Shown one piece after another: positions 1 to 64,000 of a stretch of DNA of 64,000 nucleotides (the stretch's first letter is position 1; every line of letters starts with the position of its first letter). A program made the translations under genes and the position numbers. The stretch comes from Thermoanaerobaculia bacterium. GTDB lineage: Bacteria; Acidobacteriota; Thermoanaerobaculia; Multivoradales; UBA5704. The notes under the pieces were generated by a model that saw nothing but the letters and a program-made list of their open reading frames with translations, did not search any database and had not been told where the DNA came from. The stretch is taken from NCBI GenBank assembly GCA_035490435.1, contig DATHEF010000044.1, positions 67,571-131,570 on the forward strand. Reading direction: 5' to 3'.

Positions 1-59
1 TGCCGGTATGGCGAGGGAAGGCGGAAGAAGAGGAGAAAGGGGCCACCGGGAGGATGGCC

Positions 60-1358
60 CTACGCGAAGTGCTGCTCGAAGCCCTGGAGGGTGCGGTCGA
101 AATCCGTGTCGGAGCCGCGTTTCTTCTGCACCATCTCGCAGGAGTACATGACCGTCGAGTGGTGCTTGTCGTTGAAAAGTTTGCCGATCTCCGGGTAGGA
201 AAGATCCGTCAGCCGTTTGCAGAGGTACATCGCCACCTGCCGCGGGATGACGATCTGCCGCGAGTTGCTCTTGCTCTTGATCTCGGAGACCTTGAGGTCG
301 TAGTGGCGGGCGACGACCTTGATGATCTCGGCCGCGGCGGGGCGCTTCCCTTCCTCCGGGAGGATGTCCTTGAGCGTCTCGCGGGCGAGCGCCGGCGAAA
401 GGGGCTTGCCGGTGAGCGAGGAGAAGGCCATCACCCGCGTCAGCAACCCCTCGAGCTCGCGGATGTTCGACTTCACCTGCTGGGCGATGAACTCCGCCAC
501 CTCCTCGGGGAGCTGGATATCCTCGAGCGAGGCCTTGCGCTGCAGGATGGCCACCTTGGTCTCGAGGTCCGGCGGCTGGATGTCGGCGATCAGCCCCCAC
601 TCGAAGCGGCTGCGCAGCCGCTCCTCCAGCGTCGGGATGTTCCGCGGCGAGGAGTCGGAGGAGAGGATGATCTGCTTCTGGCTGGTGTAGAGCGTGTTGA
701 AGGTGTGGAAGAACTCCTCCTGCGTCCGCTCCTTGTTGGCCAGGAACTGCACGTCGTCGAGCATCAGCACGTCGATCGTGCGGTAGCGCTCGCGGAAGGC
801 CGGCATGCGGTCGAAGCGGATGGAGTTGATCAGCTCGTTGACGAACTGCTCGGCCGGCAGATAGAGCACGCGCAGTTGCGGCCGGCTGCGCTGGATCTGG
901 TGACCGATCGCGTGCAGCAGATGGGTCTTGCCAAGGCCGACTCCACCATAGAGGAAGAGCGGGTTGTAGGAGAACGACGGGTTCTCGGCCACGCGCTTGG
1001 CGGCGGCGAGGGCGAACTCGTTGGACTTCCCCTCGATGAAGCTGGAGAACATGTACTTGTGATTGAAGCTCGACAGCGTGAGCGGCTCTTCCGGGGGAGA
1101 GGCGGCGGCGACCTCGATGTCGTCGAGCGAGAACAGGACCTGGAATCCAGCATCCCCCAGCCCCGCGACCGCCCGGTCGACCATCGGCCGGTAGCTCTCC
1201 TCCAGCGTGTGGAGAAACCGCGAATTCGGGGCTACCAGCACCAGCCGGCGGCCATCCTCATTACCCACCCGCAAGGGGCGGAACCAGGTAGCGAACTCGT
1301 CAGGATCGAGTTGCTGTTGAAGCTGTCTCTGGAGAAGAGACCAATAGGATTGCGACAT
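60..1358 (-). CDS. dnaA: Chromosomal replication initiator DnaA
   Basis: AAA+ Walker A GGVGLGKTHLL, DnaA box-binding C-terminal domain. Track start at 1397 is TTG; ATG at 1358 (MSQSYWS) has AGAGGTG RBS 5 nt upstream. Confidence 0.93.
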   Translation of the reverse strand: MSQSYWSLLQRQLQQQLDPDEFATWFRPLRVGNEDGRRLVLVAPNSRFLHTLEESYRPMVDRAVAGLGDAGFQVLFSLDDIEVAAASPPEEPLTLSSFNHKYMFSSFIEGKSNEFALAAAKRVAENPSFSYNPLFLYGGVGLGKTHLLHAIGHQIQRSRPQLRVLYLPAEQFVNELINSIRFDRMPAFRERYRTIDVLMLDDVQFLANKERTQEEFFHTFNTLYTSQKQIILSSDSSPRNIPTLEERLRSRFEWGLIADIQPPDLETKVAILQRKASLEDIQLPEEVAEFIAQQVKSNIRELEGLLTRVMAFSSLTGKPLSPALARETLKDILPEEGKRPAAAEIIKVVARHYDLKVSEIKSKSNSRQIVIPRQVAMYLCKRLTDLSYPEIGKLFNDKHHSTVMYSCEMVQKKRGSDTDFDRTLQGFEQHFA

Positions 1359-1385
1359 GACACCTCTAACAGCGATAGCTAGACT

Positions 1386-1418
1386 ATTTCCACACAATTT
1401 CCACAGGCTGTGGAAATC
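1386..1418. promoter_or_regulatory. Cluster of three DnaA-box-like 9-mers upstream of dnaA (TTTCCACAC, TTTCCACAG, and inverted CTGTGGAAA); the last two form a perfect 10-bp inverted repeat
   Basis: 7-8/9 match to TTATCCACA consensus, read directly; 28 bp upstream of dnaA ATG. Confidence 0.6.
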
Positions 1419-1572
1419 CCTGCCTAGAATGAGGATTGCTTCCGAAGCGGCTTAGGTGACTGCGACCTGAGAGATCATAACACAGCCGCGACGGCCCGCA
1501 AGCCCCCTGGGACCAATGTATGAAAAATCCTGTAACGTTATTAGAACAAATAGGTTACAGTCCCTTTTTGGG

Positions 1573-3282
1573 TCAAAAAGGTCGAGCGATTCTGGACACT
1601 TCTGGCGGCAATTCAAGCAGCCGCGGGGGAGCGGTTTCAAGCCTCTTGACAACCTCGGCGAGAGCTGTCGGGAGGCGCGGCTGCCGTTTCTCCAGGAAGA
1701 GATCGAGCCACGACGGCGGCGACGGGTAGAAATCGAGGCCGACCGTCTCGCCGGCGCCGATCCGCGCCTCCCGGCGGGCGATCTCGACGGCGCGGTCGAG
1801 CCCGCCGAGCTCGTCCACCAACCCGATCTTCTGGGCCGCGGCACCGGTCCACACCCGGCCGCCGGCGATCCCCTCGACGGCCGACCGGCTCATCTTGCGG
1901 CCGGCGGCGACGTGGCCGATGAAGGTCTGGTAGGTGTGGTCCATGAGCTGCTGGATCCGCGCCTCCTGCTGCGGCGTGTAGGGCTGGAGAGAGGAGTAGA
2001 TGTCGGCGTTGGCCCCGCGCTTCTGGGTGGCGTGGCCGATCCCGAGGATCTCCTCCTCGAAGCGGCGGGTGACGAACTTGCCGCCGAAGATGCCGATCGA
2101 ACCGGTCAAGGTGGCCGGCTCCGCGACGATCCTGCTGGCCTTGGCGGCGATGTAGTAGCCGCCCGAGGCCGCCTCGTCGGACATCGAGACCACGACCGGC
2201 TTCTTCTCCTTGAGCTTCTCGATCTCGCGCAGCATGAAGTCGGAGGCCAGGGCCGAGCCGCCGGGGCTGTCGATGCGCAGGACGACCGCGGCGATCGAGC
2301 CGTCCTCGCGGACGTCGTGCAGCACGGTCGCGAAGTCGTCCGAGCCGAGGTAGACCTCCTGCGTCCAGGGAGCCGAGCCGCCGTCGCCGCGGACGATGGT
2401 GCCGAGGGCGAAGACGACGGCGACCCGCTTGCCGGCGAGGACCGGACGGGGGCTGTAGTCCTCGACGGCGACGTAGGACGGTTTGCGCCCGGCCCGCTTC
2501 TCCAGGTGGTCCTTGAACTCGTCCGGATAGGAGAGCCGGTCGACCAGGCCGCGCGCCAGCGCCTCCTCGGCCGACCAGGGGGCGCCGTCGATCAGCGTCC
2601 GCACCTCGGCGCCGCTCTTGTGGCGCGCCTCGGCGATGGCGGCGACGATCTGCGCGAAGTAGCCGTCGAGCACCGCGGCGATCGCCTCCTCGGCCTCGGG
2701 GCTGTACTGGTTCTCGGTGTAGGACTCGACGGCGCTCTTGTAGCGGCCGACGCGGTTGAAGTTCGGGTCGATCTTGAGCTTGTCGAGCGCGCCGCGCAGG
2801 AACCGGCTCTCGGAGTAGAGCCCGAGCAGGTTCAAGTCCCCGGCGGGGGCGAGGTAGATCTTCTCGCAGGCGGTCGCGAGGTAGTAGGCGAGAGTGCCGT
2901 TCGATCCCTCGCCCGCGGTCTCCAGATAACACTCGACGAACTTGCCGGCCCGCCGCAGGGCCATCATCTGGCGCCGCAGCTCCTGGGCCTTGGCGAGGCC
3001 GAGATCGGCTTCCTGGATGTAGACGGCGAGGCCGCGCACGCCGGCGTCCTGGCGGGCGGCGCGCAGCGCCGGGTAGAGCTCGGCGATGCTGACCGGCGCC
3101 GCGGCGTCGCTGAAGGGAAGGCGCGGCTCGCGCTGCTCCAGCACCGGTCCGGCGAGGTACCAGACGAGGACCGTCGGGCCCTCGCCCACGGCGCTCCCTT
3201 TCCCTCCTATCAGGATGCCGGCGACGGTCGCCAGCACCGCCACGCCGAGCAGGGACAGGAAGATCAGGAGCAGCTTCTTCAT
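1573..3282 (-). CDS. sppA: Signal peptide peptidase SppA (protease IV, 67K type)
   Basis: N-terminal TM, tandem ClpP/crotonase-like S49 domains, motif SMSDEAASGGYYIA; ATG overlaps upstream stop (ATGA). Confidence 0.9.
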   Translation of the reverse strand: MKKLLLIFLSLLGVAVLATVAGILIGGKGSAVGEGPTVLVWYLAGPVLEQREPRLPFSDAAAPVSIAELYPALRAARQDAGVRGLAVYIQEADLGLAKAQELRRQMMALRRAGKFVECYLETAGEGSNGTLAYYLATACEKIYLAPAGDLNLLGLYSESRFLRGALDKLKIDPNFNRVGRYKSAVESYTENQYSPEAEEAIAAVLDGYFAQIVAAIAEARHKSGAEVRTLIDGAPWSAEEALARGLVDRLSYPDEFKDHLEKRAGRKPSYVAVEDYSPRPVLAGKRVAVVFALGTIVRGDGGSAPWTQEVYLGSDDFATVLHDVREDGSIAAVVLRIDSPGGSALASDFMLREIEKLKEKKPVVVSMSDEAASGGYYIAAKASRIVAEPATLTGSIGIFGGKFVTRRFEEEILGIGHATQKRGANADIYSSLQPYTPQQEARIQQLMDHTYQTFIGHVAAGRKMSRSAVEGIAGGRVWTGAAAQKIGLVDELGGLDRAVEIARREARIGAGETVGLDFYPSPPSWLDLFLEKRQPRLPTALAEVVKRLETAPPRLLELPPEVSRIARPF

Positions 3283-4316
3283 GGCGGCATCCTATCCGCT
3301 TGTCGTCTTCCCGGTAATTTTCGAGCAATTTCCCAATAGGCCCGCCAAGCGTCCATCTCCTGAGGGTCGACGCGGGCGACGTGGCAGATCGCGTCGCCCG
3401 GGTGGACGAGCGGGAGCTGGGTGAGGCCGAGGACGATCCCCGCGCAGGGGGCCTTGAGCACGCTACGCTCGCGGCCGAAGGGGTTGCTGTGGGTCGAGAT
3501 CGCCTGCCCGCGGCGCAGCGGCGCCCCGAGGTCCACCTCGAGCTCGAGGATCCCCCCCTTGCGGGAGCGGATCCAGCGCGTGCGCTCGATCCACAGCCGC
3601 AGCGGCGGCGAGGCGGGCTCCCCCGGCATCATCTTCAGATGGCGCAGGACGTTGAGCACCCCCTGGATACCGACCTCGATGAACGGCCGTTCGAAGCGGC
3701 GGGCGCTCCCCGCCTCGTAGACCACGGTCGGCACCCCGGCCGCCACCGCCGTCTGCCGCAGCGACCCCTCGGGTCCGGCGCCGTCGACGATCAGCGGGCA
3801 GCCGAACGCCCCGGCGAGCTCGACCACGGCGGGGTCCGCGAGATCGGCGCGGATCTGCGGGTTGTTGGTGCGCTCGCCGCCGGCGGTGTGCAGATCGAGG
3901 CCGAAGTCGCTCTGGCGGATCACCTCGCGGAAGAGGACGTCGGCCAGCCGGGCGGTGAGCGACCCCTTGCGGCTGCCAGGGAAGCTCCGGTTGAGGTCGC
4001 GGCGGTCGGGGAGGCGGCGGTCCTGATTGAGGAAGCCGGGGACGTTGACGACCGGCACCGCGATCAGCGTCCCCTTCAGGGCGCTGAAGTCGGTGTCGTT
4101 GAGCAGGCCGCGCAGGATGCCGACGCCGTTGAGCTCGTCGCCGTGGACCGTGGCGGTGACGAACAGGGTGGGACCGGGCGCGCCGCGGATGACCGTCACC
4201 GGCACCGTCACCGGCTCGGCGGCGTAGGACTCGGCCACCCGCAGCCGCAACTCGGCCGTCTCCCCGAGGGCGACGGGGGTGCCGGCGAAGCAGAGGGGCT
4301 CGCGCGCCTTCATCAT
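3279..4316 (-). CDS. Succinylglutamate desuccinylase/aspartoacylase (AstE/AspA) family zinc hydrolase
   Basis: Zn-carboxypeptidase-like motifs (HGDELNG...LDLHT) typical of AstE_AspA; downstream of rimK. Confidence 0.8.
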   Translation of the reverse strand: MMKAREPLCFAGTPVALGETAELRLRVAESYAAEPVTVPVTVIRGAPGPTLFVTATVHGDELNGVGILRGLLNDTDFSALKGTLIAVPVVNVPGFLNQDRRLPDRRDLNRSFPGSRKGSLTARLADVLFREVIRQSDFGLDLHTAGGERTNNPQIRADLADPAVVELAGAFGCPLIVDGAGPEGSLRQTAVAAGVPTVVYEAGSARRFERPFIEVGIQGVLNVLRHLKMMPGEPASPPLRLWIERTRWIRSRKGGILELEVDLGAPLRRGQAISTHSNPFGRERSVLKAPCAGIVLGLTQLPLVHPGDAICHVARVDPQEMDAWRAYWEIARKLPGRRQADRMPP

Positions 4317-4336
4317 CTTTATCTTTATCCCGGCCT

Positions 4337-5243
4337 TTATCCCCGCCCCTGGGTGCGCGGGTGGCCCTGATGGGCGCGCTCGAGGACGAAGCCGATCATG
4401 GCGCCGGCGACGTCGACGCCGGTCGCCCCCTCGATCCCCTCAAGGCCGGGGGAGCTGTTGACCTCCAGCACCATCGGACCGTCCTTGGAAGGGATCATGT
4501 CCACCCCGGCGATGTTGAGGCCGAGCACCTCGGCGGCGTGGATCGCGGTCTGGACGTAGGCCTCCTCGAGCTCGACGCCGGCGGCGGTGCCGCCGCGGTG
4601 GAGATTGCTGCGGAACTCCCCCTCGCCGGCCTGGCGCGCCATCGCAGCCACCACCTTGCCGCCGATGACGATGGCCCGGTAGTCGGTGCCGTGCGCCTCC
4701 TCGATGAAGGCCTGGATCAGGATGTTCTGTCCCAGCGAGCTCATGGCGTCGAGCACCGATTCGGCCGATTTGGCCGACTCGGCCAGAATGACGCCCATCC
4801 CCTGCGTCCCCTCCAGCAGCTTGAGGATGACCGGCGCGCCGCCGACCCGGCGGATGGCCGAGCGCACGTCCTCGCGGCTGCGGGCGAAGGCGGTGGGCGG
4901 AATGCCGATGTCATAGCGCGAGAGCAGTTGCAGGCTGCGCAGCTTGTCGCGGCTGCGCGAGATCGCCTGGCTCTCGTTGGCGGGGAAGACCCCCATCATC
5001 TCGAACTGGCGCAGCACGGCGAGGCCGTAGAAGGTGATCGAGGCGCCGATGCGCGGCACCACCCCGTCGACGCCGGTCACCCGCTCGCCGTCGTGGAAGA
5101 CCTCCGGCCGCTTCTTCGACACCTTGACCACGCACCGCAGCGGGTCGAGCACCGCCACGTCGGCGCCCCGCTGGCGGCAGGCCTCGATCAGGCGCGAGGT
5201 CGAGTACAAGGTCGCCTTGCGCGACAGGATGGCAATCTTCATC
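4337..5243 (-). CDS. rimK: RimK-family ATP-grasp alpha-L-glutamate ligase
   Basis: MKIAILSRK... ATP-grasp fold. Track ORF 4337..5731 is an artificial in-frame fusion with the upstream gene; ATG at 5243 overlaps upstream stop (ATGA). Confidence 0.9.
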
Positions 5244-5724
5244 GGTTCTCCGCCTCTCGCCCGCGCGACCTCCGGGGGTGCCATTCGCGGAGCAGGTACT
5301 TGCCGGCGACGTCCACCCGAAAGTCCCCCTCCAGGGCCTTCCGGCCGAGGATCATACGAAAGAGCATGCCGGAGCGGTTGGTCAGCGTGACCAGGATCTT
5401 CTTGCGCACCGGCCCGAGCACCATCTCCGTCTCGATCACCGGCCGCACCTCGGGGTGCCCGCCCGAGTCGACGACGCGCATGCGCCGCAGTACCCGCGCC
5501 TCGGTCTGGACCCGCCAGTCCGGCCGGCGGCGGTCGGGGCGAAACTCGAGCGCCACCCGCTCGGAGCCGTCCGCGAGCACCTCCAGCAGCCGGATGGAAT
5601 CGACGTGCAGCGTCGAGGTGCGGGCCCCGGTGTCCACCTTGGCCTTGATGCGGACGATCCCCAGCTCGGGAAGATCCAGGTGCTCCTTCCAGCCGACGGT
5701 CCGGACTTCCCGAAACTCTGACAT
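5239..5724 (-). CDS. RimB-like ATP-dependent zinc protease / retropepsin-like (DUF785)
   Basis: 161 aa, DTGA aspartyl-protease-like motif (KVDTGARTSTL); conserved partner of rimK; AGGAGA RBS. Confidence 0.8.
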   Translation of the reverse strand: MSEFREVRTVGWKEHLDLPELGIVRIKAKVDTGARTSTLHVDSIRLLEVLADGSERVALEFRPDRRRPDWRVQTEARVLRRMRVVDSGGHPEVRPVIETEMVLGPVRKKILVTLTNRSGMLFRMILGRKALEGDFRVDVAGKYLLREWHPRRSRGREAENR

Positions 5725-5882
5725 CTCCCATCTCCTCGTGGAGCGGACGATCCTATGTAGAAATGCCTAACTCGGAGGAATGCCTTTGTACGAATGAGAA
5801 CGATTGGCCAGAGTTCCTGGCCCGGCTTCCAGAGGGAGCTTCGCTCAAACGCGTATTTTATAGGCTCTCGGGCTGTGGACCT

Positions 5883-6080
5883 CCACCGGGCACGTGGCTT
5901 GCAGACAAAGCAGGGTACAAATTAGTCGGAACCGAGGGGGAAGTTTCATCCAGCCAACCTATGTCCCACCCTTTTAGAGATCCTAACGCGATCTCGTCCT
6001 CAAACAAGCCCACCTTGATCCCCTGATCAGGGGTAGAGCCAACCAAGCCAACCCGAAACAGGAACCTCCCCCCTTAAGCC
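5883..6080 (+). repeat. Copy A of a diverged ~200-nt tandem repeat; candidate small RNA, with internal palindrome CCCCTGATCAGGGG
   Basis: Aligns along its length with 6238..6433 (~70% identity, shared blocks ACCGGGCACG, GAGATCCTA, CCAACCT, CCAACCCG, CCTCCCCCC). Confidence 0.55.
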
Positions 6081-6237
6081 CTCTGGCCAAGCGCCGGGGG
6101 GCCTCTCTTTTTATGGGCGGTTTTTTTAGGAATGCTCCCCTGGCCCTGCCGGTTGCGGGAGAGGTGAGGGGAACCGGCCTCTCCCGGCGTTCTTTGAGGC
6201 AAGAGCAGGCAAGCGGCCGACCGGAAGGCTGGAATGC

Positions 6238-6433
6238 TAGACCGGGCACGGCTGTTGCAGACAATAAGAGACAGGAAATGACGAGGGGGAGAGTTCCAGA
6301 CCAACCTAACCAACCCCACCTGTTTTCGAGATCCTAGTGATCTCAACCTCTTTGACTCCAACCTTAATCCCCTAGCTACAGGGGTACAGCCACAATAGCC
6401 AACCCGGAGAGATGGGGCCTCCCCCCCTACTTC
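6238..6433 (+). repeat. Copy B of the tandem repeat; candidate small RNA, with internal palindrome CCCCTAGCTACAGGGG
   Basis: 355-bp period relative to copy A; followed by a strong intrinsic terminator. Confidence 0.55.
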
Positions 6434-6456
6434 CTCCTTCCCTCGGGAAGGAGGGG

Positions 6457-6489
6457 GCTCCCAGCGCAAGCTGGGAGCTTTTTCTTTTC
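6457..6489 (+). terminator. Rho-independent terminator (GCTCCCAGCGCAAGCTGGGAGC + TTTTTCTTTT), preceded by a second hairpin CTCCTTCCCTCGGGAAGGAGGG
   Basis: Perfect 9-bp GC stem + T-run read directly; lies after repeat copy B and before mutY. Confidence 0.75.
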
Positions 6490-6537
6490 TGGCACCTGCC
6501 TGCCAAATTGGCTGTTGTACATGTCTAGAATGACGCG

Positions 6538-7644
6538 ATGCGGCACGCCGAAGAGCTCCTGACCTGGTTCGACCAGCACCGCCGCGACCTTCCCTGGCGG
6601 CGAACGAGCGATCCCTACAAGATCTGGCTCTCCGAGGTCATGCTCCAGCAGACCCGGGTGGAGACGGTTCTCCCTTTTTACACGCGGTTCCTGGAAAGAT
6701 TTCCCACCGTCGGGGATCTGGCGCGGGCCGAGGTCGAGGAAGTGCTGACTCTCTGGTCCGGGCTCGGCTACTACCGGCGGGCGCGGCAGCTCCACGCGGC
6801 CGCCCGCCAGATTGCCGCGATGGCGGCATTTCCGTCCACCGTCGAGGGACTGCTGGCGCTCCCCGGCATCGGCGCCTACACGGCGGCGGCGGTGGCGAGC
6901 ATCGCCTTCGGGGTCGCCGCGCCGGTGATGGACGGCAACGTCGAGCGCGTCCTCTCGCGCTGTCTCGCCCTCGATGAGGATCCGCGAGCTGCCGGCGCGC
7001 GCCGGCAGCTCCTCGCCGCCGCCGCCGAGCTGCTCGATCCCGCCCGCCCCGGCGACAGCAACCAGGCCCTGATGGAGCTTGGTGCGACCCTCTGCTCGCC
7101 GCGCCGTCCCAAGTGCCTGCTCTGTCCCCTGCGCCCCGGCTGCCGGGCGGCGCGCGAGGGGGACCCCGAGCGGTATCCGATCCCGAAGGTGAAGCGCGAA
7201 GGGGAGCGGCACCGGCTCCTGGTGGCCGTGGTCGAGGAGGGGTCCGGCGTGCTCCTCTTCCGCCGCCCCGAGGACAGCACCCTCCTCGCCGGCACCTGGG
7301 AGCTCCCGTGGACGACCCGCGAGCGCAACGGCACGCCCGAGCCTGGGGACCCCGAGTCCGCCCTCGCCGAGCTCTACGGCGGCCGCTGGACCGTGGGCCC
7401 CCGGATCGCCGGAGCGCGGCACGGCATCACCTACCGCGATCTGGAGATCGACATCCACCGCGCCGAGCTCGCCTGGGGTGGGGAAGTGCGCGAGGGGATG
7501 GCCGCCGGCTTCTTTGACGCGGCCGGGCGCGCCAAGCTGCCGCTGTCGTCGCTGGTGGGGAAGGTGCTGGGAGCGCTGGAGGCGTCGGGGCCTACTCCAT
7601 CGGCGGCGGCACCGGCCAGGAGATCCCCGAGCCGCCGGCGATGA
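6538..7644 (+). CDS. mutY: A/G-specific adenine DNA glycosylase MutY
   Basis: HhH-GPD domain, 4Fe-4S cluster loop CSPRRPKCLLCPLRPGC, NUDIX-like C-terminal domain. Confidence 0.9.
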   Translation: MRHAEELLTWFDQHRRDLPWRRTSDPYKIWLSEVMLQQTRVETVLPFYTRFLERFPTVGDLARAEVEEVLTLWSGLGYYRRARQLHAAARQIAAMAAFPSTVEGLLALPGIGAYTAAAVASIAFGVAAPVMDGNVERVLSRCLALDEDPRAAGARRQLLAAAAELLDPARPGDSNQALMELGATLCSPRRPKCLLCPLRPGCRAAREGDPERYPIPKVKREGERHRLLVAVVEEGSGVLLFRRPEDSTLLAGTWELPWTTRERNGTPEPGDPESALAELYGGRWTVGPRIAGARHGITYRDLEIDIHRAELAWGGEVREGMAAGFFDAAGRAKLPLSSLVGKVLGALEASGPTPSAAAPARRSPSRRR

Positions 7645-8596
7645 TGAACCAGCCGATGATCTTTTCGTCCAGCTCGCGCAGGCGGCTCGCCACCAGATTG
7701 CAGAGGATGGTCAGCAGCCGGATCGACGACAGCTTGTTGATGTCGAGGATACCCTCGAGCACCTCGCGGGAGATCACCAGCACCACGGCGCCCTCCTCGT
7801 GGGTCTTGGCGTCGGCCGAGCGGGGCTCGTTGTCGATCAGCGCCATCTCGCCGAAGTAGCCGCCGCGCTCGAGAAAGGCGAGAGCCTCCTCGCCGGCGCC
7901 GGGGATGAACTTGCTGATCATCACCCGCCCCTCGAGCACCACGTACATCTCGTTGCCCATCTCCCCCTCGCGGAAGATCACCTGGGTGGGACCGTACTTC
8001 CGCTCCTTCGAGAGGGAGGACAGGAAGTTGATCTCCATGCTGGAGAGCTTCTGCTCCTGGAACAGCTTGCGCTTGGAGGCGAGGTCGACGCGGAACTCGG
8101 CCGTCCGCTCGTCGCCGGAGGCGGGCTCGGCGTCGGGCGGCTTGCCGGTCTCCGAGAAGAACTGGGTGAGGTTGGCGTTGGTCTGCCGGAGCTTGGCCGA
8201 CAGGCTCTTCCAGAAGGCCCAGTAGAGGGCCAGCTTGAAGCGCGGATCGCGCTCCATGAGGGTCGAGAGCGCCATCGGATTGAGCCCGATCAGATCCGTC
8301 TCCATCGTGGTCACCGCGTCCCCCGAGCGGGGCACGCGGTCGACGAAAGAGGTCTCGCCGAACAGGGTGCCGGCCTCCAGGGCCGCGAGGCTGAAGTGGC
8401 CGTAGGGGGTCTTGCGCTGGATGCGCACGCCGCCGCTCTCGATGAGGTAGGCGTCCTGCGTCTCCTCCCCCTCCTTGACGATCATGGCGCCGGCGGGGAA
8501 ACGGTTGCGCGTGGAGCACTGAGCGAGCTGGGCAAGCTGCTCGTCCGTGAAGTGGGCGAAGATCTCCCACCGGCGAAGAAGGTTCTCAATTCCCAA
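7592..8596 (-). CDS. Tandem cyclic-nucleotide-binding (CAP-family cNMP) domain protein
   Basis: Two cNMP-binding motifs (LFGETSFVDRVPRSGDAVT and FGEMALIDNEPRSADAKT); start codon is TTG in the track. Confidence 0.8.
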   Translation of the reverse strand: MGIENLLRRWEIFAHFTDEQLAQLAQCSTRNRFPAGAMIVKEGEETQDAYLIESGGVRIQRKTPYGHFSLAALEAGTLFGETSFVDRVPRSGDAVTTMETDLIGLNPMALSTLMERDPRFKLALYWAFWKSLSAKLRQTNANLTQFFSETGKPPDAEPASGDERTAEFRVDLASKRKLFQEQKLSSMEINFLSSLSKERKYGPTQVIFREGEMGNEMYVVLEGRVMISKFIPGAGEEALAFLERGGYFGEMALIDNEPRSADAKTHEEGAVVLVISREVLEGILDINKLSSIRLLTILCNLVASRLRELDEKIIGWFIIAGGSGISWPVPPPME

Positions 8597-8644
8597 GGTG
8601 CGCCTATTGTAGCCGGAGTCGGGCTCTTTCTATAAGGAAGGCAG

Positions 8645-9220
8645 CTATACGGATGGCAACGGGAGCTGGGCCGGCCGCAGCCGCTCCCAGGCCGTCCGCT
8701 CGACCGTATCCAGCCAGTCCGGCCGCGCCCCGGGGTCGAGCCGCAGGACGGGGAGCCGCCGCTCGGCGACCTCCTGGACGAGGCGCTCCTCGACAGCGCG
8801 CTGGAACCCGGGATCGGGGGAGCGGACGCCGTCCGGGCTCAAGGTCTCGACGATCGGGACGTGGACCAGCAGGTCGTACCCCTGGAGCCAGTACTCGACC
8901 AGCCGCTCCGGCCCGTCCTGCCGGCCGGCGGCGAGGAGGAGGTAGACGTAGTTGTCGAGCACGCTGCGGTCGCAGACCACGACCGGATACCGCGTCTGGG
9001 CGACCAGCTCCTCGGCGATCTGGGTATGGAGGATCCACGACTGCGCCGCCACCGACGTCTCCTCGTTGATCGGCAGCGGGCATCGCCGCGCCACCTCGTG
9101 GACCACCTCGATGGGCACGTCCCGCCGCTTCAACCGTGCCGCCAGCCCGTAGCAGAGCGTGGTCTTCCCCACGCCGTGGGTGCCGATGAACGCGATCTTG
9201 AAGCGGGGGGTGCGAAGCAT
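8645..9220 (-). CDS. P-loop NTPase (AAA_28 / nucleoside-kinase-like ATPase)
   Basis: Walker A FIGTHGVGKTTL, Walker B-like VVVCDRSVLDN. Confidence 0.7.
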   Translation of the reverse strand: MLRTPRFKIAFIGTHGVGKTTLCYGLAARLKRRDVPIEVVHEVARRCPLPINEETSVAAQSWILHTQIAEELVAQTRYPVVVCDRSVLDNYVYLLLAAGRQDGPERLVEYWLQGYDLLVHVPIVETLSPDGVRSPDPGFQRAVEERLVQEVAERRLPVLRLDPGARPDWLDTVERTAWERLRPAQLPLPSV

Positions 9221-9310
9221 AGGAGGGGATTGTAAGACCTGTCCGCGACGGTCCGTCGTCCCGAGAAAATTCTCCGTCGTCTCGGGAGATGGAGCGTCGC
9301 CGCTAGAGGA

Positions 9311-10585
9311 TTAAGGAATCTCGAGAGCCTCCTCCAGTATCCCCAGCGCCGCTGCGAGCTGCTCCTCGTTCACCGTCAGCGGCGGCACGAGCTGCGCGAC
9401 CCGCCCTTCCGGCCCGCCGGCGAGGAGGAGGACGCCCCGCGACCAGGCGGCGAGCATCCACTTCTTTGCGATCTCGGCCGTGCGGAACTGGACCCCCCAG
9501 AGGAGTCCCCGGCCGCGAACCTCCTCGATAGCGGGGAAGCGCTCCGGCCAGGTGGCGAGGCGCCGGCCGAAAATCTCGCCGAGGCGGGCGGCGCGGGCGG
9601 GGAGGTCCTCGTCCCGCAGGACGTCCATCGTCGCGAGGGCGGCGGCGCAGGCGAGCGGGTTGGCGAGGAAGGTGGCGGTGTGGCGCGCCTCGCCCGGGGT
9701 CTCCCAGCAGCGGAAGAGCTCGCGGCGGGCGACCACCGCGGCGATCGGCAGTCCGCCTCCCAGCGCCTTGCCGCAGCAGAGAATGTCCGGCCGCACACCC
9801 TCGTGCTCGACGGCGAAGCGGCGCCCCGTGCGTCCGAAGCCGGTGAAGATCTCGTCCGCGATCAGCAGCGTGCCGCGCCGCCGGCAGATTTCCGCCAGCC
9901 CCGCGAGCCAGCCGGCAGGAGGGATCAGCACCCCCTCGCGGCCGACGATCGGCTCGACGATCGCGGCACCGATCTCCTCACTCCCCAGGATCTCCGCCAC
10001 CCGCTCCAGATCGCCGCCGAAGGGGAGCCGGCGGACGTGCCCGTGGAGGTGGGCGGCGAAGGGGGCGCGGAACTCCTCCCGCGAGGTGACGTTGAGCGCC
10101 CCGAGCGTCGTGCCGTGATAGGAGGGCTCGAAGGCGAGGATACCCGGCCTGCCGGTGGCGCCGAGGGCGGTCTTCAGGGCGATCTCGACCGCCTCGGCGC
10201 CGGAGATCGCGAAGAAGACTCGCGGCTCGTCGACCGGCGCGATCTCCACCAAGCGCCGCGCGAGCTCGACGCGCAGCGGATGGGCCATCACGTCCCCCAG
10301 GGCATGGAGGAGATGGCCGGCCTGCTCGCGCACCGCCGCCACCATCCGCGGATGGCGATGGCCGACCGCCGCGACGCCGAAGCCCGAGGTGAGGTCTATA
10401 TAGATGTTGCCGTCGACGTCGCGGACGTTGGCGCCCCGCGCCTCTTCCCAGAGGATCGCGGGCTCTCCACCCACGAGCGTGTTGATCCCGGGGGCCTCGA
10501 ACCGTCCGAGGGCTGCCGACAGCTCGCGCGAGCGCGGCCCGGGGGGCGGGACGACGATCTCGGGGGGGAGGTCGCCGAAAGTCAC
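9311..10585 (-). CDS. Class III PLP-dependent aminotransferase (acetylornithine/GABA aminotransferase family)
   Basis: Motifs DVDGNIYIDL, LLIADEIFTGFGRTG, PDILCCGKALGGG (PLP lysine); GTG start overlapping recR stop (GTGA). Confidence 0.85.
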   Translation of the reverse strand: MTFGDLPPEIVVPPPGPRSRELSAALGRFEAPGINTLVGGEPAILWEEARGANVRDVDGNIYIDLTSGFGVAAVGHRHPRMVAAVREQAGHLLHALGDVMAHPLRVELARRLVEIAPVDEPRVFFAISGAEAVEIALKTALGATGRPGILAFEPSYHGTTLGALNVTSREEFRAPFAAHLHGHVRRLPFGGDLERVAEILGSEEIGAAIVEPIVGREGVLIPPAGWLAGLAEICRRRGTLLIADEIFTGFGRTGRRFAVEHEGVRPDILCCGKALGGGLPIAAVVARRELFRCWETPGEARHTATFLANPLACAAALATMDVLRDEDLPARAARLGEIFGRRLATWPERFPAIEEVRGRGLLWGVQFRTAEIAKKWMLAAWSRGVLLLAGGPEGRVAQLVPPLTVNEEQLAAALGILEEALEIP

Positions 10586-11166
10586 ATCTCGCGCCGGCCG
10601 GCGAGCGAGCGGCCCAGCGTCACCTCGTCGGTGTACTCGATGTCGCCGCCGACCGGCATGCCGAAGGCCAGGCGGGTGACCTTCACCCCCCGCGGCTTGA
10701 GCAGCCGGGCGAGGTACATGGCGGTCGCCTCCCCTTCGACGTTGGGATTGGTGGCCAGGATCACCTCCTCGATCCCCTCCAGCCGCGTGAGCAGGCCGGG
10801 GATGGCGAGGCGGTCGGGGCCGATCCCCCGGTGCGGGGACAGCGCCCCGAGCAGGACGTGGTAGAGGCCGTGGTACTCGCCGGTGCGCTCGACCGGTTCG
10901 AGGTTGAACGCCTCCTCGACGACGCAGATCCGGCTCCGGTCCCGCCGCTCGTCGGCGCAGTAGCGGCAGGGGTCGACAGCCGTGATGCTGTTGCAGACCG
11001 AGCAGTGGAAGAGCTTTTCCTTGACCTCCACGATGGCCTGCGCCAGGGCCTCGGCTTCCGAGGCCGGCACCTTGAGAAGATAGTGAGCGAGGCGGGTCGC
11101 GGTCTTGGGACCGATCCCCGGAAGCCGGGACAGCTCCCCTATGAGCCGGGCCAGGGGATCGGACAT
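10582..11166 (-). CDS. recR: Recombination protein RecR
   Basis: HhH motif, C4 zinc finger CSVCNSIT...CRYC, Toprim domain. Confidence 0.93.
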   Translation of the reverse strand: MSDPLARLIGELSRLPGIGPKTATRLAHYLLKVPASEAEALAQAIVEVKEKLFHCSVCNSITAVDPCRYCADERRDRSRICVVEEAFNLEPVERTGEYHGLYHVLLGALSPHRGIGPDRLAIPGLLTRLEGIEEVILATNPNVEGEATAMYLARLLKPRGVKVTRLAFGMPVGGDIEYTDEVTLGRSLAGRREM

Positions 11167-11182
11167 CGTCTCGACGCGCGGG

Positions 11183-11479
11183 CTAGAAGAGGCCCGGCAT
11201 GCTCGACGCCAGCGACCCCATCTTGCCTTGCATCGTCTCCTCGATCTTGCGGCCGGCCTCGTTGACCGCCGCGACGATCAGATCCTCCAGCATGGACGGA
11301 TCGTCCTTGTCCATTGCCTCGGGGTCGATCTTGCAGCCGACGAGCTGCTTGTGGCCGCTCATCCGGACGGTTACCATGCCGCCGCCGACGCTGGACTCGA
11401 CGACCAGCTCGTTCAGCTCGCGCTGCAGGCGCTCTTGCATCTCCTGAGCCTGCTTCATCAGTTTCTGCATGCTGCTCAT
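11183..11479 (-). CDS. ybaB: Nucleoid-associated protein YbaB/EbfC
   Basis: 98 aa; MQKLMKQAQEMQ...VTV family signature. Confidence 0.9.
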   Translation of the reverse strand: MSSMQKLMKQAQEMQERLQRELNELVVESSVGGGMVTVRMSGHKQLVGCKIDPEAMDKDDPSMLEDLIVAAVNEAGRKIEETMQGKMGSLASSMPGLF

Positions 11480-11485
11480 ATCGTT

Positions 11486-13219
11486 TCAATCCTCCGTATA
11501 GCTGCCGTGCTCTTCCACCGTTTCGATCCGCCCCTTGAAGATATCGAGGACGGCCTGCACCGTCGGGATCTGCTCCACCTGCTGGACCGGCCCGGTCTTC
11601 GTCTCCGCGGCGGGAGCCTTGGGCGCGTTGCGACTCTCCAGGATATCAAGTCGGGTCTCCGGACCCCAGACCGCGGCCGCCGCCTCGCCCAGAATGGCGC
11701 GGTTGGCGTCCAGCCGGGTGCGCAGATAGGTGTCGCCGCCCGGGCAGAAGACCGTGACGCGGCCATCCTCGAAGCGGATGTCCTCGGCGGCGTCGAGGAA
11801 GCCGCCGATATTCTGCTTGCGCTTGCCGGCCTCTTCCTTGAAGGCGGTGATCGGATCGCCCTGCCGGCTTGGCGGCGGCACCGGAGCAACGGGCCGCGGC
11901 GGTTGCGAAGACTGCTGCGGCTGCGGTTCGGCCTGGGGCGCCGTCTCGGCGGGTTTCGGGGCCGGCTGCTGCTGTTGTTGCGGCGGCGGCGCGGCGGCCC
12001 GGGGGGGCGGCTCGGGGGCGCGGCTCCGTGAAGGAGCGGGCGCGGGCGCGGGTCTCGGCGCGGCGGCGGGCCGCCCACCCTCGGCGTTTCCGGCGAAGGC
12101 CGAGCCGGCGAGGATCTCCTCCACCCGGGTGAGCTTCGGCAGCTCGGCGGCGCGCAGCCAGGCGATCTCGACCGCCAGCGCGCCGGTGTCGCTGCGGCGC
12201 ACGATCGGCTCGCTGGTCAGCAGCAGGTTCATCAGCCGCAGCAGGTTCTCGTAGCCGCTGGCGCGGGCGGTGGTGGCGAGCGCCTGGGCCTCCTCGCTGG
12301 GGAGGTCCACCTGCCCGGGCGAGCCGCCCATGGCGAGATGGAGCGCGTCGCGGCAGAAGGCGAGGAACTGGCCGTAGACGTGGCGCGGGTCCCAGCCTTC
12401 GTCCTCGATCCGGCGGACGGCGGTGCTCACCGCCGCGGAGTCGCCGGTGAGAATGCCGGCGATCAGCGTCTGGAAGAGGGCGGTGTCGAGGCCACCCAGG
12501 AGGCGCACGGCGTCCTCGTCGGCGATCGCGCCGGAGCCGAAGGTGGCGAGCTGATCGAGCAGGGCGACCGAGTCGCGCACGCTCCCCTCGCCGGCGCGGG
12601 CGATCAGCCGCAGCGCCGTGTCGCTCGCCTGGATCGCCTCGGCCTCGCAGATCGTCCGCAGGTGCGCCGCCAGGGCCGGCGACGGCACGCGCCGGAAGTG
12701 GAACTCCTGGCAGCGCGACAGGATCGTCGCCGGCACGGCGTCGATTTCGGTGGTGGCGAAGATGAAGACCAGGTGCGGCGGCGGCTCCTCGACGATCTTG
12801 AGCAGGGCGTCGAACGCCTGCCGCGACAGGCGGTGGATCTCGTCGAGCACCACCACCTTGTAGCGGTTGCGCGCCGGGCCGTACTTCAGGCTCTCGGTGA
12901 GATCGCGGACCTGCTCGACCTTCGAGTAGGTGGCGGCGTCGACCTCGATGACGTCGAGGTCTGAGCCGCGGGTGATCTCGATGCAGGCCATGCACTCGTT
13001 GCAGGGGTCGGCGGCGGGGCCGCGCTCACAGTTGAGCGCCTTGGCGAGCACGCGCGCCGCCGTCGTCTTGCCGACGCCGCGGATGCCGGAGAAGAGGTAG
13101 GCCTGCGCGATGCGCCCCTCCTGCAGGGCGTTGCGCAAGGCTGTAACGATCGGCTCCTGGCCGACGAGGCTGGAGAAATTCTGCGGGCGCCACTTGCGCG
13201 CGAGGACCTGATACGTCAT
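11486..13219 (-). CDS. dnaX: DNA polymerase III subunit gamma/tau
   Basis: MTYQVLARKWRP..., Walker A GIRGVGKTTAAR, zinc module CNECMACI, Pro/Ala/Gln-rich tau linker. Track's 13360 start is an extension that overlaps ffs. Confidence 0.92.
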   Translation of the reverse strand: MTYQVLARKWRPQNFSSLVGQEPIVTALRNALQEGRIAQAYLFSGIRGVGKTTAARVLAKALNCERGPAADPCNECMACIEITRGSDLDVIEVDAATYSKVEQVRDLTESLKYGPARNRYKVVVLDEIHRLSRQAFDALLKIVEEPPPHLVFIFATTEIDAVPATILSRCQEFHFRRVPSPALAAHLRTICEAEAIQASDTALRLIARAGEGSVRDSVALLDQLATFGSGAIADEDAVRLLGGLDTALFQTLIAGILTGDSAAVSTAVRRIEDEGWDPRHVYGQFLAFCRDALHLAMGGSPGQVDLPSEEAQALATTARASGYENLLRLMNLLLTSEPIVRRSDTGALAVEIAWLRAAELPKLTRVEEILAGSAFAGNAEGGRPAAAPRPAPAPAPSRSRAPEPPPRAAAPPPQQQQQPAPKPAETAPQAEPQPQQSSQPPRPVAPVPPPSRQGDPITAFKEEAGKRKQNIGGFLDAAEDIRFEDGRVTVFCPGGDTYLRTRLDANRAILGEAAAAVWGPETRLDILESRNAPKAPAAETKTGPVQQVEQIPTVQAVLDIFKGRIETVEEHGSYTED

Positions 13220-13242
13220 GGGATTTGGAGGTGACAGTGGTC

Positions 13243-13352
13243 GACGAAGGGTTCCGGTGAAGCTGCGGCACTCGACCGCATACCTTATCGCTGCTCCCTT
13301 CCGGGCCTGACGAGGTTCGGTAGTGGCCGATGCACAGGACCCGAACCCTTCG
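13243..13352 (-). ncRNA. ffs: Signal recognition particle RNA (4.5S, small type)
   Basis: Minus-strand sequence contains domain IV motif GUCAGGCCCGGAAGGGAGCAGC; 5' CGAAGGGUUC pairs with 3' GAACCCUUCG; conserved ffs-dnaX-ybaB-recR synteny. Confidence 0.8.
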
Positions 13353-13535
13353 TGGGCCACTGCAAGGCCCTCATGCTATGTCGTGGGATCTGGGAAGTAA
13401 AGAACACGGTACGGCAGGTCCAACCCCTGGGGTGGCGGGAGGAATTCCCTGAGCACTTTGAGCCCCGCGGTTTTGCGCCGCGGAAATTCTCGGGTAACAT
13501 ACGCGTTCCCGTTTGGGCGGGGGCGGTGGCATCTC

Positions 13536-14000
13536 TTGGAAAGACCCGAAGATCAGGTCTGGATGATGGAAGCCCTCGCCGAGGCGAGGCGAGCCGCCGG
13601 GATCGGTGAAGTGCCGATCGGGGCGGTGGTGGTCCGGGACGGGGTGGTGGTGGGGAGAGGCCACAATCGCCGCGAGACCGACGGCGACCCGCTGGCGCAC
13701 GCCGAGATCCTGGCGATCCGGCAGGCGGCATCGGTCGCCGGCGGATGGCGGCTCGCCGGGTGCACGATGTACGTGACCCTCGAGCCGTGCGCCATGTGCG
13801 CCGGAGCCCTGGTCAACAGCCGCGTCGAGCGGCTGGTCTACGGGGCGCCCGATCCGAAGGCCGGCTACTGCGGCACCCTGGGCAACGTGGTCCAGGACCC
13901 GCGGTTGAACCACCGGCTGGAAGTGATGGCCGGCGTGATGGAGAGTGAGAGCGCCGCGCTGTTGCGCGGCTTCTTCGCGTCGCTGCGGCGCAGGCCGTGA
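13536..14000 (+). CDS. tadA: tRNA adenosine(34) deaminase TadA
   Basis: CDA fold motifs HAEILAI and TLEPCAMCAGAL; start uncertain (TTG 13536 or ATG 13563). Confidence 0.88.
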   Translation: MERPEDQVWMMEALAEARRAAGIGEVPIGAVVVRDGVVVGRGHNRRETDGDPLAHAEILAIRQAASVAGGWRLAGCTMYVTLEPCAMCAGALVNSRVERLVYGAPDPKAGYCGTLGNVVQDPRLNHRLEVMAGVMESESAALLRGFFASLRRRP

Positions 14001-14024
14001 GCGGCAGGGTTCTTTGGAAGGATC

Positions 14025-14114
14025 GGGAGAGATGTCCGAGTGGCTTAAGGAGCACGCTTGGAAAGCGTGTGTAGGGGAAACTCTACCGTGGGTTCGAATC
14101 CCACTCTCTCCGCC
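14025..14114 (+). tRNA. tRNA-Ser (anticodon GGA)
   Basis: Cloverleaf with long variable arm, anticodon loop TTGGAAA, T-arm GTGGGTTCGAATCCCAC, CCA encoded. Confidence 0.85.
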
Positions 14115-14137
14115 ATCGATCTCAAACGTAAGACAAC

Positions 14138-14227
14138 CGGAGAGGTGCCAGAGCGGTCGAATGGGGCGGTCTCGAAAACCGTTGACCGGGCAACCGGTCC
14201 GTGGGTTCGAATCCCACCCTCTCCGCC
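14138..14227 (+). tRNA. tRNA-Ser (anticodon CGA)
   Basis: Anticodon stem GCGGT/ACCGT, loop CTCGAAA, long variable arm, identical T-arm, CCA encoded. Confidence 0.85.
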
Positions 14228-14382
14228 ATTCGCTGTTTCGTCTGCCGCTGAAGGACGGGCGTCCTTGACGTACTCCCCTGCGGTGCAATACTTTACGGGT
14301 TTCGTTCCAACCGAGCGGGCGGTTCCGGACCAGCCGGCGGTCCCGCGATCCATGACCTCGACTTCGAAGAAGGCGGCCACAC

Positions 14383-14517
14383 GTGAAACGGACTTTTCAG
14401 CCCAACAACCGTCGGCGCAAGCGGACCCACGGCTTCCTGGTGCGCATGCGCACCCGCAACGGTCGCGCGGTGATCGCGCGGCGGCGCCAGAAGGGACGCA
14501 AGCGCCTGAGCGTCTGA
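14383..14517 (+). CDS. rpmH: 50S ribosomal protein L34
   Basis: GTG start; translation [44 protein letters not shown] (44 aa); absent from ORF track. Confidence 0.9.
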
Positions 14518-14921
14518 TGGCGGGCGATCGTCTCCCGCCGGGGCCTATCGCGGGCGCGGCGGGCGAACGCCTGACCTCTGAAGAGAGACTGCGGCGACGG
14601 AAGGATTACCTCGGCTGCTATCGCACAGGTCGCAGACGGCACGGATCGTTCGCCATCCTCTACTTCGTTCCAAATCAGCTCGGGCATCCCCGGATTGGAA
14701 TCACCGCCAGCCGGAAGGTCGGCAAGGCGGTGGTGCGTCACCGGCTCAAGCGCAGGATCAAAGAGGTCTACCGGCGATGGCAGGACCGCGGCAGCCTCCC
14801 CGCTCTCGACCTGGTGGTCCATCTCAAGCCGGAAGCCGGCAAGAGCGACTTTCCGGCGCTGCGGGCGGAGCTGCTGCGGCTGTTTGGGGGCCTGCGCGAG
14901 CGGCGGGAGCCGGCCAGATGA
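14517..14921 (+). CDS. rnpA: Ribonuclease P protein component
   Basis: ATG overlaps rpmH stop (TGATG); RNR-motif [23 protein letters not shown]; only this part of track ORF 14058..14921 is coding. Confidence 0.88.
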
Positions 14922-15124
14922 CGCGCCTGCTCATCTACCTGCTCGGCGTCTACAAACGGCGCCTCTCGCCGCTGCTGCCGCGCTCCTGCCGGTTCACTCC
15001 GACCTGCTCCGAATATGCCCGCCTCGCCATTCTCAAGCACGGCCCCTGGCGCGGCGGGTTTCTCACCGCGGGCCGGCTGATGCGCTGCCAACCCTTTCAT
15101 CCGGGCGGTCTCGACCTGCCGTAG
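14918..15124 (+). CDS. yidD: Membrane protein insertion efficiency factor YidD
   Basis: 68 aa; [32 protein letters not shown]; overlaps rnpA stop (ATGA). Confidence 0.88.
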
Positions 15125-15175
15125 CGCGGCCCCGAGCCCCCGTAGACATACGAACGAAAAGGACTCTGAATCCCC

Positions 15176-16897
15176 GTGGAAACTCGCCGGTTGCTCCTTG
15201 CCTTCGTGCTCTCGCTGGCGGTCATCGCCATCTGGTACACCCTCTTTCCGCCGGCGAAGCCGAAGCCGCCGGAGCCGCCGGCGGCCCAGAGCCGGCAGGC
15301 GGCACCCGCCCCCGCGCCGGAGGCTCCTTCGGTGCCGCCGGCTGCCGCCGCCGTTCCGGGCCAGCCCGCGCCGGCGACGGCGGTCGCCGCCGCTCCTCCG
15401 GTCGCGGCGGCGGCCGAGGAGAAGGTTACCCTCCAGTCCGGCCGGACCGTCGCGGTGTTCACCAACCGGGGCGCGCAGCTCCTCTCGCTGATGGCGCCGG
15501 AGAAGTCGGACCCGAAGAGCGGCGTCCTGGAGCTGGTGCGCCAGCGGACAGGCCTCGATTATCCTTACTCCCTCTACTCCCTCGCCGCCGACGGCCTCCA
15601 GCCGAGTCCTCTGAACCAGGCGTTGTTCAGGACCGAGCGAGGGACGGACGGCCGCTCGGTTACTTTTCGTTACAGCGATCCGCTCATGGCCGCCGAGAAG
15701 ACCTTCCGGTTCGACGACCGGGGGTTCCTGGTGGCCGACGTCCGGGACGTCCGGGTTTCTGGTCGCGCCGACTGGGGTCTCTTGATCGGCCCTGGCGTGC
15801 GCAACCCGTCGGCCGAGGAGATGAAGAGCCGCTACGAGCACCGGCGGGCCGTCTACAAGGCCGGCGGCGACTACGAGACCGTCGACGCGGGCAGCACGTT
15901 CGACCCTGTCGACATCCCCGGGCGCTCGCTCGCCTGGGTGGGGATCGGGGACACCTATTACCTTTCGGCCGTGGTTCCGCAGGTGGCGGTCGACCGCGCG
16001 ATCCTCGTGCCCCTGATGGTGGAGATCGGCGACAAGGGGGGCGCGGCGAAGTTCCTGCCGGTGCCGGGCAAGGACCGGATCTCCAGTGATGAGAAGAAGC
16101 TCCCTCGCGAATTCGTTGCCATCCTGCGGCCGGCCGGGAACCACATGGCGCTCGCCTCCTACTGGGGAGCGAAGGATTACAACCGGCTGAAGGCCCTCCC
16201 CTACGGCCTTGACGAGACGATCGAGCTCGGCACCCTCAAGCCGCTGGTAGTGCCGCTCCTCATCGCCCTGCACTGGATCCACGACAACATCGTCGCCAAC
16301 TATGGATGGGCGATCGTGCTGCTGACGATCCTGATCAAGCTGGTGCTCCTGCCGCTGACCCACCGCAGCACGATGTCGATGCGGAAGATGCAGGACTTGA
16401 ACCCCAAGGTGCAGGCGGTTCGCGACCGCTACCGGCAGAAGCTGCGCGACAAGGCGGGCAAGCCGAACCTCGAGGCGCAGCGCAAGATGAACGAGGAGGT
16501 GATGGGCATCTATAAGGAGGCGGGGGTGAACCCCGCGGGCGGCTGCCTGCCGCTGCTCATTCAGATGCCGATTCTGTTCGCCTTCTACCGCCTGCTGTCG
16601 ACGGCGGTCGACCTGCGCCACGCGCCCTGGCTCCTGTGGATCCAGGACCTGTCGGCCTATGACCACTATTACGTGCTGCCGATCATCATGGGCGTCACGC
16701 AGCTCATCCAGGTCCGCATGGGGCCGCAGGCGGGCGATCCGATGCAGCGGCGGATGTTCCAGATCATGCCGGTGGCGATGACCTTCTTCTTCCTCGGCGT
16801 TCCCAGCGGGCTGGTGCTCTACTGGCTCACCAACAACGTCTTGACCATCATCCAACTTCAGGTTTACAACACTCTGCGGAAGCGGGAAGCAGCGTGA
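15176..16897 (+). CDS. yidC: Membrane protein insertase YidC
   Basis: N-terminal TM, large periplasmic domain, conserved C-terminal 5-TM core; GTG start. Confidence 0.92.
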   Translation: METRRLLLAFVLSLAVIAIWYTLFPPAKPKPPEPPAAQSRQAAPAPAPEAPSVPPAAAAVPGQPAPATAVAAAPPVAAAAEEKVTLQSGRTVAVFTNRGAQLLSLMAPEKSDPKSGVLELVRQRTGLDYPYSLYSLAADGLQPSPLNQALFRTERGTDGRSVTFRYSDPLMAAEKTFRFDDRGFLVADVRDVRVSGRADWGLLIGPGVRNPSAEEMKSRYEHRRAVYKAGGDYETVDAGSTFDPVDIPGRSLAWVGIGDTYYLSAVVPQVAVDRAILVPLMVEIGDKGGAAKFLPVPGKDRISSDEKKLPREFVAILRPAGNHMALASYWGAKDYNRLKALPYGLDETIELGTLKPLVVPLLIALHWIHDNIVANYGWAIVLLTILIKLVLLPLTHRSTMSMRKMQDLNPKVQAVRDRYRQKLRDKAGKPNLEAQRKMNEEVMGIYKEAGVNPAGGCLPLLIQMPILFAFYRLLSTAVDLRHAPWLLWIQDLSAYDHYYVLPIIMGVTQLIQVRMGPQAGDPMQRRMFQIMPVAMTFFFLGVPSGLVLYWLTNNVLTIIQLQVYNTLRKREAA

Positions 16898-16926
16898 GCG
16901 CGCCTCCCCCTGAGAGACCCATCCCT

Positions 16927-17991
16927 ATGAACGACGCCAAGCGACGCTATTTTTCCGGCGACACCCTGCAACAGGCTCTGGTTCAGGCCGCCAACTATTT
17001 CAATCTCGACCCCAGCTACGTCGCCTATCGCAGCCTCGAGAAGCGCCACGGCTTCCTGAAGACCCGCCGCAAGGTGGTGATCGAGGTCGATCCCGAGAAC
17101 CCGCGCCGGGAGACGCCGGTGTCGGTCCCGGCGGCGACCCGCACCTCGCCGCCGCCGGTGCCCTCCGCGTACCGGACGCGGCCGGAGGCGGCGCCGCTTC
17201 CCCAGGCCGATGTGGAAGAGGAGGCACCTTCCCCCGTGGCTCCTGCCGCCGCGCCGCCGCGAGCGCCTGAGGCGCGGGAAGCCCGTCCGCCGCGCGAGCC
17301 GCGTGGAGATCGCGGCGGCGATCGCGGTGGGCGCGGCGGTCCGAGGGAGCGGCGCGGTGGCGATGGCGGCGGTGAACGCCCCCGCCGGCGCGAGCGGGAT
17401 TTCGCGCCCCGGTCGCCGCGCCTGCCGGAGGCGGAGCCGTTCCGTCAGGCGGAGACGAGCCCGCAAGGAAGTCCGGAAGGTGATCTGGTGACCCTGCCGG
17501 AGCGGCCGCGGGGGATCTCCGAGCGCTATCCGGAGGCGACCGGATCGATGGGTGAAGCCGCGTTGAAGGCGGCGAACCTGCTGGTCCGCGTCGCGGGGCT
17601 GGATCTCAAGCCGCGGGTCTTCCAGGGGGAGGAGCGGCTGGAGGTCGATCTTGTGGGGGAGGATGTGGACTGGTGCTTCGCGGACGACGGCGAGATCCTG
17701 ATGGCCATCGAGCACCTGCTGCCGCGGATGATCCGCTCGCTGAGCGGCGGTGAGACCACCGCCGTGCGGGTGGATTGCGACAACTTCCATGAGATCCGGG
17801 AGGAGCGCCTGCGCAGCTTGGCCCAGCGCGTGGCCGAGGAGGTCCGCAAGCGTGGCAAGCCGCGGGTGCTGGAGCCCATGAACCCGGGCGACCGGCGGAT
17901 CATCCACACTACCCTGGCGGATGACCCCAACGTGGTCACCGAGAGCGAAGGGGACGGTTACTTCAAGCGGATCATGGTCCGGCCGGCGTAG
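16927..17991 (+). CDS. jag: Jag/KhpB RNA-binding protein (Jag_N, KH, R3H domains)
   Basis: Jag_N MNDAKRRYFSGDTLQQAL, Arg/Glu/Pro-rich linker, C-terminal R3H NPGDRRIIHTTL; alternative coupled GTG at 16894. Confidence 0.85.
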   Translation: MNDAKRRYFSGDTLQQALVQAANYFNLDPSYVAYRSLEKRHGFLKTRRKVVIEVDPENPRRETPVSVPAATRTSPPPVPSAYRTRPEAAPLPQADVEEEAPSPVAPAAAPPRAPEAREARPPREPRGDRGGDRGGRGGPRERRGGDGGGERPRRRERDFAPRSPRLPEAEPFRQAETSPQGSPEGDLVTLPERPRGISERYPEATGSMGEAALKAANLLVRVAGLDLKPRVFQGEERLEVDLVGEDVDWCFADDGEILMAIEHLLPRMIRSLSGGETTAVRVDCDNFHEIREERLRSLAQRVAEEVRKRGKPRVLEPMNPGDRRIIHTTLADDPNVVTESEGDGYFKRIMVRPA

Positions 17992-18018
17992 ACGCCGATT
18001 GAAGCGAAGTTGATCCAA

Positions 18019-18048
18019 GGGCGGCCTGCGACGGCCGCCCTTTGTTTT
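18019..18048 (+). terminator. Rho-independent terminator after jag (GGGCGGCC-TGCGAC-GGCCGCCC + TTTGTTTT)
   Basis: Read directly. Confidence 0.7.
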
Positions 18049-18055
18049 GCAGCCA

Positions 18056-18071
18056 TGTTTCACGTGAAACC
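18056..18071. promoter_or_regulatory. parS: parS centromere site 1 (TGTTTCACGTGAAACC)
   Basis: 15/16 match to tGTTNCACGTGAAACa consensus. Confidence 0.85.
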
Positions 18072-18095
18072 CTGGGAGCGCCGGCGCTCCCAGGA

Positions 18096-18111
18096 CGTTT
18101 CACGTGAAACA
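18096..18111. promoter_or_regulatory. parS: parS centromere site 2 (CGTTTCACGTGAAACA)
   Basis: 15/16 match; separated from site 1 by a perfect 22-bp GC palindrome CTGGGAGCGCCGGCGCTCCCAG (18072..18093). Confidence 0.85.
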
Positions 18112-18136
18112 TCCCCGCGTTCTAAGATCCACAGCC

Positions 18137-18784
18137 ATGGCCTTCGTCCTCCCAGACATCTCGCGCGCCAATTTCGCCAAGGAGATCCGCCAGCTCTCCC
18201 CGGAGCCGCTCGACGACCAGGCGATCGCCGCTCTGCTGGCCCACTACCGTGAGCTCGCGCTCTGGAACCGGCGGACGAACCTGATCGGGCCGGGCACCCG
18301 GGAGGAAATCCTGGCCCGCCACTATGGCGAGTCGCTCGCCGCGCTTCCCCTCCTGCCGGCGGGCGTCCGGCGCGGGCTCGATCTCGGCTCCGGCGCCGGT
18401 TTCCCCGGCCTCGTCCTTGCCGCCGCCCGCCCCGGCCTGGAGATGACCCTGGTCGAAGCGCGCGAGCGCAAGTGGGCCTTTCTCTCCGCCGCCGCCCGCA
18501 AAGCCGCTTTGCCCTGCCGGTGCCTCGATGCTAGAGTCCAGGTTCCGTTGCCCTCCGGCCTGCCGGAGAACATCGACGTGATCACCTCGCGGGCCCTGCG
18601 CCTCGATCCCGAGACCTGGAGAGCCCTCGCGAACCGCTTGGACGCGGACGGGCGCGTCCTTCTCTGGGCGGGTGAGCACGATCCCGAGCTGCCGGCGGAG
18701 CTCATCTCCTGCGGCAGCCTGCCGCTCGCGGGGAGCGAGAAACGGCGCATCCTGGCGCTGCGCCGCGCCTCTCCCGGGCCTTGA
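18137..18784 (+). CDS. rsmG: 16S rRNA (guanine527-N7)-methyltransferase RsmG (GidB)
   Basis: SAM motif LDLGSGAGFPGL; track start 18104 is a GTG inside parS2, ATG at 18137 preferred. Confidence 0.88.
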   Translation: MAFVLPDISRANFAKEIRQLSPEPLDDQAIAALLAHYRELALWNRRTNLIGPGTREEILARHYGESLAALPLLPAGVRRGLDLGSGAGFPGLVLAAARPGLEMTLVEARERKWAFLSAAARKAALPCRCLDARVQVPLPSGLPENIDVITSRALRLDPETWRALANRLDADGRVLLWAGEHDPELPAELISCGSLPLAGSEKRRILALRRASPGP

Positions 18785-18797
18785 GCCAGACCGAACC

Positions 18798-19550
18798 ATG
18801 ATTCTCGCCATCGCGAACCAGAAAGGTGGGGTCGGCAAGACCACCACCGCCATCAACCTCGGCGCCGGCCTCGGCGCCCTCGAACGGCGCGTCCTGCTCG
18901 TCGACAGCGATCCGCAGGGGAACGCCACGCGCGGCCTCGGCATCAAGGCGGCCGCGCCGCACCTCTACCACGTGCTGTCCGGCGAGGTGCCGATCTCGGC
19001 GGCGATCCGCCCCTCCGGGTTCCCCAATCTCGATCTCGTCCCGGCGCAACGCGACCTCGTCGGCATCGAGGTGGAGCTCGTCGGCGAGAGCGGCTGGGAG
19101 CGGCGCCTCAAGGGCGTTCTCGCCGAGGTCGCGGACCGCTATGACACGATCCTTCTCGACTGCCCGCCGTCGCTCGGCCACCTGACGGTAAACGCGCTCA
19201 CCGCCGCCGACGGCATCCTGGTGCCGCTCCAGTGCGAATACTTCGCCCTGGAAGGGATCAGCGAGCTTCTGGCCACCGTCGAGCGCATCCAGGGGAGCCT
19301 CAATCCGGCTCTCCAGATCGCCGGCATCCTGCTGACGATGTACGACGACCGCACCAACCTGTCGAAGGACGTCGCGGAGGAGATCCGCTCCCACTTCGCC
19401 GGCAAGGTCTTCGAGACGGTCGTCCCCCGCAACATCCGGCTCGCCGAGGCCCCGAGCCATGGCCTGCCGATCTTCCAGTACGACATCAAGTCGCGCGGCG
19501 CCGTCGCCTATCTGGCGCTCGCGCGCGAGTTCCTGCGGAGGGCGGCATGA
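18798..19550 (+). CDS. parA: Chromosome partitioning ATPase ParA/Soj
   Basis: Deviant Walker A KGGVGKTT, MILAIANQKGG... Confidence 0.93.
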   Translation: MILAIANQKGGVGKTTTAINLGAGLGALERRVLLVDSDPQGNATRGLGIKAAAPHLYHVLSGEVPISAAIRPSGFPNLDLVPAQRDLVGIEVELVGESGWERRLKGVLAEVADRYDTILLDCPPSLGHLTVNALTAADGILVPLQCEYFALEGISELLATVERIQGSLNPALQIAGILLTMYDDRTNLSKDVAEEIRSHFAGKVFETVVPRNIRLAEAPSHGLPIFQYDIKSRGAVAYLALAREFLRRAA

Positions 19551-20473
19551 TGGCCGGCAGTATTGAGAGCAAAACCGAGAGCAAAACCGAGAGCAAAACA
19601 GCTACCAAGAAGCGCGGGCTCGGACGCGGCCTCGACGCGCTGATCGAGAAGGCCGAGCCGAAGCCGGACGAGCCGGTGCGCACGCTCCCCATCGATCGCC
19701 TGCACCCCAACCGGTTCCAGCCGCGCACCCGCTTCGACGACGCGGCGATCGAGGATCTCGCGGCGTCGATCCGCACCCAGGGGGTGATTCAGCCGCTGGT
19801 GGTGACAGCCGAGGGGGACGGCTACGCCATCATCGCCGGCGAGCGCCGCTGGCGGGCAGCCCGGAAGGCGGGGCTCGAAGCCGTTCCGGTGGTCGTCCGT
19901 CAGGTCGCCGACGACCGCGAACTGCTGGAGCTCGCCCTGGTGGAGAACCTGCAGCGTAGCGACCTCAACCCGATCGAGGAGGCCGAGGCCTACGCCGCCC
20001 TGCAGGAGAAGTTCGGCCTCTCGCAGGAGGAGGTGGCCGCCCGCGTCGGCAAGGCGCGCACCACGGTCACCAACTCGCTGCGCCTGCTGCGCCTGCCGGA
20101 CGATGTGCTCGATCTGCTGCGCGAGGGCAGGCTGACCGCCGGCCAGGCGCGCCCACTGCTCGGCCTGCAGGATCAGGAGGAGCAGATCCGGCTCGCCGAC
20201 AGCGCGGTTCGCGACGGGCTCTCCGCCCGCGATCTCGAGCGGCTGGCCGCCGCCCCCCGGGAGGAGCGTTCCAAACCCAAGAAGCCGGACCGTCCGGTCG
20301 AGGTCCATACCGCCGCCGCCGAGGAGCGGCTCACCCGCCGCCTGCAGACCCGGGTCGAGATCATGCGACAGGGCAAGGGTGGCGAGCGTGGGCAGCTCCG
20401 CATCCACTTCCACTCGGAGGAGGAACTGATGCGGCTTTTCGACGTACTGATCGAGCGGGGAGAGAACCGATGA
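19547..20473 (+). CDS. parB: Chromosome partitioning protein ParB/Spo0J
   Basis: ParB box GERRWRAA, HTH; ATG overlaps parA stop (ATGA); N-terminal (ESKT)x3 repeat. Confidence 0.93.
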   Translation: MMAGSIESKTESKTESKTATKKRGLGRGLDALIEKAEPKPDEPVRTLPIDRLHPNRFQPRTRFDDAAIEDLAASIRTQGVIQPLVVTAEGDGYAIIAGERRWRAARKAGLEAVPVVVRQVADDRELLELALVENLQRSDLNPIEEAEAYAALQEKFGLSQEEVAARVGKARTTVTNSLRLLRLPDDVLDLLREGRLTAGQARPLLGLQDQEEQIRLADSAVRDGLSARDLERLAAAPREERSKPKKPDRPVEVHTAAAEERLTRRLQTRVEIMRQGKGGERGQLRIHFHSEEELMRLFDVLIERGENR

Positions 20474-20859
20474 TCTTCAAGTCGGACGGTAAGCAGAGCG
20501 ATCTCAATGGCTTTCTCGACGGCGGCAGTCATCTCCAGGGGGAGCTTCGCTTCGACGCCTCCTTCCGCGTCGACGGCAAGCTCACCGGCACGGTGGAGTC
20601 GGAAGGGGACTTGATCGTCGGGGAAGCCGGGGAGGTGGACGGCGAGGTCCGGGCGGGACAGGTTTTCATCTCCGGCACGGTAAGGGGGATCATTCGTGCC
20701 CTTCGCAAGGTACAAATTGCTCCCAGCGGCAAGGTATTCGCCGAGATCGACACGCCCTCGCTGATCATCGAGGACGGCGCCACCTTCGAAGGGCGCTGCT
20801 CGATGAGCCGTGAGGCCCGGCCGGCGAACGCCGGGCCCAAGCTGGTGGCCAAGGCTTGA
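20470..20859 (+). CDS. Bactofilin (DUF583/CcmA family polymer-forming protein)
   Basis: Beta-helical bactofilin repeats (GTVESEGDLIVGEAGEVDGEVRAGQVFISGTVRG); start overlaps parB stop (ATGA). Confidence 0.8.
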   Translation: MIFKSDGKQSDLNGFLDGGSHLQGELRFDASFRVDGKLTGTVESEGDLIVGEAGEVDGEVRAGQVFISGTVRGIIRALRKVQIAPSGKVFAEIDTPSLIIEDGATFEGRCSMSREARPANAGPKLVAKA

Positions 20860-20935
20860 GAACGACACGGACACAGGGACAGACACGGACGAAGAGGACA
20901 GACACGCCTGGAGGCTTCGTGTTCGTCCTTTGTTC

Positions 20936-22518
20936 TCAGTTCCTTAGCGCCCGCGCCAGCCCCTCATACGAAGGAAAAACCGCCACCGGATTCCGCGCCA
21001 GGAAGCTCTTGTCGAACGCCGACGTGAGCACCTGGCCGTCGAGCTCGCGCGAGACGGGGAATCCCAGGCCGTAGAGCAGCGTGGGCGCCACGTCGACCAG
21101 CCGGGCGCCGGTGAGCAGGGCGCCGGGGCGGATCCCCTCGCCGTAGAGGAGCAGGACGCCGTCCGGCCCCCCCTGGAACTCGCCGCCGAGCGCCGATCCC
21201 GGCGCCATCTGCCGCCTCAGCCACCCCGGGGGATTGACCCCATAGGGGGAGACCACCGCCAGCAACCGCGGGCCGTCGCCGCCTTCCCAGGCCGCTGCGA
21301 GAAAGCCGTCGAGCCGCCTGTAGTAATCGGCTACCCGATCGGCCGCGGCGCGGGCCGCCTCCGCTTCCTGCCTGCCCTCGAACTGCACGGCGTTGAAGCC
21401 GCCGAACCAGCGCCGCGACACCTCGCGCAGCCCCGGCAGCAGCAGGAAGACCGCCTCGACCCGCGGGTTTTCGGCGGCGAGCCTCAGGGCCGCCGTTTGC
21501 CGCCCGAGGTCCGGGTCGGGAGCCCCCGAAAAGACATCTTCTCCGAGTGCGAAAGTGGCTTCGCCGGCCTTCGGACCGGCCGCCGGCCAGCCGACCACGC
21601 CGGCGGGAACGCCCAGCCGCGGCAGGATCTCCCAGAGCGCCAGCGCCTCGCGCCGCGGCGTGCCCGCCGGCAGCGGCCTGGCGCCCAGCACGCCCCAGCG
21701 CTGAAAGGAGATCCCGGTGGGGAGGAGGCGCAGCTCGGCGCCGGGAGCGAGGAAGGGCGCCGGGTAGGAGCGCCGGCCGGTGATGCCGTGCTTGAACGGG
21801 TATTTGCCGGTGGCGAGCGTGGTCCACAGCGCGTCGCGCCGCGTCGGCACGATCGAGCTCAGCCGGCCGTAGGCGCCGTTCTGGAGCACCGTGGCGAGAA
21901 ACGGCAGGCGCCCCTGGCCGGCCAGGGGGAGGATGGCGTCGAGCGTCGCCGAATCGATGCCGATCACCCACAGCTTCGGGCGCTGGCCGGCCTCCACCAC
22001 AGCGGGGCGGGGGGTGGGCGCGGGACGCGGGTGAAACGCCTCCCGGCGCTCGACCATGGCGTAGATCGAGAGCGCCGCGACCAGCGTCAGCCCCCAGCGG
22101 CTGCGCCGGCCGTAGCGCCGGCGGCTGAGCGAGTGCAGCAGCGCGGTGTAGAAGGCGATCAAGGTGCCGAGGGTGAGCCAGAGGGCCGTCTTGATCAGGC
22201 GGTCATTGATGCCGGGGGGGAGGAAGTAGGCGAAATAGGAGGCGTGGGCCCAGTCGAGCAGGGCGGAGACCGCGAGCGCGGCTGTGAAGGTCCAGGCGAG
22301 CGCGCGCCGGGCCCGCCGCGGCCGCCTCCAGGTGAACGGCAGGTGCAGCGCCAGGCTGATCGCGCCGATCAGGGTGCCGTAGATCAGGCTCCCGCGCAGC
22401 ACCGGGCCGAAGGCGAACGGCAGGTGCGGATTGAGATAGAAGATCAGCCCGGCGAGCTGGATCCCGGCGAGCGCCCCGGGGGCGAAGCCACCCCCGAGGA
22501 TCGCCAGCCAGCCGCGCA
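20936..22518 (-). CDS. Membrane-anchored alkaline phosphatase-superfamily protein (ectonucleotide pyrophosphatase/phosphodiesterase-like)
   Basis: N-terminal TMs, then AlkP-core motifs (WVIGIDSATLD ... DVAPTLLYGLGFPV); ATG at 22518 overlaps upstream stop (TGATG). Confidence 0.7.
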
Positions 22519-22890
22519 TCAGACGATGAAGATCGGCCGGTCGAGCTTCTGGTGGAAGTGCCACTGATACGTATAGCCGGGGAACTGCACCGGAACGGTG
22601 TAGTCGAGCTCCATGAAGATGCGATCCCCGTCCCGCACGATTTTGACGTCCTTCTTCTCGAGCGGAATGTCGAGTTGCCGGGCGCGGCTGACGATCTGCT
22701 TCGCGAGCTCGTCAGGCGGCGTGCGGGCGGCCGAGAACTTGGCCAGCTCGTCCATGTAGTCGTAGAGCTGGGTGCTCTGGATCTTGACCGGCACCGCTTT
22801 CCAGGCGATCAGGGTCGCGAGGCCCAGCGCGAGCAACCAGAGGATACACCCGAGATTCCCCTCGCCCCGTTCGGAACTCCGTCGTGGCAT
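22519..22890 (-). CDS. Small N-terminally membrane-anchored hypothetical protein
   Basis: 123 aa, one TM (ILWLLALGLATLIAW); same-strand run with lepB paralogs. Confidence 0.55.
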   Translation of the reverse strand: MPRRSSERGEGNLGCILWLLALGLATLIAWKAVPVKIQSTQLYDYMDELAKFSAARTPPDELAKQIVSRARQLDIPLEKKDVKIVRDGDRIFMELDYTVPVQFPGYTYQWHFHQKLDRPIFIV

Positions 22891-22924
22891 TGGCTCCCTC
22901 CGTAAGGATTCGTTGGAGGGTAGT

Positions 22925-23656
22925 TTATCGCACGATGCGAAAGGTTCTATCCCATCGCGTCAACGAGAAGAAATTCAGGGCCACGCTGCCGATCTGCCGC
23001 AGCTTGCCGCCGTAGCCCGGCCACTCCGCCCCCTCGCTCGTCTCGTCGTCGCTGGCGAAGGACCAGTAGACCATGAACGCCCGCCCCTTGACGTAGCGTT
23101 CGGGCACCGTCCCCCAGTAGCGCGAGTCGTTGGAGTTGTCGCGGTTGTCGCCCATGCAGAAGTAGGTGCCGGGCGCGACGCTCTTGGGGCCGAAGTTGTC
23201 GCGCACCCGCTTGGCGTGGAAGAAGAGGTCGCGCGGATAGCTCTCGGAGTCGGCGTAGTAGGTGAACGAGGAGTCGTCGACGTGCTTGCCGTTGATGTAG
23301 AGGTCCTTGTCGATCATCTTCATCGTATCCCCGGGCAGGCCCATGCAGCGCTTGATGAAGTCGCGGTTGGGGTCCTCGGGGTACTTGAAGACCACGATGT
23401 CCCCCCGCCGCACCTTGCGGATCGGCAGCAGCTTCTCCTCCAGCGGGGAGATCGTCGGCCCATAGACGAACTTGTTGACCAGGATGTGATCGCCGATCAG
23501 CAGGTTCTTCTCCATCGACCCGGACGGGATCTTGAACGCCTGCAGCACCCAGGTGCGGGCGAAGGTCGCGAAGATCACCGCGATGAGCAGGGCCTCCAGG
23601 TACTCCCGGAGCAGGGATTTCTCTGCGTACATACCTGCGTGCGTACCTACCCGCAT
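22925..23656 (-). CDS. lepB: Signal peptidase I (paralog 1)
   Basis: S26 motifs IPSGSMEKNLLIGDHILVNKF, catalytic K region, GDNRDNSNDSRYWG. Confidence 0.9.
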   Translation of the reverse strand: MRVGTHAGMYAEKSLLREYLEALLIAVIFATFARTWVLQAFKIPSGSMEKNLLIGDHILVNKFVYGPTISPLEEKLLPIRKVRRGDIVVFKYPEDPNRDFIKRCMGLPGDTMKMIDKDLYINGKHVDDSSFTYYADSESYPRDLFFHAKRVRDNFGPKSVAPGTYFCMGDNRDNSNDSRYWGTVPERYVKGRAFMVYWSFASDDETSEGAEWPGYGGKLRQIGSVALNFFSLTRWDRTFRIVR

Positions 23657-23666
23657 ACCGCGACGG

Positions 23667-24386
23667 CTAGCGGATCAGGCGGAACGATCTCTCCCAGCGG
23701 GTTTTCGAGAAGAATCCGAGCGCGGTCTCCCCCAGGTCCTTGACCTTCGAGCCCACCCCTTCCCACTGGCCGGTCGAGGTCTTCCCGCCGTAGGACCAGT
23801 AGATGAAGAGCGCCCGCCCCTTGACGAGGTGGGCGGGCAGCGGCCCCCAGAACCGCGAGTCGTAGGAGTTGTCGCGGTTGTCGCCCATGCAGAAGTAGTG
23901 GCCGGCCGGCACCTGGAAGGGGCCGAAGTTGTCCCGCAGCCGCATGCGCGGATCGGCGAAGTAGCCCACCGGCTCGGGGTTCTTGTGCAGGGCGTAGCTC
24001 GCGTCCTTGACCGCCTTGCCGTTGATGTGGAGCTGCTGATCGATCACCTGGACCGTGTCGCCGCCCACCGCCACGCAGCGCTTGACGAGGTCGAGATCCG
24101 GGCTCTCGGGCGAACGGAAGACCACGATGTCGCCGCGGTGCACCGGGCGGAACGGCAGCAGCCCCTTCTCCGCGCCGGTCGGCGTCGGGCCGTAGATGAA
24201 CCGGTTGACGAACAGGTGGTCGCCGATGAGGAGGGTGTCCTCCATCGAGCCGCTCGGGATGTAGAAGGTCTGCACGACGAAGGTGTTCGTGAACAGCAGA
24301 AACACCGCGGCGATGATCAACGCCTCGGCATATTCCCGCCAGACCGACCGTTCGTCCGTCCTCTTCTCCACCCGTTCTTCCGCCAT
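23667..24386 (-). CDS. lepB: Signal peptidase I (paralog 2)
   Basis: IPSGSMEDTLLIGDHLFVNRF..., GDNRDNSYDSRFWG; tandem duplicate of the downstream gene. Confidence 0.9.
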   Translation of the reverse strand: MAEERVEKRTDERSVWREYAEALIIAAVFLLFTNTFVVQTFYIPSGSMEDTLLIGDHLFVNRFIYGPTPTGAEKGLLPFRPVHRGDIVVFRSPESPDLDLVKRCVAVGGDTVQVIDQQLHINGKAVKDASYALHKNPEPVGYFADPRMRLRDNFGPFQVPAGHYFCMGDNRDNSYDSRFWGPLPAHLVKGRALFIYWSYGGKTSTGQWEGVGSKVKDLGETALGFFSKTRWERSFRLIR

Positions 24387-24746
24387 GGCGCGGCTACTGT
24401 ACCCGAAAGGCCGGCGCGCCGCAAAAGATCACGCGCGGCGCCAGATCCTTTGACATGTCGGCAAACGCCCGGCCCGCCTCGATTCGCGCCTCCCCAGCCC
24501 CGCTTCCCCGCCAGATCCTTTGACACCGGCCCCTTGAGCCGGAGTTCCGCATTTCCAAGCAAATCTTTTATTTCCAGCTAGTTAGATCCAGAACTGCCGC
24601 TTGGCAGGGCGCTTGATCTAGAGGGCTGGCGTCAACCCGAGAGGAGGTGGCGCCCAGAGAAGCGGAGCTGAAAAAGCAAACGGAAAGGGACCTCGACGAA
24701 CCGTCGCAAAACCAACGCATCACGGACAACCAAAAGGAGCATTCCC

Positions 24747-25172
24747 ATGAAGCATGCCCATCGCACCCATCGCACCCATCACGTCGTTGCCGGTCTGCTG
24801 GCCCTTGCCTTCCTCCTCAACACCCTGCCTGTTCAGGGCGCGGACGGCAAGAAGGTCAACATCAACAACGCCGACGCCTCGCAGCTCGCCCTGCTGCCGC
24901 GGGTCGGCCCGAGCGTCGCCGGCCGCATCGTCGACTACCGCAAGCAGAACGGCGGGTTCAAGAAGGCCGAAGACCTGATGTTGGTGCAGGGGATCGGCGA
25001 AAAGACCTTCGAGCTCATCAAGCCCTACGTCGCGACCGCCGGCGAGACGACGTTGCGGGAGAAAGTCAAAGGCAGCCGCTCCGCCTCCTCTCCTTCCTCT
25101 CCCAAGTCCGGCGGCGGTAAGCCCGACTCCAAGCCTGCCGCCAAGCCGGACAAGCCGGAGTCGTCCCGCTGA
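24747..25172 (+). CDS. comEA: ComEA-family helix-hairpin-helix DNA-binding protein
   Basis: Signal peptide; NINNADASQLALLPRVGPSVAGRIVDYR HhH pair; terminator-like GC hairpin after stop (25175..25215). Confidence 0.85.
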   Translation: MKHAHRTHRTHHVVAGLLALAFLLNTLPVQGADGKKVNINNADASQLALLPRVGPSVAGRIVDYRKQNGGFKKAEDLMLVQGIGEKTFELIKPYVATAGETTLREKVKGSRSASSPSSPKSGGGKPDSKPAAKPDKPESSR

Positions 25173-25235
25173 AGAGCGCCGGGCGGGCGGGGCCTGGAGC
25201 TCCGCCCCGCCCGGGCTTCTTGCCGAGGCCGTGCC

Positions 25236-25832
25236 ATGACCTCCCATGCGAAAGGCTTTCAACTGGCGGAGCTCACCGTCGCCCTGGCGGTGCTCGCCTT
25301 CCTCGTGACTCTTGGGGTGCCGCCGCTGCTGCGGTCCTCCGGCGACCTGCGGCTGCGGCTGGCCACGGGCGAGCTGATGGGCGTCCTGCAACTGGCCCGT
25401 TCCTGGGCCGTGCGGCACAGCGCCAACGTGGCGGTGAAGTTCCGCACCGCCCGGGACGGCGTGGTCACCTATACCCTCTATCGTGACGGCGACGGCGATG
25501 GCGTGCTCAACCGCGACATCGACGCCGGTGTGGACCCGCAGGTCGAGCCGCCGCGGCGGCTCTCCAACCTCGGGCGCGGCTTCGGCTTCGGTTTCCCGCC
25601 CGGACCGCCGGTGCCGGACCCCGGCTCGCCCGGGCACCGGGTGCCGACGAGCGATCCGATCCGCTTCAACCAGTCCGATCTCGCCTCGTTCAGTCCGCTG
25701 GGGACCTCGACTCCCGGCTCGCTCTACCTGAGCGACGGCCTGCGGCGGCTCGCCGTCGTGCGCGTCGCCAACAACGCCGGCAGGATGCGGGTCTACACCT
25801 ACGATCCCGAGCGGCGGGCCTGGCGTGATTGA
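25236..25832 (+). CDS. Prepilin-type N-terminal cleavage/methylation domain protein (GspH/FimT-like pseudopilin)
   Basis: N-terminus KGFQLAELTVALAVLAFL (G/F cleavage motif with Glu+5). Confidence 0.7.
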   Translation: MTSHAKGFQLAELTVALAVLAFLVTLGVPPLLRSSGDLRLRLATGELMGVLQLARSWAVRHSANVAVKFRTARDGVVTYTLYRDGDGDGVLNRDIDAGVDPQVEPPRRLSNLGRGFGFGFPPGPPVPDPGSPGHRVPTSDPIRFNQSDLASFSPLGTSTPGSLYLSDGLRRLAVVRVANNAGRMRVYTYDPERRAWRD

Positions 25833-25864
25833 CTCGCTCGGAACGAGTGCAGTACCTTCGTTTC

Positions 25865-26260
25865 ATGCGCGCGATTGTCGTCGTCACCACCGTCGGAACC
25901 GAAGAGCAGGCGTACCTCATCGCGCGCGAGATCGTCGCGCGGCGTCAGGCCGCGTGCGTCAACATCCTCCCCGGCGTCCGCTCGATCTACCGCTGGAAGG
26001 GGAAGATCTGCAAGGACGGGGAGCTGATGCTCCTGGTCAAGACTCTCGAGAGGGAGTTCGAGGGGGTCGCGGCCACCATCCGTGAGCTCCATAGCTATGA
26101 GCTCCCCGAGATCCTCTCCTTCAAGGTCGCGGAGGGCGAGCGCGGCTTCCTCGACTGGATCGCGGGGAGCGTCGACAAGGACGCCGACTTCGGGGACGAC
26201 GATGACGATGAGGAGGAAGAGGGGCTCGCTTATGCGGGCGTCGATTCCGACGACGACTGA
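25865..26260 (+). CDS. cutA: Divalent-cation tolerance protein CutA
   Basis: CutA1 fold sequence, acidic C-terminal tail; ATG 25865 preferred over track start. Confidence 0.8.
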   Translation: MRAIVVVTTVGTEEQAYLIAREIVARRQAACVNILPGVRSIYRWKGKICKDGELMLLVKTLEREFEGVAATIRELHSYELPEILSFKVAEGERGFLDWIAGSVDKDADFGDDDDDEEEEGLAYAGVDSDDD

Positions 26261-26276
26261 GCCCCTCCTCCCGGCC

Positions 26277-27437
26277 CTACACCTTCGCCAGCGCCTGATC
26301 CAGATCGGCCAGCAGGTCCTCGATGTTCTCGATCCCCACCGAGATCCGCACCATGCCGTCGGTCAGGCCGAGCTCGGCTCGCCGCTCGGCGGGGATCGAG
26401 GCGTGGGTCATCGAGGCGGGGTGGGAGATCAGGCTCTCGACGCCCCCCAGGCTCTCCGCGAAGCTCATCACCAGCATGGCGTCGAGCATCTTCTTGGCCG
26501 CCTCGAAGCTCCCCATCTCGATGGTGATCATCGAGCCGAACCCGGAGGCCTGGCGCTTCTGGATCTCGTGGCCGGGGTGGTCCGGCAGCCCGGGATAGAG
26601 CACCCGCTTCACCTTCGGGTGCTCGACGAGGTACTCGACGATCCGCCGCGCGTTCCGCTCGTGCCGGTCCATGCGGACGACGAGCGTCTTGATGCCGCGC
26701 ATCACCAGGAAGCAGTCGAACGGCGACAGGATCGCTCCTGACGACTTCTGGACCAGCGCGAACCAGTCGGTGTCTTCCCGCGTCGACGCGATCAGCGCGC
26801 CGCAGATCGAATCGCTGTGGCCGTTCAGGAACTTGGTCGCCGAGTGCACGACGAAGTCCGCCCCGAGGGCCAGCGGCCGCTGGAGATACGGCGTCAGGAA
26901 GGTATTGTCCACCGCCACGCGCGCGCCGTGGGCGTGGGCGAGCTCGGCGACGGCGGCGATGTCGGTGATGTCCATCACCGGGTTCGTCGGCGTCTCGATG
27001 TAGACCATCCTGGTCTCCGGCCGGATCGCCGCTTCGACCGCCGCGAGGTCCGTGGTGTCGACCCACGAGAAGGTGAGGCCGTAGCGATTCAGGATGCGGG
27101 TGAAATAGCGGAAGGTCCCGCCGTAGACGTTGCGCGAGACCACCACGTGGTCGCCCGCCTGGACGACGGTCATCAGGCAGGCGATGGCCGCCATGCCGGA
27201 CGCGAAGGCGTGGCCGGAGACCCCGCCCTCGAGGACCATGATCTGCTCCTCGAGCGCCTCGCGGGTAGGGTTCTGCACCCGGGCATATTCATAGTGGACC
27301 GCTTCGCCCAGATGCTCCTGCACGTAGGTGGATGTCTGATAGATCGGCACCGTCACCGCGCCCGTGCGGGGATCGGGTTTCTGGCCGGCGTGGACGGCGC
27401 GGGTAGAGAAGCCAAAGTTCCTCGGATCGGCTTTCAA
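26277..27437 (-). CDS. Cys/Met-metabolism PLP-dependent enzyme (cystathionine gamma-synthase/lyase, methionine gamma-lyase family)
   Basis: FSTRAVHAGQ... family signature; TTG start at 27437 with GAGGG RBS gives MKADPRNFGFSTRAVHAG (386 aa). Confidence 0.8.
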   Translation of the reverse strand: MKADPRNFGFSTRAVHAGQKPDPRTGAVTVPIYQTSTYVQEHLGEAVHYEYARVQNPTREALEEQIMVLEGGVSGHAFASGMAAIACLMTVVQAGDHVVVSRNVYGGTFRYFTRILNRYGLTFSWVDTTDLAAVEAAIRPETRMVYIETPTNPVMDITDIAAVAELAHAHGARVAVDNTFLTPYLQRPLALGADFVVHSATKFLNGHSDSICGALIASTREDTDWFALVQKSSGAILSPFDCFLVMRGIKTLVVRMDRHERNARRIVEYLVEHPKVKRVLYPGLPDHPGHEIQKRQASGFGSMITIEMGSFEAAKKMLDAMLVMSFAESLGGVESLISHPASMTHASIPAERRAELGLTDGMVRISVGIENIEDLLADLDQALAKV

Positions 27438-27564
27438 AGGCAAAACCCTCGATTCGCGAAATATTGCTGGGGAAGAATAAAACCGGCGCTTGAAAGATCT
27501 GCCGGGGACTGGGAGCATTCTATCAGGAGCCCGTCGGAGCAAGAGGGGCGAAAGGAGGGATAAG

Positions 27565-28638
<1,074 letters not shown>

Positions 28639-28678
28639 TCAATTTTTTGTTGGGATCGAAAATCTGAAAGGAAGGCTT

Positions 28679-29033
28679 TGGTGGAGGTGGTGGGAGTCGA
28701 ACCCACGTCCGAGAAACGCGTATCAGGAGCATCTACGTGTGTATCCCTCTATTCTAAGTCTCACCACCGTGCTCTGGAAGAAGGCCAACCTGGCACGGCA
28801 GCCAGCCTTGCTTTATATCAGGATGCGTCACAAGGCCTCCGCACCCATTGATCCGCTTTAGCGTCGTTCCGGTGGGCGCCGCGAATCAAGGCCCACCATC
28901 GGAACGTCACGAGCCCTTTTTAGGCCGCGAGGGCGAAGTTATCGTTCGCAGTTATTTTTCCAGTGTTACGAGCGGAAGCTCGACACGCCGCCCACTGCTC
29001 CGCTTTGTTCCCCGTCGAAACCGGTACACCCCC
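28679..29033 (-). ncRNA. ssrA: Transfer-messenger RNA (tmRNA); tag reading frame GCG AAC GAU AAC UUC GCC CUC GCG GCC UAA = ANDNFALAA, encoded at 28920..28949
   Basis: 5' end GGGGGUGUACCGGUUUCGACGGGG, 3' end GGGUUCGACUCCCACCACCUCCACCA, canonical tag. Confidence 0.88.
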
Positions 29034-29512
29034 AAATTGCCAAAGAACCGTACTGCCTGCAGCAGTATAAACCAGGATGGGGCTAAGGAGATTCCCTCCG
29101 AGCTTGCCGTGCCTCAGGAAGTCCTTGAGACGCCTCGCCGGGAGCTTGCGTGAGCGCGGTCAAGCCTGATCGCCGGGCGCCGGGTCTATCACGAGACGTC
29201 ACAAGGTTGGACGGGTGCCAAACAAGCGAGGCGTGAACCGCCTCACGCTTGCCTCCTCTCTGCCCAGGCTTAAAATCGGTCGCCGCGAGCTTGGCGTGCG
29301 ACGTTCCGGGCTCGACGCTGAGCGCCCCGAGCTTGAACGCGCCGGCGTAAGCCTCCTCGTCCTCGTCTCAAGCTTGAATCCTGCGTGAAATCCCTGGCGT
29401 GAAGCGAGAGATCCTCGGTAAGGTCCGCCTCAAGCCTGCCCGGAGCGCCGCGAAGCTCGATGCGTCACGTCTCAGGCTTGGCCGTGCCGCCGCAAGCTCG
29501 CCGCGTGACGTC

Positions 29513-29965
29513 TCAAGCGCCTTCGGGAACGTCTTCGCGCGCCGCTACGGCTTCCAGGAACTCGTCCGGGCCGCTGGTGCGCAGGCGTGAGATCACCAGG
29601 AACCAGCCGCCGAGGGCGATCAGGGCGCCGAAGGGGGCCACCTGCAGCAGGCCGGGAAAGAAGGGCCAGAAAACGGTGAGCAGGCCGCCCGCGGTGGCGA
29701 GGAGGAGGATCACCACAGCCTGGGTCTGGACGTGATAGATCGCCGTCTCCGGCCGGAAGATCAGCCGCGAGCCCCCCTCGGCCGGCAGGATCTCGATGTC
29801 GCCGCTGACGAGGCCCCGGCGGAGCCCCGCGAGAACCGGAAGGTGAAGCTTCACAACCGCGCCGTCCTCCTGGAGCTCGGCCCCCAGGTTCTCGGCCGTC
29901 CGCCGAAGGGACGAGAGGGCCTCCGCCGGAGGGACGTCCATGTCGATCGCGTGCTCCACCACCAT
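29513..29965 (-). CDS. Hypothetical small membrane protein downstream of dus
   Basis: 150 aa, C-terminal TMs; no recognisable family. Confidence 0.45.
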   Translation of the reverse strand: MVVEHAIDMDVPPAEALSSLRRTAENLGAELQEDGAVVKLHLPVLAGLRRGLVSGDIEILPAEGGSRLIFRPETAIYHVQTQAVVILLLATAGGLLTVFWPFFPGLLQVAPFGALIALGGWFLVISRLRTSGPDEFLEAVAAREDVPEGA

Positions 29966-29970
29966 GGGGA

Positions 29971-30957
29971 TCAGGCAGCGGCTTCCTCGACGAGGATCTC
30001 GCCGAGGAACGCCTCGACCGTGGCGAGGAAGGTCGGGACGTCGGGAATCTGGTTGATCGCCTGGCGCAGCTTGCGGCCGTTGGGCAGGCCGTGGGTGTAC
30101 CAGCCGGTGAACTTCCGCAGCTTGTGGAGCGCGAACAGGGAGTCTTCCCGCTCGGCCACCATGCGGAAGTGCTCGAGGATCAGGTCGCGGCGGTCGGCGA
30201 GGGTCGCCTCACCCATCTGGCTCCCCTCCAGGCGGGCCGCGATCTGCCGGAAGATCCAGGGGTTGCGGGTGGCGCCGCGGCCGACCATGACGCCGTCGCA
30301 GCCGGTCTCGGCCAGCATGCGCAGGGCGTCCTCGGGCTCCTTGATGTCGCCGTTGCCGATCACCGGGATCGCGAGGGTCTCCTTGAGCCGGGCGAGATGG
30401 CTCCAGTCGGCCTCGCCGGAGAACATCTGGCGGGCGGTGCGGGCGTGCATCGCGACGGCGGCGACGCCGTTGGCCTCGCAGATCTTCCCCAGCTCGAGGT
30501 AGTTGCGGCGGCAGTCGTCGAGGCCGAGCCGGAACTTGACGGTCAGCGGGATCGTGATGGCGTCGCGCACGGTGCGGACGGTCGACTCGGCGAGCTTCAA
30601 GTCCCCCATCAGGGCGGCGCCCGCGCACCCCTTGAGCACCTTGTTGGCCGGGCACCCCATGTTGATGTCGCAGATGTCGGCCCCGAGCTCTTCGACGACC
30701 AGGGCGGCCTCGCGCATGGTGGCCACGTCGGAGCCGTAGATCTGGATCGAGAGTGGCCGCTCCTCGGCGCTGAAGTGCATCATCTCGCGCGTCCGCTTGT
30801 TGCCGCTGACGATCGCCTTCGAGGAGATGAACTCCATCGTCACCACGCCGATGCCGCCGATCCGCCGCACGATCAGGCGGAAGTCGCGGTCGGTCACCCC
30901 GGCCATGGGCGCGAGCCAGAGCGGCGGGTCGATGCGGAGGGAGCCGATCTCGATCAT
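29971..30957 (-). CDS. dusB: tRNA-dihydrouridine synthase (DusB-like)
   Basis: FMN-binding TIM barrel motifs LAPMAGVTD, INMGCP, catalytic Cys; ATG at 30957. Confidence 0.88.
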   Translation of the reverse strand: MIEIGSLRIDPPLWLAPMAGVTDRDFRLIVRRIGGIGVVTMEFISSKAIVSGNKRTREMMHFSAEERPLSIQIYGSDVATMREAALVVEELGADICDINMGCPANKVLKGCAGAALMGDLKLAESTVRTVRDAITIPLTVKFRLGLDDCRRNYLELGKICEANGVAAVAMHARTARQMFSGEADWSHLARLKETLAIPVIGNGDIKEPEDALRMLAETGCDGVMVGRGATRNPWIFRQIAARLEGSQMGEATLADRRDLILEHFRMVAEREDSLFALHKLRKFTGWYTHGLPNGRKLRQAINQIPDVPTFLATVEAFLGEILVEEAAA

Positions 30958-31074
30958 AAGACGGGGATTGTAACCCGTGGCAGGGCTTGGGGATTCCGGG
31001 AGGAGAGCGCGCTGAAACCGACAACGCCCCACCGGCGGGACCGGCAGGGCGTGGCTATCGAGACGGGAAGCGGC

Positions 31075-31281
31075 TCAGGAGATCTTGACGACGTTCTTGG
31101 CCTGCAGACCCTTCGGGCCCTCGACCACGTCGAAGCTGACGCGATCGCCTTCGGCCAGGGTACGGAACCCCTCGGCGATGATCGAGGCGTGGTGGACGAA
31201 GACGTCCGCGCCGCGCTCCCGCACGATGAATCCATAGCCCTTGGCGTCGTTGAACCACTTCACGGTACCTTGCTCAGACAT
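31075..31281 (-). CDS. cspA: Cold-shock protein (CspA family)
   Basis: 68 aa; RNP1 KGYGFI and RNP2 VFVHH motifs; long 5' leader upstream. Confidence 0.93.
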
Positions 31282-31707
31282 ACGTTTGCTCCTTGCAACA
31301 TGAAACAGGGTTGTTGTTCTTGCCGCGGTTTAGACGGCATCCTCCACCCCACAAGGGGGCCAAATCATTTGCTTCAATCGAGAAGCTCCGGCCGGCTCTC
31401 TCCTCTACGGACGACCCCGATGGGATCTGGCGTTGCATGGCTGCAAGGAGTGCGCTTCGGGAGCGTGTCGCGCTCGGTTCGCTGTCCGGGTCTGCTGAAT
31501 CCTCTCGCTCTCTACTTTGGAGTCCGGGCGATCCGCGTCGTATCTGGCAAGGTATGCACCTGAGTCGGTTGCTGCGGGGGAATGTGTCTATGGCAGGGCA
31601 ATCTTCGTGAAACCGCTACCAACCTTTTCTGTGTGCCACTCGGTATTTCCGAAGACTATGGCATCTCCGCGGACAGAAATCAAGAGGACGCCATCCGGTA
31701 AGATCCG

Positions 31708-32367
31708 GTGATGTCGACGCGCATTCCAAGAAAGCTCGATGCCGTGGAGGTCCGGGTGCTCGGCTCGCTTCTGGAGAAGGAGCAGACGAACCCTGAGACC
31801 GTGCCGATGACCATCAACGCCCTGATCGCCGCCTGCAACCAGAAGACCAATCGCGAGCCGGTGATGCAGCTCACCGAGAACCAGGTGGTCACCGCCCTCG
31901 ACTGGATGCGGCAGGAGGTGCTCGCCTGGCGCTCGGAGGGGGCGCGCACGGAGCGCTGGCAGCAGAGCGTGGTGCGCCGCTGGGGGCTGGACCGCGCGGG
32001 CAAGGCGCTGATCACGCTCCTGCTGCTGCGCGGTCCGCAGACGGCGGGCGAGCTGCGCACCCGCAGCGAGCGCCTCCACCCCTTCGCCTCGCTGGAGGAG
32101 ACCGAAGAGGCGCTGCGCCGCCTGGCCGCGGACGACGAGCCGCTGGTGATGGAGCTCCCCCGCCGGCCCGGCCAGAAGGAGGCGCGCTGGACTCATCTGG
32201 TGGGCGAGGCGTCCCCGGAGCCCGAGAGCGAGGAGATCTTCGAGGCCGCCGCCGATCCGTCCGCGCTCCCCCGGCCGGGCCTCGCCTCGCGGGTGCAGCA
32301 TCTGGAGGAGATCGTCGAGCGGCTGGCGGCGGAGCTGGAGGAGCTGAAGCAGCAGTTGGGGGTCTAG
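31708..32367 (+). CDS. yceH: YceH/DUF480 family protein
   Basis: N-terminal LDAVEVRVLGSLLEKEQTNPETVPMTINAL signature. Confidence 0.8.
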   Translation: MMSTRIPRKLDAVEVRVLGSLLEKEQTNPETVPMTINALIAACNQKTNREPVMQLTENQVVTALDWMRQEVLAWRSEGARTERWQQSVVRRWGLDRAGKALITLLLLRGPQTAGELRTRSERLHPFASLEETEEALRRLAADDEPLVMELPRRPGQKEARWTHLVGEASPEPESEEIFEAAADPSALPRPGLASRVQHLEEIVERLAAELEELKQQLGV

Positions 32368-33416
32368 GTCACTTCGATCCGCGCCGGACCTTCCAGCACC
32401 TCGCCGACATCGGCCGCCTGATGGCCGCTGGCGAGCAGCGCGGCGAGGAGCCCGGGGGCGTTCCCGGCGGGCACCGCGAGGAGGAGCCCCCCCGAGGTCT
32501 GGGGATCGAAGAGCACCTCGCGCCGGATGCGGTCGAGCTTGGCGTAGTCGCTGAGGACGGCGCTCACATTCTCCTCGTTGGCCACGGTGCAGCCGGTGGT
32601 CACCCCCGCCTTGATCAGCCGGTAGATCTCCGCGTGGACCGGCAGCCGTTCGAAGATGAAGCGGACCGCGACCTGCGAAGCCCTGGCCATGCCCAGCGCG
32701 TGGCCGGTCAGGCCGAAGCCGGTGACGTCGGTGGCGGCATGGGCGCCGTGCTCGAGGGCCAGCCGGCTCGCCACGTCGTTCAGCCGCTCCATCTCGAGCA
32801 GGGCGGGCTCGAGGCCGTCCTCGTCGATCTTGTCGGCCTTGAAGGCGTTAATCAGGATGCCGGTGCCGAGCGGCTTGGTGAGCAGCAACCGGTCTCCCAC
32901 CCGCGCTCCGGCGTTGGTGAGCAGGCGCTCGGGATCGGCCTCGCCGATGACCGACAGGCCGAACTTCAGCTCGGGGTCGCGCACCGAGTGGCCACCGAGC
33001 AGCACGGCGCCGGCGTCGAACAGGGCCTCGGCGGCGCCGCGCAGGACCCCCGCGAGCGCCTTGTCCCCCTCCTCGTCCACCTCGGGAAAGCAGCAGAGAT
33101 TGAGGGCGAAGAGCGGGCGGCCGCCCATGGCATAGACGTCCGAGAGGGCGTTGGCGGCGGCGACGCGGCCGAAGCGGTGCGGATCGTCGCAGACCGGGGT
33201 GATGAAGTCGGCGGTGGCGACCAGGGCGCGGTCGCCGAGGAGGTAGACGCCGGCGTCGTCGCCGGTCTCCGCGCCGACGAGGATCCTCTCATCCCGTCCG
33301 AAGAGCCGGACGAGCGGAGAGATCATCGTTGAAAGGTCCCCCGGACCTATCTTGGCCGCTCAGCCGCCGGTGGTCGCGCAGGCGGTGAGGCGGAACTTGC
33401 GCCGGAACAGTGCCAT
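32364..33416 (-). CDS. selD: Selenide, water dikinase SelD; probable selenoprotein with in-frame UGA (Sec) at 33360..33362
   Basis: AIR-synthase-like fold. Track ORF starts at Met 33326, but reading upstream in frame gives MALFRRKFRLTACATTGG-U-AAKIGPGDLSTMISP..., aligning with E. coli [26 protein letters not shown] (U at catalytic Cys17). Hairpin GGUCCGGGGGACC 12 nt downstream of UGA. Confidence 0.75.
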
Positions 33417-33506
33417 GGCGGGGGATTGTATCTGTATCTGAAAACCCCGGATCTGAAACACCCTTCCGCTATCCTGCGTAAATCGAAAAGACGACAGGAG
33501 AAATCC

Positions 33507-35006
33507 ATGACCTTTCGGAAGTCTTTGAAGCCCGTCCTTCTCGCCCTGACCCTCGCGACGGCCGCGCTCCCCGCCATTGCCAAGCCGGCTCCGAAGCCGG
33601 CGGCCCACCCTCTCCACGCCAAGCTCAAGCCTTGCCAGGTGCCCGGGGAGAAGGGCAAGGTCGCCGCCCGCTGCGGCCTTTACGAGGTCTGGGAGAACCG
33701 GGCGGCGAAGTCCGGCCGCAAGATCCGCCTGAAGGTCGTCCTCCTCCCCGCCCGGTCGTCGACGCCGAAGTCGGACCCGGTGTTCATCTTCGGCGGCGGT
33801 CCGGGCGAGGCGATCGCCGCGGAAGCGGGTTATTTCGCGGACCACCCGTTGCGCCGCGACCGTGACCTCCTCTTCGTGGACCAGCGCGGCACGGGGGAGC
33901 CCGACAAGCTGGCCTGCGAGCTCGGCGGCCACCAGGAAGACCTCCAGAGCTACCTCGGAGAGATGTTCCCTGTCGCCGCCGTCCGCGAATGCCGCGAACG
34001 CCTGGCGAAGACGCACGACCTGACGCTCTACACCACCGACATGGCGATCGACGATTTCGACGACGCGCGGGCTTGGCTGGGCTACGGCAGGATCAACCTC
34101 TGGGGCGGGTCCTACGGCACGCGGGCGGCCCAGGTTTTTCTGCGCCGCCATCCGGGGTCGGTGCGCTCCGTGGTCCTCGACGGCGCGGTGCCGATGGACG
34201 AGACGCTCCCCATCACCCACGCCGCCGCCGGCCAGCGCTCGCTCGACCTGCTCACCGAGTGGTGCGAGAAGGACGCGGCCTGCCACGGCGGGTTCCCGGA
34301 GTTCCGGCGGGAGTTCCAGGCGGTGATGGACCGGCTCCGGCGCGAGCCGGCGGCGGTGGAGGTCAAGCATCCGCGGACGGGCAAACCCGCCCGGGTGAAG
34401 GTTGCCTGGAACGTCGTGGCGGACGGCGTCCGCTGGGCGCTCTACTCTCCCGGGTCCAGCGCCCAGTTGCCGCTGATGATCCACCAGGCGGCCGCCGGCG
34501 ATTTCGCGCCGCTCGCCCAGGCGAGCGTCAACTCGCGCCTCGGCGCCATCGACGGGATCACCATGGGCCTGTTCTTCTCCGTCACCTGCGCCGAGGACAT
34601 CCCGTTCATCGATCCCGCCCAGGTGCCGGCGCGCACGGCCAACACCTTCCTCGGCGACTACCGGGTGGCGCAGCAGACGGCGGCCTGCGGCGTCTGGCCG
34701 CGCGCCCGGATCGAGCCGAGCCACCGCGAGCCGGTCGCCTCGGACCTGCCGGTCCTGGTGATCAACGGCGAGCGCGACCCGGTGACGCCCCCCGACTTCG
34801 GACCGCGGGTGACCCGCGCGATGACCCACGCGGTCCGCGTCGTCATCCCCTGGGGCAGCCATGGTGGCGAGGAACCGTGCCGGAATCAGCTCACGGTGAG
34901 CTTCATCGAGAAGGGCTCCGGCGACGGACTCGATCTCTCCTGCGTGGGTAAGATCCAGATGACGCCGTTCGTGCTGGAGCCGCCGAAGGAGAAGAAGGGG
35001 GTGTAG
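33507..35006 (+). CDS. Secreted alpha/beta-hydrolase (S33 tripeptidyl/prolyl aminopeptidase-like)
   Basis: Signal peptide from ATG 33507; nucleophile elbow GGSYGT; TAP-like C-terminal domain. Confidence 0.75.
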   Translation: MTFRKSLKPVLLALTLATAALPAIAKPAPKPAAHPLHAKLKPCQVPGEKGKVAARCGLYEVWENRAAKSGRKIRLKVVLLPARSSTPKSDPVFIFGGGPGEAIAAEAGYFADHPLRRDRDLLFVDQRGTGEPDKLACELGGHQEDLQSYLGEMFPVAAVRECRERLAKTHDLTLYTTDMAIDDFDDARAWLGYGRINLWGGSYGTRAAQVFLRRHPGSVRSVVLDGAVPMDETLPITHAAAGQRSLDLLTEWCEKDAACHGGFPEFRREFQAVMDRLRREPAAVEVKHPRTGKPARVKVAWNVVADGVRWALYSPGSSAQLPLMIHQAAAGDFAPLAQASVNSRLGAIDGITMGLFFSVTCAEDIPFIDPAQVPARTANTFLGDYRVAQQTAACGVWPRARIEPSHREPVASDLPVLVINGERDPVTPPDFGPRVTRAMTHAVRVVIPWGSHGGEEPCRNQLTVSFIEKGSGDGLDLSCVGKIQMTPFVLEPPKEKKGV

Positions 35007-35080
35007 GGTGCGCTGTGCGCACCTTCGGAGATGCTGGCGGTGCGCGTAGCGCACCCTACGGCAACTGGTAAGCTATTGCC

Positions 35081-35887
35081 ATGGCAGAGCAAACGGGTAC
35101 GGGCGGACGCCAGACGGCCCTGATCACCGGGGCGTCGGGCGGCATCGGGCTGGAGCTGGCGCGGCGGTTCGCGGCGGGCGGGTACGACCTGGTGCTGGTG
35201 GCGCGGAGCACGGCCAAGCTGGAGGAGCTGGCGGGCGAGCTGCGGAAGCACGGCGCCGCCGTCAGGGTGCTGGCGAAGGACCTCGCGAGGCCCGAGTCGC
35301 CCGAGGAGGTCTTCCAGGAGCTCGAGGCGGCGGAGATCGCGGTCGACGTGCTGGTCAACAACGCGGGGTTCGCGACCTACGGGCCGTTCGTCGAGATCGA
35401 TCTGGGCCGGGAGCTGGAGGAGCTGCAGCTCAACGTCGTCACCCTTACCCACCTCACCAAGAAGCTCCTCCCCGGCATGCTCGCCCGCCGCCGGGGCGGG
35501 GTGCTGAACCTGGCCTCCACGGCCGGCTTCCAGCCCGGGCCGCTGATGGCCGTCTACTACGCCACCAAGGCATACGTGATCTCCTTCTCCGAGGCGCTCG
35601 CCGAGGAGCTGAGCGGCACCGGCGTCACCGTCACGGCGCTCTGCCCGGGCCCGACCGCCACCGGCTTCCAGCGGCGGGCCGGCCTGGAGGCCTCGAAGCT
35701 CTTCTCAGGGATGCTGCAGGTGGCGGACGCCGCCGCCGTCGCCCGTGCCGGCTACGAGGGGTTCCGCGCCGGCAAGCGGATCGTCATCCCCGGCCTGATC
35801 AACAAGATAGGCGTGCAGTCGATCCGCATCTCCCCCCGCGCGCTCGCCACCAGGATGGTCAAGCGCATGCAGGAGCGCCGGCGCTGA
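35081..35887 (+). CDS. SDR-family short-chain dehydrogenase/reductase
   Basis: TGASGGIG cofactor motif, YxxxK region (YYATKAYV). Confidence 0.88.
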   Translation: MAEQTGTGGRQTALITGASGGIGLELARRFAAGGYDLVLVARSTAKLEELAGELRKHGAAVRVLAKDLARPESPEEVFQELEAAEIAVDVLVNNAGFATYGPFVEIDLGRELEELQLNVVTLTHLTKKLLPGMLARRRGGVLNLASTAGFQPGPLMAVYYATKAYVISFSEALAEELSGTGVTVTALCPGPTATGFQRRAGLEASKLFSGMLQVADAAAVARAGYEGFRAGKRIVIPGLINKIGVQSIRISPRALATRMVKRMQERRR

Positions 35888-35979
35888 TACGGAGACCCTG
35901 GTAATCCCGGAACGGTCGTGAGGCTGGTAAGCTCTGCCCCGCAGCTTCATCCATTCTGTATCCCAAAGGGGGGTCTTGC

Positions 35980-36681
35980 ATGTATCACAAGCTCTCGACG
36001 TCTCTGCTCGCCGAGTTCATCGGCACCTTCGCGCTGATCTTCATCGGCGCCGGCGCCGGGGCCTTAGGGGCCGGACTGGTCGGGGTTGCCCTGGCCCACG
36101 GTCTGGTGGTCCTGGGCTTCGCCTATGCCTACGGCCACATCTCGGGCACACACATCAATCCGGCGGTGACCCTGGGGGTCTGGGCGGCCGGCAAGATCGA
36201 CACCGCGCGCGCCGGCTCCTACATCGTCTTCCAGCTCGTCGGCGGCATCGTCGGCGCGCTGGCGCTGCGCTGGGTGCTCGGCGGCACGGGGACCGGCCTG
36301 GGGTTGACCCAGCTCGCCCGCGGCCTCGAGGTGAACGGCACGTCGATCACCATCACGCCGCTCATCGGCATGGTCCTCGAGGCGATCCTGACCTTTTTCC
36401 TGGTCAACGCGGTGCTGAACGCCGGCATCAGCGGCAAGGCGACGATACCCGGCGGCCTCGCGATCGGCCTGACGCTGACCTTCTGCATCCTGATGGGCGG
36501 CCCGCTGACCGGCGCCAGCCTCAACCCGGCCCGCAGCATCGGCCCCGCGCTCGCGACCGGCAACTTCGACAATCTCTGGGTCTACCTGATCGGGCCGGTC
36601 CTGGGCGGCATCCTCGCCGGCGTGCTCTACAAGTACATCTTCGAGGAGCGGGAGATCCACAAGGCGGCCCGGAAGAAGTAG
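35980..36681 (+). CDS. aqpZ: Aquaporin Z / MIP-family channel
   Basis: Two NPA boxes (HINPAVT, LNPARS), 6 TM. Confidence 0.9.
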   Translation: MYHKLSTSLLAEFIGTFALIFIGAGAGALGAGLVGVALAHGLVVLGFAYAYGHISGTHINPAVTLGVWAAGKIDTARAGSYIVFQLVGGIVGALALRWVLGGTGTGLGLTQLARGLEVNGTSITITPLIGMVLEAILTFFLVNAVLNAGISGKATIPGGLAIGLTLTFCILMGGPLTGASLNPARSIGPALATGNFDNLWVYLIGPVLGGILAGVLYKYIFEEREIHKAARKK

Positions 36682-36687
36682 GCTCGC

Positions 36688-36730
36688 CCGTGAACAGGGC
36701 CGCTCGCGCGGGGCGGCCCTGTTCCCTATA
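36688..36730 (+). terminator. GC hairpin terminator after aqpZ (GAACAGGGCCGC...GCGGCCCTGTTC)
   Basis: 12-bp perfect inverted repeat; weak T tract. Confidence 0.5.
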
Positions 36731-36738
36731 CTTCAACC

Positions 36739-37035
36739 ATGAGCGCTCCATTCGAGACCCTAGTCATCCCGCTATATAAGGACGAGCACGGCGTGATTCG
36801 GGTGGCTGGTACCTGGGTCACTCTGGACTCTGTAATCTATTCGTTTCAGGAAGGCTCGACGGCTGAACAGATTCTCGAGGATTACCCGAGCCTGGGATTG
36901 GCAGACGTCTATGCTGTGATCGGCTACTACCTCCGCCATCAGGAAGAGGTCGACGCCTACCTCAGAGAGCAGAGCCGGCAGGCCGAGGAAGTACGCCGGC
37001 AGGACGAAGCGAGATTCTACCGGCAGGGAATCTAA
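36739..37035 (+). CDS. DUF433 domain protein
   Basis: C-terminal half matches DUF433 (GTWVTLDSVIYSFQEGSTAEQILEDYPSLGLADVYAVIGYY); first gene of low-GC island. Confidence 0.75.
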   Translation: MSAPFETLVIPLYKDEHGVIRVAGTWVTLDSVIYSFQEGSTAEQILEDYPSLGLADVYAVIGYYLRHQEEVDAYLREQSRQAEEVRRQDEARFYRQGI

Positions 37036-37232
37036 GGTCTGCTGGCGCGCGGCTCGTCAAGGCCATCGAGTTCCTACTAATATGGAAACGCCCTAAAGTG
37101 AAGAGAACCTCGGGAGAAGCCCGTCTGCCTAACCCTCAGCTTCGAGGAGAGGGTGAGGGGGTTGCTACAGGTGAAGGTGGGGCCAAGCGGAGAGACACAG
37201 AAGAAACGCGCACCTCCGGCGGAAAGCCGGTG

Positions 37233-37826
37233 ATGCAAGAAGAATCAGGTGCGACCCCAACATACGTCCAACTAATGGAACTCTATAAGATAGCGGTCGA
37301 CGAGTACAGGTTCCAGGTGAACCTTAACGCACAGCGCTCACGTGACTATTTTGTCTTGAATTCGGCAATTATCGCCTCGGCGGTCGCGCTATTAGGCCAA
37401 AAAGCCAATATCTTGGCGGGATCGGTGTTTTCAGTGGGATTCCTGGTTGCTGTTATGACAGGGCTCGGGTTTCACACGCAGCACAACTATTATCGAGAGA
37501 CGCAGGCGACCAAGAGGCAATTGGAAAGCCGGCTGGGCATACAGGACGGCGTAGTGAAAACTACGCCGTCTGCTGGTAGCCTTCGTCGGCGAATCGGTAG
37601 CGTGACTCAGTTTAATTACAGTATAATTACTCTGCTCTGCTTGGTGAATATCCTGGGAGCGCTCTTTAGCTTCTCCATACTGCCCTTGCCAACCAAAAAG
37701 GCTCTGAAGGCTGCCGAGCCCACTATGAAGACTTCTCCGGCTTTAAAATCGCCACGGCTCCAGCCATCAGAATCTGCACCTCTCAAGCCCGTCAACCTGC
37801 CGGCTCCACGCGGATCCCGCCCCTAA
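37233..37826 (+). CDS. Hypothetical 3-TM membrane protein with short amphipathic N-terminal domain
   Basis: ATG at 37233 (MQEESG...); track GTG at 37098 adds a low-complexity Gly/Glu/Arg leader, likely non-coding; TMs at ~37390, 37430, 37620; ~50% GC. Confidence 0.55.
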   Translation: MQEESGATPTYVQLMELYKIAVDEYRFQVNLNAQRSRDYFVLNSAIIASAVALLGQKANILAGSVFSVGFLVAVMTGLGFHTQHNYYRETQATKRQLESRLGIQDGVVKTTPSAGSLRRRIGSVTQFNYSIITLLCLVNILGALFSFSILPLPTKKALKAAEPTMKTSPALKSPRLQPSESAPLKPVNLPAPRGSRP

Positions 37827-37844
37827 AGCGCGAGAGGGTCGCTG

Positions 37845-38375
37845 TCAGTCGGCTGCGGTTATGAGCCTGAGAGTCGAAAGATAGAAACGAAATAGGAAAC
37901 GGAACGTCTCGGTGAAGTCGCCCGGTGACCGGAGCATCCAGTCCTGAATCTTCGGTATGGGTTCGAATTGGAGACGTTCGATATGGTCTGGCTCGCCAAC
38001 AGCGACGATTGGAGCTGAGGTGAGGTAAAGGGTTATGAATTTCTTGGTGCCTTGGTCCAGCATGAACGCGCTTCCGAACTTAGTTAGCGGTGTTGTGACA
38101 CCGAGTTCTTCCTTTAGCCGTCTGACCGCCCCATCGAGGTATTGCTCTCCTGCGTTCAGGTACCCCGCAACCGAAGATCCCCACTTCAGGGGATTGCGGT
38201 CTCGATTCTTGCCAAGTTGTTGCAGTAATAGACAACCTTCGCTGTTGAAGGTAAAGATATGCACCACTCGGAATCCGGCCTGACGTTGAAAGACTTGGCC
38301 GCGGGGAATTTGGGCAATCGGCTTGTCGGCAGCATCCACCCAATCGATTAAAGAGGAACCGCTGGGTGCAGGCAT
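37845..38375 (-). CDS. NUDIX hydrolase
   Basis: Nudix box GYLNAGEQYLDGAVRRLKEELGV; AAGGGAG RBS 9 nt upstream of ATG; low GC. Confidence 0.8.
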   Translation of the reverse strand: MPAPSGSSLIDWVDAADKPIAQIPRGQVFQRQAGFRVVHIFTFNSEGCLLLQQLGKNRDRNPLKWGSSVAGYLNAGEQYLDGAVRRLKEELGVTTPLTKFGSAFMLDQGTKKFITLYLTSAPIVAVGEPDHIERLQFEPIPKIQDWMLRSPGDFTETFRFLFRFYLSTLRLITAAD

Positions 38376-38404
38376 CGTTATAGCTCCCTTCGGTCTTGGT
38401 GCAC

Positions 38405-38698
38405 CTACTTACCCCACGCTATGGACTGCTTCTCCGGCTCTTCGCTCTCAGGACGGGGGAAGCTATAAAGCTTGGCTCCTCCGCCTCGCCGTTCCTGAAG
38501 AAATGCCTCTTGGGTCAAACCTAGAGCACGGTGCTCTTCAGTATGGTGCTCTAGCCACTCTCGGACGATCCGACCGACCAGAGAATTTTCACTGGTCTCG
38601 AACCCAAGCTCTATGAGTTTCGCCAAGACCCATTTATCGTAGTGGGCGCTCCAACCCTGAATCTTTATCCCTCGGTCTTTCGCCCTACGATCAGCCAC
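38405..38698 (-). CDS. Putative ribbon-helix-helix (CopG/Arc-like) DNA-binding protein
   Basis: Beta-alpha-alpha pattern GIKIQGW / HYDKWVLAKLIELGF / ENSLVGRIVREWLEHH; GTG start abutting a perfect palindrome; no SD, so call is tentative. Confidence 0.45.
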   Translation of the reverse strand: MADRRAKDRGIKIQGWSAHYDKWVLAKLIELGFETSENSLVGRIVREWLEHHTEEHRALGLTQEAFLQERRGGGAKLYSFPRPESEEPEKQSIAWGK

Positions 38699-38724
38699 GT
38701 TGTTGATCGTATATGATCAACAAC
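38699..38724. promoter_or_regulatory. Perfect 10-bp inverted repeat GTTGTTGATC-GTATAT-GATCAACAAC immediately upstream of the RHH gene
   Basis: Read directly; candidate operator or hairpin. Confidence 0.5.
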
Positions 38725-38761
38725 ACAGCGTCAATGCCATAGCTCTCTCCGGGTCGGGATC

Positions 38762-40192
38762 TCACTCCCCCGGCCGCGGCAGCACGTCCGGCCACCACCC
38801 TCCGGGAACGTTCACGGGCCACGGGCAGGTCTGCTGGATGTGCAACTCGCGGAACATCGGGCTGTCGTAGCGGAGGTTGAAGCCGAAGCCGTCCTTGCCG
38901 GTGTGGCCGCCGCAACGGTACTGCGAGCCGCCGAGAGCCATGGTGACGAGGAAGACGATCGCCGCGACGGTGTAGATCCGGGTCGCGGTCAGGATCCGCG
39001 GCGCCAGGCGGGACCGGCTGAGCGCGCCCGCCCAGAGGATCACCGGCAGGATGGCCGCGTGGAGCAGGATCAACCCCTGCCACATCATGACTGTCGTCGG
39101 CGAGAGCGCGTAGACGATCACCGCCGCGGCGAAGCAGACCCGCGCGTACCCCGCGAGCCAGGAGCGGCCGGTCGTGCCGGGAGCGAGCTTCCGCCCCCAG
39201 AGCCACTGGAACCATGGTTTCCGGCGCCCCCTCCGGCGCCAGAGATAGAGGTTCGCGAGCAAGGGGATGACGAGGGTGACGCCGAGCGCCTGACCGAGGC
39301 GGGTGAGCCCGGGACCCAGCCAGGGGTCGGAGCCGAGAAGGTCCGAGAAGTTGAAGTCCCCGATCCTCTCCGCGACCGAGAGCGAGGCGTAGCGCAGCCA
39401 GTACAGAAGGCCGCGCGCCAGCGGGAAGACGAGGATCAGGCCGCGCCCGAGGAACCCCTTGCTGGCCTCGGTGACGATGGCGGGATGGGCCGTGACCTCG
39501 ATCGCCCAGGGGACCAGCGGGATCGCCGCGACCAGCCCGCCGAGGAATCCCCCCGTCCAGTGCACCCGGAAGTACCGGCGCCACCAGAGCAGCAGCGAGG
39601 CAACCGCCAGCAGCAGGCAGGACGGGTGGATCTGGAACGCCAGTCCCAGCCCGGCGGCGTGCAGGAAGGAGGGCCAGAAGCGCGCGCGCTCGCGCTGGAC
39701 GAGAGCGCTCCAGAGGTGGATCGCTCCGGCCAGAAAGAGATAGTTCGGGTTCCAGAGGAACGAGGCGAAGTAGAGCTGCCAGGGGTTCAGCCAGTAGAGG
39801 AGAGCGAGCAGCACCCGCTCGTGGGGGGAGAGGATGCGCTTGAGCGTGCCGTCCAGGATCAGGTAGGCGAGGGCGTGGAAGAGCAGCACGAGGGCGCTCG
39901 CCGCCCGGTGGTCCCGCCAGAGGAAGAGCGGCAGGCCGACCAGCAGGCTGGTGATCCCCCCCGGCGCCTTGCCCCCCGTGGACAGCGGGTTGCCGTAGGA
40001 GATCCAGTGCCCCTTCGCGGCCAGCAGCCAGCCGCGGGCGAGGAGGTTGAGCTGGTCGCCCGCCACCTGGCTGCGGGCGAGCATCAGGAGGGCGATCGCC
40101 AGCCCGATGGCGAAGAGAGTCCAGACGATGCGGGACGCGGCCGCCGGTGTGAGCCGGTGGCTGGTGAGCCGAGGGATGACCGGAGCGCTCAT
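38762..40192 (-). CDS. Polytopic membrane protein, possible GT-C-type glycosyltransferase (PMT/ArnT-like)
   Basis: >=10 predicted TMs, aromatic-rich loops; TTG at 40219 is an alternative start to ATG at 40192. Confidence 0.55.
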   Translation of the reverse strand: MSAPVIPRLTSHRLTPAAASRIVWTLFAIGLAIALLMLARSQVAGDQLNLLARGWLLAAKGHWISYGNPLSTGGKAPGGITSLLVGLPLFLWRDHRAASALVLLFHALAYLILDGTLKRILSPHERVLLALLYWLNPWQLYFASFLWNPNYLFLAGAIHLWSALVQRERARFWPSFLHAAGLGLAFQIHPSCLLLAVASLLLWWRRYFRVHWTGGFLGGLVAAIPLVPWAIEVTAHPAIVTEASKGFLGRGLILVFPLARGLLYWLRYASLSVAERIGDFNFSDLLGSDPWLGPGLTRLGQALGVTLVIPLLANLYLWRRRGRRKPWFQWLWGRKLAPGTTGRSWLAGYARVCFAAAVIVYALSPTTVMMWQGLILLHAAILPVILWAGALSRSRLAPRILTATRIYTVAAIVFLVTMALGGSQYRCGGHTGKDGFGFNLRYDSPMFRELHIQQTCPWPVNVPGGWWPDVLPRPGE

Positions 40193-40228
40193 GCGAGTGC
40201 GCAGGGTAGCGAAAGGCAAGGGCTGGGT

Positions 40229-40882
40229 CTACCGGCTGCTCGATCCGCCGGCGAGCTCCAGCAGTCCAAAGCGGGCCGGCTTGTGAAAATCGGCGGGGCG
40301 GGTCAGGGTCGGCGACCAGGCGCTGAATTCGGGCTCGCCGTCGCGGGGGCGCTCGATCCGGTAGAGGTTGGCCCGCCAGATCCGCGGTGGCCGTTCCGTG
40401 GGTGAGATCCCTTCCCAGGGGATGGAGAGCCAGGCCCACCAGTCCTGCCGCATCGTCCCGGCCCCCGCCGCCCAGTGCAGGCCGGGGCAGTCCCAGGACG
40501 GATCGCCCGTCATGTCGGCCCGCAGGGAGGTGGGGTTGTGGATGGTGGCGTCGAAGAGGGTGCCGAGAGGGCTCACCTCGAGCTCGAAGTAGCGGACGGG
40601 GTCCTCCTCCCCCGAAGCGAGGAAGATCTCGACCGCCTCCTCCTGATAGACCGGATCGTTCCGCTGCCGGAAGGTCCCCCAGGCGTCGCGGTCCTCGCAG
40701 TCGAAGCGGACGTGGAGCGCCAGCTCATCCCAGCAGAGGCGTCCCCGCGTCTGCTGAACCGCCGGGCCGCTGCCGTCGGCGAGCTGAAAGGGGGGCAGGG
40801 CGGGGATCTCGTCCCAGGCCCAGGAACCGGGATCGGCAGGGTCCCAGGAGGCGGGTCGCCGGGGGACGGGGTGGCGGTGCAT
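40229..40882 (-). CDS. Carbohydrate-binding family 9 (CBM9)-like / DOMON-like domain protein
   Basis: Trp-rich beta-sandwich signature resembling CBM9 (FDCEDRDAWGTFRQRNDPVYQEEAVEIFL). Confidence 0.55.
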   Translation of the reverse strand: MHRHPVPRRPASWDPADPGSWAWDEIPALPPFQLADGSGPAVQQTRGRLCWDELALHVRFDCEDRDAWGTFRQRNDPVYQEEAVEIFLASGEEDPVRYFELEVSPLGTLFDATIHNPTSLRADMTGDPSWDCPGLHWAAGAGTMRQDWWAWLSIPWEGISPTERPPRIWRANLYRIERPRDGEPEFSAWSPTLTRPADFHKPARFGLLELAGGSSSR

Positions 40883-40958
40883 GGCGGGATTGTAGCGGCC
40901 TGCTTCGCCCGGGCGGGCAGGCCACCTGCGATAAACTCCCTCCGCGACCGGGAACTCT

Positions 40959-41580
40959 CATGGCCAAACCCTTCCTCAACGACGATTCGAAAGCAGCGCT
41001 CTCCGAGGCGGTGCGCGCGGTCGAGATGGCGAGCAGCGCCGAGCTGGTGATCGCGGTCCGGCCGCGGACGGGCTCGTATCTGCACGCCGACCTGGGTTTC
41101 GGCATCCTGATGGGGTTCGCGGCGCTCGCCGTGCTCCTCTTCTCGCCCTGGATCTTCGCGCCGGTCTGGGTCCTGATCGATCCCTTCCTGATCGGCGCCC
41201 TCGCGGGGCTTGTGGGCTCGCGGAGCGCGCGCCTGCGGCGGGCGTTCACGCTGGGGCGCGAGCGCCGGCAGCGGGTCGAGGCCGCGGCCCGGTCCACCTT
41301 CGTCGAGCGGCGCGTCCACGGCACGAGCGGGCGGACGGGCATCCTTTTGTACGTCTCCGTTCTCGAGCGCGAGGCGGCTTTCGTGGCCGATCTCGGAGTC
41401 GAGGCCCTGGCGGCCACGGAGGCGTGGCGGCGCGCGCTGGGGGAGATCGAGCAGGCGGTCCGGGACAAGGAAGATGGCGTCGCGGTGGCGGCGCGGATCC
41501 GCGCCCTCGCCCCCCTTCTGGCCCCCGCCCTGGCGCGGGGCGAGAACGACGTCGACGAGCTGCCGAACGAGGTGTGCTGA
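40959..41580 (+). CDS. TPM-domain (YgcG-like) membrane protein
   Basis: TPM signature LSEAVRAVEMASSAELVIAV ... GILLYVSVLEREAAFVADLGVE, with inserted TM helices. Confidence 0.6.
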
Positions 41581-41582
41581 CC

Positions 41583-43106
41583 GTGAAGTCTTCCCTCCGG
41601 CCGCTCCGCCATCTCCTCCCCTTCCTGGGTTTCCTCGCCCTCCTGCTGGCGCCCGCAGTGGCGTTCGCCCGGGCGGGCGGCGGCGAGAGCTACTCCGGAG
41701 GCGGGAGTAGCGGCGGCGGGGGCGGCGATGGCGGCGGCCTCATCTACCTGGTGATCCGGCTGCTGTTCTGGCTGATCATCCATCATCCGTTGATCGGTAT
41801 CCCGTTGACGATCGTGATCGTCTACGCCTTTATCAAGTACCAGAAGCGCACGGGCGCCGCCGGCTCCCAGCGCTGGGACTCGGCGCCGCCCAGGACCGCC
41901 CCGGCGCCGCGGGCCTCGCGCGACCTGGACGACCTGCGCGCGCTCGACCCCGAGTTCTCGGTGGTGCTCTTCGAGGATTTCGCCTATGCCCTGTTCGCCC
42001 GCGCCCACCAGGCGCGCTCCAGCGAGCGGGACCTCGAGGCGCTCTCGCCCTACCTCTCCCCGGCGGCCCGCGCGCAGCTCGCCCAGCGCCCGCCGGTGGG
42101 CGCCCCGGTCTCGGGGGTGGTGATCGGGGCGATGCGGGTCGTCGCGCTGTCGATCCCGCCGGCCGCGCCGGGAGGACCGCCGGCGCGCGCGGTGGTGACC
42201 CTGGAGTTCGAGGCCAACATGACGGTGGGGCCGGCGGAGGGGACGACAGGCGGGGAGCGCACCCACTACGTCAAGGAGGTCTGGCGCCTGGAGCGCGACG
42301 CCAATGTGCGGAGCAAGCCGCCGGAGCGGGCGCTCTCCTTCCAGTGCCCCAACTGCGGCGCGCCGTTCGGCCCCGAGGGCGGGGACCGCTGCCAGTACTG
42401 CGGCGAGGTGGTCTCGGGCGGCCGGTTCGACTGGAGCGTCGAGGCGATCGGTCTGGTACAGATGGAGGAGCGCCCCCCGGCCCTCACCTCCAACGTCCAG
42501 GAGGCGGGCACGGACTTCCCGACGATCTTCCACCCCCAGTTGAACGCCCGCTGGGCGGAGCTGGTGCGCGAGGACCCCGGCGTCACCCAGGAGGGGCTCA
42601 ACGCCCGGCTCCAGCTCATCTACGGCGAGCTCAACGGCGGGTGGTCCCGCCGCGACCTCGCGGGCGTCCGCCCCTTCGTCTCGGACGGCCTCTTCAACTA
42701 CCTCCAGTACTGGATCGCCGCCTATGAGAAGCAGGGGCTGCGCAACGTCCTGGAGGGGATGCGGATCGTCGACTGGAAGACGGTCAAGATCGTGCGCGAC
42801 CGCCACTACGACTCGCTGACCGTCCGCCTCTGGGGCTCGGGGCGGGATACCACCGTCCGCGAGGCGAACGGGGAGGTCGTCTCGGGCAATCCGCGTCGCG
42901 ACCGCCTCTACTCCGAATATTGGACGCTGATCCGCGGCGCCGGGGTGAAGGGCACGCCGCGCGCCGACAAGAGCTGCCCCAACTGCGGCGCGCCGCTCGA
43001 CGTCAACATGGCTGGCCAGTGCGAGCACTGCGGCGCCAAGATCACCAGCGGCGAGTTCGACTGGGTCCTGTCGAAGATCGAGCAGGACGATTCCTATACA
43101 GGGTAG
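41583..43106 (+). CDS. Tim44-like domain protein with two zinc-ribbon motifs
   Basis: GTG start 3 nt after previous stop; signal/TM, Gly-rich spacer, TM, then two repeats each with CPNCGAP...C..CG + G(R/E)FDW(S/V) Tim44-like C-terminus. Confidence 0.65.
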   Translation: MKSSLRPLRHLLPFLGFLALLLAPAVAFARAGGGESYSGGGSSGGGGGDGGGLIYLVIRLLFWLIIHHPLIGIPLTIVIVYAFIKYQKRTGAAGSQRWDSAPPRTAPAPRASRDLDDLRALDPEFSVVLFEDFAYALFARAHQARSSERDLEALSPYLSPAARAQLAQRPPVGAPVSGVVIGAMRVVALSIPPAAPGGPPARAVVTLEFEANMTVGPAEGTTGGERTHYVKEVWRLERDANVRSKPPERALSFQCPNCGAPFGPEGGDRCQYCGEVVSGGRFDWSVEAIGLVQMEERPPALTSNVQEAGTDFPTIFHPQLNARWAELVREDPGVTQEGLNARLQLIYGELNGGWSRRDLAGVRPFVSDGLFNYLQYWIAAYEKQGLRNVLEGMRIVDWKTVKIVRDRHYDSLTVRLWGSGRDTTVREANGEVVSGNPRRDRLYSEYWTLIRGAGVKGTPRADKSCPNCGAPLDVNMAGQCEHCGAKITSGEFDWVLSKIEQDDSYTG

Positions 43107-43424
43107 CTACCCGTTCGCGCACTCCCCGTCGTGGTCCTTCTGAGCCCCGGCCGCGCGCCGCGTGCAGTCGTTGCCGTAGGTCTTGCCGTCACAGCCGCAG
43201 ACGGCGTGGTACTCCTTGGTGCAGGCACCCGGCTTCTCCGCGCAGGTCCCCTGGAGATCGGCCGACCGGCACTGGCCGGCGGGCAGCTCGCAGAACTTCC
43301 CCTCCGGACAGGCCGCCCCTCGAAGGCCGCCGCAGACCGCCGCCGCTTGATCGGAAGATTGGTTGGCGGCGCAGGCCGCGACGGCCAGGATCAGCACCAG
43401 GGGCACGTAGAGAAGCTTTCGCAT
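43107..43424 (-). CDS. Kazal-type serine protease inhibitor domain lipoprotein
   Basis: Lipobox LAVAAC; Kazal signature CGCDGKTYGNDC...C. Confidence 0.75.
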   Translation of the reverse strand: MRKLLYVPLVLILAVAACAANQSSDQAAAVCGGLRGAACPEGKFCELPAGQCRSADLQGTCAEKPGACTKEYHAVCGCDGKTYGNDCTRRAAGAQKDHDGECANG

Positions 43425-43437
43425 CGTTCGATCCTCC

Positions 43438-43767
43438 TCAGGTCGCCGCGAGGTCCTCGAGCGTCATGCCCGAGGCCAGCGCCTCGTTGACCCAGATCGG
43501 CCGCTTGCCGCGCCCCGACCAGGTCTGGATCGGGTTGGCGGGATTGCGGTACTTCACCGGCACCGACAGGACTTTGCCCTTCTCTCCCCGCAGAACCTCC
43601 TCGAGGGTCATGCCGAGGCTTCCCGCCAGCTCCCGCATCTGATTCAGCACCCGTTCCCGGTCCGCCTCGCGGCGGCTCACGACCTCCGTCTCGATGTCCC
43701 GCGCCAGGCTCTGCAACTCGTCCAGGGAAAGCTTCGAAAGATCGATCACCGTCTTCGCCATTCTCAT
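43438..43767 (-). CDS. H-NS-family nucleoid-associated protein
   Basis: Coiled-coil N-terminal domain; C-terminal DNA-binding motif KYRNPANPIQTWSGRGKRPIW. Confidence 0.8.
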   Translation of the reverse strand: MRMAKTVIDLSKLSLDELQSLARDIETEVVSRREADRERVLNQMRELAGSLGMTLEEVLRGEKGKVLSVPVKYRNPANPIQTWSGRGKRPIWVNEALASGMTLEDLAAT

Positions 43768-43798
43768 CTCCCTCCTTGCTCAAATCATCAGAAGTTTA

Positions 43799-44791
43799 TC
43801 AACAGGCCGCCAGCAACTCCGCCCTCTCCTCGGACGTGAGGAAGGCGGCCTCGACCGCCGTCTCCTGCATCCGGCGGATCTCCGCCTCCGAGAGGCCCAG
43901 CTCCCCGGCGGCCACCCGGTACTCGTGAGCAAGATCGAGGCCGCTGATGCTCGGGTCGTCCGTGTTGAGGGTGCAGCGGAGCCCCCGCCGCAGCAGGGCG
44001 GGCAGCGGGTGGGAGCGGTAATCCCGCACGGTGCTGGTGTGCAGGTTGCTCGTCGGGCAGACCTCCAGGGGCACGCCGCGCTCGGCGAGCAGGTCGAGCA
44101 CCGCCGGGTCCTCGATGGCGCGGATGCCGTGGCCGATCCGTTCGGCTCCGAGGCCGAGCACCGCCTGGCGGACGCTCGCGGCCCCCGCCGCCTCGCCGGC
44201 GTGGGCGATCGTGCGCAGCCCGGCCTCGCGAGCCTCCTGGAAGTGGCGGACGAACAGCTCGCCGGGGAAGTTCGCCTCGTCGCCGGCGAGATCGAGCGCC
44301 ACCACCCCGCGGTCCCGGCCGCGGATCGCCGCCGCCAGCTCGACGCGGCCGATCTCCGGCCCGTAGTGGCGGGAGATGATGCCGATCAGCTTCGCCCGCA
44401 CCGGGATCGTCCCCCGCCCCGCCTCCAGCGCGTCGCAGACGGCGTCGACTACCCCGAAGGTGTCGAGCCCGTGCTCCTCGCCCATGAAGTAGGGGCTGAA
44501 CCGCAGCTCGATGTAGTCGATCCCCTCGCGGGCCGCGTCCTCCAGGTTCTCGCGCACGATCCGCCGCACGGCGTCGTAGTCCACCATCACCCGGCGCAGC
44601 AGAGCGAACTTGGCGATGAAGTGGACGAGGCTCGGCTCGCGCTCGGTGATCTGGACGTGGGGGCGCAGCCCCTCCACCGTCCAGGCCGGCAGCTCCAGTC
44701 CGTGGCGCCGGGCGAGGTCCAGCACGGTTTCGATCCGGACGTTGCCGTCCAGGTGGCGGTGCAGCTCGACCAGCGGATATCCTTCACGCAT
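43799..44791 (-). CDS. add: Adenosine deaminase
   Basis: Motifs VELHRHLDGN, HAGE, VCPTSN. Confidence 0.9.
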   Translation of the reverse strand: MREGYPLVELHRHLDGNVRIETVLDLARRHGLELPAWTVEGLRPHVQITEREPSLVHFIAKFALLRRVMVDYDAVRRIVRENLEDAAREGIDYIELRFSPYFMGEEHGLDTFGVVDAVCDALEAGRGTIPVRAKLIGIISRHYGPEIGRVELAAAIRGRDRGVVALDLAGDEANFPGELFVRHFQEAREAGLRTIAHAGEAAGAASVRQAVLGLGAERIGHGIRAIEDPAVLDLLAERGVPLEVCPTSNLHTSTVRDYRSHPLPALLRRGLRCTLNTDDPSISGLDLAHEYRVAAGELGLSEAEIRRMQETAVEAAFLTSEERAELLAAC

Positions 44792-44984
44792 TCGTTCTCC
44801 TCCGGGGGGATCTTACGAGATCAGAGATTCGCGGGTCCGTCCGTCTACCAGAGCGCCGCTATGAGAGCCCTACGATTGCTGCGCCGGAGGCGCCGACGCC
44901 ACGCTTTCTGGCGCCATCTCCACCGGTTGGTCCAGAAGAGCCGCCGGTGGTGGGGGTCGATCTAGAGAGGCTTACCGGCACGCT

Positions 44985-46466
44985 TTATCGGCAAGAACCG
45001 CCCGAGCAGGTCCGCAGCTTCGCCAGACGCCTGGCGAGGTCCTGCCGGACCGCCGCGAACGCGGGGTCGGCGTGCAGGCTGCGCAGCTCGTTGGGATCGG
45101 TCTGGAGATCGTAGAGCTCGCGGTCGCCGTTCTTGTACTCGGCGTAGAACCAGCGCGGATCGCGTAGCGCGGTGAACGGCGGTTTGCCGCCCCCCTCGCC
45201 GAAGCCCTCGATCAGCAGCGTCCGGCTCTTCCCCTGTTCGGGGTTGAGGACCAGGGGGAGCAGCGGCTGGCCGTCCATCACCCGGCGGGCGCGGGCTCCG
45301 GTGAGGGCCACGATGGTTGGCGCGAGGTCGATGTTGGAGACCGGCTGCGTGACCGTGGCCCCCGCCGGGAAACCGCCGGCGGCGCCGTGCCCATCGAAAC
45401 CCCGGCCATCGAAAATAATCAGCGGCACCCGGATCGACTCCTCGTAGGGGAGGTACTTGCCCTCGGTGACGCGGTGCTCGCCGAAGAAGAAGCCGTTGTC
45501 CGAGGTGAAGATGATAACCGTGCGGCCGAGCTGGCCGGTGTCGTCGAGGGTTTTGACCAGCTTTTCGACGAGATCGTCGACGGCGAGCAGCGAGGCGAGG
45601 CAGGCGCGATAGGTCTCTGCCACGTGGGCCTTCTTCGCCGCGCTGAGCCGCGGCCGGCCGCTGATGTTGGCCGGCTTGTCCGCGACGTCGGCCTCGTCGA
45701 ACGAGGATTTGACCGGCAGCGGCTCCCCGCCGAACTTTCCCGCGTAGCGAGGGGCCGGCCGCGGCGGGATCTGGTCGGCGTTGCGGCTGAGCCTTTCAAG
45801 GTGCGGCGAGGTCGGCGCCACGGTGAGGAAGAACGGCTGGCCGGAGCCCGCCCGCGAGCGCAGGACCTCGTCGGCCTTGGCCGCGATCACGTCCGTCTGG
45901 TAATCCTTGGCGGCGCTCTTGTAGCTCACCGGCGTGCCGTCGTCGCTCACCGTGTAGTTGAACAGCCGGTAGGTCGTGGGATCGATCAGCCCGAACCAGC
46001 GCGACCAGCCCGGAGGGGGCTCGGGAGAGCTCACCCCGTAGTTGTTGAGGTACTTGCCGACGTGGGCGGTGTAGTAGCCGGCCTCCTGGAGCCAGACCGG
46101 CAGCGTGTTCTTGTGGTCCAGGTGCGGGTAGCCGCCGTGTGGTCCGCCGTTGGCGAGCACGCCGTGGTTGTGGGCGTACTGGCCGGTGAGGAAGGTCGAG
46201 CGCGAGGGGCAGCAGAGCGAGATGTCGACGAAGCTGTTCGCGAACGAGGTGCCCCGCACCGCCAGCAGCGCCCGGGTCTTCGGCAGGACGCGCATCTGCT
46301 CGACCGTCTGGTCGTCCGTCATGATGACCAGGATGTTGGGATGGGCATCCGCCGCCGCGCGCGCCCGTGTTGCCGCGCGCGCCGAGGCCGGCTGGCCTGA
46401 CGGTCCCGCCGCCAGCGGCAGAAGTCCCAGGGTGAGGATCAGGGCGACCCGGCATAGACCGTTCAT
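44985..46466 (-). CDS. Sulfatase (formylglycine-dependent arylsulfatase family)
   Basis: Signal peptide; sulfatase signature LCCPSRSTFLTGQYAHNHGV. Confidence 0.9.
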   Translation of the reverse strand: MNGLCRVALILTLGLLPLAAGPSGQPASARAATRARAAADAHPNILVIMTDDQTVEQMRVLPKTRALLAVRGTSFANSFVDISLCCPSRSTFLTGQYAHNHGVLANGGPHGGYPHLDHKNTLPVWLQEAGYYTAHVGKYLNNYGVSSPEPPPGWSRWFGLIDPTTYRLFNYTVSDDGTPVSYKSAAKDYQTDVIAAKADEVLRSRAGSGQPFFLTVAPTSPHLERLSRNADQIPPRPAPRYAGKFGGEPLPVKSSFDEADVADKPANISGRPRLSAAKKAHVAETYRACLASLLAVDDLVEKLVKTLDDTGQLGRTVIIFTSDNGFFFGEHRVTEGKYLPYEESIRVPLIIFDGRGFDGHGAAGGFPAGATVTQPVSNIDLAPTIVALTGARARRVMDGQPLLPLVLNPEQGKSRTLLIEGFGEGGGKPPFTALRDPRWFYAEYKNGDRELYDLQTDPNELRSLHADPAFAAVRQDLARRLAKLRTCSGGSCR

Positions 46467-46547
46467 GACACGATTGTACGGATGGAATGAGGAGAACCGT
46501 CAGTTCCGTTCTCGCGGACGAAGACTTTCTTCGTCGAGGAGACCCGT

Positions 46548-47312
46548 ATGAGCCAACCCCGCCATCTTTTCCCGCGCCGCTGGAGCCTTTGGATCGGGGC
46601 CGCCGCCGTCACGCTGGGGCTCCTCGCCGCCTGCGCCGAGCCGGGGCCGGGCACCCATCTGGGCGCCGCGCCCGCCGCCGGGCACACCGCGGGGCTCGTC
46701 GCCAAGCGCGAGCCGGCCAATGTGATGAGCTACGAGCATGCCGACTGGCTGGAGCGCGACGGGCGCGCCGAGCTGGAAAAGCCGGAGCTGGTGATCCAGG
46801 CGATGGAGCTCAGGGAAGGGATGAGCGTCGCCGAGATCGGCGCCGGCACCGGCTTTTTCAGCCGCCGGATCGCCAAGGCGGTGGGTCCCACGGGCAAGGT
46901 CTACGCCGAGGACATCCAGCCCCAGATGATCGACCTCCTCGAGCAGTACACCGCCAGAGAGGGGGTCCAGAACATCGTCACCGTCCTTGGCACCGAGACC
47001 GACCCCAAGCTCCCCGCGCACGGCATCGACCGCATCCTCCTCGTCGACGTCTACCACGAGTTCCAGAAGCCCGAGCCGATGCTCGCCCACATCCGGGACA
47101 GCCTGGCGCCCGGCGGCACCGTCATCCTGGTCGAGTACCGCCTCGAGGGGAGCACCGCCTCCCACATCAACATCAAGCACCGGATGTCGGTCGAGCAGGT
47201 GCTCTCGGAGTGGAACGCGGCGGGCTTCGAGCTGGTGAACCGGCTCGAAACCCTCCCCACGCAGCACGTCTTCATCTTCTCGGCCCGGCGCGGCGCCAGG
47301 GCGCCGGCCTAA
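46548..47312 (+). CDS. Class I SAM-dependent methyltransferase (lipoprotein-like N-terminus)
   Basis: SAM motif VAEIGAGTGFF, acidic loop AEDIQ. Confidence 0.8.
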   Translation: MSQPRHLFPRRWSLWIGAAAVTLGLLAACAEPGPGTHLGAAPAAGHTAGLVAKREPANVMSYEHADWLERDGRAELEKPELVIQAMELREGMSVAEIGAGTGFFSRRIAKAVGPTGKVYAEDIQPQMIDLLEQYTAREGVQNIVTVLGTETDPKLPAHGIDRILLVDVYHEFQKPEPMLAHIRDSLAPGGTVILVEYRLEGSTASHINIKHRMSVEQVLSEWNAAGFELVNRLETLPTQHVFIFSARRGARAPA

Positions 47313-47354
47313 GCGGTCCAGGCGATCTACAATGAGGGGCGGGAGGGGAAGAAC

Positions 47355-48269
47355 ATGGAACCCATCGAACCATTAGCCCGCAGCAAACCCGTGATCCTGG
47401 CGGCGACCGACTTCTCGGATACCGCCGCCGCCGCGCTCGACTGGGCCTTCGAGCTGGCGCGCCAGCAGGGTGGGAGCGTCGAGCTGGTCCACGCCGTCAC
47501 CATACCCCCTTCCATCCCGGGCTACGTTCCCTCCGCGGAGAACTTCCAGGAAGAGGTGACCCAGGCGGCCGAGGCGCGGCTGGCGGAAGCTGCCACGGCA
47601 TTGGGCGGCCGGGGGGGCGAGGTCACGACCTTCCTGGAGGCCGGCACGCCGTCCCAGGTGATCCTCGACCGCGCCGAGGCGATCTCGCCGCTGGCGATCG
47701 TCCTCGGCACGCGCGGGCTGACCGGGCTGCGCCACCTGCTGCTGGGGAGCACCGCTCAGCGGGTGGTCCACGACGCCCACTGCCCGGTGCTGACGGTCCA
47801 TCCCGGCGACTTCGGCAAGCACCGCGTGATCCGCACGATCCTGGTGCCTACCGACTTCTCCCCGGCCGCCGAGCTCGCCATCGCCACCGCCCACCGGCTG
47901 CTGGCGCCGCTGGAGCAGGACGCCCGGCTCATCCTGCTGCACGCCTTCAACCTGCCGGTCGAGTACACCGCCTACGGGGTGATCCCGACCTCGCTCCGCT
48001 ATCTCGAGGATACGGGCCTGGAGGCCGAGCGGCGACTCTACGAGTCCGCCCAGGCTTTGCAGCGGGAGGGACTGACGGTGGAGACGGTCGCCCGCGAGGG
48101 GGACCCGGCGCACGTCATCGCCGAGGAGGCCGAGAAGCGCGGCGCCGACCTGATCACCATGGGCACGCGCGGGCTCTCCGGCCTGCGCCACCTGCTGATG
48201 GGCAGCACCGCCGAGCGGGCCGTCGAGCACGCCCCCTGTCCGGTGATGACGATCCGGCTGCCTACTTGA
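47355..48269 (+). CDS. Universal stress protein (tandem UspA domains)
   Basis: Two Usp domains, each ending GxRG...GS..ERV(V/A). Confidence 0.88.
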   Translation: MEPIEPLARSKPVILAATDFSDTAAAALDWAFELARQQGGSVELVHAVTIPPSIPGYVPSAENFQEEVTQAAEARLAEAATALGGRGGEVTTFLEAGTPSQVILDRAEAISPLAIVLGTRGLTGLRHLLLGSTAQRVVHDAHCPVLTVHPGDFGKHRVIRTILVPTDFSPAAELAIATAHRLLAPLEQDARLILLHAFNLPVEYTAYGVIPTSLRYLEDTGLEAERRLYESAQALQREGLTVETVAREGDPAHVIAEEAEKRGADLITMGTRGLSGLRHLLMGSTAERAVEHAPCPVMTIRLPT

Positions 48270-48275
48270 TCCGGC

Positions 48276-49637
48276 CTACTTGATCCAGACCGTCTTGATG
48301 TTCACGAACTCGCGGATCCCCACCTCGGAGAGCTCGCGGCCGTAGCCGGAGCTCTTGACGCCGCCGAAGGGGAGGCGGGGGTCGGACTTGACGGTGCCGT
48401 TCACGAACACGCAGCCGGACTCGATCTCGGCCGCCAGATCCTCGCCGCGGGCGGCGTCGGCGGTCCAGATGCTGGCGCCGAGACCGAACCGCGAACGGTT
48501 CGCCAGCTCGATCGCCTCCGCGGCGTCGCGGGCCCGGATCACCGCCGCCACCGGCCCGAAGGTCTCCTCGTCGAAGGCGGCCATGCCGGGCTGGACGCCG
48601 GTCAGCACCGTCGGCGCGTAGTACCACCCCTTGCCTTCCAGCCGCTTGCCGCCGGTCCGGAGCTGGGCGCCGGCCTCGACCGTGCGCTTCACCTGATCGT
48701 CGAGAGAGTCGAGAAGATCCTCGCGCGCCATCGGGCCGACATCCGTGCTCCGCTCCATGGGATCGCCCACCTTGAGCGCTTCCACGGCGCGGACGAATTC
48801 CTCCTCGAAGCGGTCGGCGATGTCGTCGATGACGATGAAGCGCTTGGCGGCGATGCAGCTCTGGCCGTTGTTGATCGTGCGCGCCTTCGCCGCCTGCCGG
48901 CCCGCCTCGGCGGGATCGACGTCGGACAGCACGATGAACGGGTCGGACCCGCCCAGCTCGAGGACCGCCTTCTTCAGGCACCGCCCGGCCTCCGCGGCCA
49001 CCTCCATGCCGGCGCGGTCGCTGCCGGTGAGGGTCACCGCCCGCACCACGGGGCTGCTGATCAGGTACTTGACCCGCGCCGAGGAGACCAGGAGGGTGGT
49101 GACCACGCCGTCCGGCAGGCCCGCCTCGCGGAACACCGCCTCGATGGCGAGCGCCGAGCCGGGAACGTTGGCCGCGTGCTTCAGCAGCGCCACGTTGCCC
49201 GCCATCAGCGCCGGCGCCGCGAAGCGGAAGAACTGCCAGAACGGGAAGTTCCACGGCATGATGGCGAGCACCGGCCCGAGCGGCTCGTAGCGGATGAAGC
49301 TCTTGGCGGCGTCGGTCGCCACCGTCTCATTGGCGAGGAAGCGCTCCGCGTTCTCGGCGTAGAAATCGCAGACCCAGGCGCACTTGTCGACCTCGGACTC
49401 GGCGGAGGCGAGGGTCTTGCCCATCTCCTCCGTCATCAGCCGGGCGAAATCCGCCATATTCTCGCGCAGCAGGTCGCCGACGGCGGTCAGATGCCGTGCC
49501 CGCTCCTCGAAATCGAAGCGCCGCCAGGACTTGAACGCCGCCTCGGCGGCCTCCAGCCGCTCGTTGACCTCTTGCTCGTCGTGCTCGGGAACTTCGCGGA
49601 TGGTCTCGCCGGTGGCGGGATTGATGGCCTTCAACAT
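48276..49637 (-). CDS. NAD(P)-dependent aldehyde dehydrogenase (succinate-semialdehyde dehydrogenase-like)
   Basis: ALDH signature ELGGSDP, catalytic Cys (NNGQSCIAAKR); ATG at 49637 with GGAGG RBS. Confidence 0.88.
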   Translation of the reverse strand: MLKAINPATGETIREVPEHDEQEVNERLEAAEAAFKSWRRFDFEERARHLTAVGDLLRENMADFARLMTEEMGKTLASAESEVDKCAWVCDFYAENAERFLANETVATDAAKSFIRYEPLGPVLAIMPWNFPFWQFFRFAAPALMAGNVALLKHAANVPGSALAIEAVFREAGLPDGVVTTLLVSSARVKYLISSPVVRAVTLTGSDRAGMEVAAEAGRCLKKAVLELGGSDPFIVLSDVDPAEAGRQAAKARTINNGQSCIAAKRFIVIDDIADRFEEEFVRAVEALKVGDPMERSTDVGPMAREDLLDSLDDQVKRTVEAGAQLRTGGKRLEGKGWYYAPTVLTGVQPGMAAFDEETFGPVAAVIRARDAAEAIELANRSRFGLGASIWTADAARGEDLAAEIESGCVFVNGTVKSDPRLPFGGVKSSGYGRELSEVGIREFVNIKTVWIK

Positions 49638-49755
49638 GTCCGTCCTCCACATCTGCCCACTCTCGCCCTGGAGGTGCTCCGAGGCAAACGCGCGAGCGGC
49701 CTCAGAGTGCTGCAACCTCCGGGCCGGAATGCTTCCAGGGGAAAAGGGAAAAATG

Positions 49756-49849
<94 letters not shown>

Positions 49850-49877
49850 GTAAGGCCCGGCAGGGAGGTGAGATTGT

Positions 49878-49925
49878 AGGGGTAACTGGGTTTAGAGTCA
49901 AAAAAGAGGGGCTGAGCTCTCGAAC
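49878..49925 (-). terminator. Rho-independent terminator downstream of the protease gene (AGAGGGGGCGGAGC...GCTCAGCCCCTCT + TTTTTT)
   Basis: Read on minus strand; hairpin is also palindromic on plus strand. Confidence 0.7.
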
Positions 49926-49959
49926 AAGCTCCGCCCCCTCTGGTTTCAGACCCTTCAGA

Positions 49960-52032
49960 TCAGTAGCTGACCTTCAACTGATAGGTCGTCCGGGTCGACG
50001 AGTAGCGATACACGCGAATGTAGACGTTGATCGCCGAGGCACCCGTATTGGTCCAGGAGGCCTGGTCCGCGGTGGTGCCGCCGTTCAGCGAGCTCGCCAC
50101 CTGGGTGGCCGTCGTCGAGTTGTAGATGTAGACGTCGTAGTCGGCCGACAGGCCGTTGAGCAGCGCCGTTACCGTCCGGCCCGCCGGTAGGCTGAGGCGG
50201 AAGTAATCGTTCTGCTGCGTCGACGCGTCGTTGAGGAAGGTCCCCGAGATCTGGTTGCAGACCCCGGAGATCGCCTGCGGCGCGGTGCGGCTGTTGTTCG
50301 GCTCGGTATCGGCGACAGCGGTGCAGACCGAGCAGGCCTGGGTCGTCGCCGACGCCTGCGCCGAGTTGCCGGAGGAGCAGCCGTTCGACGCCGTCACTAC
50401 ATAGTAATAGGTGGTGTTGCAGGCGAGGCCGGTGTTCGAGAAGGAGGTGGTGGCCGAGGTCCCCACCGACACATAGGGCCCGCCGCTGGTCGTCGACCGC
50501 AGGATGGTGTACGAGGAGGCGCCGGGAGCGGCAGTCCAGCTCAGGTTGACCTGGGTCTGCGAGATGGCGGTGGCGGTCACGCCGGTCGGCACCGCCGGCG
50601 GCGTGCAGGGGCCGGTGGAGCCGTTGATGCCGTTGACGGTGGTGGCGCCCGTGTTCCCCGCGTCGAGCCAGTTCGAGAGACGGGTGCTGCTGGTGCCGCC
50701 GCCGGTCCAGGAGACGCTGAAGCGTCCGTAGTAGTCGGAGAGGCTGTCGCCCGTGGCGCCGCAGGAGGAGGGTCCGCCGTGCAACTGGCCGATGAAACGT
50801 CCCGCCTGGCTGTAGAGCGGCGAGCCGGACGAGCCGGGCTCGGTCACGCCCGGCACCGTGAAGGTGCCGGGAGGGTCGGTCGCCCAGTGGGCCCAGATGT
50901 GGGTGCCGTCGCCCGGCGACGCCGGGGTGTTGTAGCTCGTGGTCGCCGTGGTGGTGGTGACGTAGGTGATCCGCTTCTCGTCAGTGTTCGGGTGGTGGAT
51001 CGACGCGCAGGGCGTCGCCGCGCTGCACGCGAAGTTGCCCGTCGAGCGGTCCCATCCCGCCCAGAAATGGTTGTAGGCCGCCACCGGCGGATCGTCGAGC
51101 TCCACCAGGGTGAAGTCCGAGGCGGCGCTGGCGGCGCGGAAGAAGGAGCCGGTGTGGAACTGGGTGAGCGGGCCGTTGCCGGCCTGCCCGCTCGCCGCGC
51201 TGCCCGGCGTCCGGCAGAAGGAGTTCTGGTAGTTCCAGTAGACCACCAGCGAGGCCGCGTTCCCGGAGGTGATGCTGCAATGGTTGGCCGTGATGAAGTA
51301 CATCTTGTGGTCGCCGGCGGTGTCGTTGAGCAGCGACCCGGTGCAGAACCTGGAGCCGCCAGTCGAGATCACGCCCACCGCCCGCATCGGGTCGCGCCAG
51401 GTGTCGCCGGCGGCCAGGCACTCGACGTCCAGGTTGCAACTGCCGGACTTTTCATACGCCAGGCCGGGCAGCGTCCCGAAGCCGCGGTAGCCCTGGTTGA
51501 TCCAGCCGAGCTGGAGCTCTACCTGCTTCCGCTCCCGCCGCGGCACGGTGAGCTCCACGATCAGATCGCTGGTGGTGACGACCGGCGTCCACAGCTCGCC
51601 GTGCGCCGCGTTGTCCGCCGCCGTGAAAGGCCTCAGCACTTGCCCGCCGTCCGCCGAGTAGACCATCAGGCGTCCGTTCGGCGTCATCTTGAAGCGGGTG
51701 AAGCCGAGGTTCAGGGACGTCGTACCCTCGCGGCCGAGGATGCGCAGGCGCCAGAGCAGTTGGCCGTTGCCCAGGTTCTCCCAGGTGCCCTGGCGGTCGG
51801 GCGTGACGGAGACCCGCTCCGGAACGGCGAAGCGCGGCGGCGTTCCTTTGCGGTCGAGCAGAGCATCCTCTTCCCCGAGCTTCGCCAGGTCCAGTTTCGA
51901 GGGGAGAACAGAGTCCAGCCGGCTGACGTCGAGCACGGCGTGCTTGGCGGCGGTGGGGACGGCGTCCTGAGGGGCGGCGTGTACCGCACTGCCAAAGGCG
52001 AACAGCAGGAGCCAAACGAGGTTGCGTCTCAT
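49960..52032 (-). CDS. Secreted S1-family lysyl endopeptidase (Achromobacter protease I-like) with FN3 and C-terminal PPC domains
   Basis: Protease domain collinear with lysyl endopeptidase (ITANHC, GVTEPGSSGSPLY); FN3 (VNLSWTA...YYYVVTA); PPC (EPNNS...DYDVYIY). Confidence 0.85.
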   Translation of the reverse strand: MRRNLVWLLLFAFGSAVHAAPQDAVPTAAKHAVLDVSRLDSVLPSKLDLAKLGEEDALLDRKGTPPRFAVPERVSVTPDRQGTWENLGNGQLLWRLRILGREGTTSLNLGFTRFKMTPNGRLMVYSADGGQVLRPFTAADNAAHGELWTPVVTTSDLIVELTVPRRERKQVELQLGWINQGYRGFGTLPGLAYEKSGSCNLDVECLAAGDTWRDPMRAVGVISTGGSRFCTGSLLNDTAGDHKMYFITANHCSITSGNAASLVVYWNYQNSFCRTPGSAASGQAGNGPLTQFHTGSFFRAASAASDFTLVELDDPPVAAYNHFWAGWDRSTGNFACSAATPCASIHHPNTDEKRITYVTTTTATTSYNTPASPGDGTHIWAHWATDPPGTFTVPGVTEPGSSGSPLYSQAGRFIGQLHGGPSSCGATGDSLSDYYGRFSVSWTGGGTSSTRLSNWLDAGNTGATTVNGINGSTGPCTPPAVPTGVTATAISQTQVNLSWTAAPGASSYTILRSTTSGGPYVSVGTSATTSFSNTGLACNTTYYYVVTASNGCSSGNSAQASATTQACSVCTAVADTEPNNSRTAPQAISGVCNQISGTFLNDASTQQNDYFRLSLPAGRTVTALLNGLSADYDVYIYNSTTATQVASSLNGGTTADQASWTNTGASAINVYIRVYRYSSTRTTYQLKVSY

Positions 52033-52308
52033 ACCCTTCCTCCGATTCTCCCGTATGGTCGCGGCTACCTTGCCGCGACCAGAGCTGCGCGGGCGTTACC
52101 CAAGAGGGTGCGCGTCGGGAGTTTTGGGGAGCCTGGAGGAAAAGGACGCAAAGAACGGCAGGGACGACAAGGACGCAAGGACACCAAGGGACGACAAACG
52201 CTCCTTTGCCGCCCGGGATTGAAATCCCGGGCGGTGCCCTCCCCATCCCGGCATCGGGGATAGACTACCCTCGCCCCGAGGGGCCTATCCGCGGAGGGAG
52301 TGCCTGCC

Positions 52309-54327
52309 ATGCCCGATCAAGACTCGCAGACTGTCGATCAACTCGCCATCAATACGATCCGGTTCCTCTCCGTCGACCAGGTCGAGGCCGCGCAATCGGG
52401 GCACCCCGGCGCGCCGCTCGGGCAGGCGCCGCTCGCCTACCTTCTCTGGACGCGCTTCCTGCGCCACAACCCGGAGAACCCCGACTGGCCGAACCGCGAC
52501 CGCTTCGTCCTCTCCTGCGGCCACGCCTCGGCCCTGCTCTACTCGCTGCTCCATCTCGCGGGCTACGGGCTGCCGATCGAGGAGCTGAAGCACTTCCGCC
52601 AGTTCGGCTCCAAGACCCCCGGACACCCCGAGCACGAGCTGACCCGCGGCGTCGAGGTGACCACCGGCCCGCTCGGCCAGGGGATCGCCAACTCGGTCGG
52701 CATGGCGATCGCCCAGTGCATGAGCGCCCAGCGCTTCAACCGCGAGGGGTTCCCCGTGCTCGACTACCGGACCTGGGTGATCATGAGCGACGGCGAGATG
52801 ATGGAGGGGATCTCCCACGAGGCCTGCTCGCTGGCCGGCCACCTCAAGCTCAGCCGGCTCAAGGTCTTCTACGACGACAACAAGGTCTCGATCGACGGCC
52901 CCACCTCGCTCTCCTTCTCCGAGGACGTCGGCAAGCGCTTCGAGGCCTACGGCTGGCGCGTGCTGCGGGTGGAGGACGGCAACGACCTGACCCGCCTCAA
53001 CGCCGCCATGCAGGCGGCCGAGGCCGAGGACAGCCAGCCGACGCTGGTCATCGTCCGCACCATTATCGGCTACGGCAGCCCGCACCGGCAGGGCACTTCC
53101 AAGGCGCACGGCGAGGCGCTGGGACCGGAGGAGACCGCCGCCACCAAGAACAACCTCGGCTGGCCGCTCGAGCCCACCTTCCTGGTGCCGGAGGAGGCGA
53201 AGGCTCCCTTCGACGAGGCCCGCAAGCGCGGCCAGGAGCTGGAGCGGAAGTGGGAGGAGCTGATGGAGCGCTACCGCGAGGCCCACCCCGACATCGCGGC
53301 CGAGCTGGATCAGCGGCTCTCCGGCAAGCTCCCCGAAGGCTGGCAGGAGGCCATCCCGACCTTCGATCCCAAGGACAAGCCGATCGCCACCCGTGCCGCC
53401 TCCGGTAAGGTGCTCAACGCCGTCGTCCCCAAGCTGCCGCAGCTCGTGGGCGGCTCGGCGGACCTGACGCCGTCCAACAACACCGCCATCCAGGGGCGCA
53501 CCGACTTCGAGGCCGCCAACTCCGAGGGGCTCTACCTCCGCTTCGGCGTCCGCGAGCACGGCATGGGGGCGATCCTGAACGGCATCGCTCTCTCCCGGCT
53601 CTGGATCCCCTATGGCGGCACCTTCCTCGTCTTCTCCGACTACATGCGCCCGACGGTCCGCCTCGCGGCGCTGATGAAGCTGCAGTCGATCTTCGTCTAC
53701 ACCCACGATTCCATCTTCCTCGGCGAGGACGGCCCCACCCACCAGCCGATCGGCGAGCTCGCCTCGCTACGCGCCATCCCGGGGCTGACGGTGCTCCGCC
53801 CGGCGGACGCCAACGAGACCGCCGAGGCATGGAGAGTGGCCATCGAGCACCGGCACGGCCCGATCGCCTTCGCGCTGACTCGGCAGAACATCCCCATCCT
53901 GGCGGAGACCGCCGAGAAAGCCCGCGAGGGGGTGGCGCGCGGCGGCTACGTCCTCCACGATCCGGAAGGCGGAGACCCGGAGATCATCCTGATCGCCACC
54001 GGCTCCGAGGTCTGGGTGGCCCTGGAAGCCGCCAAGCAGCTCGCCGGCAAGAACGTCCGCGCCCGGGTTGTGAGCCTCCCCTCCTTTGAGATCTTCGACA
54101 TGCAGCCGGACGACTACAAGGAATCCGTGCTGCCGAACAAGATCCGCAAGCGCCTCTCGATCGAAGCGTCCTCCCCCTTCGGCTGGGAGAGGTACGTCGG
54201 CCTCGACGGTGCCATCCACGGCATCAACCGCTTCGGCGCCTCGGCTCCTTACAAGGAGATCCAGAAGGAGTTCAAGTTTTTGCCGGAGGATGTGGTGAGG
54301 CATGCGGAGGAGGTGTTGGGGAAATAG
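52309..54327 (+). CDS. tkt: Transketolase
   Basis: ThDP motifs ([14 protein letters not shown]); ATG 52309 with GGAGGGAG RBS (track GTG 52300). Confidence 0.93.
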
Positions 54328-54407
54328 AGATGCCAGCCGTAGAGTCGGTGGAGGTCGAACATCGCACGCTGGAATCAAGGCTTCAGCATCAACCAAGCAG
54401 GGCTTTG

Positions 54408-54965
54408 ATGACGACGACCGAAAAGCAAAAAATGCTCGCCGGTGAACTGTATAGCTCCACAGATCTGGAGCTAGTCGCCGATCATCTGCACGCGCAGGAT
54501 CTTCTCTATCAGTTCAACGCAACGAAACCCGATGCTACCGAAGAAAGGCTGGTGCTTCTCATGGAGCTCTTCGGCCACTTTGGCCGCGGCTCGGCCCTAA
54601 AGCCGTCCTTCCGTTGCGACTATGGCTACAACATCCTGATCGGGCGAAACGTCTTCGTGAACTATGACTGCGTCTTTCTGGACTGCAACCGGATCACGAT
54701 CGGTGACGACGTGCAGATCGGGCCCACCGTCCAGATCTACACGGCGCAACATCCGACCGATCCTGAGACACGGCGCTCCGGGCTTGAGTTCGCGCTGCCG
54801 GTGACCGTTGGCGACAATGTCTGGATCGGCGGTGGTGCGATTCTCTGTCCAGGCGTGACGATCGGCGCCAATACGGTGATGGGGGCCGGCAGCGTGGTGA
54901 CTCGTGATCTGCCTCCGAGTGTGATCGCGGCCGGGAATCCTTGCCAGGTTATCCGGAGCTGCTGA
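54408..54965 (+). CDS. maa: Maltose/galactoside O-acetyltransferase (hexapeptide-repeat)
   Basis: Maa N-terminal MTTTEKQKMLAGELY, LbH hexapeptide repeats. Confidence 0.85.
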   Translation: MTTTEKQKMLAGELYSSTDLELVADHLHAQDLLYQFNATKPDATEERLVLLMELFGHFGRGSALKPSFRCDYGYNILIGRNVFVNYDCVFLDCNRITIGDDVQIGPTVQIYTAQHPTDPETRRSGLEFALPVTVGDNVWIGGGAILCPGVTIGANTVMGAGSVVTRDLPPSVIAAGNPCQVIRSC

Positions 54966-55112
54966 AGACCCCATGCCAGCTCGCGGGCTGCTCCACGACC
55001 GGTTCAGCTGACGCCAAGCAGGCGTGCCCTGGGCACCGCGAGATTTCGGCGCTATCCTTATAGAAAAATCGTCTAGTGTCCTCTTCCTCGTAGGACGCAA
55101 TGGAGGCTTCCC

Positions 55113-56075
55113 ATGCTCGGATCGCGCCATCCCTCAAGCCGGCCCCTTCTCGCGGTCTTCGCGCTCGTCGTCGCCGCTTGCGCTGAGGAAAGTCTTGCGG
55201 CCGGCGGCGGCAATCCGCGATTGCATATCCGCAACGTCCACCTGATGGTCAGTCCCGAGGTGACCCTGGAGGTGCGCGAGCTGTATGGCCGGCTCGTGCC
55301 GATACGGAAGGGTCAGATCCCGTTCTTTGACGATCCGCGGAGCTTCGGCATCGAGATCAACCATGCGACCGCCGCGTTCTCGACCGCCAGCATAACCGCC
55401 CTGCTCAACGGCTATACCTTTGCCTACCCGGGAGCGCCGCTGCGGCAACTCCAGATAGAAGCCCGCGACGGCAAGCTGTGGCAGAAGGGGATCTTGCACA
55501 AGGGCGTGGACGTACCGTTCGAGATGGAGGGGGAGCTCTCGGTGCGTCCGGACGGGCTGCTGAAGATTCACCCGACATCGATCAAGGTCGCCGGCATCTT
55601 GTCGAAGCGGCTCCTGGACGCCCTCGGCATCGAACTGATGGACGTGATCAAGGTGCGCCATGACCGTGGCATCGCGATCGAGGGGGACGATCTGCTGCTG
55701 GACCCGAACCGGCTGCTGCCGCCGCCGAAGATCTCGGGCAAGCTGGGGGCGGTGCATCTCGAGGGGGATCGGATCGTCCTGGAGTTCGTGGGCGCCGGTC
55801 CGTCGAAGGGACTCGATCCGCCCTCCGGTGTGCGCAATTACATGTACTTCAAGGGGGGGCAGCTCCGCTTCGGCAAGCTGACGATGCGAGACACCGACCT
55901 GGTGATCGCGGACGCCGATTCCCAGGATCCGTTCCGCTTCTATCTCGCCCAGTACCGGCGCCAGCTCGTCGCCGGCTACTCGAAGACGATGCCGGACCTG
56001 GGGCTCGTCTCGTTCATGCCGGATGCCGACGAGGTCGACCATCCTCTCAAGGATTCACCCACGGGAGGGCTTTGA
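55113..56075 (+). CDS. Secreted hypothetical protein (possibly DUF2993/LmeA-like repeats)
   Basis: Signal peptide; internally repeated beta-rich segments; no confident family. Confidence 0.5.
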   Translation: MLGSRHPSSRPLLAVFALVVAACAEESLAAGGGNPRLHIRNVHLMVSPEVTLEVRELYGRLVPIRKGQIPFFDDPRSFGIEINHATAAFSTASITALLNGYTFAYPGAPLRQLQIEARDGKLWQKGILHKGVDVPFEMEGELSVRPDGLLKIHPTSIKVAGILSKRLLDALGIELMDVIKVRHDRGIAIEGDDLLLDPNRLLPPPKISGKLGAVHLEGDRIVLEFVGAGPSKGLDPPSGVRNYMYFKGGQLRFGKLTMRDTDLVIADADSQDPFRFYLAQYRRQLVAGYSKTMPDLGLVSFMPDADEVDHPLKDSPTGGL

Positions 56076-56623
56076 TGGACATCTTTGCTTCCATGCCCCC
56101 GCTCCAGGCGAGCCTGCTCAAGGTCGCGTTTCCATTGCTGGCGATTGGCATCATCTCTCTGGGTGTGAAGCGCCGAGGCCTCTCGTGGCGGGAGAACATC
56201 GGCGTGATCCCCCCACCTGTCAGCCAAGTGGCCCTCTGGATGGCAATCTATCTGGGGTGGATGCTGCTCACGAACTTGATCATGGACTGGCGGGGACCGT
56301 GGGACTTCTCCGTCTGGGCCCGTTCGCCCATGATCGTGAACGTGCTGCGGGTCCTGGCGGTCTGCATTCTGGGGCCGATCGCCGAAGAGCTGATCTTCCG
56401 CGGGTGGCTCTATGACCGCTTCAGCCGGACACGTCTTGGCCCGACGGTGACGATCGTGATCCTGGCGGCGATCTGGGCGGTGATCCACATCTCGTATAGC
56501 CCGGGGGTGATCGCGGTCATTTTCGTCAGCGGCCTGATGCTCGGTTTCGCGCGGCGGCAGACGGGATCGGTGATCGCTCCCATCCTCATGCATATTGCCT
56601 GGAACCTGTACGCGGTGTGGTGA
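56072..56623 (+). CDS. CPBP-family intramembrane glutamic endopeptidase (CAAX protease/Abi)
   Basis: Motifs EELIFRGWL, HISYS, HIAWN; start overlaps upstream stop. Confidence 0.8.
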   Translation: MMDIFASMPPLQASLLKVAFPLLAIGIISLGVKRRGLSWRENIGVIPPPVSQVALWMAIYLGWMLLTNLIMDWRGPWDFSVWARSPMIVNVLRVLAVCILGPIAEELIFRGWLYDRFSRTRLGPTVTIVILAAIWAVIHISYSPGVIAVIFVSGLMLGFARRQTGSVIAPILMHIAWNLYAVW

Positions 56624-56629
56624 TCACTC

Positions 56630-57472
56630 ATGCACGAAGACCGGCCGAGCAAAACCGCCTTCCGTGTTGCCCTGCGTCGGGCCGCGCACCAGGTTCTGGA
56701 CGACCCCCAGATCTTCACGGACCCTCTCGCGTTGGCGATCGTCGGCGCGGAGAGCGAGGCTCTGCGGTCGGATTCGAAGAGCCGGAGCAGGATGTCCCGG
56801 GTCCTGCGGGCGTTCCTGGTGGTGCGGAGCCGGTATGCCGAGGACGGGCTGGCGCGGGCGGTCGAGAGCGGGACCCGTCAATATGTAGTCCTGGGGGCCG
56901 GTCTCGACACGTTCGCGTACCGGAATCCCTATCCCGGGTTGCGCGTCTTCGAGGTCGATCATCCGGCGACCCAGGGGTGGAAGCGTCGGCGCCTGGAAGC
57001 GGCGGGGATCTCCATCCCGGAGTCGATGACGTTCGCGCCGGTCGATTTCGAGAGGCAGACTTTGTCCGAGGGGCTCGCGCGGGCAGGATTCCAGATGGAT
57101 CAGAAGGCGTTCTTCTCCTGGCTCGGCGTTGTTCCCTATCTGACGCGGAGCGCCGTGATGGAGACGTTCCGGTTCGTCGGGTCCCTGCCCGCGGGGAGCG
57201 GGATCGTCTTCGACTACGCCCTTCCTCCCGAGTCATTGAATCTCGTCCAGCGGTTCGCCTTCAACGCGCTGGCCGAGCGAGTAGCGGCGGTCGGAGAGCC
57301 CTTTCAGACGTTCTTCGAGCCGTCCACGCTCATGAGTGAGCTCCGGCGGGTGGGCTTCGGATTCTTCGAGGATCTGGGAGGGAAGGAGATCAACGCGCGG
57401 TATTTCAGCAGCCGTTCAGACGGTCTGCGCGTCGCTGGTGGAGCTGGGCGGTTGATGACGGCGAGGGTGTAA
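56630..57472 (+). CDS. Class I SAM-dependent methyltransferase (Lcm/PPM-like O-methyltransferase family)
   Basis: VLGAGLDTFAYR SAM motif; similar to TIGR00027 putative O-methyltransferases. Confidence 0.75.
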   Translation: MHEDRPSKTAFRVALRRAAHQVLDDPQIFTDPLALAIVGAESEALRSDSKSRSRMSRVLRAFLVVRSRYAEDGLARAVESGTRQYVVLGAGLDTFAYRNPYPGLRVFEVDHPATQGWKRRRLEAAGISIPESMTFAPVDFERQTLSEGLARAGFQMDQKAFFSWLGVVPYLTRSAVMETFRFVGSLPAGSGIVFDYALPPESLNLVQRFAFNALAERVAAVGEPFQTFFEPSTLMSELRRVGFGFFEDLGGKEINARYFSSRSDGLRVAGGAGRLMTARV

Positions 57473-57485
57473 AAGATCTGCGAAA

Positions 57486-57575
57486 TGGCGGAGGGGGTGG
57501 GATTCGAACCCACGGGCCGCGTGAACGACCGGCGGTTTTCAAGACCGCTGCTTTAGACCGCTCAGCCACCCCTCC
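57486..57575 (-). tRNA. tRNA-Ser (anticodon TGA)
   Basis: Minus-strand GGAGGGGTGGCTGAGCGGTCTAAAGCAGCGGT-CTTGAAA-ACCGC..., long variable arm, CCA; directly downstream of serS. Confidence 0.85.
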
Positions 57576-57606
57576 GTGAGGTGTGCAACAGCTTACTCCG
57601 GCGCCC

Positions 57607-58953
<1,347 letters not shown>

Positions 58954-59035
58954 TCAGAGATAACATCCGGCAGCCGCAAGCCCCGAGGCGAGCGCCTCGC
59001 GCCATCAGGTTCGCAAGGTTCGCATGAACGAACAG

Positions 59036-60724
59036 ACCGCCCAACCCTCGCTCCGCAACGAGATCTTCCGAATCCTGGCGCCGCTCGCCGCATTGGCGGC
59101 GATGGCCGCGCTGGCGGCGCATGAGGTGAATCCGGCGGGCGCGGCGGAGAGCGCCTATCTGGCGGTGCTCGCGGCGGCGGCGCTGCTGCCGATCGCGTTC
59201 CTCGCCCCCTGGCCGGCGTATGAGGTGGGGGTCGGGGCCACGCTGGTTACGGCCGCGGTCTGGGCGCTGCCGCCCGGGCCGGGACGGGGGGCGGCGGTGG
59301 GGGCGCTGCTGGTGGCGGCGCTGGCGGTGGCGGCCGGCCGGGCGCTGCTCGCGGGCGAGAGATCGCGACTCTTCATTCCCCTAGCTCTCGGCATTCAGGT
59401 GCTGCTGCGGGGCGACCTGTTCCTCGCGCCGCCGCCACCGTTGCGCATGGCAGTGGCGCTGGTGGCTCTGCCGGTCGTGGCCGGGGTGGCGCTGGCGATG
59501 CTGGCGCGGCGGCATGGGATGACCCTGGCGCTGATCGCCGGCGGCACGGCGGTGGCGCTGGCGCCGGGGTTCAACGTCGCCTCCACAGTGGGGCTGATCG
59601 CGCTGGCGGCGGGGGATTTCCTGGCGCGGCGGGAGGCCGGCGCGCTGGCGAAGGGGGCGGCATGGATCGCGCTGCTGGCCCCGATCGCCTGGGCTCCCGG
59701 GCCGGGGATCGCGGCGGCGGTCTGCGGTCTGGCGCTCTGGCGGCCCAGGATCGGGCTGGGGATCGCCGTGCTGGCCGCGGGCGGTCTCGCCGTCTATCTC
59801 CATGAATCGGCCGGCGGGATCGCGCTGCAGGCGGTCTGGCTCTTCCTGCTGGTGCCGGCGGCGGTCCTCCCGGATCGGGAACGGCTCCCGGCGGTGATCG
59901 CGGCGGCGCTGATGGCGGGGACGGTGCCGCCGTTCCTCGGCGCCGCCGTTCTCGCGGCGCCGGTGGCCTTGGCGGCCCTCTCGCTGCGGCGCGACGCGGC
60001 CCTGCTGGTGCCGCAGGCGGTCTGGACGGGCGCGGCGCTCGCCGGTACGGCGCTGCTCGCCGGCTATCCCTGGCTGCGCGAGGAGCCGCTGCCGGCCTAC
60101 CTCTCGCTGCTCGGGCTCCACCCCGGCCCGGCGCTGGCGGCGGCGGCGGCCGGCCTGCTCCTGGCGCTCGCCGGCTTCGGGGTCTGGATGGGCCGCGGCT
60201 GGGGCGAGCCGCTGCGGTCGGCGCGGCTGGCGGGTCTGGCGGCGGCCTGCGTGGCGCTGGCGCTGCTGGCCGGGCTGCCCACGGCCGGCACGGCGCTGCT
60301 CGCGCCCGAGGTCCCGGTGGTGCTCGACGCCGGCCATCCGGCCTGGGAGGCGAAGGTCTCCGCGCGGCGGATCGGCAGCGTCGTCGTCGAATCCAGCCTG
60401 TCGCACGGCGCGGCGCTGGCGCCGGGCACGCCGGTGGCGATCGTGCGCCTGCGGGACGCCGGCGGACCGGGGTCGGACTGGGTCCTGCGCGCCGGCGAGG
60501 GGACGGGCGAATGGGCGGCCCGGCGGCCGGACGTGGCCCGCGCCGGGGTCAAGGCGCCGCCCCCCTGGATCTCCTGGGTGGCGGGGAATTTCCTGGCTCA
60601 GCGTTACCGCTCGCTGTGGACCCTGGAGCGGCCGGAGCGCGCCTCGCTCCTGCGCATCGAGCGGGCTCCGGGCGTGCCGCGGGATCTGTCCGTCGCCGTC
60701 TACCAGTTGGAGATCCGGCGTTGA
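59036..60724 (+). CDS. Ala/Leu-rich polytopic membrane protein (hypothetical)
   Basis: >=12 TMs; no recognisable family; upstream of glycosyltransferase genes. Confidence 0.55.
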   Translation, partial: TAQPSLRNEIFRILAPLAALAAMAALAAHEVNPAGAAESAYLAVLAAAALLPIAFLAPWPAYEVGVGATLVTAAVWALPPGPGRGAAVGALLVAALAVAAGRALLAGERSRLFIPLALGIQVLLRGDLFLAPPPPLRMAVALVALPVVAGVALAMLARRHGMTLALIAGGTAVALAPGFNVASTVGLIALAAGDFLARREAGALAKGAAWIALLAPIAWAPGPGIAAAVCGLALWRPRIGLGIAVLAAGGLAVYLHESAGGIALQAVWLFLLVPAAVLPDRERLPAVIAAALMAGTVPPFLGAAVLAAPVALAALSLRRDAALLVPQAVWTGAALAGTALLAGYPWLREEPLPAYLSLLGLHPGPALAAAAAGLLLALAGFGVWMGRGWGEPLRSARLAGLAAACVALALLAGLPTAGTALLAPEVPVVLDAGHPAWEAKVSARRIGSVVVESSLSHGAALAPGTPVAIVRLRDAGGPGSDWVLRAGEGTGEWAARRPDVARAGVKAPPPWISWVAGNFLAQRYRSLWTLERPERASLLRIERAPGVPRDLSVAVYQLEIRR

Positions 60725-62979
60725 GGGAGGGGCGGGAGGGGCTTGCCGGGACCGCGGCGGTCCTGGCCGCGGCCGTCGCCGCCGCCGCGCTGCTGCCCAG
60801 GCTCCTCCCCTTGGAGGGTGCCGATCCGTTTCGCGGCACGCTGGTGGTCCTGCCGCTGATCCTGGGCGCCCTGCGCGAGATCCACCGCTGGGGGGCGCGG
60901 CTGGGCGGCCGCCCGCTCGGGGTGGCGGCCACGGCGGGGGAGCTGGGCGCACTCGCGGTCCTGATCCTGCTCGTGCTCGTCCGGCCGCATCTGTCGCTGG
61001 CGGGGATGGACGAGGTCCTCGCCGGCGGGCTCCTGCTCGTCCTCGGCTGCCGGGTGGCGCGGCAGACGGCCGCGCTCCGGCCGCTGCTGGGAGACCGGCT
61101 GCCGCGGCGCCCGTCCATCCTCTTCCTCCTGCTCCCGCTCACCGTCTACATCGCCATCCTCCCCTGGTCGGCCCGGCACCGGCAGCCGGACGGCGACGAG
61201 CCGTTCTATCTGCTGGTCACCCACAGTCTGGCCTACGACTTCGACGCCGACCTGACGAACAATTACGCGCAAGGGGATTGGCGCCATTTCATGGACCGCC
61301 CGATCGAGCCGCAGCCGGGCGATCCGGTGGGGCCGCACGGCGAGAGGTACTCGCGGCACAACGAGCTCCTGCCGATGGCCTTGGCGCCGGCCTATCGGCT
61401 GGCCGGGAAAACGGGCGCGCTGGCCATGATGGCGCTGATGACGGCAGCCCTCGCCTGGCTGACGTTGCGCCTCGCCCGCCACTACGTTCCGGACCTGCCC
61501 GGCGAATCGCTGGCGGCCTGGGCCCTGACCGCCTTCGCGCCGCCGCTGCTGCTCTACTCGTATCAGGTCTGGGTGGAGGTGCCGGCGGCGCTGCTCCTGG
61601 CGGCGGCCCTCGACCGCATCCTGGTGATCGATCGCGGAGCGGGCGGCGGCCGCCCCTGGGGAATCAAGGAGTGGCTGGGGTTGGGCTTGCCGGTGCTGCT
61701 GCTGCCGCTGGTGAAGATCCGGCTGATCCTGATCTCCGGACCGCTGCTCGTCCTCGGCTGGTGGCACGCGGGGCGCCAGCGCCGGCCGCTGCTGATCCTC
61801 GCCGGGCTGCTCGCCGGTCTGGCGGCGGGGATGCTGCTCTACAACCAGCTCCTCTACTCGAACCCGCTGAAGATCCACACCTGGCAGGAGGTCGATCCCC
61901 ACCACTACGGTGTGGCCTCGTACCTCAAGGGGTTCTCCGGCCTCTTTTTCGACGCGGCGTTCGGCCTGTTCGGCTGCGCGCCGGTCTGGCTGCTCCTGCT
62001 GCCGGCGCTGCTGCTACTCCTGGCGAGGCGCAGCCCGCTGCTGCTCCATCTGATGGCGCTGAGCCTCCCCTATCTGGTGATCGTGGTGCCGCGCGTCGAG
62101 TGGTACGGCGGCTGGTCCCCCCCATTCCGCTACGCCCTGATCGCGATCCCCCTGCTCGGCATCGCCCTGGTGCCGCTGCTCGCCGCCGGCCGGGAACGCG
62201 CGGGAGCCCGGGCGCTGCTCGCCGGCCTCGCGGCGCTGACCCTGGCGCTGACGCTCGTCTGGGTGGCGATGCCGGGGTGGACCTACAACTTCGCCGACGG
62301 CCGCACCTACGCCCTCGACGCCCTGAGCGGCCGGCTGGGGATGGACATCGCCCGCTTCTTCCCCAGCTCGATCCGGACGCGGACCGCCACTTGGCTCTGG
62401 CCCGTGCTGTCGATCCCCCTGATCTCGCTGCTCTGGTGGCTGCCGGGGCCCGGGGGGCGTAAGCCCGGCCGAAGGTACCCGGCCGGTGCGGCGGCGATGG
62501 CCGGGATCGCGCTGATGCTCGGGGTCCTGGCGCTCCTCCCCTCGGCGGCGGCGCGGGTGCCGACGCGCCTCGTGGAGCTCGAGGACCCGGGGGTCCGCAA
62601 GAGCGGCGGCCACCTCCACCCCGAGCGCTGGGTGGTGGAGCGGACCCGCTACCGGGGCGGCTGGGTGCTGCGGGTGGGCGAGCGGCTGGAAGCGCCGGTG
62701 GCGCCTGGGAGCCGCCGGGTGAAGCTCCGCCTTGCCGCGGAGCTCATCCGCAATCAGCCGGTCCCCTTCACCCTGGACATCCAGCAGGGGGACCGGCTGC
62801 TCACCTCCTGGACCCCGGGGCGGCAGCGGGTCTGGGAGACGGTCGAGGTGGGGCCGGTGGAATGGTATGCAGAGAATGGGCGGGCGGGCGCGCCGCTGGT
62901 GCTCGTCGCGCACGGGCCGGCGCCGCCGGGGCAGTTGAACGGGGTGATTCTGGATCGGGTGGAGATGGAGTGGCGGTGA
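60721..62979 (+). CDS. GT-C-fold glycosyltransferase (PMT/ArnT-like) with C-terminal soluble domain
   Basis: First-loop acidic motif RQPDGDEPFYLLVTHSLAYDFDAD, many TMs; TTG start overlapping upstream stop (exact start uncertain). Confidence 0.65.
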   Translation: MREGREGLAGTAAVLAAAVAAAALLPRLLPLEGADPFRGTLVVLPLILGALREIHRWGARLGGRPLGVAATAGELGALAVLILLVLVRPHLSLAGMDEVLAGGLLLVLGCRVARQTAALRPLLGDRLPRRPSILFLLLPLTVYIAILPWSARHRQPDGDEPFYLLVTHSLAYDFDADLTNNYAQGDWRHFMDRPIEPQPGDPVGPHGERYSRHNELLPMALAPAYRLAGKTGALAMMALMTAALAWLTLRLARHYVPDLPGESLAAWALTAFAPPLLLYSYQVWVEVPAALLLAAALDRILVIDRGAGGGRPWGIKEWLGLGLPVLLLPLVKIRLILISGPLLVLGWWHAGRQRRPLLILAGLLAGLAAGMLLYNQLLYSNPLKIHTWQEVDPHHYGVASYLKGFSGLFFDAAFGLFGCAPVWLLLLPALLLLLARRSPLLLHLMALSLPYLVIVVPRVEWYGGWSPPFRYALIAIPLLGIALVPLLAAGRERAGARALLAGLAALTLALTLVWVAMPGWTYNFADGRTYALDALSGRLGMDIARFFPSSIRTRTATWLWPVLSIPLISLLWWLPGPGGRKPGRRYPAGAAAMAGIALMLGVLALLPSAAARVPTRLVELEDPGVRKSGGHLHPERWVVERTRYRGGWVLRVGERLEAPVAPGSRRVKLRLAAELIRNQPVPFTLDIQQGDRLLTSWTPGRQRVWETVEVGPVEWYAENGRAGAPLVLVAHGPAPPGQLNGVILDRVEMEWR

Positions 62980-63830
62980 CCCTCACCGCCGTCATCCCCA
63001 CCCTGGGCCGCAGCCCCCTCCTCGTCGCCTGCCTGGAAGCCCTCCGGCGCGAGGGGGCCGAAATCGTCGTCGTCGATCAGGGGGATTCCCCGGCCGCGAT
63101 CCCCGCCGGCCTCGCGGACCGCGTCCTGCGTCCGGGGCGCAATCTCGGTTTCGCGGCGGGGAGCAATCTGGGGATCGCCGAGGCCCGGGGGGAGTGGATC
63201 GCGACGGTGAACGACGACGCGATCGTCGAGCCCGGGTGGGCGGGGGCGCTGATCGCAGCCCTGGAGGCGGACCCGCGGGCGGCGGCGGCGCAGGGGGTCA
63301 ATCTCGTCCTCGATTCTCCAGACCTCGCGGACGGCTGCGGCATCGCCTGGAACCGCTGGTGGCAGGCGGTCCAGATCGGGCATGGGAAACCGGCTCCGGC
63401 TCCAGGCGCGAGGATCGAGGAGATCTTCGGGGTGTCGGCCACGGCGGCTATCTACCGCCGGGAGTCCTTGCGCGCGGTCGCTTCCGAGGGGGAGGTGTTC
63501 GATCCGCGGCTCGGGTCCTACTACGAGGACGTCGACCTCGCCGGCCGGCTGCGCGCGGCGGGGTTCAGCGCGCTGCTCGTCCCGGCGGCGCGGGCCCGCC
63601 ACGCCGGCTCGCTCACCGGCAGGACGCTGAGCCGCGAGCGCTGGCGGCTGATCTACGGCAACCGCTGGCGGGTGGCGAAGCGCTTTCTCGGCGGCGGTTT
63701 CTGGCCGCGGGTCCCGCTCCTGGCGGCGCGCGATGGGATCGACCTCGGGCGGGCTCTGCTGCGCGGCGACGGCGAGCTCGCGGCGGGGATCGTCGCCGGA
63801 TGGAAGCGGGCGCTGCGCGGTCCGCGATAA
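62976..63830 (+). CDS. Family 2 glycosyltransferase (GT-A)
   Basis: VIPTLGR..., DQGDS, NDDAIVEPGW (DXD-like), YYEDVD; GTG overlaps upstream stop (GTGA). Confidence 0.8.
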   Translation: MTLTAVIPTLGRSPLLVACLEALRREGAEIVVVDQGDSPAAIPAGLADRVLRPGRNLGFAAGSNLGIAEARGEWIATVNDDAIVEPGWAGALIAALEADPRAAAAQGVNLVLDSPDLADGCGIAWNRWWQAVQIGHGKPAPAPGARIEEIFGVSATAAIYRRESLRAVASEGEVFDPRLGSYYEDVDLAGRLRAAGFSALLVPAARARHAGSLTGRTLSRERWRLIYGNRWRVAKRFLGGGFWPRVPLLAARDGIDLGRALLRGDGELAAGIVAGWKRALRGPR

Positions 63831-63840
63831 CCTCTGCGCA

Positions 63841-64000
63841 TGCCGGAGCCTCTTCTCACAGGCGTCGTCGTCCACTGGCGCAACGAGGATCTCCTCGCCG
63901 AGCTGGCGGCGGCGTGGCCGCGCGATCCCCGCTTCGAGCTGCTGGTGGTGGACAACGGCTCGTCGGCGCCGCTGCCGGCTGGCGTCCGGGTGCTCGCGCC
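63841..64000 (+). CDS. Family 2 glycosyltransferase (partial, runs off window)
   Basis: MPEPLLTGVVVHWRNEDLL...LLVVDNGS (GT2 N-terminal motif). Confidence 0.65.

Follow-up and report, generated by a model that had tools for sequence, protein, structure and literature searches.

Sibling small RNAs (sRNAs) encoded in tandem are known from OmrA/OmrB in E. coli, PrrF1/PrrF2 in P. aeruginosa, and AbcR1/AbcR2 in Agrobacterium and Sinorhizobium, and the genes of the Vibrio sRNAs Qrr1-5 are dispersed (PMC4211561). A sigma-54 promoter is also given for glmY (referenced in PMC4211561). The Pseudomonas sRNA CrcZ is 407 nt long and has six A-rich sites to which Hfq binds through its distal face; its promoter is RpoN-dependent, has an upstream activator site and is driven with CbrB, and the RNA carries a repeated short unpaired motif (PMC4063720). 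A search of the accessible literature found nothing on regulatory RNAs or sigma-54-dependent sRNAs in Acidobacteria or Thermoanaerobaculia. The Thermoanaerobaculia are abundant soil bacteria with few cultured members.

The repeats described here, which lie in a window of 64,000 nucleotides (the whole stretch of DNA that was analysed), are an anciently duplicated pair of putative small-RNA genes. As in the tandem sibling systems, at least two homologous non-coding genes stand side by side, each with promoter-like and terminator-like signals of its own.

The repeat locus

The repeats are flanked by two genes:

5239-5724, minus strand: rimB-like gene (Pfam Zn_protease/RimB-like), the divergent left neighbour
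6538-7644, plus strand: mutY, the right neighbour of the array, with its ATG at 6538

The initial annotation described two tandem repeats of ~200 nt with ~70% identity and a period of ~355 nt, and this description is borne out both by individual blocks and by alignment of the full units. The ~200-nt units (5883-6127 and 6238-6490) are about 70-76% identical at a period of ~355 nt, alignment of 5860-6135 with 6215-6495 gives a mean column identity of 76% over 288 alignment columns, and repeat blocks recur at a spacing of 351-356 nt (5885-5908/6241-6264, 5972-5985/6323-6336, 6028-6055/6379-6406, and 6065-6083/6418-6436). The region is also non-coding, as had been proposed: none of the five local open reading frames (ORFs) crossing the repeats has a Pfam match, and orthologous copies from different genomes differ by indels of 1-2 nt. 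Hairpins do occupy the same relative position in both units. The compensatory differences claimed for the CCCC/GGGG palindrome did not survive inspection, since CCCCTGATCAGGGG and CCCCTAGCTACAGGGG share the stem CCCCU/AGGGG, which is identical in copies A and B, and differ in the loop alone. The repeat is above chance expectation because it is conserved in 57 + 61 independent sources (genomes and metagenome contigs, respectively).

Distribution of the family

By annotation, the closest homologues of MutY come from Thermoanaerobaculia, a class within the Acidobacteriota. Four syntenic loci (MutY 73-92% identical) all have two or three units ahead of mutY, and every unit carries a GGCA[CT]-N5-TTGC box. 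A pattern based on the conserved core matched 55 species-representative genomes, with one stretch per genome; these are Thermoanaerobaculia or unclassified Acidobacteriota metagenome-assembled genomes (MAGs), of which a few bear the label Holophagales. The set includes three complete chromosomes (OY969112.1, OY970373.1, and OY970330.1) with a single locus each; the complete chromosomes measure 7.05, 7.66, and 8.78 Mb. The search of related genomes with a covariance model of the unit, which the initial annotation had suggested, recovered a family: with 11 copies as its seed, the model detected 126 copies in 57 Thermoanaerobaculia sources and a further 133 on 61 metagenome contigs; in the 64-kb window it matched the two known copies and nothing else. 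Among the 80 metagenome contigs retrieved by pattern, 19 were chance matches, and a search for short, transcript-like metagenome contigs found none, every contig being at least 1 kb long. The repeat is neither missing from relatives nor REP-like, possibilities that the initial annotation had raised against an RNA gene, since it forms a tandem array at a single locus in 55 species genomes. A dispersed repeat of the REP, BIME, or MITE type is ruled out by the single stretch per genome and by the two matches in the 64-kb window.

Arrays consist of two copies in 37 sources and three copies in 16, always on one strand. The next gene is a co-oriented mutY in ~48 of the 57 genome sources (the remaining contigs end first) and in 46 of the 47 metagenome arrays with room downstream, with a gap of ~100 nt. 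The left neighbour varies, being a rimB-rimK-astE-S49 peptidase operon, an S49 peptidase gene alone, or dnaA; the array lies 0.4-5 kb from dnaA in all loci, with a 4-kb operon intervening in many genomes, and the mutY-cNMP-AAA28 neighbourhood is syntenic across loci. The RNA family is confined to Thermoanaerobaculia and to one fixed site next to mutY and near dnaA.

Predicted RNAs, conserved structure, and ancient paralogy

The ends of the predicted sRNAs were placed from the positions of the putative promoters (described below) and terminators. The resulting features are as follows:

5914-6112, plus strand: predicted sRNA A, ~200 nt (up to ~214 nt should the second T-run, 6121-6127, be its end)
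5929-6075, plus strand: covariance-model core of sRNA A (137.4 bits, E 2.7e-26)
Plus strand, consensus structure: closing helix P1 of sRNA A, GGGGG..GUUUC with GGAAC.CCCCC
5976-5994, plus strand: hairpin P2 of sRNA A, GAGAUC/GAUCUC
6020-6033, plus strand: hairpin P3 of sRNA A, CCCCU/AGGGG
6078-6112, plus strand: predicted intrinsic terminator A, a 10-bp GC stem (6078-6102) followed by CTCTCTTTTT
6270-6488, plus strand: predicted sRNA B, ~220 nt, with the P1/P2/P3 architecture of sRNA A
6279-6428, plus strand: covariance-model core of sRNA B (145.1 bits, E 6.9e-28)
6403-6426, plus strand: block CCGGAGAGAUGGGGCCUCCCCC of copy B, invariant among 40 last copies
6433-6454, plus strand: 3' hairpin of copy B, CCUCCUUCC/GGAAGGAGG
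6457-6488, plus strand: predicted terminator B, a 9-bp stem GCUCCCAGC-GCAA-GCUGGGAGC (6457-6478) followed by UUUUUCUUUU (6479-6488)

The architecture common to the family is a long-range closing helix (5' GAGGGGGA.GUUYC with 3' GGRRC.CCCCCUC) around two hairpins, and the linkers between helices are C/A-rich. When each copy is folded by itself, copy B has a z-score of -3.4 against shuffles, and copy A folds no better than its shuffles (z = +0.48). The GC hairpin and T-run that the initial annotation had noted on the plus strand after each copy were confirmed, at 6078-6102 and 6457-6478. Under a strict hairpin-plus-T-run criterion, 70 of the 126 family copies qualify; among the 56 that fail, many have, when read by eye, a GC hairpin directly after the C-run and then an interrupted T tract. 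The terminator part of two Rfam models aligns at the terminator of copy B.

Structure in both RNAs is supported by covariation. In the 126-copy alignment, standard pairs fill 98.4% of pair cells, as compared with 49-72% in controls with the 3' partners displaced by 1-3 columns, and compensatory (both-sided) changes occur at 14 of 21 pairs; none of 500 shuffles reached the observed pairing and covariation values. The metagenome copies, which may come in part from the same organisms as the genome set, replicate this result, with 97.7% of cells paired and again 14 of 21 pairs compensatory. The alignments used for covariation were fitted to the model, most helix positions are conserved in sequence, and the signal comes mainly from ~6 pairs. 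It is strongest in the inner closing helix and the GAGAUC hairpin, and is seen between orthologues only: one pair of the closing helix is UA in 49 copies, UG in 47, CG in 18, and GC in 7, and in the GAGAUC hairpin AU has changed to GC 11 times and UA to CG 16 times. The abundant G-U pairs, which would be A-C mismatches on the opposite strand, indicate that the RNA is read from the plus strand.

The nearest relative of a first copy is the first copy of another genome in 51 of 53 cases, and that of a last copy is another genome's last copy in 49 of 53. Every copy is closer to an orthologue than to its own paralogue, identity within a genome being ~62%. First and last copies are positionally orthologous, which makes the duplication older than the split among the sampled genomes. 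Concerted evolution between the copies is absent. The positional orthology, together with the invariance of CCGGAGAGAUGGGGCCUCCCCC in the last copies, argues that both paralogue lineages are under separate purifying selection.

Putative promoters and upstream elements

At its 5' end each unit has a conserved block (ACCGGGCACG-N4-TTGCAGACAA) that matches a sigma-54 (-24/-12) promoter almost perfectly. This box, the most informative feature of the units, was missed in the initial annotation. The elements recognised upstream of and between the RNAs, and before mutY, are as follows:

5756-5798, plus strand: conserved upstream element, TGTAGAAATGCC-N-GGAATGCC-TTTGTACGAATGAG, about 90-135 bp upstream of promoter A
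5889-5903, plus strand: sigma-54-type promoter of copy A, GGCACGTGGCTTGCA, with GG at -24 and GC at -12 (predicted start ~5914)
6128-6135, plus strand: AGGAATGC box in the spacer between the copies, read from the sequence and recurring in the spacers of relatives
6231-6237, plus strand: second box in the spacer, GGAATGC, 7 nt upstream of the -24 element of promoter B
6245-6259, plus strand: sigma-54-type promoter of copy B, GGCACGGCTGTTGCA (predicted start ~6270)
6500-6531, plus strand: palindrome CTGCCAAATTGGC with a -10-like TAGAAT, 6 nt before the mutY ATG and outside the sRNAs

Promoters A and B both match the search pattern GGCACG-N4-TTGCA exactly, and the GG and GC doublets stand exactly 10 bp apart (TGGCACG-N4-TTGCW), in keeping with the sigma-54 class; the predicted starts (~5914 and ~6270) follow from setting the GC doublet at -12/-13. 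In the family, GGYA-N6-TTGC lies 14-30 nt upstream of the covariance-model start in 119 of 126 copies, and three further copies have the near variant GGCAC-N5-[ACG]TGCA. The GG and TTGC are fixed, the four spacer bases that separate GGCAYG from TTGC are free to vary, and the exact version of promoter B, spacer included, recurs in most last copies. A sigma-70-like promoter was not found in 5600-6700, and a looser sigma-54 pattern applied across the 64-kb window gave matches outside the two units at chance level. Each unit apparently has its own sigma-54 promoter and terminator. Conservation, covariation, the strand evidence from G-U pairs, and these promoter-like and terminator-like signals together support the initial annotation's proposal of candidate paralogous sRNA genes on the plus strand.

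Within the upstream element, direct repeats (AGAAATGCCT/AGGAATGCCT) are spaced by 17 bp, and the outer halves of the element make up an imperfect inverted repeat. In most of the 57 sources the element keeps a constant distance to the first promoter; it is conserved regardless of the left-hand gene (rimB, S49 peptidase, or dnaA), and has a single exact copy in the 64-kb window; it is absent from that position in one subclade (loci L012, L021, L024, L025, L027, and L030). Of 65 downstream-copy promoters, 45 carry the motif G[GA]AA[TA] in the 30 nt preceding the -24 element, the GGAAT box standing about 8 nt upstream of it; among first-copy promoters, 4 of 51 do. The place and form of the upstream element and the GGAAT boxes match what is expected of activator sites for sigma-54, which makes them candidate enhancers, and the upstream element is probably the upstream activator site (UAS). 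A search for signature motifs (GAFTGA, RpoN box, and Walker A) in the window and in 142 loci, with ~1 Mb of DNA from the relatives, revealed neither rpoN nor any gene for an enhancer-binding protein; the lone signature match was a chance match inside dnaX. Sigma-54 is expected in this lineage by the general rule that it is almost always present in diderm bacteria with LPS (PMC3162934).

The palindrome before mutY is also conserved, with GCCA-N3-TG[GA]C in 96 of 100 arrays and a TAGAAT-like hexamer after it in 80 of 100. To judge from these motifs, mutY appears to have a promoter or operator of its own, and its start is probably separate from the array and leaderless.

Proposed function and alternative explanations

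Unpaired positions of the RNAs are 36% C, 32% A, 19% U, and 14% G. The commonest 6-mer is CCAACC (1.9 per RNA, with at least two copies in 77 of 125 RNAs), and the more general motif CC[ACU]ACC occurs in unpaired linkers 3.0 times per RNA, as compared with 0.66 ± 0.07 in dinucleotide shuffles. Pairings of CCAACC with GGUUGG near the 3' end of 16S rRNA and with the palindrome upstream of mutY were considered by eye and rejected as too short and inconsistent across relatives.

In the account proposed here, the plus strand would encode two independently transcribed, structured sRNAs of ~200 and ~220 nt, each gene being initiated at its own sigma-54 promoter and ended at its own intrinsic terminator. 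An enhancer-binding ATPase on the upstream element, and perhaps also on the GGAAT boxes at the downstream promoters, would activate transcription, such that one signal could switch on the entire array together. As covariation supports, the closing helix (GAGGGGG/GUUCC with GGRRC/CCCCCUC) encloses two hairpins; this fold would expose C/A-rich, G-poor linkers, whose ~3 CC[ACU]ACC motifs may form the working surface, and the RNAs would act in trans as sibling regulatory sRNAs by pairing with G/U-rich stretches of mRNA. As a whole, this account of two sigma-54-driven structured sRNAs, probably trans-acting siblings, is considered likely to be correct. Base pairing would be the most likely mode of action in trans. 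Because the lineages of first and last copies have been kept apart from before the sampled Thermoanaerobaculia diverged, they probably differ in some of their targets.

The same genes and promoters could instead produce RNAs that act as sponges, titrating an RNA-binding protein in the manner of CsrB/RsmZ with CsrA or of CrcZ with Hfq. Each array offers 6-12 CC[ACU]ACC sites in several RNA copies, with ~3 per RNA in unpaired linkers and far above shuffles, the C-rich, G-poor surface would also suit Rho, and the sigma-54/CbrB-driven CrcZ with its six A-rich sites provides a precedent (PMC4063720). The motif itself fits redundant C-rich seeds and protein binding sites alike. However, the repeated motif is neither of the partner motifs typical of CsrB/RsmZ/CrcZ (GGA in loops, A-R-N tracts), so the known partners do not fit and the RNAs do not belong to those families, and no candidate protein is linked to the locus. 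Paralogue lineages that have long remained distinct are, moreover, more usual for RNAs with different pairing targets, and because of this persistence base pairing is favoured over a sponge with roughly twice the weight; a sponge is judged unlikely. A related idea, in which the locus produces an origin-proximal, sigma-54-switched RNA decoy or a GlmY/GlmZ-like hierarchy of paralogues instead of ordinary antisense regulators, is regarded as rather improbable. Were a decoy correct, the titrated factor would be one without a known sRNA antagonist, such as Rho or an uncharacterised acidobacterial protein, and the linkage to mutY and dnaA could reflect coupling to replication or to the state of oxidative damage.

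Two further explanations were considered. The absolute linkage and co-orientation with mutY leave room for a role in cis, with the array, or at least its last copy, serving as a mutY leader that is read through from the sigma-54 promoter at a regulated terminator, and of the 57 last copies just 31 satisfy the strict terminator criterion. Copy B of the window nevertheless ends in a 9-bp GC stem with a U-run, the conserved palindrome and TAGAAT hexamer intervene between the last terminator and the mutY ATG, first and middle copies share the architecture with no gene downstream, and the mutY-cNMP-AAA28 neighbourhood is syntenic in any case, all of which make a leader highly improbable. The functional unit might also be the DNA, either as an origin-proximal array of sites for sigma-54 and its activator or as an oriC-associated repeat, with the RNA incidental; the array always lies 0.4-5 kb from dnaA, DnaA boxes are present at 1386-1417, and the upstream half-site TGTAGAAAT is one base from the local DnaA-box variant TGTGGAAAT. 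Strand-specific covariation and G-U pairs downstream of the promoters, the presence of terminators, the lack of DnaA-box matches inside the array, and the 4-kb operon that separates array and dnaA in many genomes speak against such a function, leaving it scarcely credible. The array is likewise not itself an oriC or DnaA-box cluster, as the boxes at 1386-1417 lie beside dnaA, 4.4 kb away, and none occurs in 5700-6540. A small protein or leader peptide was also rejected: the reading frames that begin at the AUG in the invariant GGAGAGAUGGGG of the last copies range in length from 5 to more than 100 codons and are unrelated in sequence after MGPPP.

Comparison with known systems

No Rfam 15 family matches the units, in a search of the window at E up to 10 or of the whole window at gathering thresholds, and four divergent relatives gave no match at E up to 0.1. 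The Qrr, CrcZ, GlmY/GlmZ, and Acidobacteria motif models are among the Rfam 15 families and have no match over the units. The sub-threshold matches, to BjrC68 (30.4 bits, below its threshold of 39) and ctRNA, were discarded as terminator look-alikes. The predicted sRNA family is real, well supported, and previously uncatalogued, and would be of a known kind, namely sibling sRNAs with sigma-54-type promoters. With ~260 copies, covariation, and a defined promoter and terminator, the family is a candidate for Rfam; the putative sigma-54 promoter and enhancer module could serve to identify the matching activator and the signal behind it. Among sibling sRNAs the family is unusually old and stable, which makes it useful for work on the divergence of sRNAs after duplication, and by itself it overturns nothing known about sRNA biology.

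In arrangement the family resembles OmrA/B, PrrF1/2, and AbcR1/2: a single intergenic region holds homologous genes placed head-to-tail, every gene has a promoter and an intrinsic terminator to itself, co-regulation is presumed, and conserved unpaired stretches are the likely functional surface. Unlike those systems, the present family belongs to another host phylum and has no sequence or Rfam relationship to them; its promoters are of sigma-54 type, whereas those of the tandem siblings are of sigma-70 type with OmpR or Fur control; its RNAs, at ~200-220 nt, exceed theirs in length and have a long-range closing helix; and its duplication is far older, with paralogues ~62% identical and positionally orthologous throughout the class. 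The proposed control resembles that of Qrr1-5, where sigma-54 and LuxO serve several paralogous sRNAs, just as sigma-54 promoters and one enhancer-binding protein are proposed to do here. The Qrr sRNAs are ~100 nt long and their output is additive or redundant; unlike them, the genes described here are in tandem and do not match the Rfam Qrr model. CrcZ/CrcY share with the family a sigma-54-type promoter and several copies of a short unpaired motif, and the candidate upstream element here would correspond to their activator site, but the motif here is CC[ACU]ACC without A-R-N periodicity, and there is no model match. The enterobacterial GlmY/GlmZ (~150-200 nt) are likewise two homologous, similarly folded sRNAs, with distinct roles in which one paralogue is a decoy for the other; the present genes differ from them in being tandem and unrelated in sequence. 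The fixed site between dnaA and mutY further sets the family apart from the known systems.

Gene neighborhood and distance from dnaA

The replication initiator gene dnaA and a group of closely spaced DnaA boxes lie at the left end of the window:

75-1358, minus strand: dnaA
1386-1417: three clustered copies of the DnaA-box variant ATTTCCACA/TGTGGAAAT, immediately upstream of dnaA

The box cluster probably marks either oriC or the dnaA promoter, and a comparable cluster adjoins dnaA in one of the relatives' loci (L007, 2760-2800). The sRNA array is found 0.4-5 kb from dnaA in every case and is therefore origin-proximal. Comparison of window positions 1573-5724 with six relatives' loci (L005, L007, L009, L022, L040, and L062) shows that the interval between dnaA and the array varies. 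In the window this interval holds the full S49 peptidase-astE-rimK-rimB operon; elsewhere it holds only the S49 peptidase gene (some genomes) or is empty, with dnaA directly adjoining (others). The gene order to the right of the array is largely conserved (mutY, a cyclic-nucleotide-binding gene, AAA_28, and an aminotransferase gene). The 3' ends of mutY (plus strand) and the convergent cyclic-nucleotide-binding gene (minus strand) overlap by ~53 nt (window 7592-7644), an overlap that is called likewise in relatives (L004-L007).

The upstream element and its possible binding protein

One half-site of the conserved element upstream of the array, TGTAGAAAT (window 5756-5764), is a single base off the local DnaA-box variant TGTGGAAAT (1409-1417), and DnaA itself may bind there. 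Since the A at the fourth position of the half-site is kept across loci, binding by a protein other than DnaA seems more likely. A subclade of six loci (L012, L021, L024, L025, L027, and L030) lacks the conserved element before the first sRNA copy and instead has an element resembling TATGCAGGAATGG behind copy two, followed in two of them (L024 and L030) by a degenerate, weak third copy (33-46 bits).

The last copy and the start of mutY

The last copies of all loci share the invariant block GGAGAGAUGGGGCCUCCCCC (window 6406-6428), in which a stretch resembling a Shine-Dalgarno sequence precedes AUG-GGG-CCU-CCC-CC (MGPPP). The reading frame opened here is probably not translated, because its length ranges from 5 to >100 codons among last copies and the sequence past MGPPP is unrelated. 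The polyproline start of the frame is still curious. Further downstream, 6 nt before the mutY ATG (6538), lie the conserved palindromic sequence CTGCCAAATTGGC and the hexamer TAGAAT (window 6500-6531); 96 of 100 arrays contain GCCA-N3-TG[GA]C. The arrangement suggests an operator plus promoter, and a mutY mRNA that is leaderless.

Other RNA genes

The RNA genes found with Rfam in the window are ordinary ones:

28679-29033 (minus), 13248-13346 (minus), 14026-14225 (plus), 49760-49849 (minus), and 57489-57575 (minus): tmRNA, small SRP RNA, and four tRNAs

Within the dnaA coding region of L007 (2265-2341), AsdA, an RNA antisense to the dnaA mRNA, gave a sub-threshold Rfam match (33.9 bits versus a gathering score of 52); this likeness probably reflects the sequence conservation of dnaA.

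Follow-up and report, generated by a model that had tools for sequence, protein, structure and literature searches.

The question raised by this locus is whether the selD gene of a Thermoanaerobaculia bacterium begins at the methionine where gene callers place its start, or whether its frame extends upstream through an in-frame UGA that is decoded as selenocysteine (Sec). The gene's strand, left unstated in the original prediction, is the minus strand of the window, that is, the whole stretch of 64,000 nucleotides that was analysed (contig DATHEF010000044.1, positions 67,571 to 131,570). We consider it very likely that the product of this acidobacterial selD is itself a selenoprotein, with the UGA being read as Sec by virtue of the hairpin that follows it. 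The features to which the argument refers are these:

32364..33416, minus strand: the complete coding sequence of selD, with 350 codons (Sec19 among them) followed by the TAG stop at 32366-32364; from translation, TIGR00476, Pfam and the structures 2YYE and 3U0O
33425..33430, minus strand: promoter hexamer TACAAT, resembling a -10 element and lying 8 nt upstream of the ATG at 33416
33414..33416, minus strand: start codon ATG (Met1), ATG in 60 of 60 orthologous loci; the next 17 codons are conserved as protein while their synonymous sites vary
33360..33362, minus strand: in-frame UGA, codon 19, predicted to be read as Sec; aligned with Cys17 of E. coli SelD, TGA in 60 of 60 loci
33348..33359, minus strand: 12-nt spacer GCGGCCAAGAUA that separates the hairpin from the UGA, read from the sequence
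33351..33353, minus strand: Lys22 codon AAG, which in the U/C-x-x-K loop corresponds to Lys20 of E. coli SelD; from alignment to 3U0O and 2YYE
33335..33347, minus strand: core hairpin of the candidate SECIS, GGUCC-GGG-GGACC, with a 5-bp stem and a GGG triloop at 33342-33340; from folding and conservation
33331..33351, minus strand: extended stem-loop of the candidate SECIS, consisting of the core, an A-U pair, a U·U mismatch and two more pairs; -10.3 kcal/mol in context
33324..33326, minus strand: internal ATG (Met31), which the ORF track and public gene calls wrongly take for the start

Read from the ATG at 33416-33414, the selD frame comprises an 18-codon stretch (with MALFRRKFRLTACATTGG between the ATG and the UGA), the UGA itself, and a further 331 codons up to the TAG, which is the only other stop that it meets, in agreement with the original prediction. 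On the 3' side of the UGA the same frame encodes AAKIGPGDLST and then reaches the listed Met at 33326-33324; the peptide around the UGA-encoded residue 19 reads LTACATTGGUAAK. The claim that the ORF-track start falls 30 codons short is likewise borne out, as the listed ORF (32364..33326) yields 320 aa against the 350 codons of the read-through ORF. Public records of the exact window protein are also of 320 aa, among them the identical product encoded by contig k141_878758 (156 kb) of ENA ERZ27268044, and the 120 closest database clusters, each of about 320 aa, are without the catalytic Sec/Lys loop. This 320-residue product of the ORF and gene callers, devoid of the catalytic loop, is an annotation artefact.

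The match to SelD at the protein level is far above chance. With the extension, the protein scores 342.9 bits against TIGR00476 (cutoff 125) over model positions 1-308; when it is left off, the score falls to 317.2 bits and the match covers positions 35-308. The N-terminal extension supplies model positions 1-34 and +25.7 bits, and the alignment to this family that had been put forward as a check hence covers the model from its first position. The AIRS (PF00586, 85.1 bits) and AIRS_C (PF02769, 70.2 bits) domains are both present, and the best solved relatives are the SelD structures 2YYE and 3U0O. The residue-for-residue alignment previously proposed for the N-terminus holds against both, with GG-U19-AA-K22 facing GAG-C17-GC-K20 in 3U0O and SSG-C-AA-K in 2YYE, such that the UGA indeed occupies the essential Cys17/Sec17 position, where it faces Cys17 in 3U0O and, in 2YYE/2ZOD, the Cys of G-C-AAKVGPGDL. 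An Acidimicrobiales homologue (L060) has the Cys codon TGC at the position of the UGA. Downstream, the DDAGVY, TADF, SDVYAMGG and TDVTGFG motifs (metal/ATP motifs) are kept relative to the solved SelD structures. As a member of this family (selenide, water dikinase, or selenophosphate synthetase), the window SelD is predicted to make selenophosphate out of selenide in an ATP-dependent reaction.

The two relatives of known structure differ from the window protein in distinct ways. Aquifex aeolicus SelD (2YYE/2ZOD), which was solved with a catalytic Cys, belongs to the same AIRS/AIRS_C fold family, has the same catalytic position, and shares an identical loop, G-(U/C)-A-A-K-(V/I)-G-P-G-D-L, although the overall similarity is moderate (223 bits) and the window derives from a different lineage, the phylum Acidobacteriota, class Thermoanaerobaculia. 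The native Aquifex aeolicus gene presumably also carries a UGA (Sec) at the catalytic position. E. coli SelD (3U0O; NF002098/TIGR00476) is a member of the same family, of comparable length (347 aa versus 350 aa), and its alignment to the window protein spans residues 6 to 341, with Cys17/Lys20 corresponding to Sec19/Lys22; however, it uses Cys (UGC) with no recoding, and its loop reads C-G-C-K in contrast to the U-A-A-K of the window. The E. coli-type model NF002098 scores the window SelD at 297.9, just below its cutoff of 299. In E. coli SelD, selenide is bound by Cys17, and the C17S mutant is inactive (PMC3956282).

We assembled 60 orthologous loci from Thermoanaerobaculia/Acidobacteriota genomes, whose proteins show 62-98% amino acid identity to the window protein and represent 59 distinct sequences. 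The nearest complete chromosomes are OY969112.1, with a SelD 93% identical to that of the window, OY970373.1 and OY970330.1. Close relatives do not start conventionally at the downstream Met, the situation that the original prediction had named as speaking against it: codon 19 is TGA in each of the 60 loci and never TAA or TAG, 14 of the 59 distinct orthologues have Leu or Ile instead of Met31, and a Shine-Dalgarno-like motif precedes the Met31 codon in a single locus of the 60. Lys22, on the other hand, is invariant (59/59). The 18-codon leader peptide is almost invariant across the 60 loci, with mean codon entropies of 0.13, 0.10 and 0.82 at positions 1, 2 and 3, and pairwise comparison of the leader yields 9275 synonymous versus 1183 non-synonymous codon differences; the upstream peptide is under purifying selection.

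The hairpin GGUCCGGGGGACC begins 12 nt 3' of the UGA, as originally predicted, occupying 33347-33335 immediately after the spacer at 33359-33348, and its placement at the usual site of a bacterial SECIS is upheld by its geometry. The published bSECIS consensus comprises a loop of 3-9 nt with a G in its first two positions, an upper stem of 4-16 bp, 16-37 nt from the UGA to the loop and a minimum free energy of at most -7.5 kcal/mol (PMC13188914); the window hairpin, with its 3-nt GGG loop, 6-bp stem, 17-nt spacing and -7.9 kcal/mol, falls within these bounds on every count. In another description of bacterial SECIS elements, the stem measures 6-8 bp and a G in the loop stands about 20 nt from the UGA (PMC4605307); the window hairpin agrees with this both in stem length and in the distance of its GGG loop, 18-20 nt past the UGA. 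In comparison to the elements of E. coli fdhF and Moorella thermoacetica fdhA, it is similarly a stem-loop within the coding sequence directly 3' of the UGA, with a loop beginning with G 17 nt past the UGA, a stem of 5-9 bp and an energy of -7.5 kcal/mol or lower, but it stands at the small end of the range (13-nt core, triloop) and does not possess the bulged U of the E. coli fdhF SECIS. By analogy with these, we predict that the window hairpin is a bacterial SECIS that would be bound by SelB.

The energy of such a hairpin says little in a GC-rich window: 18.6% of all UGA trinucleotides therein pass the loose bSECIS consensus, and the hairpin is no more stable than its shuffles (z = +0.28; range +0.28 to -0.81). 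As stability alone is hence uninformative, synonymous-recoding and conservation tests were used instead, and the significance of the hairpin emerges only once the peptide and codon usage are held fixed and conservation is taken into account. When the peptide is synonymously recoded with the codon usage of the window, just one in 5000 recodings folds as stably as the native hairpin, and two rare codons, GGT with 5.4% of Gly and ATA with 1.2% of Ile, stand exactly where pairing requires them. The hairpin is invariant in 59 of the 60 loci, synonymous sites included; across the 59 distinct sequences, codons +5 to +8 show an entropy of zero at their third position, in contrast to every degenerate site around them. 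From codon -17 to codon +23, no degenerate third position other than these four, which lie inside the hairpin, is free of variation. Selection thus acts on the hairpin at the RNA level, beyond what the peptide requires.

Related sequences display the same element in several forms. In relatives with CUG in place of CUU the stem becomes a perfect 9-bp helix (-13.7 kcal/mol), and the Sec-selD genes of Rubrobacter (L061) and Desulfobacteraceae (L063) have a 12-nt spacer as well. When metagenomes were scanned with a pattern in which synonymous sites were free to vary, 119 contigs matched. They encode the GG-U-AAK-x-GPGDL peptide with three hairpin solutions: besides the GGG triloop, there is one with a pentaloop (CGGGN) on a stem of 7 bp and one in which a shifted stem of 8 bp carries a GGA loop. 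In each, the loop is G-rich and lies 16-20 nt past the UGA. Lineages other than that of the window keep a hairpin although they write the peptide with different codons. An Rfam covariance search of 33300-33420 matched no family; we know of no general Rfam model for the short bacterial SECIS hairpins of coding regions, and this result therefore says little. A larger second hairpin at 33324-33282, seen in the single-sequence fold, was rejected as part of the SECIS, as RNAalifold does not retain it class-wide. It is treated here as a feature of the sub-clade.

Upstream of the ATG, a TAnRAT hexamer ends 6-10 nt 5' of the start codon in 55 of the 60 loci (TACAAT in 38, TAGAAT in 13 and TAAGAT in 4), and in a test for leaderless mRNAs only one locus of the 60 showed a Shine-Dalgarno-like motif; a generic sigma-70 scan found no full promoter upstream of selD. 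The hexamer suggests a leaderless or nearly leaderless selD mRNA, whose transcription start would lie close to the ATG.

In light of these features we propose that translation starts at the minus-strand ATG at 33416, the transcript being probably leaderless and under the control of the conserved TACAAT box, and that the ribosome would reach the UGA at codon 19 (33362-33360), where the stem-loop 12 nt to its 3' side may work as a bacterial SECIS. SelB carrying Sec-tRNA(Sec) would bind this stem-loop, by analogy with E. coli, Moorella and Aquifex, and selenocysteine would be inserted in place of termination. The product would be a 350-residue enzyme with Sec19 and Lys22 in a glycine-rich N-terminal loop, the counterparts of E. 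coli SelD's catalytic Cys17 and Lys20. Such an arrangement has ample precedent: among bacterial selenoproteins, SelD and FdhA are the two with the widest distribution (PMC1794560), and Sec is encoded by 19% of prokaryotic SelD genes, invariably at this catalytic position (PMC4561486).

Decoding of this kind implies that selA, selB and selC are present, as the original prediction had pointed out. No tRNA-Sec (selC), selA or selB was found in the 64-kb window or in the selD neighbourhoods (~10 kb) of 60 species-level relatives. One contig of the clade, WNGB01000974.1 (recovered as L099 and L197), does carry a tRNA-Sec (Rfam RF01852, 73.6 bits), followed by selA and then by a Sec-selD with the same hairpin, and the SelA from this contig is labelled Thermoanaerobaculia bacterium by NCBI. 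A tblastn search with E. coli SelB recovered no selB in any Thermoanaerobaculia locus examined, the same search giving matches in other lineages (L073, L098, L151, L167) as a positive control. None of the WGS prefixes of the SelA records (DASYJD, JBAIGV, JBAIGX, CCZJVV, WNGB) occurs among the selD assemblies. We infer, with the indirect support of contig WNGB01000974.1, that selA, selB and selC would be encoded elsewhere in the genome of the window. The 95-96-nt 'tRNA-Gly/Ala' reported by ARAGORN in three loci (L003, L006, L017) were considered as mis-called tRNA-Sec, and this was unsupported by Rfam. A crude GC3-guided scan for in-frame TGA codons over the window and ~1 Mb of related loci detected no other selenoprotein gene, its candidates being only same-frame adjacent genes (dnaX/ybaB) and antisense shadows. 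A literature search on Thermoanaerobaculia and selenocysteine found no papers.

The machinery not being seen in the window or in the selD neighbourhoods would fit a read-through of the UGA by other means, be it a tRNA-Sec-like or suppressor tRNA charged with Cys, Ser or Trp, or near-cognate read-through stimulated by the hairpin, of the kind put forward for hymenopteran SPS1-UGA, and non-Sec read-through at this very position has been documented for insect SPS1 (PMC4561486). The hymenopteran SPS1-UGA genes resemble the window selD in that the homologous codon is likewise an in-frame UGA and that an RNA structure follows it in the coding sequence (PMC4561486), but those insects are without Sec machinery, whereas Thermoanaerobaculia have tRNA-Sec and selA beside orthologous genes, and the window hairpin is of the bacterial SECIS type. 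Given its SelB-type bSECIS geometry, the clade members in which tRNA-Sec(UCA) and selA adjoin an orthologous gene with an identical hairpin, and the use of Sec by all studied Sec-decoding bacteria with a UGA at this SelD site (PMC1794560, PMC4561486), we regard such read-through as very unlikely. That the UGA might be a true stop, separating an 18-codon upstream ORF from a 320-residue SelD-like protein initiated at Met 33326, is the model chosen by all gene callers, and TGA serves this genome as a normal stop, being the commonest ordinary stop codon in the window, where it ends 24 of 44 confident ORFs. Yet a protein so initiated would lack model positions 1-34 together with the catalytic Sec/Cys and Lys loop, and the E. 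coli C17S enzyme is inactive; furthermore, the supposed upstream ORF and the stretch between the ORFs align with SelD itself, the codon is TGA rather than TAA or TAG throughout the 60 loci, Met31 gives way to Leu or Ile in 14 of the 59 orthologues, and hardly any locus has a Shine-Dalgarno-like motif ahead of it, all of which renders this model highly improbable.

The source being metagenome-derived, and single-base errors occurring in such assemblies, the TGA could in principle be a sequencing or assembly error; a recent nonsense mutation (pseudogene) or a genome-wide reassignment of UGA may be considered alongside. These are barely conceivable, and are effectively refuted by conservation across assemblies: the same TGA is present in 60 independent assemblies and more than 100 metagenome contigs, the remainder of selD is intact and conserved, and the 24 genes of the window that end in TGA include dnaX, yidC, sppA and dusB, with C-termini that fit their family models. 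A more speculative extension is that the UGA and candidate SECIS of selD constitute a dedicated selenium-sensing autoregulatory switch, with SelD as the main reason for which the Sec trait is kept; in a variant of it, a non-canonical tRNA is involved. The UGA and candidate SECIS lie 55-86 nt from the 5' end of the apparently leaderless selD transcript; in the sub-clade of the window, selD has no linkage to selA or selC, nor was a further selenoprotein gene seen in its vicinity. With such a switch, SelD synthesis would depend on SelD's own product. We consider these ideas unlikely as a whole, decoding of the UGA by a non-canonical tRNA being less likely than the switch.

Returning to the preferred reading, a Sec-containing SelD decoded through a SECIS, the biology is ordinary, as this is a long-known selenoprotein family and knowledge of selenoprotein synthesis is left unchanged, but the annotation error is real. 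Because public calls of the protein are all of 320 aa, the practical value lies in correcting the annotation, the proper feature being complement(32364..33416) with a transl_except for Sec at complement(33360..33362); as the database entries lack the catalytic loop, any metabolic inference, structure prediction or phylogeny that relies on them makes use of a truncated, catalytically dead model. The gene also marks Thermoanaerobaculia, a widespread class of soil acidobacteria, as a probable Sec-decoding lineage, and its compact, sequence-invariant candidate SECIS, with a 13-nt core, could serve as a minimal recoding element. The arrangement of a Sec codon within selD is well known, and gene callers routinely truncate such genes.

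Read on the minus strand from the ATG at 33416, the selD frame runs ATG GCA CTG ... GGC GGC TGA GCG GCC AAG ATA GGT CCG GGG GAC CTT TCA ACG ATG and translates as MALFRRKFRLTACATTGG-stop-AAKIGPGDLSTM. The in-frame stop within the gene is the TGA at 33362-33360, followed after a 12-nt spacer by the hairpin GGUCCGGGGGACC at 33347-33335 (minus strand), and the next stop is only the TAG at 32366-32364. The mechanical ORF list begins selD at the ATG at 33326, exactly 30 codons 3' of the ATG at 33416, giving 320 residues; public databases likewise hold this very protein, and the 120 clusters nearest to it, as shortened products of about 320 residues. Reading the window sequence thus bears out the original prediction of a frame with a single UGA upstream of the listed Met, a start placed 30 codons too short and a GC hairpin 12 nt past the UGA, the strand of which, left unstated there, is minus. 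Relatives were checked for a conventional start at the downstream Met: of 59 distinct orthologous sequences, 14 have Leu or Ile in place of this residue, and a Shine-Dalgarno-like motif almost never precedes it in 60 loci.

For profile and structure searches the UGA of the 350-residue product was replaced by Cys. In this form it scores 342.9 bits against the NCBIfam equivalog TIGR00476 (selD), covering model positions 1-308, and also hits both Pfam AIRS and AIRS_C. The 320-residue version scores 317.2 bits and matches only from model position 35, so the extension supplies the family's missing N-terminus (positions 1-34) and about 26 bits more. The best solved-structure matches are the SelD proteins of Aquifex aeolicus (2YYE/2ZOD, 223 bits) and E. 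coli (3U0O, 198 bits). Cys17 and Lys20 of the E. coli enzyme pair with position 19 of the product, that of the UGA, and with its Lys22, and the Cys of SSG-C-AAKVGPGDL in Aquifex also pairs with position 19; the predicted placement of the UGA at the essential Cys17/Sec17 position therefore holds in both alignments. These matches identify the gene as selD, with the N-terminal extension as part of it. As Cys17 of E. coli SelD is the selenide-binding residue and the C17S mutant is inactive (PMC3956282), the annotated 320-residue protein would be without the catalytic loop.

We then examined orthologous loci by scanning a single genome for each species, with patterns drawn from six stretches of the peptide that all avoid the hairpin, one of them (MALFRRKF) falling within the N-terminal leader. 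The scan gave 68 loci, and the motif FRLT...GG-stop-A[AG]K is found in 60 of them, window counted, with 62-98% amino-acid identity to the window SelD; these are Thermoanaerobaculia/Acidobacteriota assemblies, except that a few (two Holophagales, one 'bacterium') are titled more broadly. The window accordingly belongs to the Thermoanaerobaculia, a class of soil acidobacteria. The stop codon is TGA in 60/60 and never TAA or TAG. The leader is almost invariant, and its 17 codons have entropies of 0.13, 0.10 and 0.82 at positions 1, 2 and 3, with 9275 synonymous against 1183 non-synonymous pairwise differences, which marks it as a stretch that is translated. More distant homologues differ at this column: one MAG each from Rubrobacter and the Desulfobacteraceae has TGA, and one from the Acidimicrobiales has TGC (Cys).

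UGA cannot have been reassigned genome-wide: of the window's 44 confident ORFs, TGA terminates 24, among them dnaX, yidC, sppA and dusB, the products of which match their families to the C-terminus. The same TGA recurs in 60 assemblies and in over 100 metagenome contigs, which likewise rules out a sequencing error or a pseudogene. Were the UGA a true stop, dividing the locus into a small upstream ORF and a shortened SelD starting at Met31, neither the SelD family alignment nor the fixed identity of the stop codon nor the lack of conservation of the internal Met would be expected, and we give this reading almost no chance of being correct. That the UGA is read through with insertion of a residue other than Sec is very improbable, its sole point in favor being that Sec machinery is not visible in the window.

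Indeed, neither tRNA-Sec (ARAGORN, Rfam) nor selA or selB (about 50 ORFs against NCBIfam; tblastn) was found in the window, and none of the three lies within about 10 kb of selD in 60 relatives. The tblastn queries were E. coli SelA and SelB; together with ARAGORN they recovered selA, selB and tRNA-SeC adjoining selD of the Sec type in several loci from metagenomes of other lineages, which validates the negative result. The SelD proteins of two of these metagenome loci, L099 and L161, are 73% identical to that of the window and about 80% to those of the Thermoanaerobaculia MAGs L028-L030. In L099 selA lies directly 5' of selD, and just past selA is a tRNA-Sec with anticodon UCA (73.6 bits against Rfam RF01852, gathering score 47). 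Its SelA shares 100% identity with the protein that NCBI names 'L-seryl-tRNA(Sec) selenium transferase [Thermoanaerobaculia bacterium]' on WNGB01000974.1 (GCA_009772905.1); that contig has the same order tRNA-SeC, selA, selD, its selD reading MAWLRRKFRLTACATTGG-TGA-AAKVGPGDL with a hairpin identical to the window's. Further SelA proteins labelled Thermoanaerobaculia occur as stand-alone genes. These loci and proteins place selC and selA in the Thermoanaerobaculia at the level of the clade; selB was not located in the Thermoanaerobaculia loci by tblastn with E. coli SelB.

Clusters of sel genes in retrieved contigs
L099, 6582-9458: tRNA-SeC, selA, selD; Thermoanaerobaculia-type contig
L197, 9846-12726: tRNA-SeC, selA, selD; Thermoanaerobaculia-type contig
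L196, 6001-8504: selA and selD; Thermoanaerobaculia-type contig
L202, 3001-5767: selA, selD, tRNA-SeC; more distant lineage with a U-A-S-K motif

In the window and 60 species-level relatives, by contrast, selD stands alone between the DUF480 gene and an alpha/beta hydrolase gene; the arrangement of the sel genes has therefore changed inside the class. Three relatives have 95-96-nt ARAGORN calls of 'tRNA-Ala(GGC)' or 'tRNA-Gly(UCC)' with long variable arms (L003 2055-2149, L006 16589-16684, L017 15389-15484); these are probably false positives, as Rfam finds no tRNA or tRNA-Sec there. L003 also has a strong match (79.4 bits) to the Rfam DUF3800-VII RNA motif at 2924-3011, about 7 kb from selD.

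On its own the hairpin is weak evidence for a SECIS element, and the case rests on selection. Its folding energy is ordinary for a 68% GC sequence (z = +0.28 against shuffles). The bSECIS consensus has a loop of 3-9 nt with G in its two opening positions, a stem of 4-16 bp, a distance of 16-37 nt from the UGA and an energy of -7.5 kcal/mol or lower (PMC13188914); the window hairpin fits it (loop GGG, stem 6 bp, -7.9 kcal/mol) and also matches a description with a 6-8 bp stem and a loop G about 20 nt past the UGA (PMC4605307). Its spacing of 17 nt agrees with the prediction that it sits where bacterial SECIS elements do. In the window as a whole, a hairpin satisfying this loose consensus follows 18.6% of UGA trinucleotides. 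Across codons -17 to +23, third positions vary at every conserved degenerate codon except the four consecutive hairpin codons GGT CCG GGG GAC, where third-position entropy is zero in 59 distinct sequences. The predicted structure explains each of these: the partner of the U of GGU is the A of GAC, that of the G of GGG is the second C of CCG and that of the C of GAC is a G, and the G of CCG is loop base 1. The region uses rare codons (GGT, 5.4% of Gly, and ATA, 1.2% of Ile, in the window's confident genes); when AAKIGPGDLSTMISPL was recoded synonymously by window codon usage, 1/5000 trials yielded a hairpin as stable as this and in the right place. RNAalifold on 31 class members retained exactly the 33347-33335 hairpin. 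On alignment, TGA conservation and hairpin selection, we judge both the original observation and its SelD/UGA interpretation to be right.

We also scanned metagenomes with the pattern GGNGGNTGAGCNGCNAARNTNGGNCCNGGNGAYYT, which fixes the peptide GG-U-AAK-x-GPGDL and leaves synonymous sites free. At least 119 contigs matched, and among 103 distinct sequences of the matches listed there are three hairpin solutions.

Hairpin types among the matches listed
Type 1, Thermoanaerobaculia: gguccGGGggacc, extended to 9 bp in some
Type 2: guaggucCGGGNgaccuac, inner pair lost and three outer pairs gained
Type 3: gggccaggGGAccuggcuc, register shifted 3 nt, A-U alternating with G·U

One peptide is thus spelled with different codons, each solution keeping a stem and a G-rich loop 16-20 nt past the UGA; among the matches listed, a few sequences of none of these types form only weak hairpins (-4.4 to -6.4 kcal/mol). 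In the Rubrobacter and Desulfobacteraceae genes the stems, different again, are of 8 and 5 bp with GGU and GGUC loops, respectively, both with the window's 12-nt spacer. Across the metagenome contigs L073-L191, GG-U-AAK-x-GPGDL is common to Sec-SelD genes with quite different N-terminal leaders, which accordingly come from several lineages.

Upstream of the gene, TACAAT at 33430-33425 (minus strand) is separated by 8 nt from the ATG at 33416, with no Shine-Dalgarno sequence. A TAnRAT hexamer (TACAAT/TAGAAT/TAAGAT) ends 6-10 nt 5' of the selD ATG in 55/60 loci, a Shine-Dalgarno-like motif lies upstream of it in 1/60, and the sequence farther 5' of the hexamer is not conserved. A generic promoter scan upstream of selD found no complete sigma-70 promoter. 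This arrangement suggests that TACAAT may be a -10 element placed for a leaderless or nearly leaderless selD mRNA class-wide, a placement that would independently support the ATG at 33416 as the real start.

Two further structures lie within the gene. A second, larger stem-loop at 33282-33324 (minus strand) begins at the internal AUG, with an 8-bp inner stem CUCGUCCG/CGGACGGG, an outer stem GAUC/GAUC, the rare codons GGA, GAT and AGG, and a compensatory CCAG/CUGG change in L032 and L033; RNAalifold does not keep it class-wide, and it is confined to the sub-clade with the peptide LVRL(A/F)GRDERIL. At 33258-33278 (minus strand; alignment A1 columns 85-105) RNAalifold predicts a short helix, GUCGG...CCGAC, one pair of which is swapped between CG and GC (15 vs 9 sequences), coinciding with coupled amino-acid changes, A/P and G/A, in VG-A/P-ET-G/A-DD; the swap could be fortuitous, phylogenetic in origin or due to coupling at the protein level.

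That SelD can contain Sec is knowledge several decades old. Our literature search found no paper linking Thermoanaerobaculia with selenocysteine. No bacterial selenoproteins are more widespread than SelD and FdhA, and selenoproteins had earlier been listed for Acidobacteria (PMC1794560); in prokaryotes about 19% of SelD genes code for Sec, in every case at the position of the window UGA, and mis-annotation of selenoprotein genes is routine (PMC4561486). The window selD is a further case of Sec-SelD, in Thermoanaerobaculia, and the finding is an annotation correction, not a discovery.

The window itself is an origin-proximal housekeeping region with dnaA (60-1451, opening the window), sppA, mutY, recR, dnaX, SRP RNA, tadA, yidC, rsmG, parA, lepB, tmRNA, dusB, serS and four tRNA-Ser genes. 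The latter (GGA, CGA, GCU, UGA), its only tRNA species, and serS lie at 14026-14228, 49757-49849, 57486-57575 and 57607-58953. At 32364-32367 the TAG stop codons of selD and a convergent DUF480/YceH-like gene (plus strand, 31702-32367) overlap in a shared palindrome CTAG. Between dusB and the DUF480 gene (about 31100-31600), public gene calls for contigs of identical sequence have a cold-shock-domain protein of 68 aa, missed by the GC3-based ORF filter because of its length. The aquaporin gene is separated from the gene of a large membrane protein by a low-GC islet of about 2 kb (36700-38750; 51-60% GC vs 68-71% in the flanks), the small ORFs of which resemble, by eye, a DUF433-type protein and a NUDIX-type hydrolase; it was probably horizontally acquired.

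Follow-up and report, generated by a model that had tools for sequence, protein, structure and literature searches.

A low-GC stretch of a Thermoanaerobaculia genome appears to combine an orphan DUF433 gene with a regulated NUDIX and 8xMP membrane-protein cassette

Introduction

What kind of element occupies the GC-poor interval between aqpZ and the glycosyltransferase gene GT476 in this Thermoanaerobaculia genome? The initial annotation of the window (the whole 64-kb stretch of DNA analysed here) read its DUF433, membrane-protein, ribbon-helix-helix (RHH) and NUDIX genes as one acquired toxin-antitoxin or defence island, possibly silenced by H-NS. Comparison with related loci leads to a different answer, namely that the low-GC stretch is two things joined, a leftover DUF433 antitoxin gene and a putatively self-regulated three-gene cassette (Table 1).

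Table 1. Features of the low-GC stretch and related positions in the window
Feature	Position	Strand	Basis or remark
Alternative site A, empty here (AAA_28/aminotransferase gap)	9234..9329		NUDIX><8xMP in L047, L048, L049-L053
Alternative site C, approximate	13409..13489		L052 pair 1.5 kb from DNA syntenic with window 13489-15867
Alternative site B (Peptidase_S26/CutA interval)	24387..25828		p97-NUDIX><8xMP in L056, L135, P0097/P0028 locus
Alternative site E, empty here (IF-2B to Dus operon)	29050..29526		160-aa ORF and NUDIX><8xMP in L136
Terminator-like hairpin after aqpZ	36692..36724	+	12-bp perfect stem, 9-nt loop
Orphan DUF433 (COG2442-type antitoxin) gene	36739..37035	+	Pfam PF04255, E=1.3e-10
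Decayed DUF433 3' end and start region of lost DUF5615 gene; left breakpoint	37036..37090	+	blastn, alignment
Replacement segment, ~1.65 kb, three-gene cassette in place of relatives' DUF5615 gene	37062..38748		homology breakpoints
8xMP-family membrane protein, 197 aa	37233..37826	+	PF24838, 34.4 bits
NUDIX-fold protein, 176 aa, YfcD/DR_0079-like	37845..38375	-	PF00293, E=1.7e-10
p97, small RHH-like (ParD/CopG-type) putative DNA-binding protein, 97 aa	38405..38698	-	GTG start
Operator-like palindrome GTTGTTGATC-GTATAT-GATCAACAAC	38699..38724		abuts p97 GTG
Sigma-70-like promoter TTGACG-17-TACGAT	38706..38734	-	promoter scan
H-NS-family gene	43438-43761		4.7 kb from the stretch

Results

Composition and borders of the low-GC stretch

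The stretch from 36735 to 38760 has a GC content of 0.545 relative to 0.687 in the remainder of the window, and it is the GC minimum among the 2-kb stretches of the 64 kb (mean 0.682, sd 0.033), with the runner-up elsewhere at 0.618. Inside the stretch, GC ranges from 0.44 to 0.66 per 100-nt window and from 0.51 to 0.60 per 300-nt window. GC at third codon positions (GC3) is shifted as well, with values of 0.57-0.58 in the three cassette genes and 0.69 in DUF433 versus 0.89-0.96 in the flanking genes. Sliding-window GC and codon usage therefore bear out the low-GC island that had been proposed, and the reported genes and perfect palindrome are present in it. The terminator-like hairpin after aqpZ forms the left edge of the variable gap. 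Homology to four related loci (L011, L039, L017 and L019) ends at 37053-37062 and restarts at 38749-38761, and an Rfam scan of 36600-38900 gave no match at E<=1. At the aqpZ/GT476 site the cassette is found only in the window-identical contigs (L001-L009) and is absent in 31 relatives, so that atypical composition coincides with absence from the site in relatives, as in a horizontally acquired island.

The DUF433 gene as a remnant

The DUF433 protein scores 41.4 bits against PF04255 over residues 17-64 (gathering cut-off 23.6). Its gene has a premature TAA and encodes 98 aa here versus 108-130 aa in relatives; in the alignment the stop site reads ATC-TAA in the window and ATC-CGC-GAA in the relatives. 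Orthologues that are 52-84% identical occupy the same site in 12 of 31 related Thermoanaerobaculia loci, and nine of these 12 also carry a 115-117-aa partner ORF. Four of the partner ORFs were scanned and all four are DUF5615 (Pfam E=1e-12 to 1e-8). The aqpZ-to-GT476 gap measures only 12-137 bp, i.e. is empty, in 16 of the 31 loci, and two further related loci hold other cargo there. No DUF5615 gene adjoins DUF433 in the window, where blastn homology to L011 reaches 37061 and the alignment fades by about 37090. The initial annotation was thus right that DUF433 stands here without its canonical partner, which is missing in the window and present beside the orthologues in relatives. Makarova et al. 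(2009, PMC2701414) described DUF433 as an antitoxin associated with PIN proteins, and the copy in the window appears to be an orphan remnant with no working pair.

Comparison of the loci shows the aqpZ/GT476 gap to be a cargo hotspot in which this lineage formerly carried a toxin-antitoxin pair of DUF433 and the PIN-like DUF5615. A self-contained cassette of ~1.65 kb has displaced the DUF5615 gene in the window's strain, leaving a slightly truncated orphan DUF433. The locus is a clean example of a toxin gene exchanged for unrelated cargo with the orphan antitoxin left behind.

The NUDIX-fold and 8xMP proteins

The NUDIX-fold protein scores 41.4 bits against PF00293 (gathering cut-off 21.1), and its closest solved structures in a PDB profile search are 2FKB (3e-15) and 1Q27 (5e-13). 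The strong ribosome-binding site that had been noted ahead of it is the Shine-Dalgarno sequence AAGGGAG, 8 nt upstream of the ATG. Its Nudix box reads G71-x5-E77-x7-R85-R86-L-K-E89-E90-L-G-V (variant RRLKEE), in which R86 substitutes for the first Glu in the consensus REUxEE; across 35 homologues this Arg is conserved to at least 90%. Of the earlier claim of a canonical Nudix box, family membership therefore stands and the full canonical box does not, with Arg replacing the first Glu subfamily-wide; since the box Gx5Ex7REUxEExGU is not matched, we do not assume hydrolase activity. The subfamily also has a specific, conserved C-terminal helix, FTETFRFLFRFY, that is missing in YfcD and DR_0079. 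The YfcD equivalog model NF011922 (41.7 bits, cut-off 152) and the type 1 IPP isomerase model NF002995 (35.8 bits, cut-off 127) were not reached. An IPP isomerase (IDI) function was considered and rejected, as the WGSSVAGY segment lacks the catalytic Cys.

The membrane protein does have the three hydrophobic helices that were originally described, and it is no longer without a confident family, as its score against PF24838 ('8xMP') exceeds the gathering cut-off of 30. An N-terminal amphipathic helix with an EYRFQ..LN..R motif precedes a pair of TM helices; a conserved loop (QHNYYRE...TTP) leads from these to the third TM helix, and the tail is Pro-rich. An AF2 monomer model (pLDDT 61) has helices at 11-55, 59-101 and 124-149. 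The homologue alignment places the start at the ATG at 37233; a GTG start at 37098 was rejected because L136 uses another reading frame for the homologous DNA. The family name implies an octameric assembly. PDB sequence and profile searches with 8xMP returned chance matches only. Weak matches among 44 8xMP members were to DUF4231 (PF14015, E about 7e-4) in two and to holin in another count of two of the 44, and the window protein itself gave no match to PF14015, a DUF4231 model of the SLATT clan. The SLATT/DUF4231 families comprise 2-TM effectors that belong to nucleotide-signalling conflict systems (summarised in PMC9503650).

NUDIX and 8xMP as a gene pair

In 78 of 80 informative loci NUDIX and 8xMP are direct neighbours, co-directional in 68 and convergent in 10. 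They are convergent in the window too, with stop codons 18 nt apart. Partner ORFs located by their linkage to NUDIX matched PF24838 independently in 43 of 44 cases (best 6e-16). Stop/start distances between the two genes vary from -35 to +33 nt, 4-nt overlaps are frequent, and one in-frame fusion occurs. Pairwise identities among the NUDIX proteins track those among the 8xMP proteins with a matrix correlation of r=0.80, a value that none of 2000 permutations reached, and 12 of 17 close 8xMP homologues lie on a contig equal in size to that of a NUDIX homologue. The pair is common in soil Acidobacteriota and also occurs in at least one Acidimicrobiales genome. This linkage points to NUDIX and 8xMP as the functional core, an almost obligate co-inherited pair of soil bacteria that usually forms a translationally coupled operon. 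We found no description of this near-obligate pairing in the literature, although each of the two domain families is catalogued. Through the linkage, an uncharacterised membrane family (PF24838) and an uncharacterised NUDIX subfamily each gain a concrete partner, together with a hypothesis that can be tested.

In 35 of 36 distinct loci the pair has a lower GC content than the flanking DNA (p=3e-9). Several lineages have a divergently oriented XRE-type HTH gene upstream of the pair, and HTH_3 is the sole recurrent neighbour family. The pair's small DNA-binding regulators (RHH-like, XRE and possibly MraZ-like) are interchangeable between lineages.

The p97 gene and its promoter

The 97-aa ORF upstream of NUDIX, initially annotated as an RHH protein, holds up as a genuine gene, in that it is conserved and RHH-like, has an operator-like palindrome and lies upstream of NUDIX in three other loci. 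Its homologues number 12 among 1.84 billion representatives, and one of them is fused to a cpYpsA SLOG domain. The best PDB match of the family profile is the ParD RHH antitoxin 5CEG, a marginal match (E=0.05, 1-78 on 1-78). Pfam gave no RHH or other match to p97, and its AF2 model, a low-confidence coil-helix-helix-helix (pLDDT 66), had no Foldseek match in PDB. In four of six p97 contexts (the window, L056, L135 and the P0097 locus) the gene is directly upstream of NUDIX. Its stop lies 29 nt ahead of the NUDIX ATG here and overlaps the NUDIX start (ATGA-type) in L135 and the P0097 locus. In the remaining two contexts NUDIX is missing, with the homologue in L046 heading unrelated cargo and the one in L133 standing alone. 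The pairing of p97 with NUDIX is therefore not exclusive, and the proposal that RHH and NUDIX form the pair is not supported, as most NUDIX+8xMP loci lack p97 and have an XRE-type or other regulator.

The perfect palindrome abutting the GTG was confirmed at exactly 38699-38724. Its core, GATCRTATAYGATC, occurs once in the window versus 0.00 expected, and no second copy of the operator motif, e.g. in front of 8xMP, was found within the window. Across five independent p97-family loci the GATC-RTATAY-GATC core is kept while the outer arms covary, and in each the palindrome follows a TTGAC motif by 16-18 nt. In the window the -10 element lies inside the palindrome and the p97 GTG comes 7 nt after it, so that the p97 mRNA is probably leaderless. 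The same promoter layout is seen in L046 (TTGACG-17-TATGAT-6-ATG) and L133 (TTGACA-17-TATGAT-9-GTG). The palindromic operator at its own promoter that is expected of an RHH-type regulator is thus present, by sequence, in five loci, where it overlaps the -10 element. We presume that p97 is an autorepressor of the p97-NUDIX transcript.

Relocation and genomic context

In related genomes the cassette is found at four further intergenic positions within the shared syntenic backbone of ~30 kb, all of which lack it in the window; the positions of the pair comprise five sites within one syntenic 30 kb and one elsewhere. At site B two ORFs, one ComEA-like and one prepilin-like, stand in the cassette's place in the window. 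No integrase or transposase ORF was found in 36.7-38.8 kb, the cassette is not bordered by terminal repeats, either direct or inverted, and its ends are not conserved; a comparison of six loci revealed no conserved non-coding element upstream of 8xMP. The only leader similarity upstream of 8xMP in these six loci is between the window and L136. The distribution of occupied and empty sites shows a cassette that has moved repeatedly between nearby intergenic sites in the window's clade.

The initial claim of horizontal acquisition is upheld as regards foreign composition and absence from the site in close relatives. Low GC does not demonstrate a recent acquisition, because the pair is GC-poor versus its flanks in 35 of 36 lineages and because in the clade it stays in one syntenic neighbourhood with a divergence near that of the backbone. 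Within Thermoanaerobaculia, NUDIX is 70-81% identical where backbone proteins are 77-92% identical, which fits long residence and vertical descent.

The suggested link to H-NS did not survive comparison: the H-NS gene is a core gene of at least 18 relatives whether the site is filled or not, and we rejected it as a part of the island. A PADLOC-DB 2.0 scan of the four window proteins gave no significant match, nor did the pair match a defence system, and the flanking genes of 26 loci yielded only scattered single matches. The pair's neighbours are mostly housekeeping genes (ParB, DnaA, recR/dnaX, Ddl), and its neighbourhoods are not defence islands. A tblastn search with the window 8xMP against plasmid and phage collections found no match, and an 8xMP relative occurs in only two of 2.9 million viral contigs. 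One copy on an IMG/VR contig has an XRE-like divergent ORF upstream and a DNA methyltransferase and a transposase beside it.

Discussion

We give a probability of roughly 0.6 to the explanation as a whole that the stretch is a composite island whose NUDIX+8xMP core acts as a toxin-antitoxin- or abortive-infection-like module. From its promoter/operator the cassette would run through p97, with a probably leaderless GTG mRNA, to the NUDIX-fold protein and the convergent 8xMP. Bound to the palindrome over its own -10 element, p97 would hold p97-NUDIX transcription low. The cytosolic NUDIX-fold protein would bind and slowly hydrolyse a nucleoside-diphosphate-X ligand and, via this ligand, control or dock on the conserved cytoplasmic face of an oligomer of 8xMP, which would be a membrane-active effector. 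The cassette would then be a tightly repressed two-component module and not a metabolic operon. Our best guess from the sequence comparisons is a toxin-antitoxin- or defence-like module in which NUDIX either controls the 8xMP oligomer or is anchored by it, and such a function is possible for the cassette. As NUDIX and 8xMP are not co-transcribed in the convergent clade, a strict stoichiometric toxin-antitoxin logic is weakened. We consider it doubtful that the cassette belongs to an undescribed, widespread regulator+NUDIX+8xMP conflict or stress module in which a crippled-box NUDIX senses or slowly destroys a nucleotide-derived ligand and gates a membrane effector, with recombinase-free relocation among five sites in ~30 kb. 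If local relocation without a recombinase is true, it implies an undescribed, locally acting mechanism of cassette movement. That a cassette with no recombinase occupies any of five sites in a single syntenic neighbourhood is relevant to the movement of small accessory modules in genomes with few recognisable mobile elements.

The serious rival to a toxin-antitoxin or defence role, possible though in our judgement somewhat unlikely, is a housekeeping or stress pair. NUDIX would be a membrane-associated pyrophosphatase (e.g. for CDP/CTP-type nucleotides, nucleotide-sugars or prenyl/lipid diphosphates) with 8xMP as anchor, scaffold or substrate channel, the regulators would tune expression, and low GC would reflect low expression or silencing. 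This agrees with the ordinary Nudix enzymes (YfcD, DR_0079) and IDI being the closest characterised relatives, with the housekeeping neighbours, with a Thermoanaerobaculia divergence close to the backbone's, with the lack of defence-model matches and with a pair essentially missing from plasmid and phage collections. It sits poorly with a position that varies even in close relatives and a site without the cassette in 31 of them, with atypical codon usage persisting in 35 of 36 lineages, and with dedicated XRE/RHH-type regulators exchanged between lineages. The enzyme itself also argues against it, given the subfamily-wide replacement of the first Glu of the REUxEE box, the absent IDI catalytic Cys, and scores that fall about 90-110 bits short of the YfcD and IDI equivalog cut-offs. 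Were the pair housekeeping, our finding would shrink to an annotation improvement.

We regard as very improbable the original reading of all four genes as one acquired, possibly H-NS-silenced system, which the comparative data already contradict. The entire 2 kb is GC-poor, every component belongs to a class known from toxin-antitoxin or defence loci, and an H-NS-family gene lies 4.7 kb off. However, 12 relatives have DUF433 at the site and none of the other three genes, which in turn occur in more than 80 loci without DUF433, and the breakpoints mark a replacement inside an older DUF433-DUF5615 pair, of which DUF433 is a relic that is never with the others elsewhere; H-NS is kept even in relatives with an empty site, and mobility genes and terminal repeats are absent. 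There is equally little to recommend p97-NUDIX as a classical type II toxin-antitoxin, with p97 a ParD-like antitoxin with a C-terminal toxin-binding tail, NUDIX the toxin and 8xMP an independent neighbour. The end-to-end profile match to 5CEG, the close or overlapping stop and start codons and the predicted autoregulatory operator would suit it, but p97 is entirely missing from most NUDIX+8xMP loci, has homologues without NUDIX in L046 and L133, and is not the gene that co-varies and stays linked with NUDIX, which is 8xMP.

The preferred composite module resembles several known systems in part. With the predicted type II pairs of DUF433 (COG2442) and PIN-like/DUF5615 proteins (Makarova, Wolf and Koonin, 2009, PMC2701414) it shares a clear DUF433 member, whose orthologues occupy this chromosomal site in relatives and lie directly upstream of DUF5615, as is classical for an antitoxin and its toxin. 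It differs in that the cassette replaces the toxin gene and DUF433 has lost about 10-19 C-terminal residues. The p97 protein is like the ParD/CopG/Arc RHH antitoxin-repressors (e.g. 5CEG) in its size and C-terminal extension, in an N-terminal K-I/V-Q-G-W segment that is strand-like and precedes two helices, in the palindromic operator-like site over its own promoter and in the position of its gene immediately before a cargo gene. It is unlike them in that the similarity is marginal, the Pfam RHH models do not match and the cargo differs from locus to locus, with NUDIX in some, unrelated genes in another and no cargo in a third kind.

The NUDIX-fold protein shares the NUDIX fold and an N-terminal extension with E. 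coli YfcD (2FKB), Deinococcus DR_0079 (1Q27) and type 1 IPP isomerase, which are its best sequence-profile matches (3e-15, 5e-13 and 1e-8, respectively). YfcD and DR_0079 have the canonical R-E in the Nudix box where the window's subfamily has R-R, and they lack its extra conserved aromatic C-terminal helix; relative to IDI the subfamily lacks the catalytic Cys, and unlike all three it is uniquely linked to an 8xMP gene. Like the SLATT/DUF4231 effectors and small holins, 8xMP is a small protein with an N-terminal amphipathic helix and a TM hairpin, and as in SLATT/DUF4231 systems it is coupled genetically to a nucleotide-processing enzyme and often also to an HTH regulator. In contrast to these effectors it belongs to a distinct Pfam family and has a third TM helix, and its partner is NUDIX instead of a TIR or SMODS nucleotide generator, leaving the cassette without a signal-producing enzyme. 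For the predicted coupling of NUDIX to a membrane protein the TRPM2 channel serves as a working analogy only, with no homology claimed; it is eukaryotic, combines both parts in one fused polypeptide and has a channel of unrelated fold. In TRPM2 a NUDT9-homology Nudix-fold module with a degenerate catalytic box acts as the ADP-ribose sensor that gates a membrane channel.

A toxin-antitoxin remnant and a NUDIX cassette share the low-GC stretch

Sliding-window analysis of GC bore out the low-GC island reported in the initial annotation, with a GC content of 0.545 in positions 36735-38760 versus 0.687 for the remaining window. No other 2 kb of the 64 kb is as GC-poor (windows of that size average 0.682, sd 0.033, with 0.618 the next-lowest value outside it), and the stretch contains the reported genes and perfect palindrome. 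GC3 is 0.57-0.58 for the NUDIX, 8xMP and p97 genes, 0.69 for DUF433 and 0.89-0.96 for the flanking aqpZ, SDR, GT476 and CBM9-like genes. Contigs identical to the window are present in several metagenomes. Three gene descriptions required amendment, that of DUF433 because of a premature stop. In addition, the membrane protein does have three TM segments but is not without a confident family, as Pfam assigns it to PF24838 ('octameric membrane protein family, 8xMP'), and the NUDIX gene has its Pfam match and Shine-Dalgarno sequence but not a canonical box, which reads RRLKEE and not REUxEE.

Features of the low-GC stretch and positions occupied by the cassette in related genomes (L and P numbers are homologous loci and proteins)
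Feature	Position	Strand	Remarks
DUF433 gene	36739-37035	+	Pfam E=1.3e-10
8xMP gene, three-TM membrane protein	ATG 37233, end 37826	+	start set by homologue alignment
NUDIX gene	37845-38375	-	Pfam E=1.7e-10; Shine-Dalgarno AAGGGAG
p97 gene, 97-aa ORF, GTG start	38405-38698	-	ends 29 nt ahead of NUDIX ATG
Perfect palindrome	38699-38724
Predicted promoter TTGACG-17-TACGAT	38734-38706	-	promoter scan
H-NS-family (PF00816) gene, 107 aa	43438-43761	-
Site A, AAA_28 / aminotransferase gap	9234-9329		carriers L047, L048, L049-L053; 95-bp gap in window
Site C	about 13.45 kb		carrier L052; empty in window
Site B, Peptidase_S26 / CutA interval	24.4-25.8 kb		carriers L056, L135, P0097 locus; ComEA-like and prepilin-like ORFs in window
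Site E, before Dus operon	29.05-29.5 kb		carrier L136; empty in window
Site D	37.06-38.75 kb		occupied in window, its carrier

We scanned for GT476, a 476-aa PMT_2-like membrane protein encoded on the far side of the stretch from aqpZ. MAGs of Acidobacteriota/Thermoanaerobaculia yielded 36 loci at 56-96% identity, of which 31 contain both aqpZ and GT476. The site is empty in 16 of the 31 since only 12-137 bp separate the two genes, and these include the closest relatives with both flanking genes (L010 and L012, GT476 identity 96% and 93%). A DUF433 orthologue adjoins aqpZ in 12 more, accompanied by a 115-117-aa ORF in nine and alone in three; all four of the partner ORFs that were scanned are DUF5615 proteins with a PIN-like domain (Pfam E=1e-12 to 1e-8). 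According to Makarova et al. (2009; PMC2701414), DUF433/COG2442 proteins are predicted to act as antitoxins to toxins of the PIN family. Two gaps hold other cargo and one (L043) is ambiguous. In L045:11434-12968 the cargo consists of an 81-aa ORF and genes for an HTH_37 protein and a DSP-type phosphatase, the latter under Pfam Tc-R-P ('polymorphic toxin system'); in L040:11492-12346 it is a 284-aa protein without a family. The interval between aqpZ and GT476 is a hotspot for cargo genes, and NUDIX, 8xMP and p97 are absent from all 36 GT476 loci.

At the nucleotide level the window matches the DUF433-DUF5615 loci from aqpZ to ~37061 and again from ~38749, just before the GT476 stop. Therefore ~1.65 kb took the place of the DUF5615 gene. 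The DUF433 gene is otherwise as first described, but this orphan copy ends at a premature TAA that removes its final 10-19 codons. Orphan DUF433 genes without DUF5615 are also found at L017:2567-2899, L019:11475-11801 and L023:11512-11847, the second of which keeps KVLYLPL, the last codons of the deleted toxin gene. With three such relatives, toxin loss at this locus is recurrent. The genes seen in the initial annotation are real, but their reading as a single novel four-gene toxin-antitoxin/defence island is only partly supported.

NUDIX and 8xMP form the conserved unit

A tail-to-tail 8xMP gene follows close NUDIX homologues (71-81% identical) on other Thermoanaerobaculia contigs in different chromosomal contexts, and 12 of 17 close 8xMP homologues lie on a contig size-matched to that of a NUDIX homologue. 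A metagenome scan with the NUDIX alignment yielded 80 further loci (40-71% identical) with enough downstream sequence, and in 78 of these a local HMM placed 8xMP directly beside NUDIX, either co-directional immediately downstream (68 loci) or convergent (10 loci). Pfam independently assigned PF24838 to 43 of 44 partner ORFs. Co-directional genes are spaced from -35 to +33 nt stop to start, with frequent 4-nt overlaps. The convergent arrangement is confined to one clade that includes the window, with 8xMP proteins at least 51% identical to that of the window, and co-directional 8xMP proteins are at most 41% identical to it. Pairwise identities of NUDIX and 8xMP across 36 loci are correlated (r=0.80, a value reached by 0 of 2000 permutations). 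The true conserved unit is NUDIX+8xMP.

Low GC is a property of this pair and no proof of recent import. The pair has a lower GC than its surroundings in 35 of 36 distinct loci that offer at least 2 kb of flanking sequence (mean difference -0.062, Wilcoxon p=3e-9), an effect to which each gene contributes. The H-NS-family gene, named in the initial annotation as a possible silencer, is not associated with the island. At least 18 relatives have it at this position (58-90% identical), whatever their aqpZ|GT476 gap holds, empty-site relatives included; genome-wide silencing of AT-rich DNA by its product is conceivable.

Three unusual loci were also noted. Both domains lie in a single uninterrupted reading frame at L066:888-1880, the sole example, which may be a genuine fusion or may stem from misassembly. 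The IMG/VR locus L140:3948-5552 has an HTH-like ORF divergent from a NUDIX and downstream 8xMP, adjoining a DNA methyltransferase, a phrog_2384 protein and a transposase (phrog_506). NUDIX is absent from a second IMG/VR locus, L139:4935-5420, where 8xMP adjoins a 303-aa ORF and two small TM ORFs.

Regulators of the pair are interchangeable

Among 26 distinct larger loci a single neighbour family recurs, namely XRE-type HTH genes (HTH_3/HTH_26/HTH_31), which lie divergently and immediately upstream of NUDIX. A ~160-aa ORF with merely a faint MraZ match fills the regulator position in part of the Thermoanaerobaculia clade, and p97 is the regulator, co-directional with NUDIX, in the window, L056, L135 and the P0097/P0028 locus.

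The p97 family is rare, with 12 matches among 1.84 billion representatives. Evidence for its RHH fold is weak but coherent: the best PDB match of the family profile is the RHH antitoxin ParD (5CEG, E=0.05, residues 1-78 to 1-78), and a low-confidence AF2 monomer (pLDDT 66) begins with a coil at the N-terminus and then turns helical, which fits an RHH monomer, but neither Pfam nor Foldseek supported the fold. Homologues ahead of unrelated low-GC genes in L046 and beside a pyrF-like gene in L133 indicate that p97 travels not solely with NUDIX, and regulators of the p97 type seem to serve other accessory cargo as well. The L046 gene set (1025-4065) is led by a homologue that shares promoter and palindrome with the window gene, and its cargo genes of 59, 267, 276 and 299 aa have no Pfam match on record. 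In P0100 (219 aa) a p97-like domain is fused to a circularly permuted YpsA (cpYpsA) SLOG domain (Pfam 2e-37), which links this DNA-binding family to a nucleotide-ligand-sensing domain.

Directly ahead of the start codon, five independent p97-family loci have GATC-RTATAY-GATC with outer arms that vary yet remain complementary (GTTGTT/AACAAC, GGGG/CCCC, AAGGG/CCCTT, GGTAG/CTACC), always 16-18 nt downstream of a TTGAC motif. The promoter coordinates place the -10 element inside the palindrome, which is predicted from sequence to be a conserved operator, bound by p97, on a consensus-like promoter. From the predicted -10 element to the start codon there are 7 nt in the window (GTG), 6 nt in L046 (ATG) and 9 nt in L133 (GTG); p97 has no Shine-Dalgarno sequence because its mRNA is putatively leaderless or near-leaderless. 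At site A in L047 (4895-4935), TTGACG-17-TACCAT precedes a NUDIX gene without an adjacent regulator, and a CCCAGGaCCTGGG palindrome lies between the hexamers; this operator-like element differs from the p97 palindrome. A purine-rich ~135-nt leader upstream of 8xMP (37098-37232), its DNA partly conserved with L136, is probably non-coding since L136 reads the homologous DNA in another frame; neither an Rfam match nor a recognisable promoter was found for the leader.

The cassette changes position within one neighbourhood

Cassette loci were retrieved via protein homology alone; for a 64-kb window and a ~7-Mb genome, the chance of any one of them lying in syntenic DNA was ~1%. Only L137/L138 have an unrelated context, and the others occupy the sites listed in the table, along the mutY-dnaX-S26-CutA-Dus-aqpZ backbone. 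NUDIX is 70-81% identical between genomes with backbone proteins 77-92% identical, and DNA identity is 68-71% for the cassette versus 70-85% for the backbone. No recombinase gene, terminal repeat or conserved end was found in the cassette. These results are most simply read as a cassette of long residence that moves locally; its variable position could also come from differential loss of old paralogues or from repeated exchange between relatives. For the structural and evolutionary account as a whole we place the probability at roughly 85%. Near site E, tblastx shows 75-88% protein-level conservation with L136 over 28759-29050, and no gene was called there in the identical contig L006.

Possible function of the pair

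The NUDIX subfamily is nearest YfcD (2FKB, 3e-15) and DR_0079 (1Q27, 5e-13) but scores below the equivalog thresholds for YfcD and IDI and has no IDI Cys. A conserved Arg, R86, stands in place of the first Glu of REUxEE, and the subfamily has its own aromatic C-terminal helix, FTETFRxLFRFY. The conserved polar motifs of 8xMP (EYRFQ..LN..R and QHNYYRE...TTP) are assigned to one membrane side by the positive-inside rule, presumably the cytoplasmic one. As a tentative mechanism, NUDIX would act on or sense a nucleoside-diphosphate-X ligand and control, or dock on, an 8xMP oligomer, and a dedicated repressor would keep the module tightly repressed. A housekeeping membrane-associated pyrophosphatase is only slightly less probable than this mechanism, and each seems somewhat unlikely on its own. 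The module may have a toxin-antitoxin- or abortive-infection-like role, as suggested by its compact, coupled operon, XRE/RHH regulators, atypical codon usage, unstable position, insertion into a toxin-antitoxin locus, weak DUF4231 and holin matches of 8xMP, and one IMG/VR copy beside a DNA methyltransferase and transposase with an XRE-like divergent ORF upstream. However, there is no PADLOC match, neighbourhoods are housekeeping, divergence is backbone-like, and the module is nearly absent from plasmid, phage and viral collections.

Our literature search found no published description of the NUDIX+8xMP pairing. The DUF433 remnant is ordinary, and the RHH-like repressor with its operator is a new member of a familiar class.
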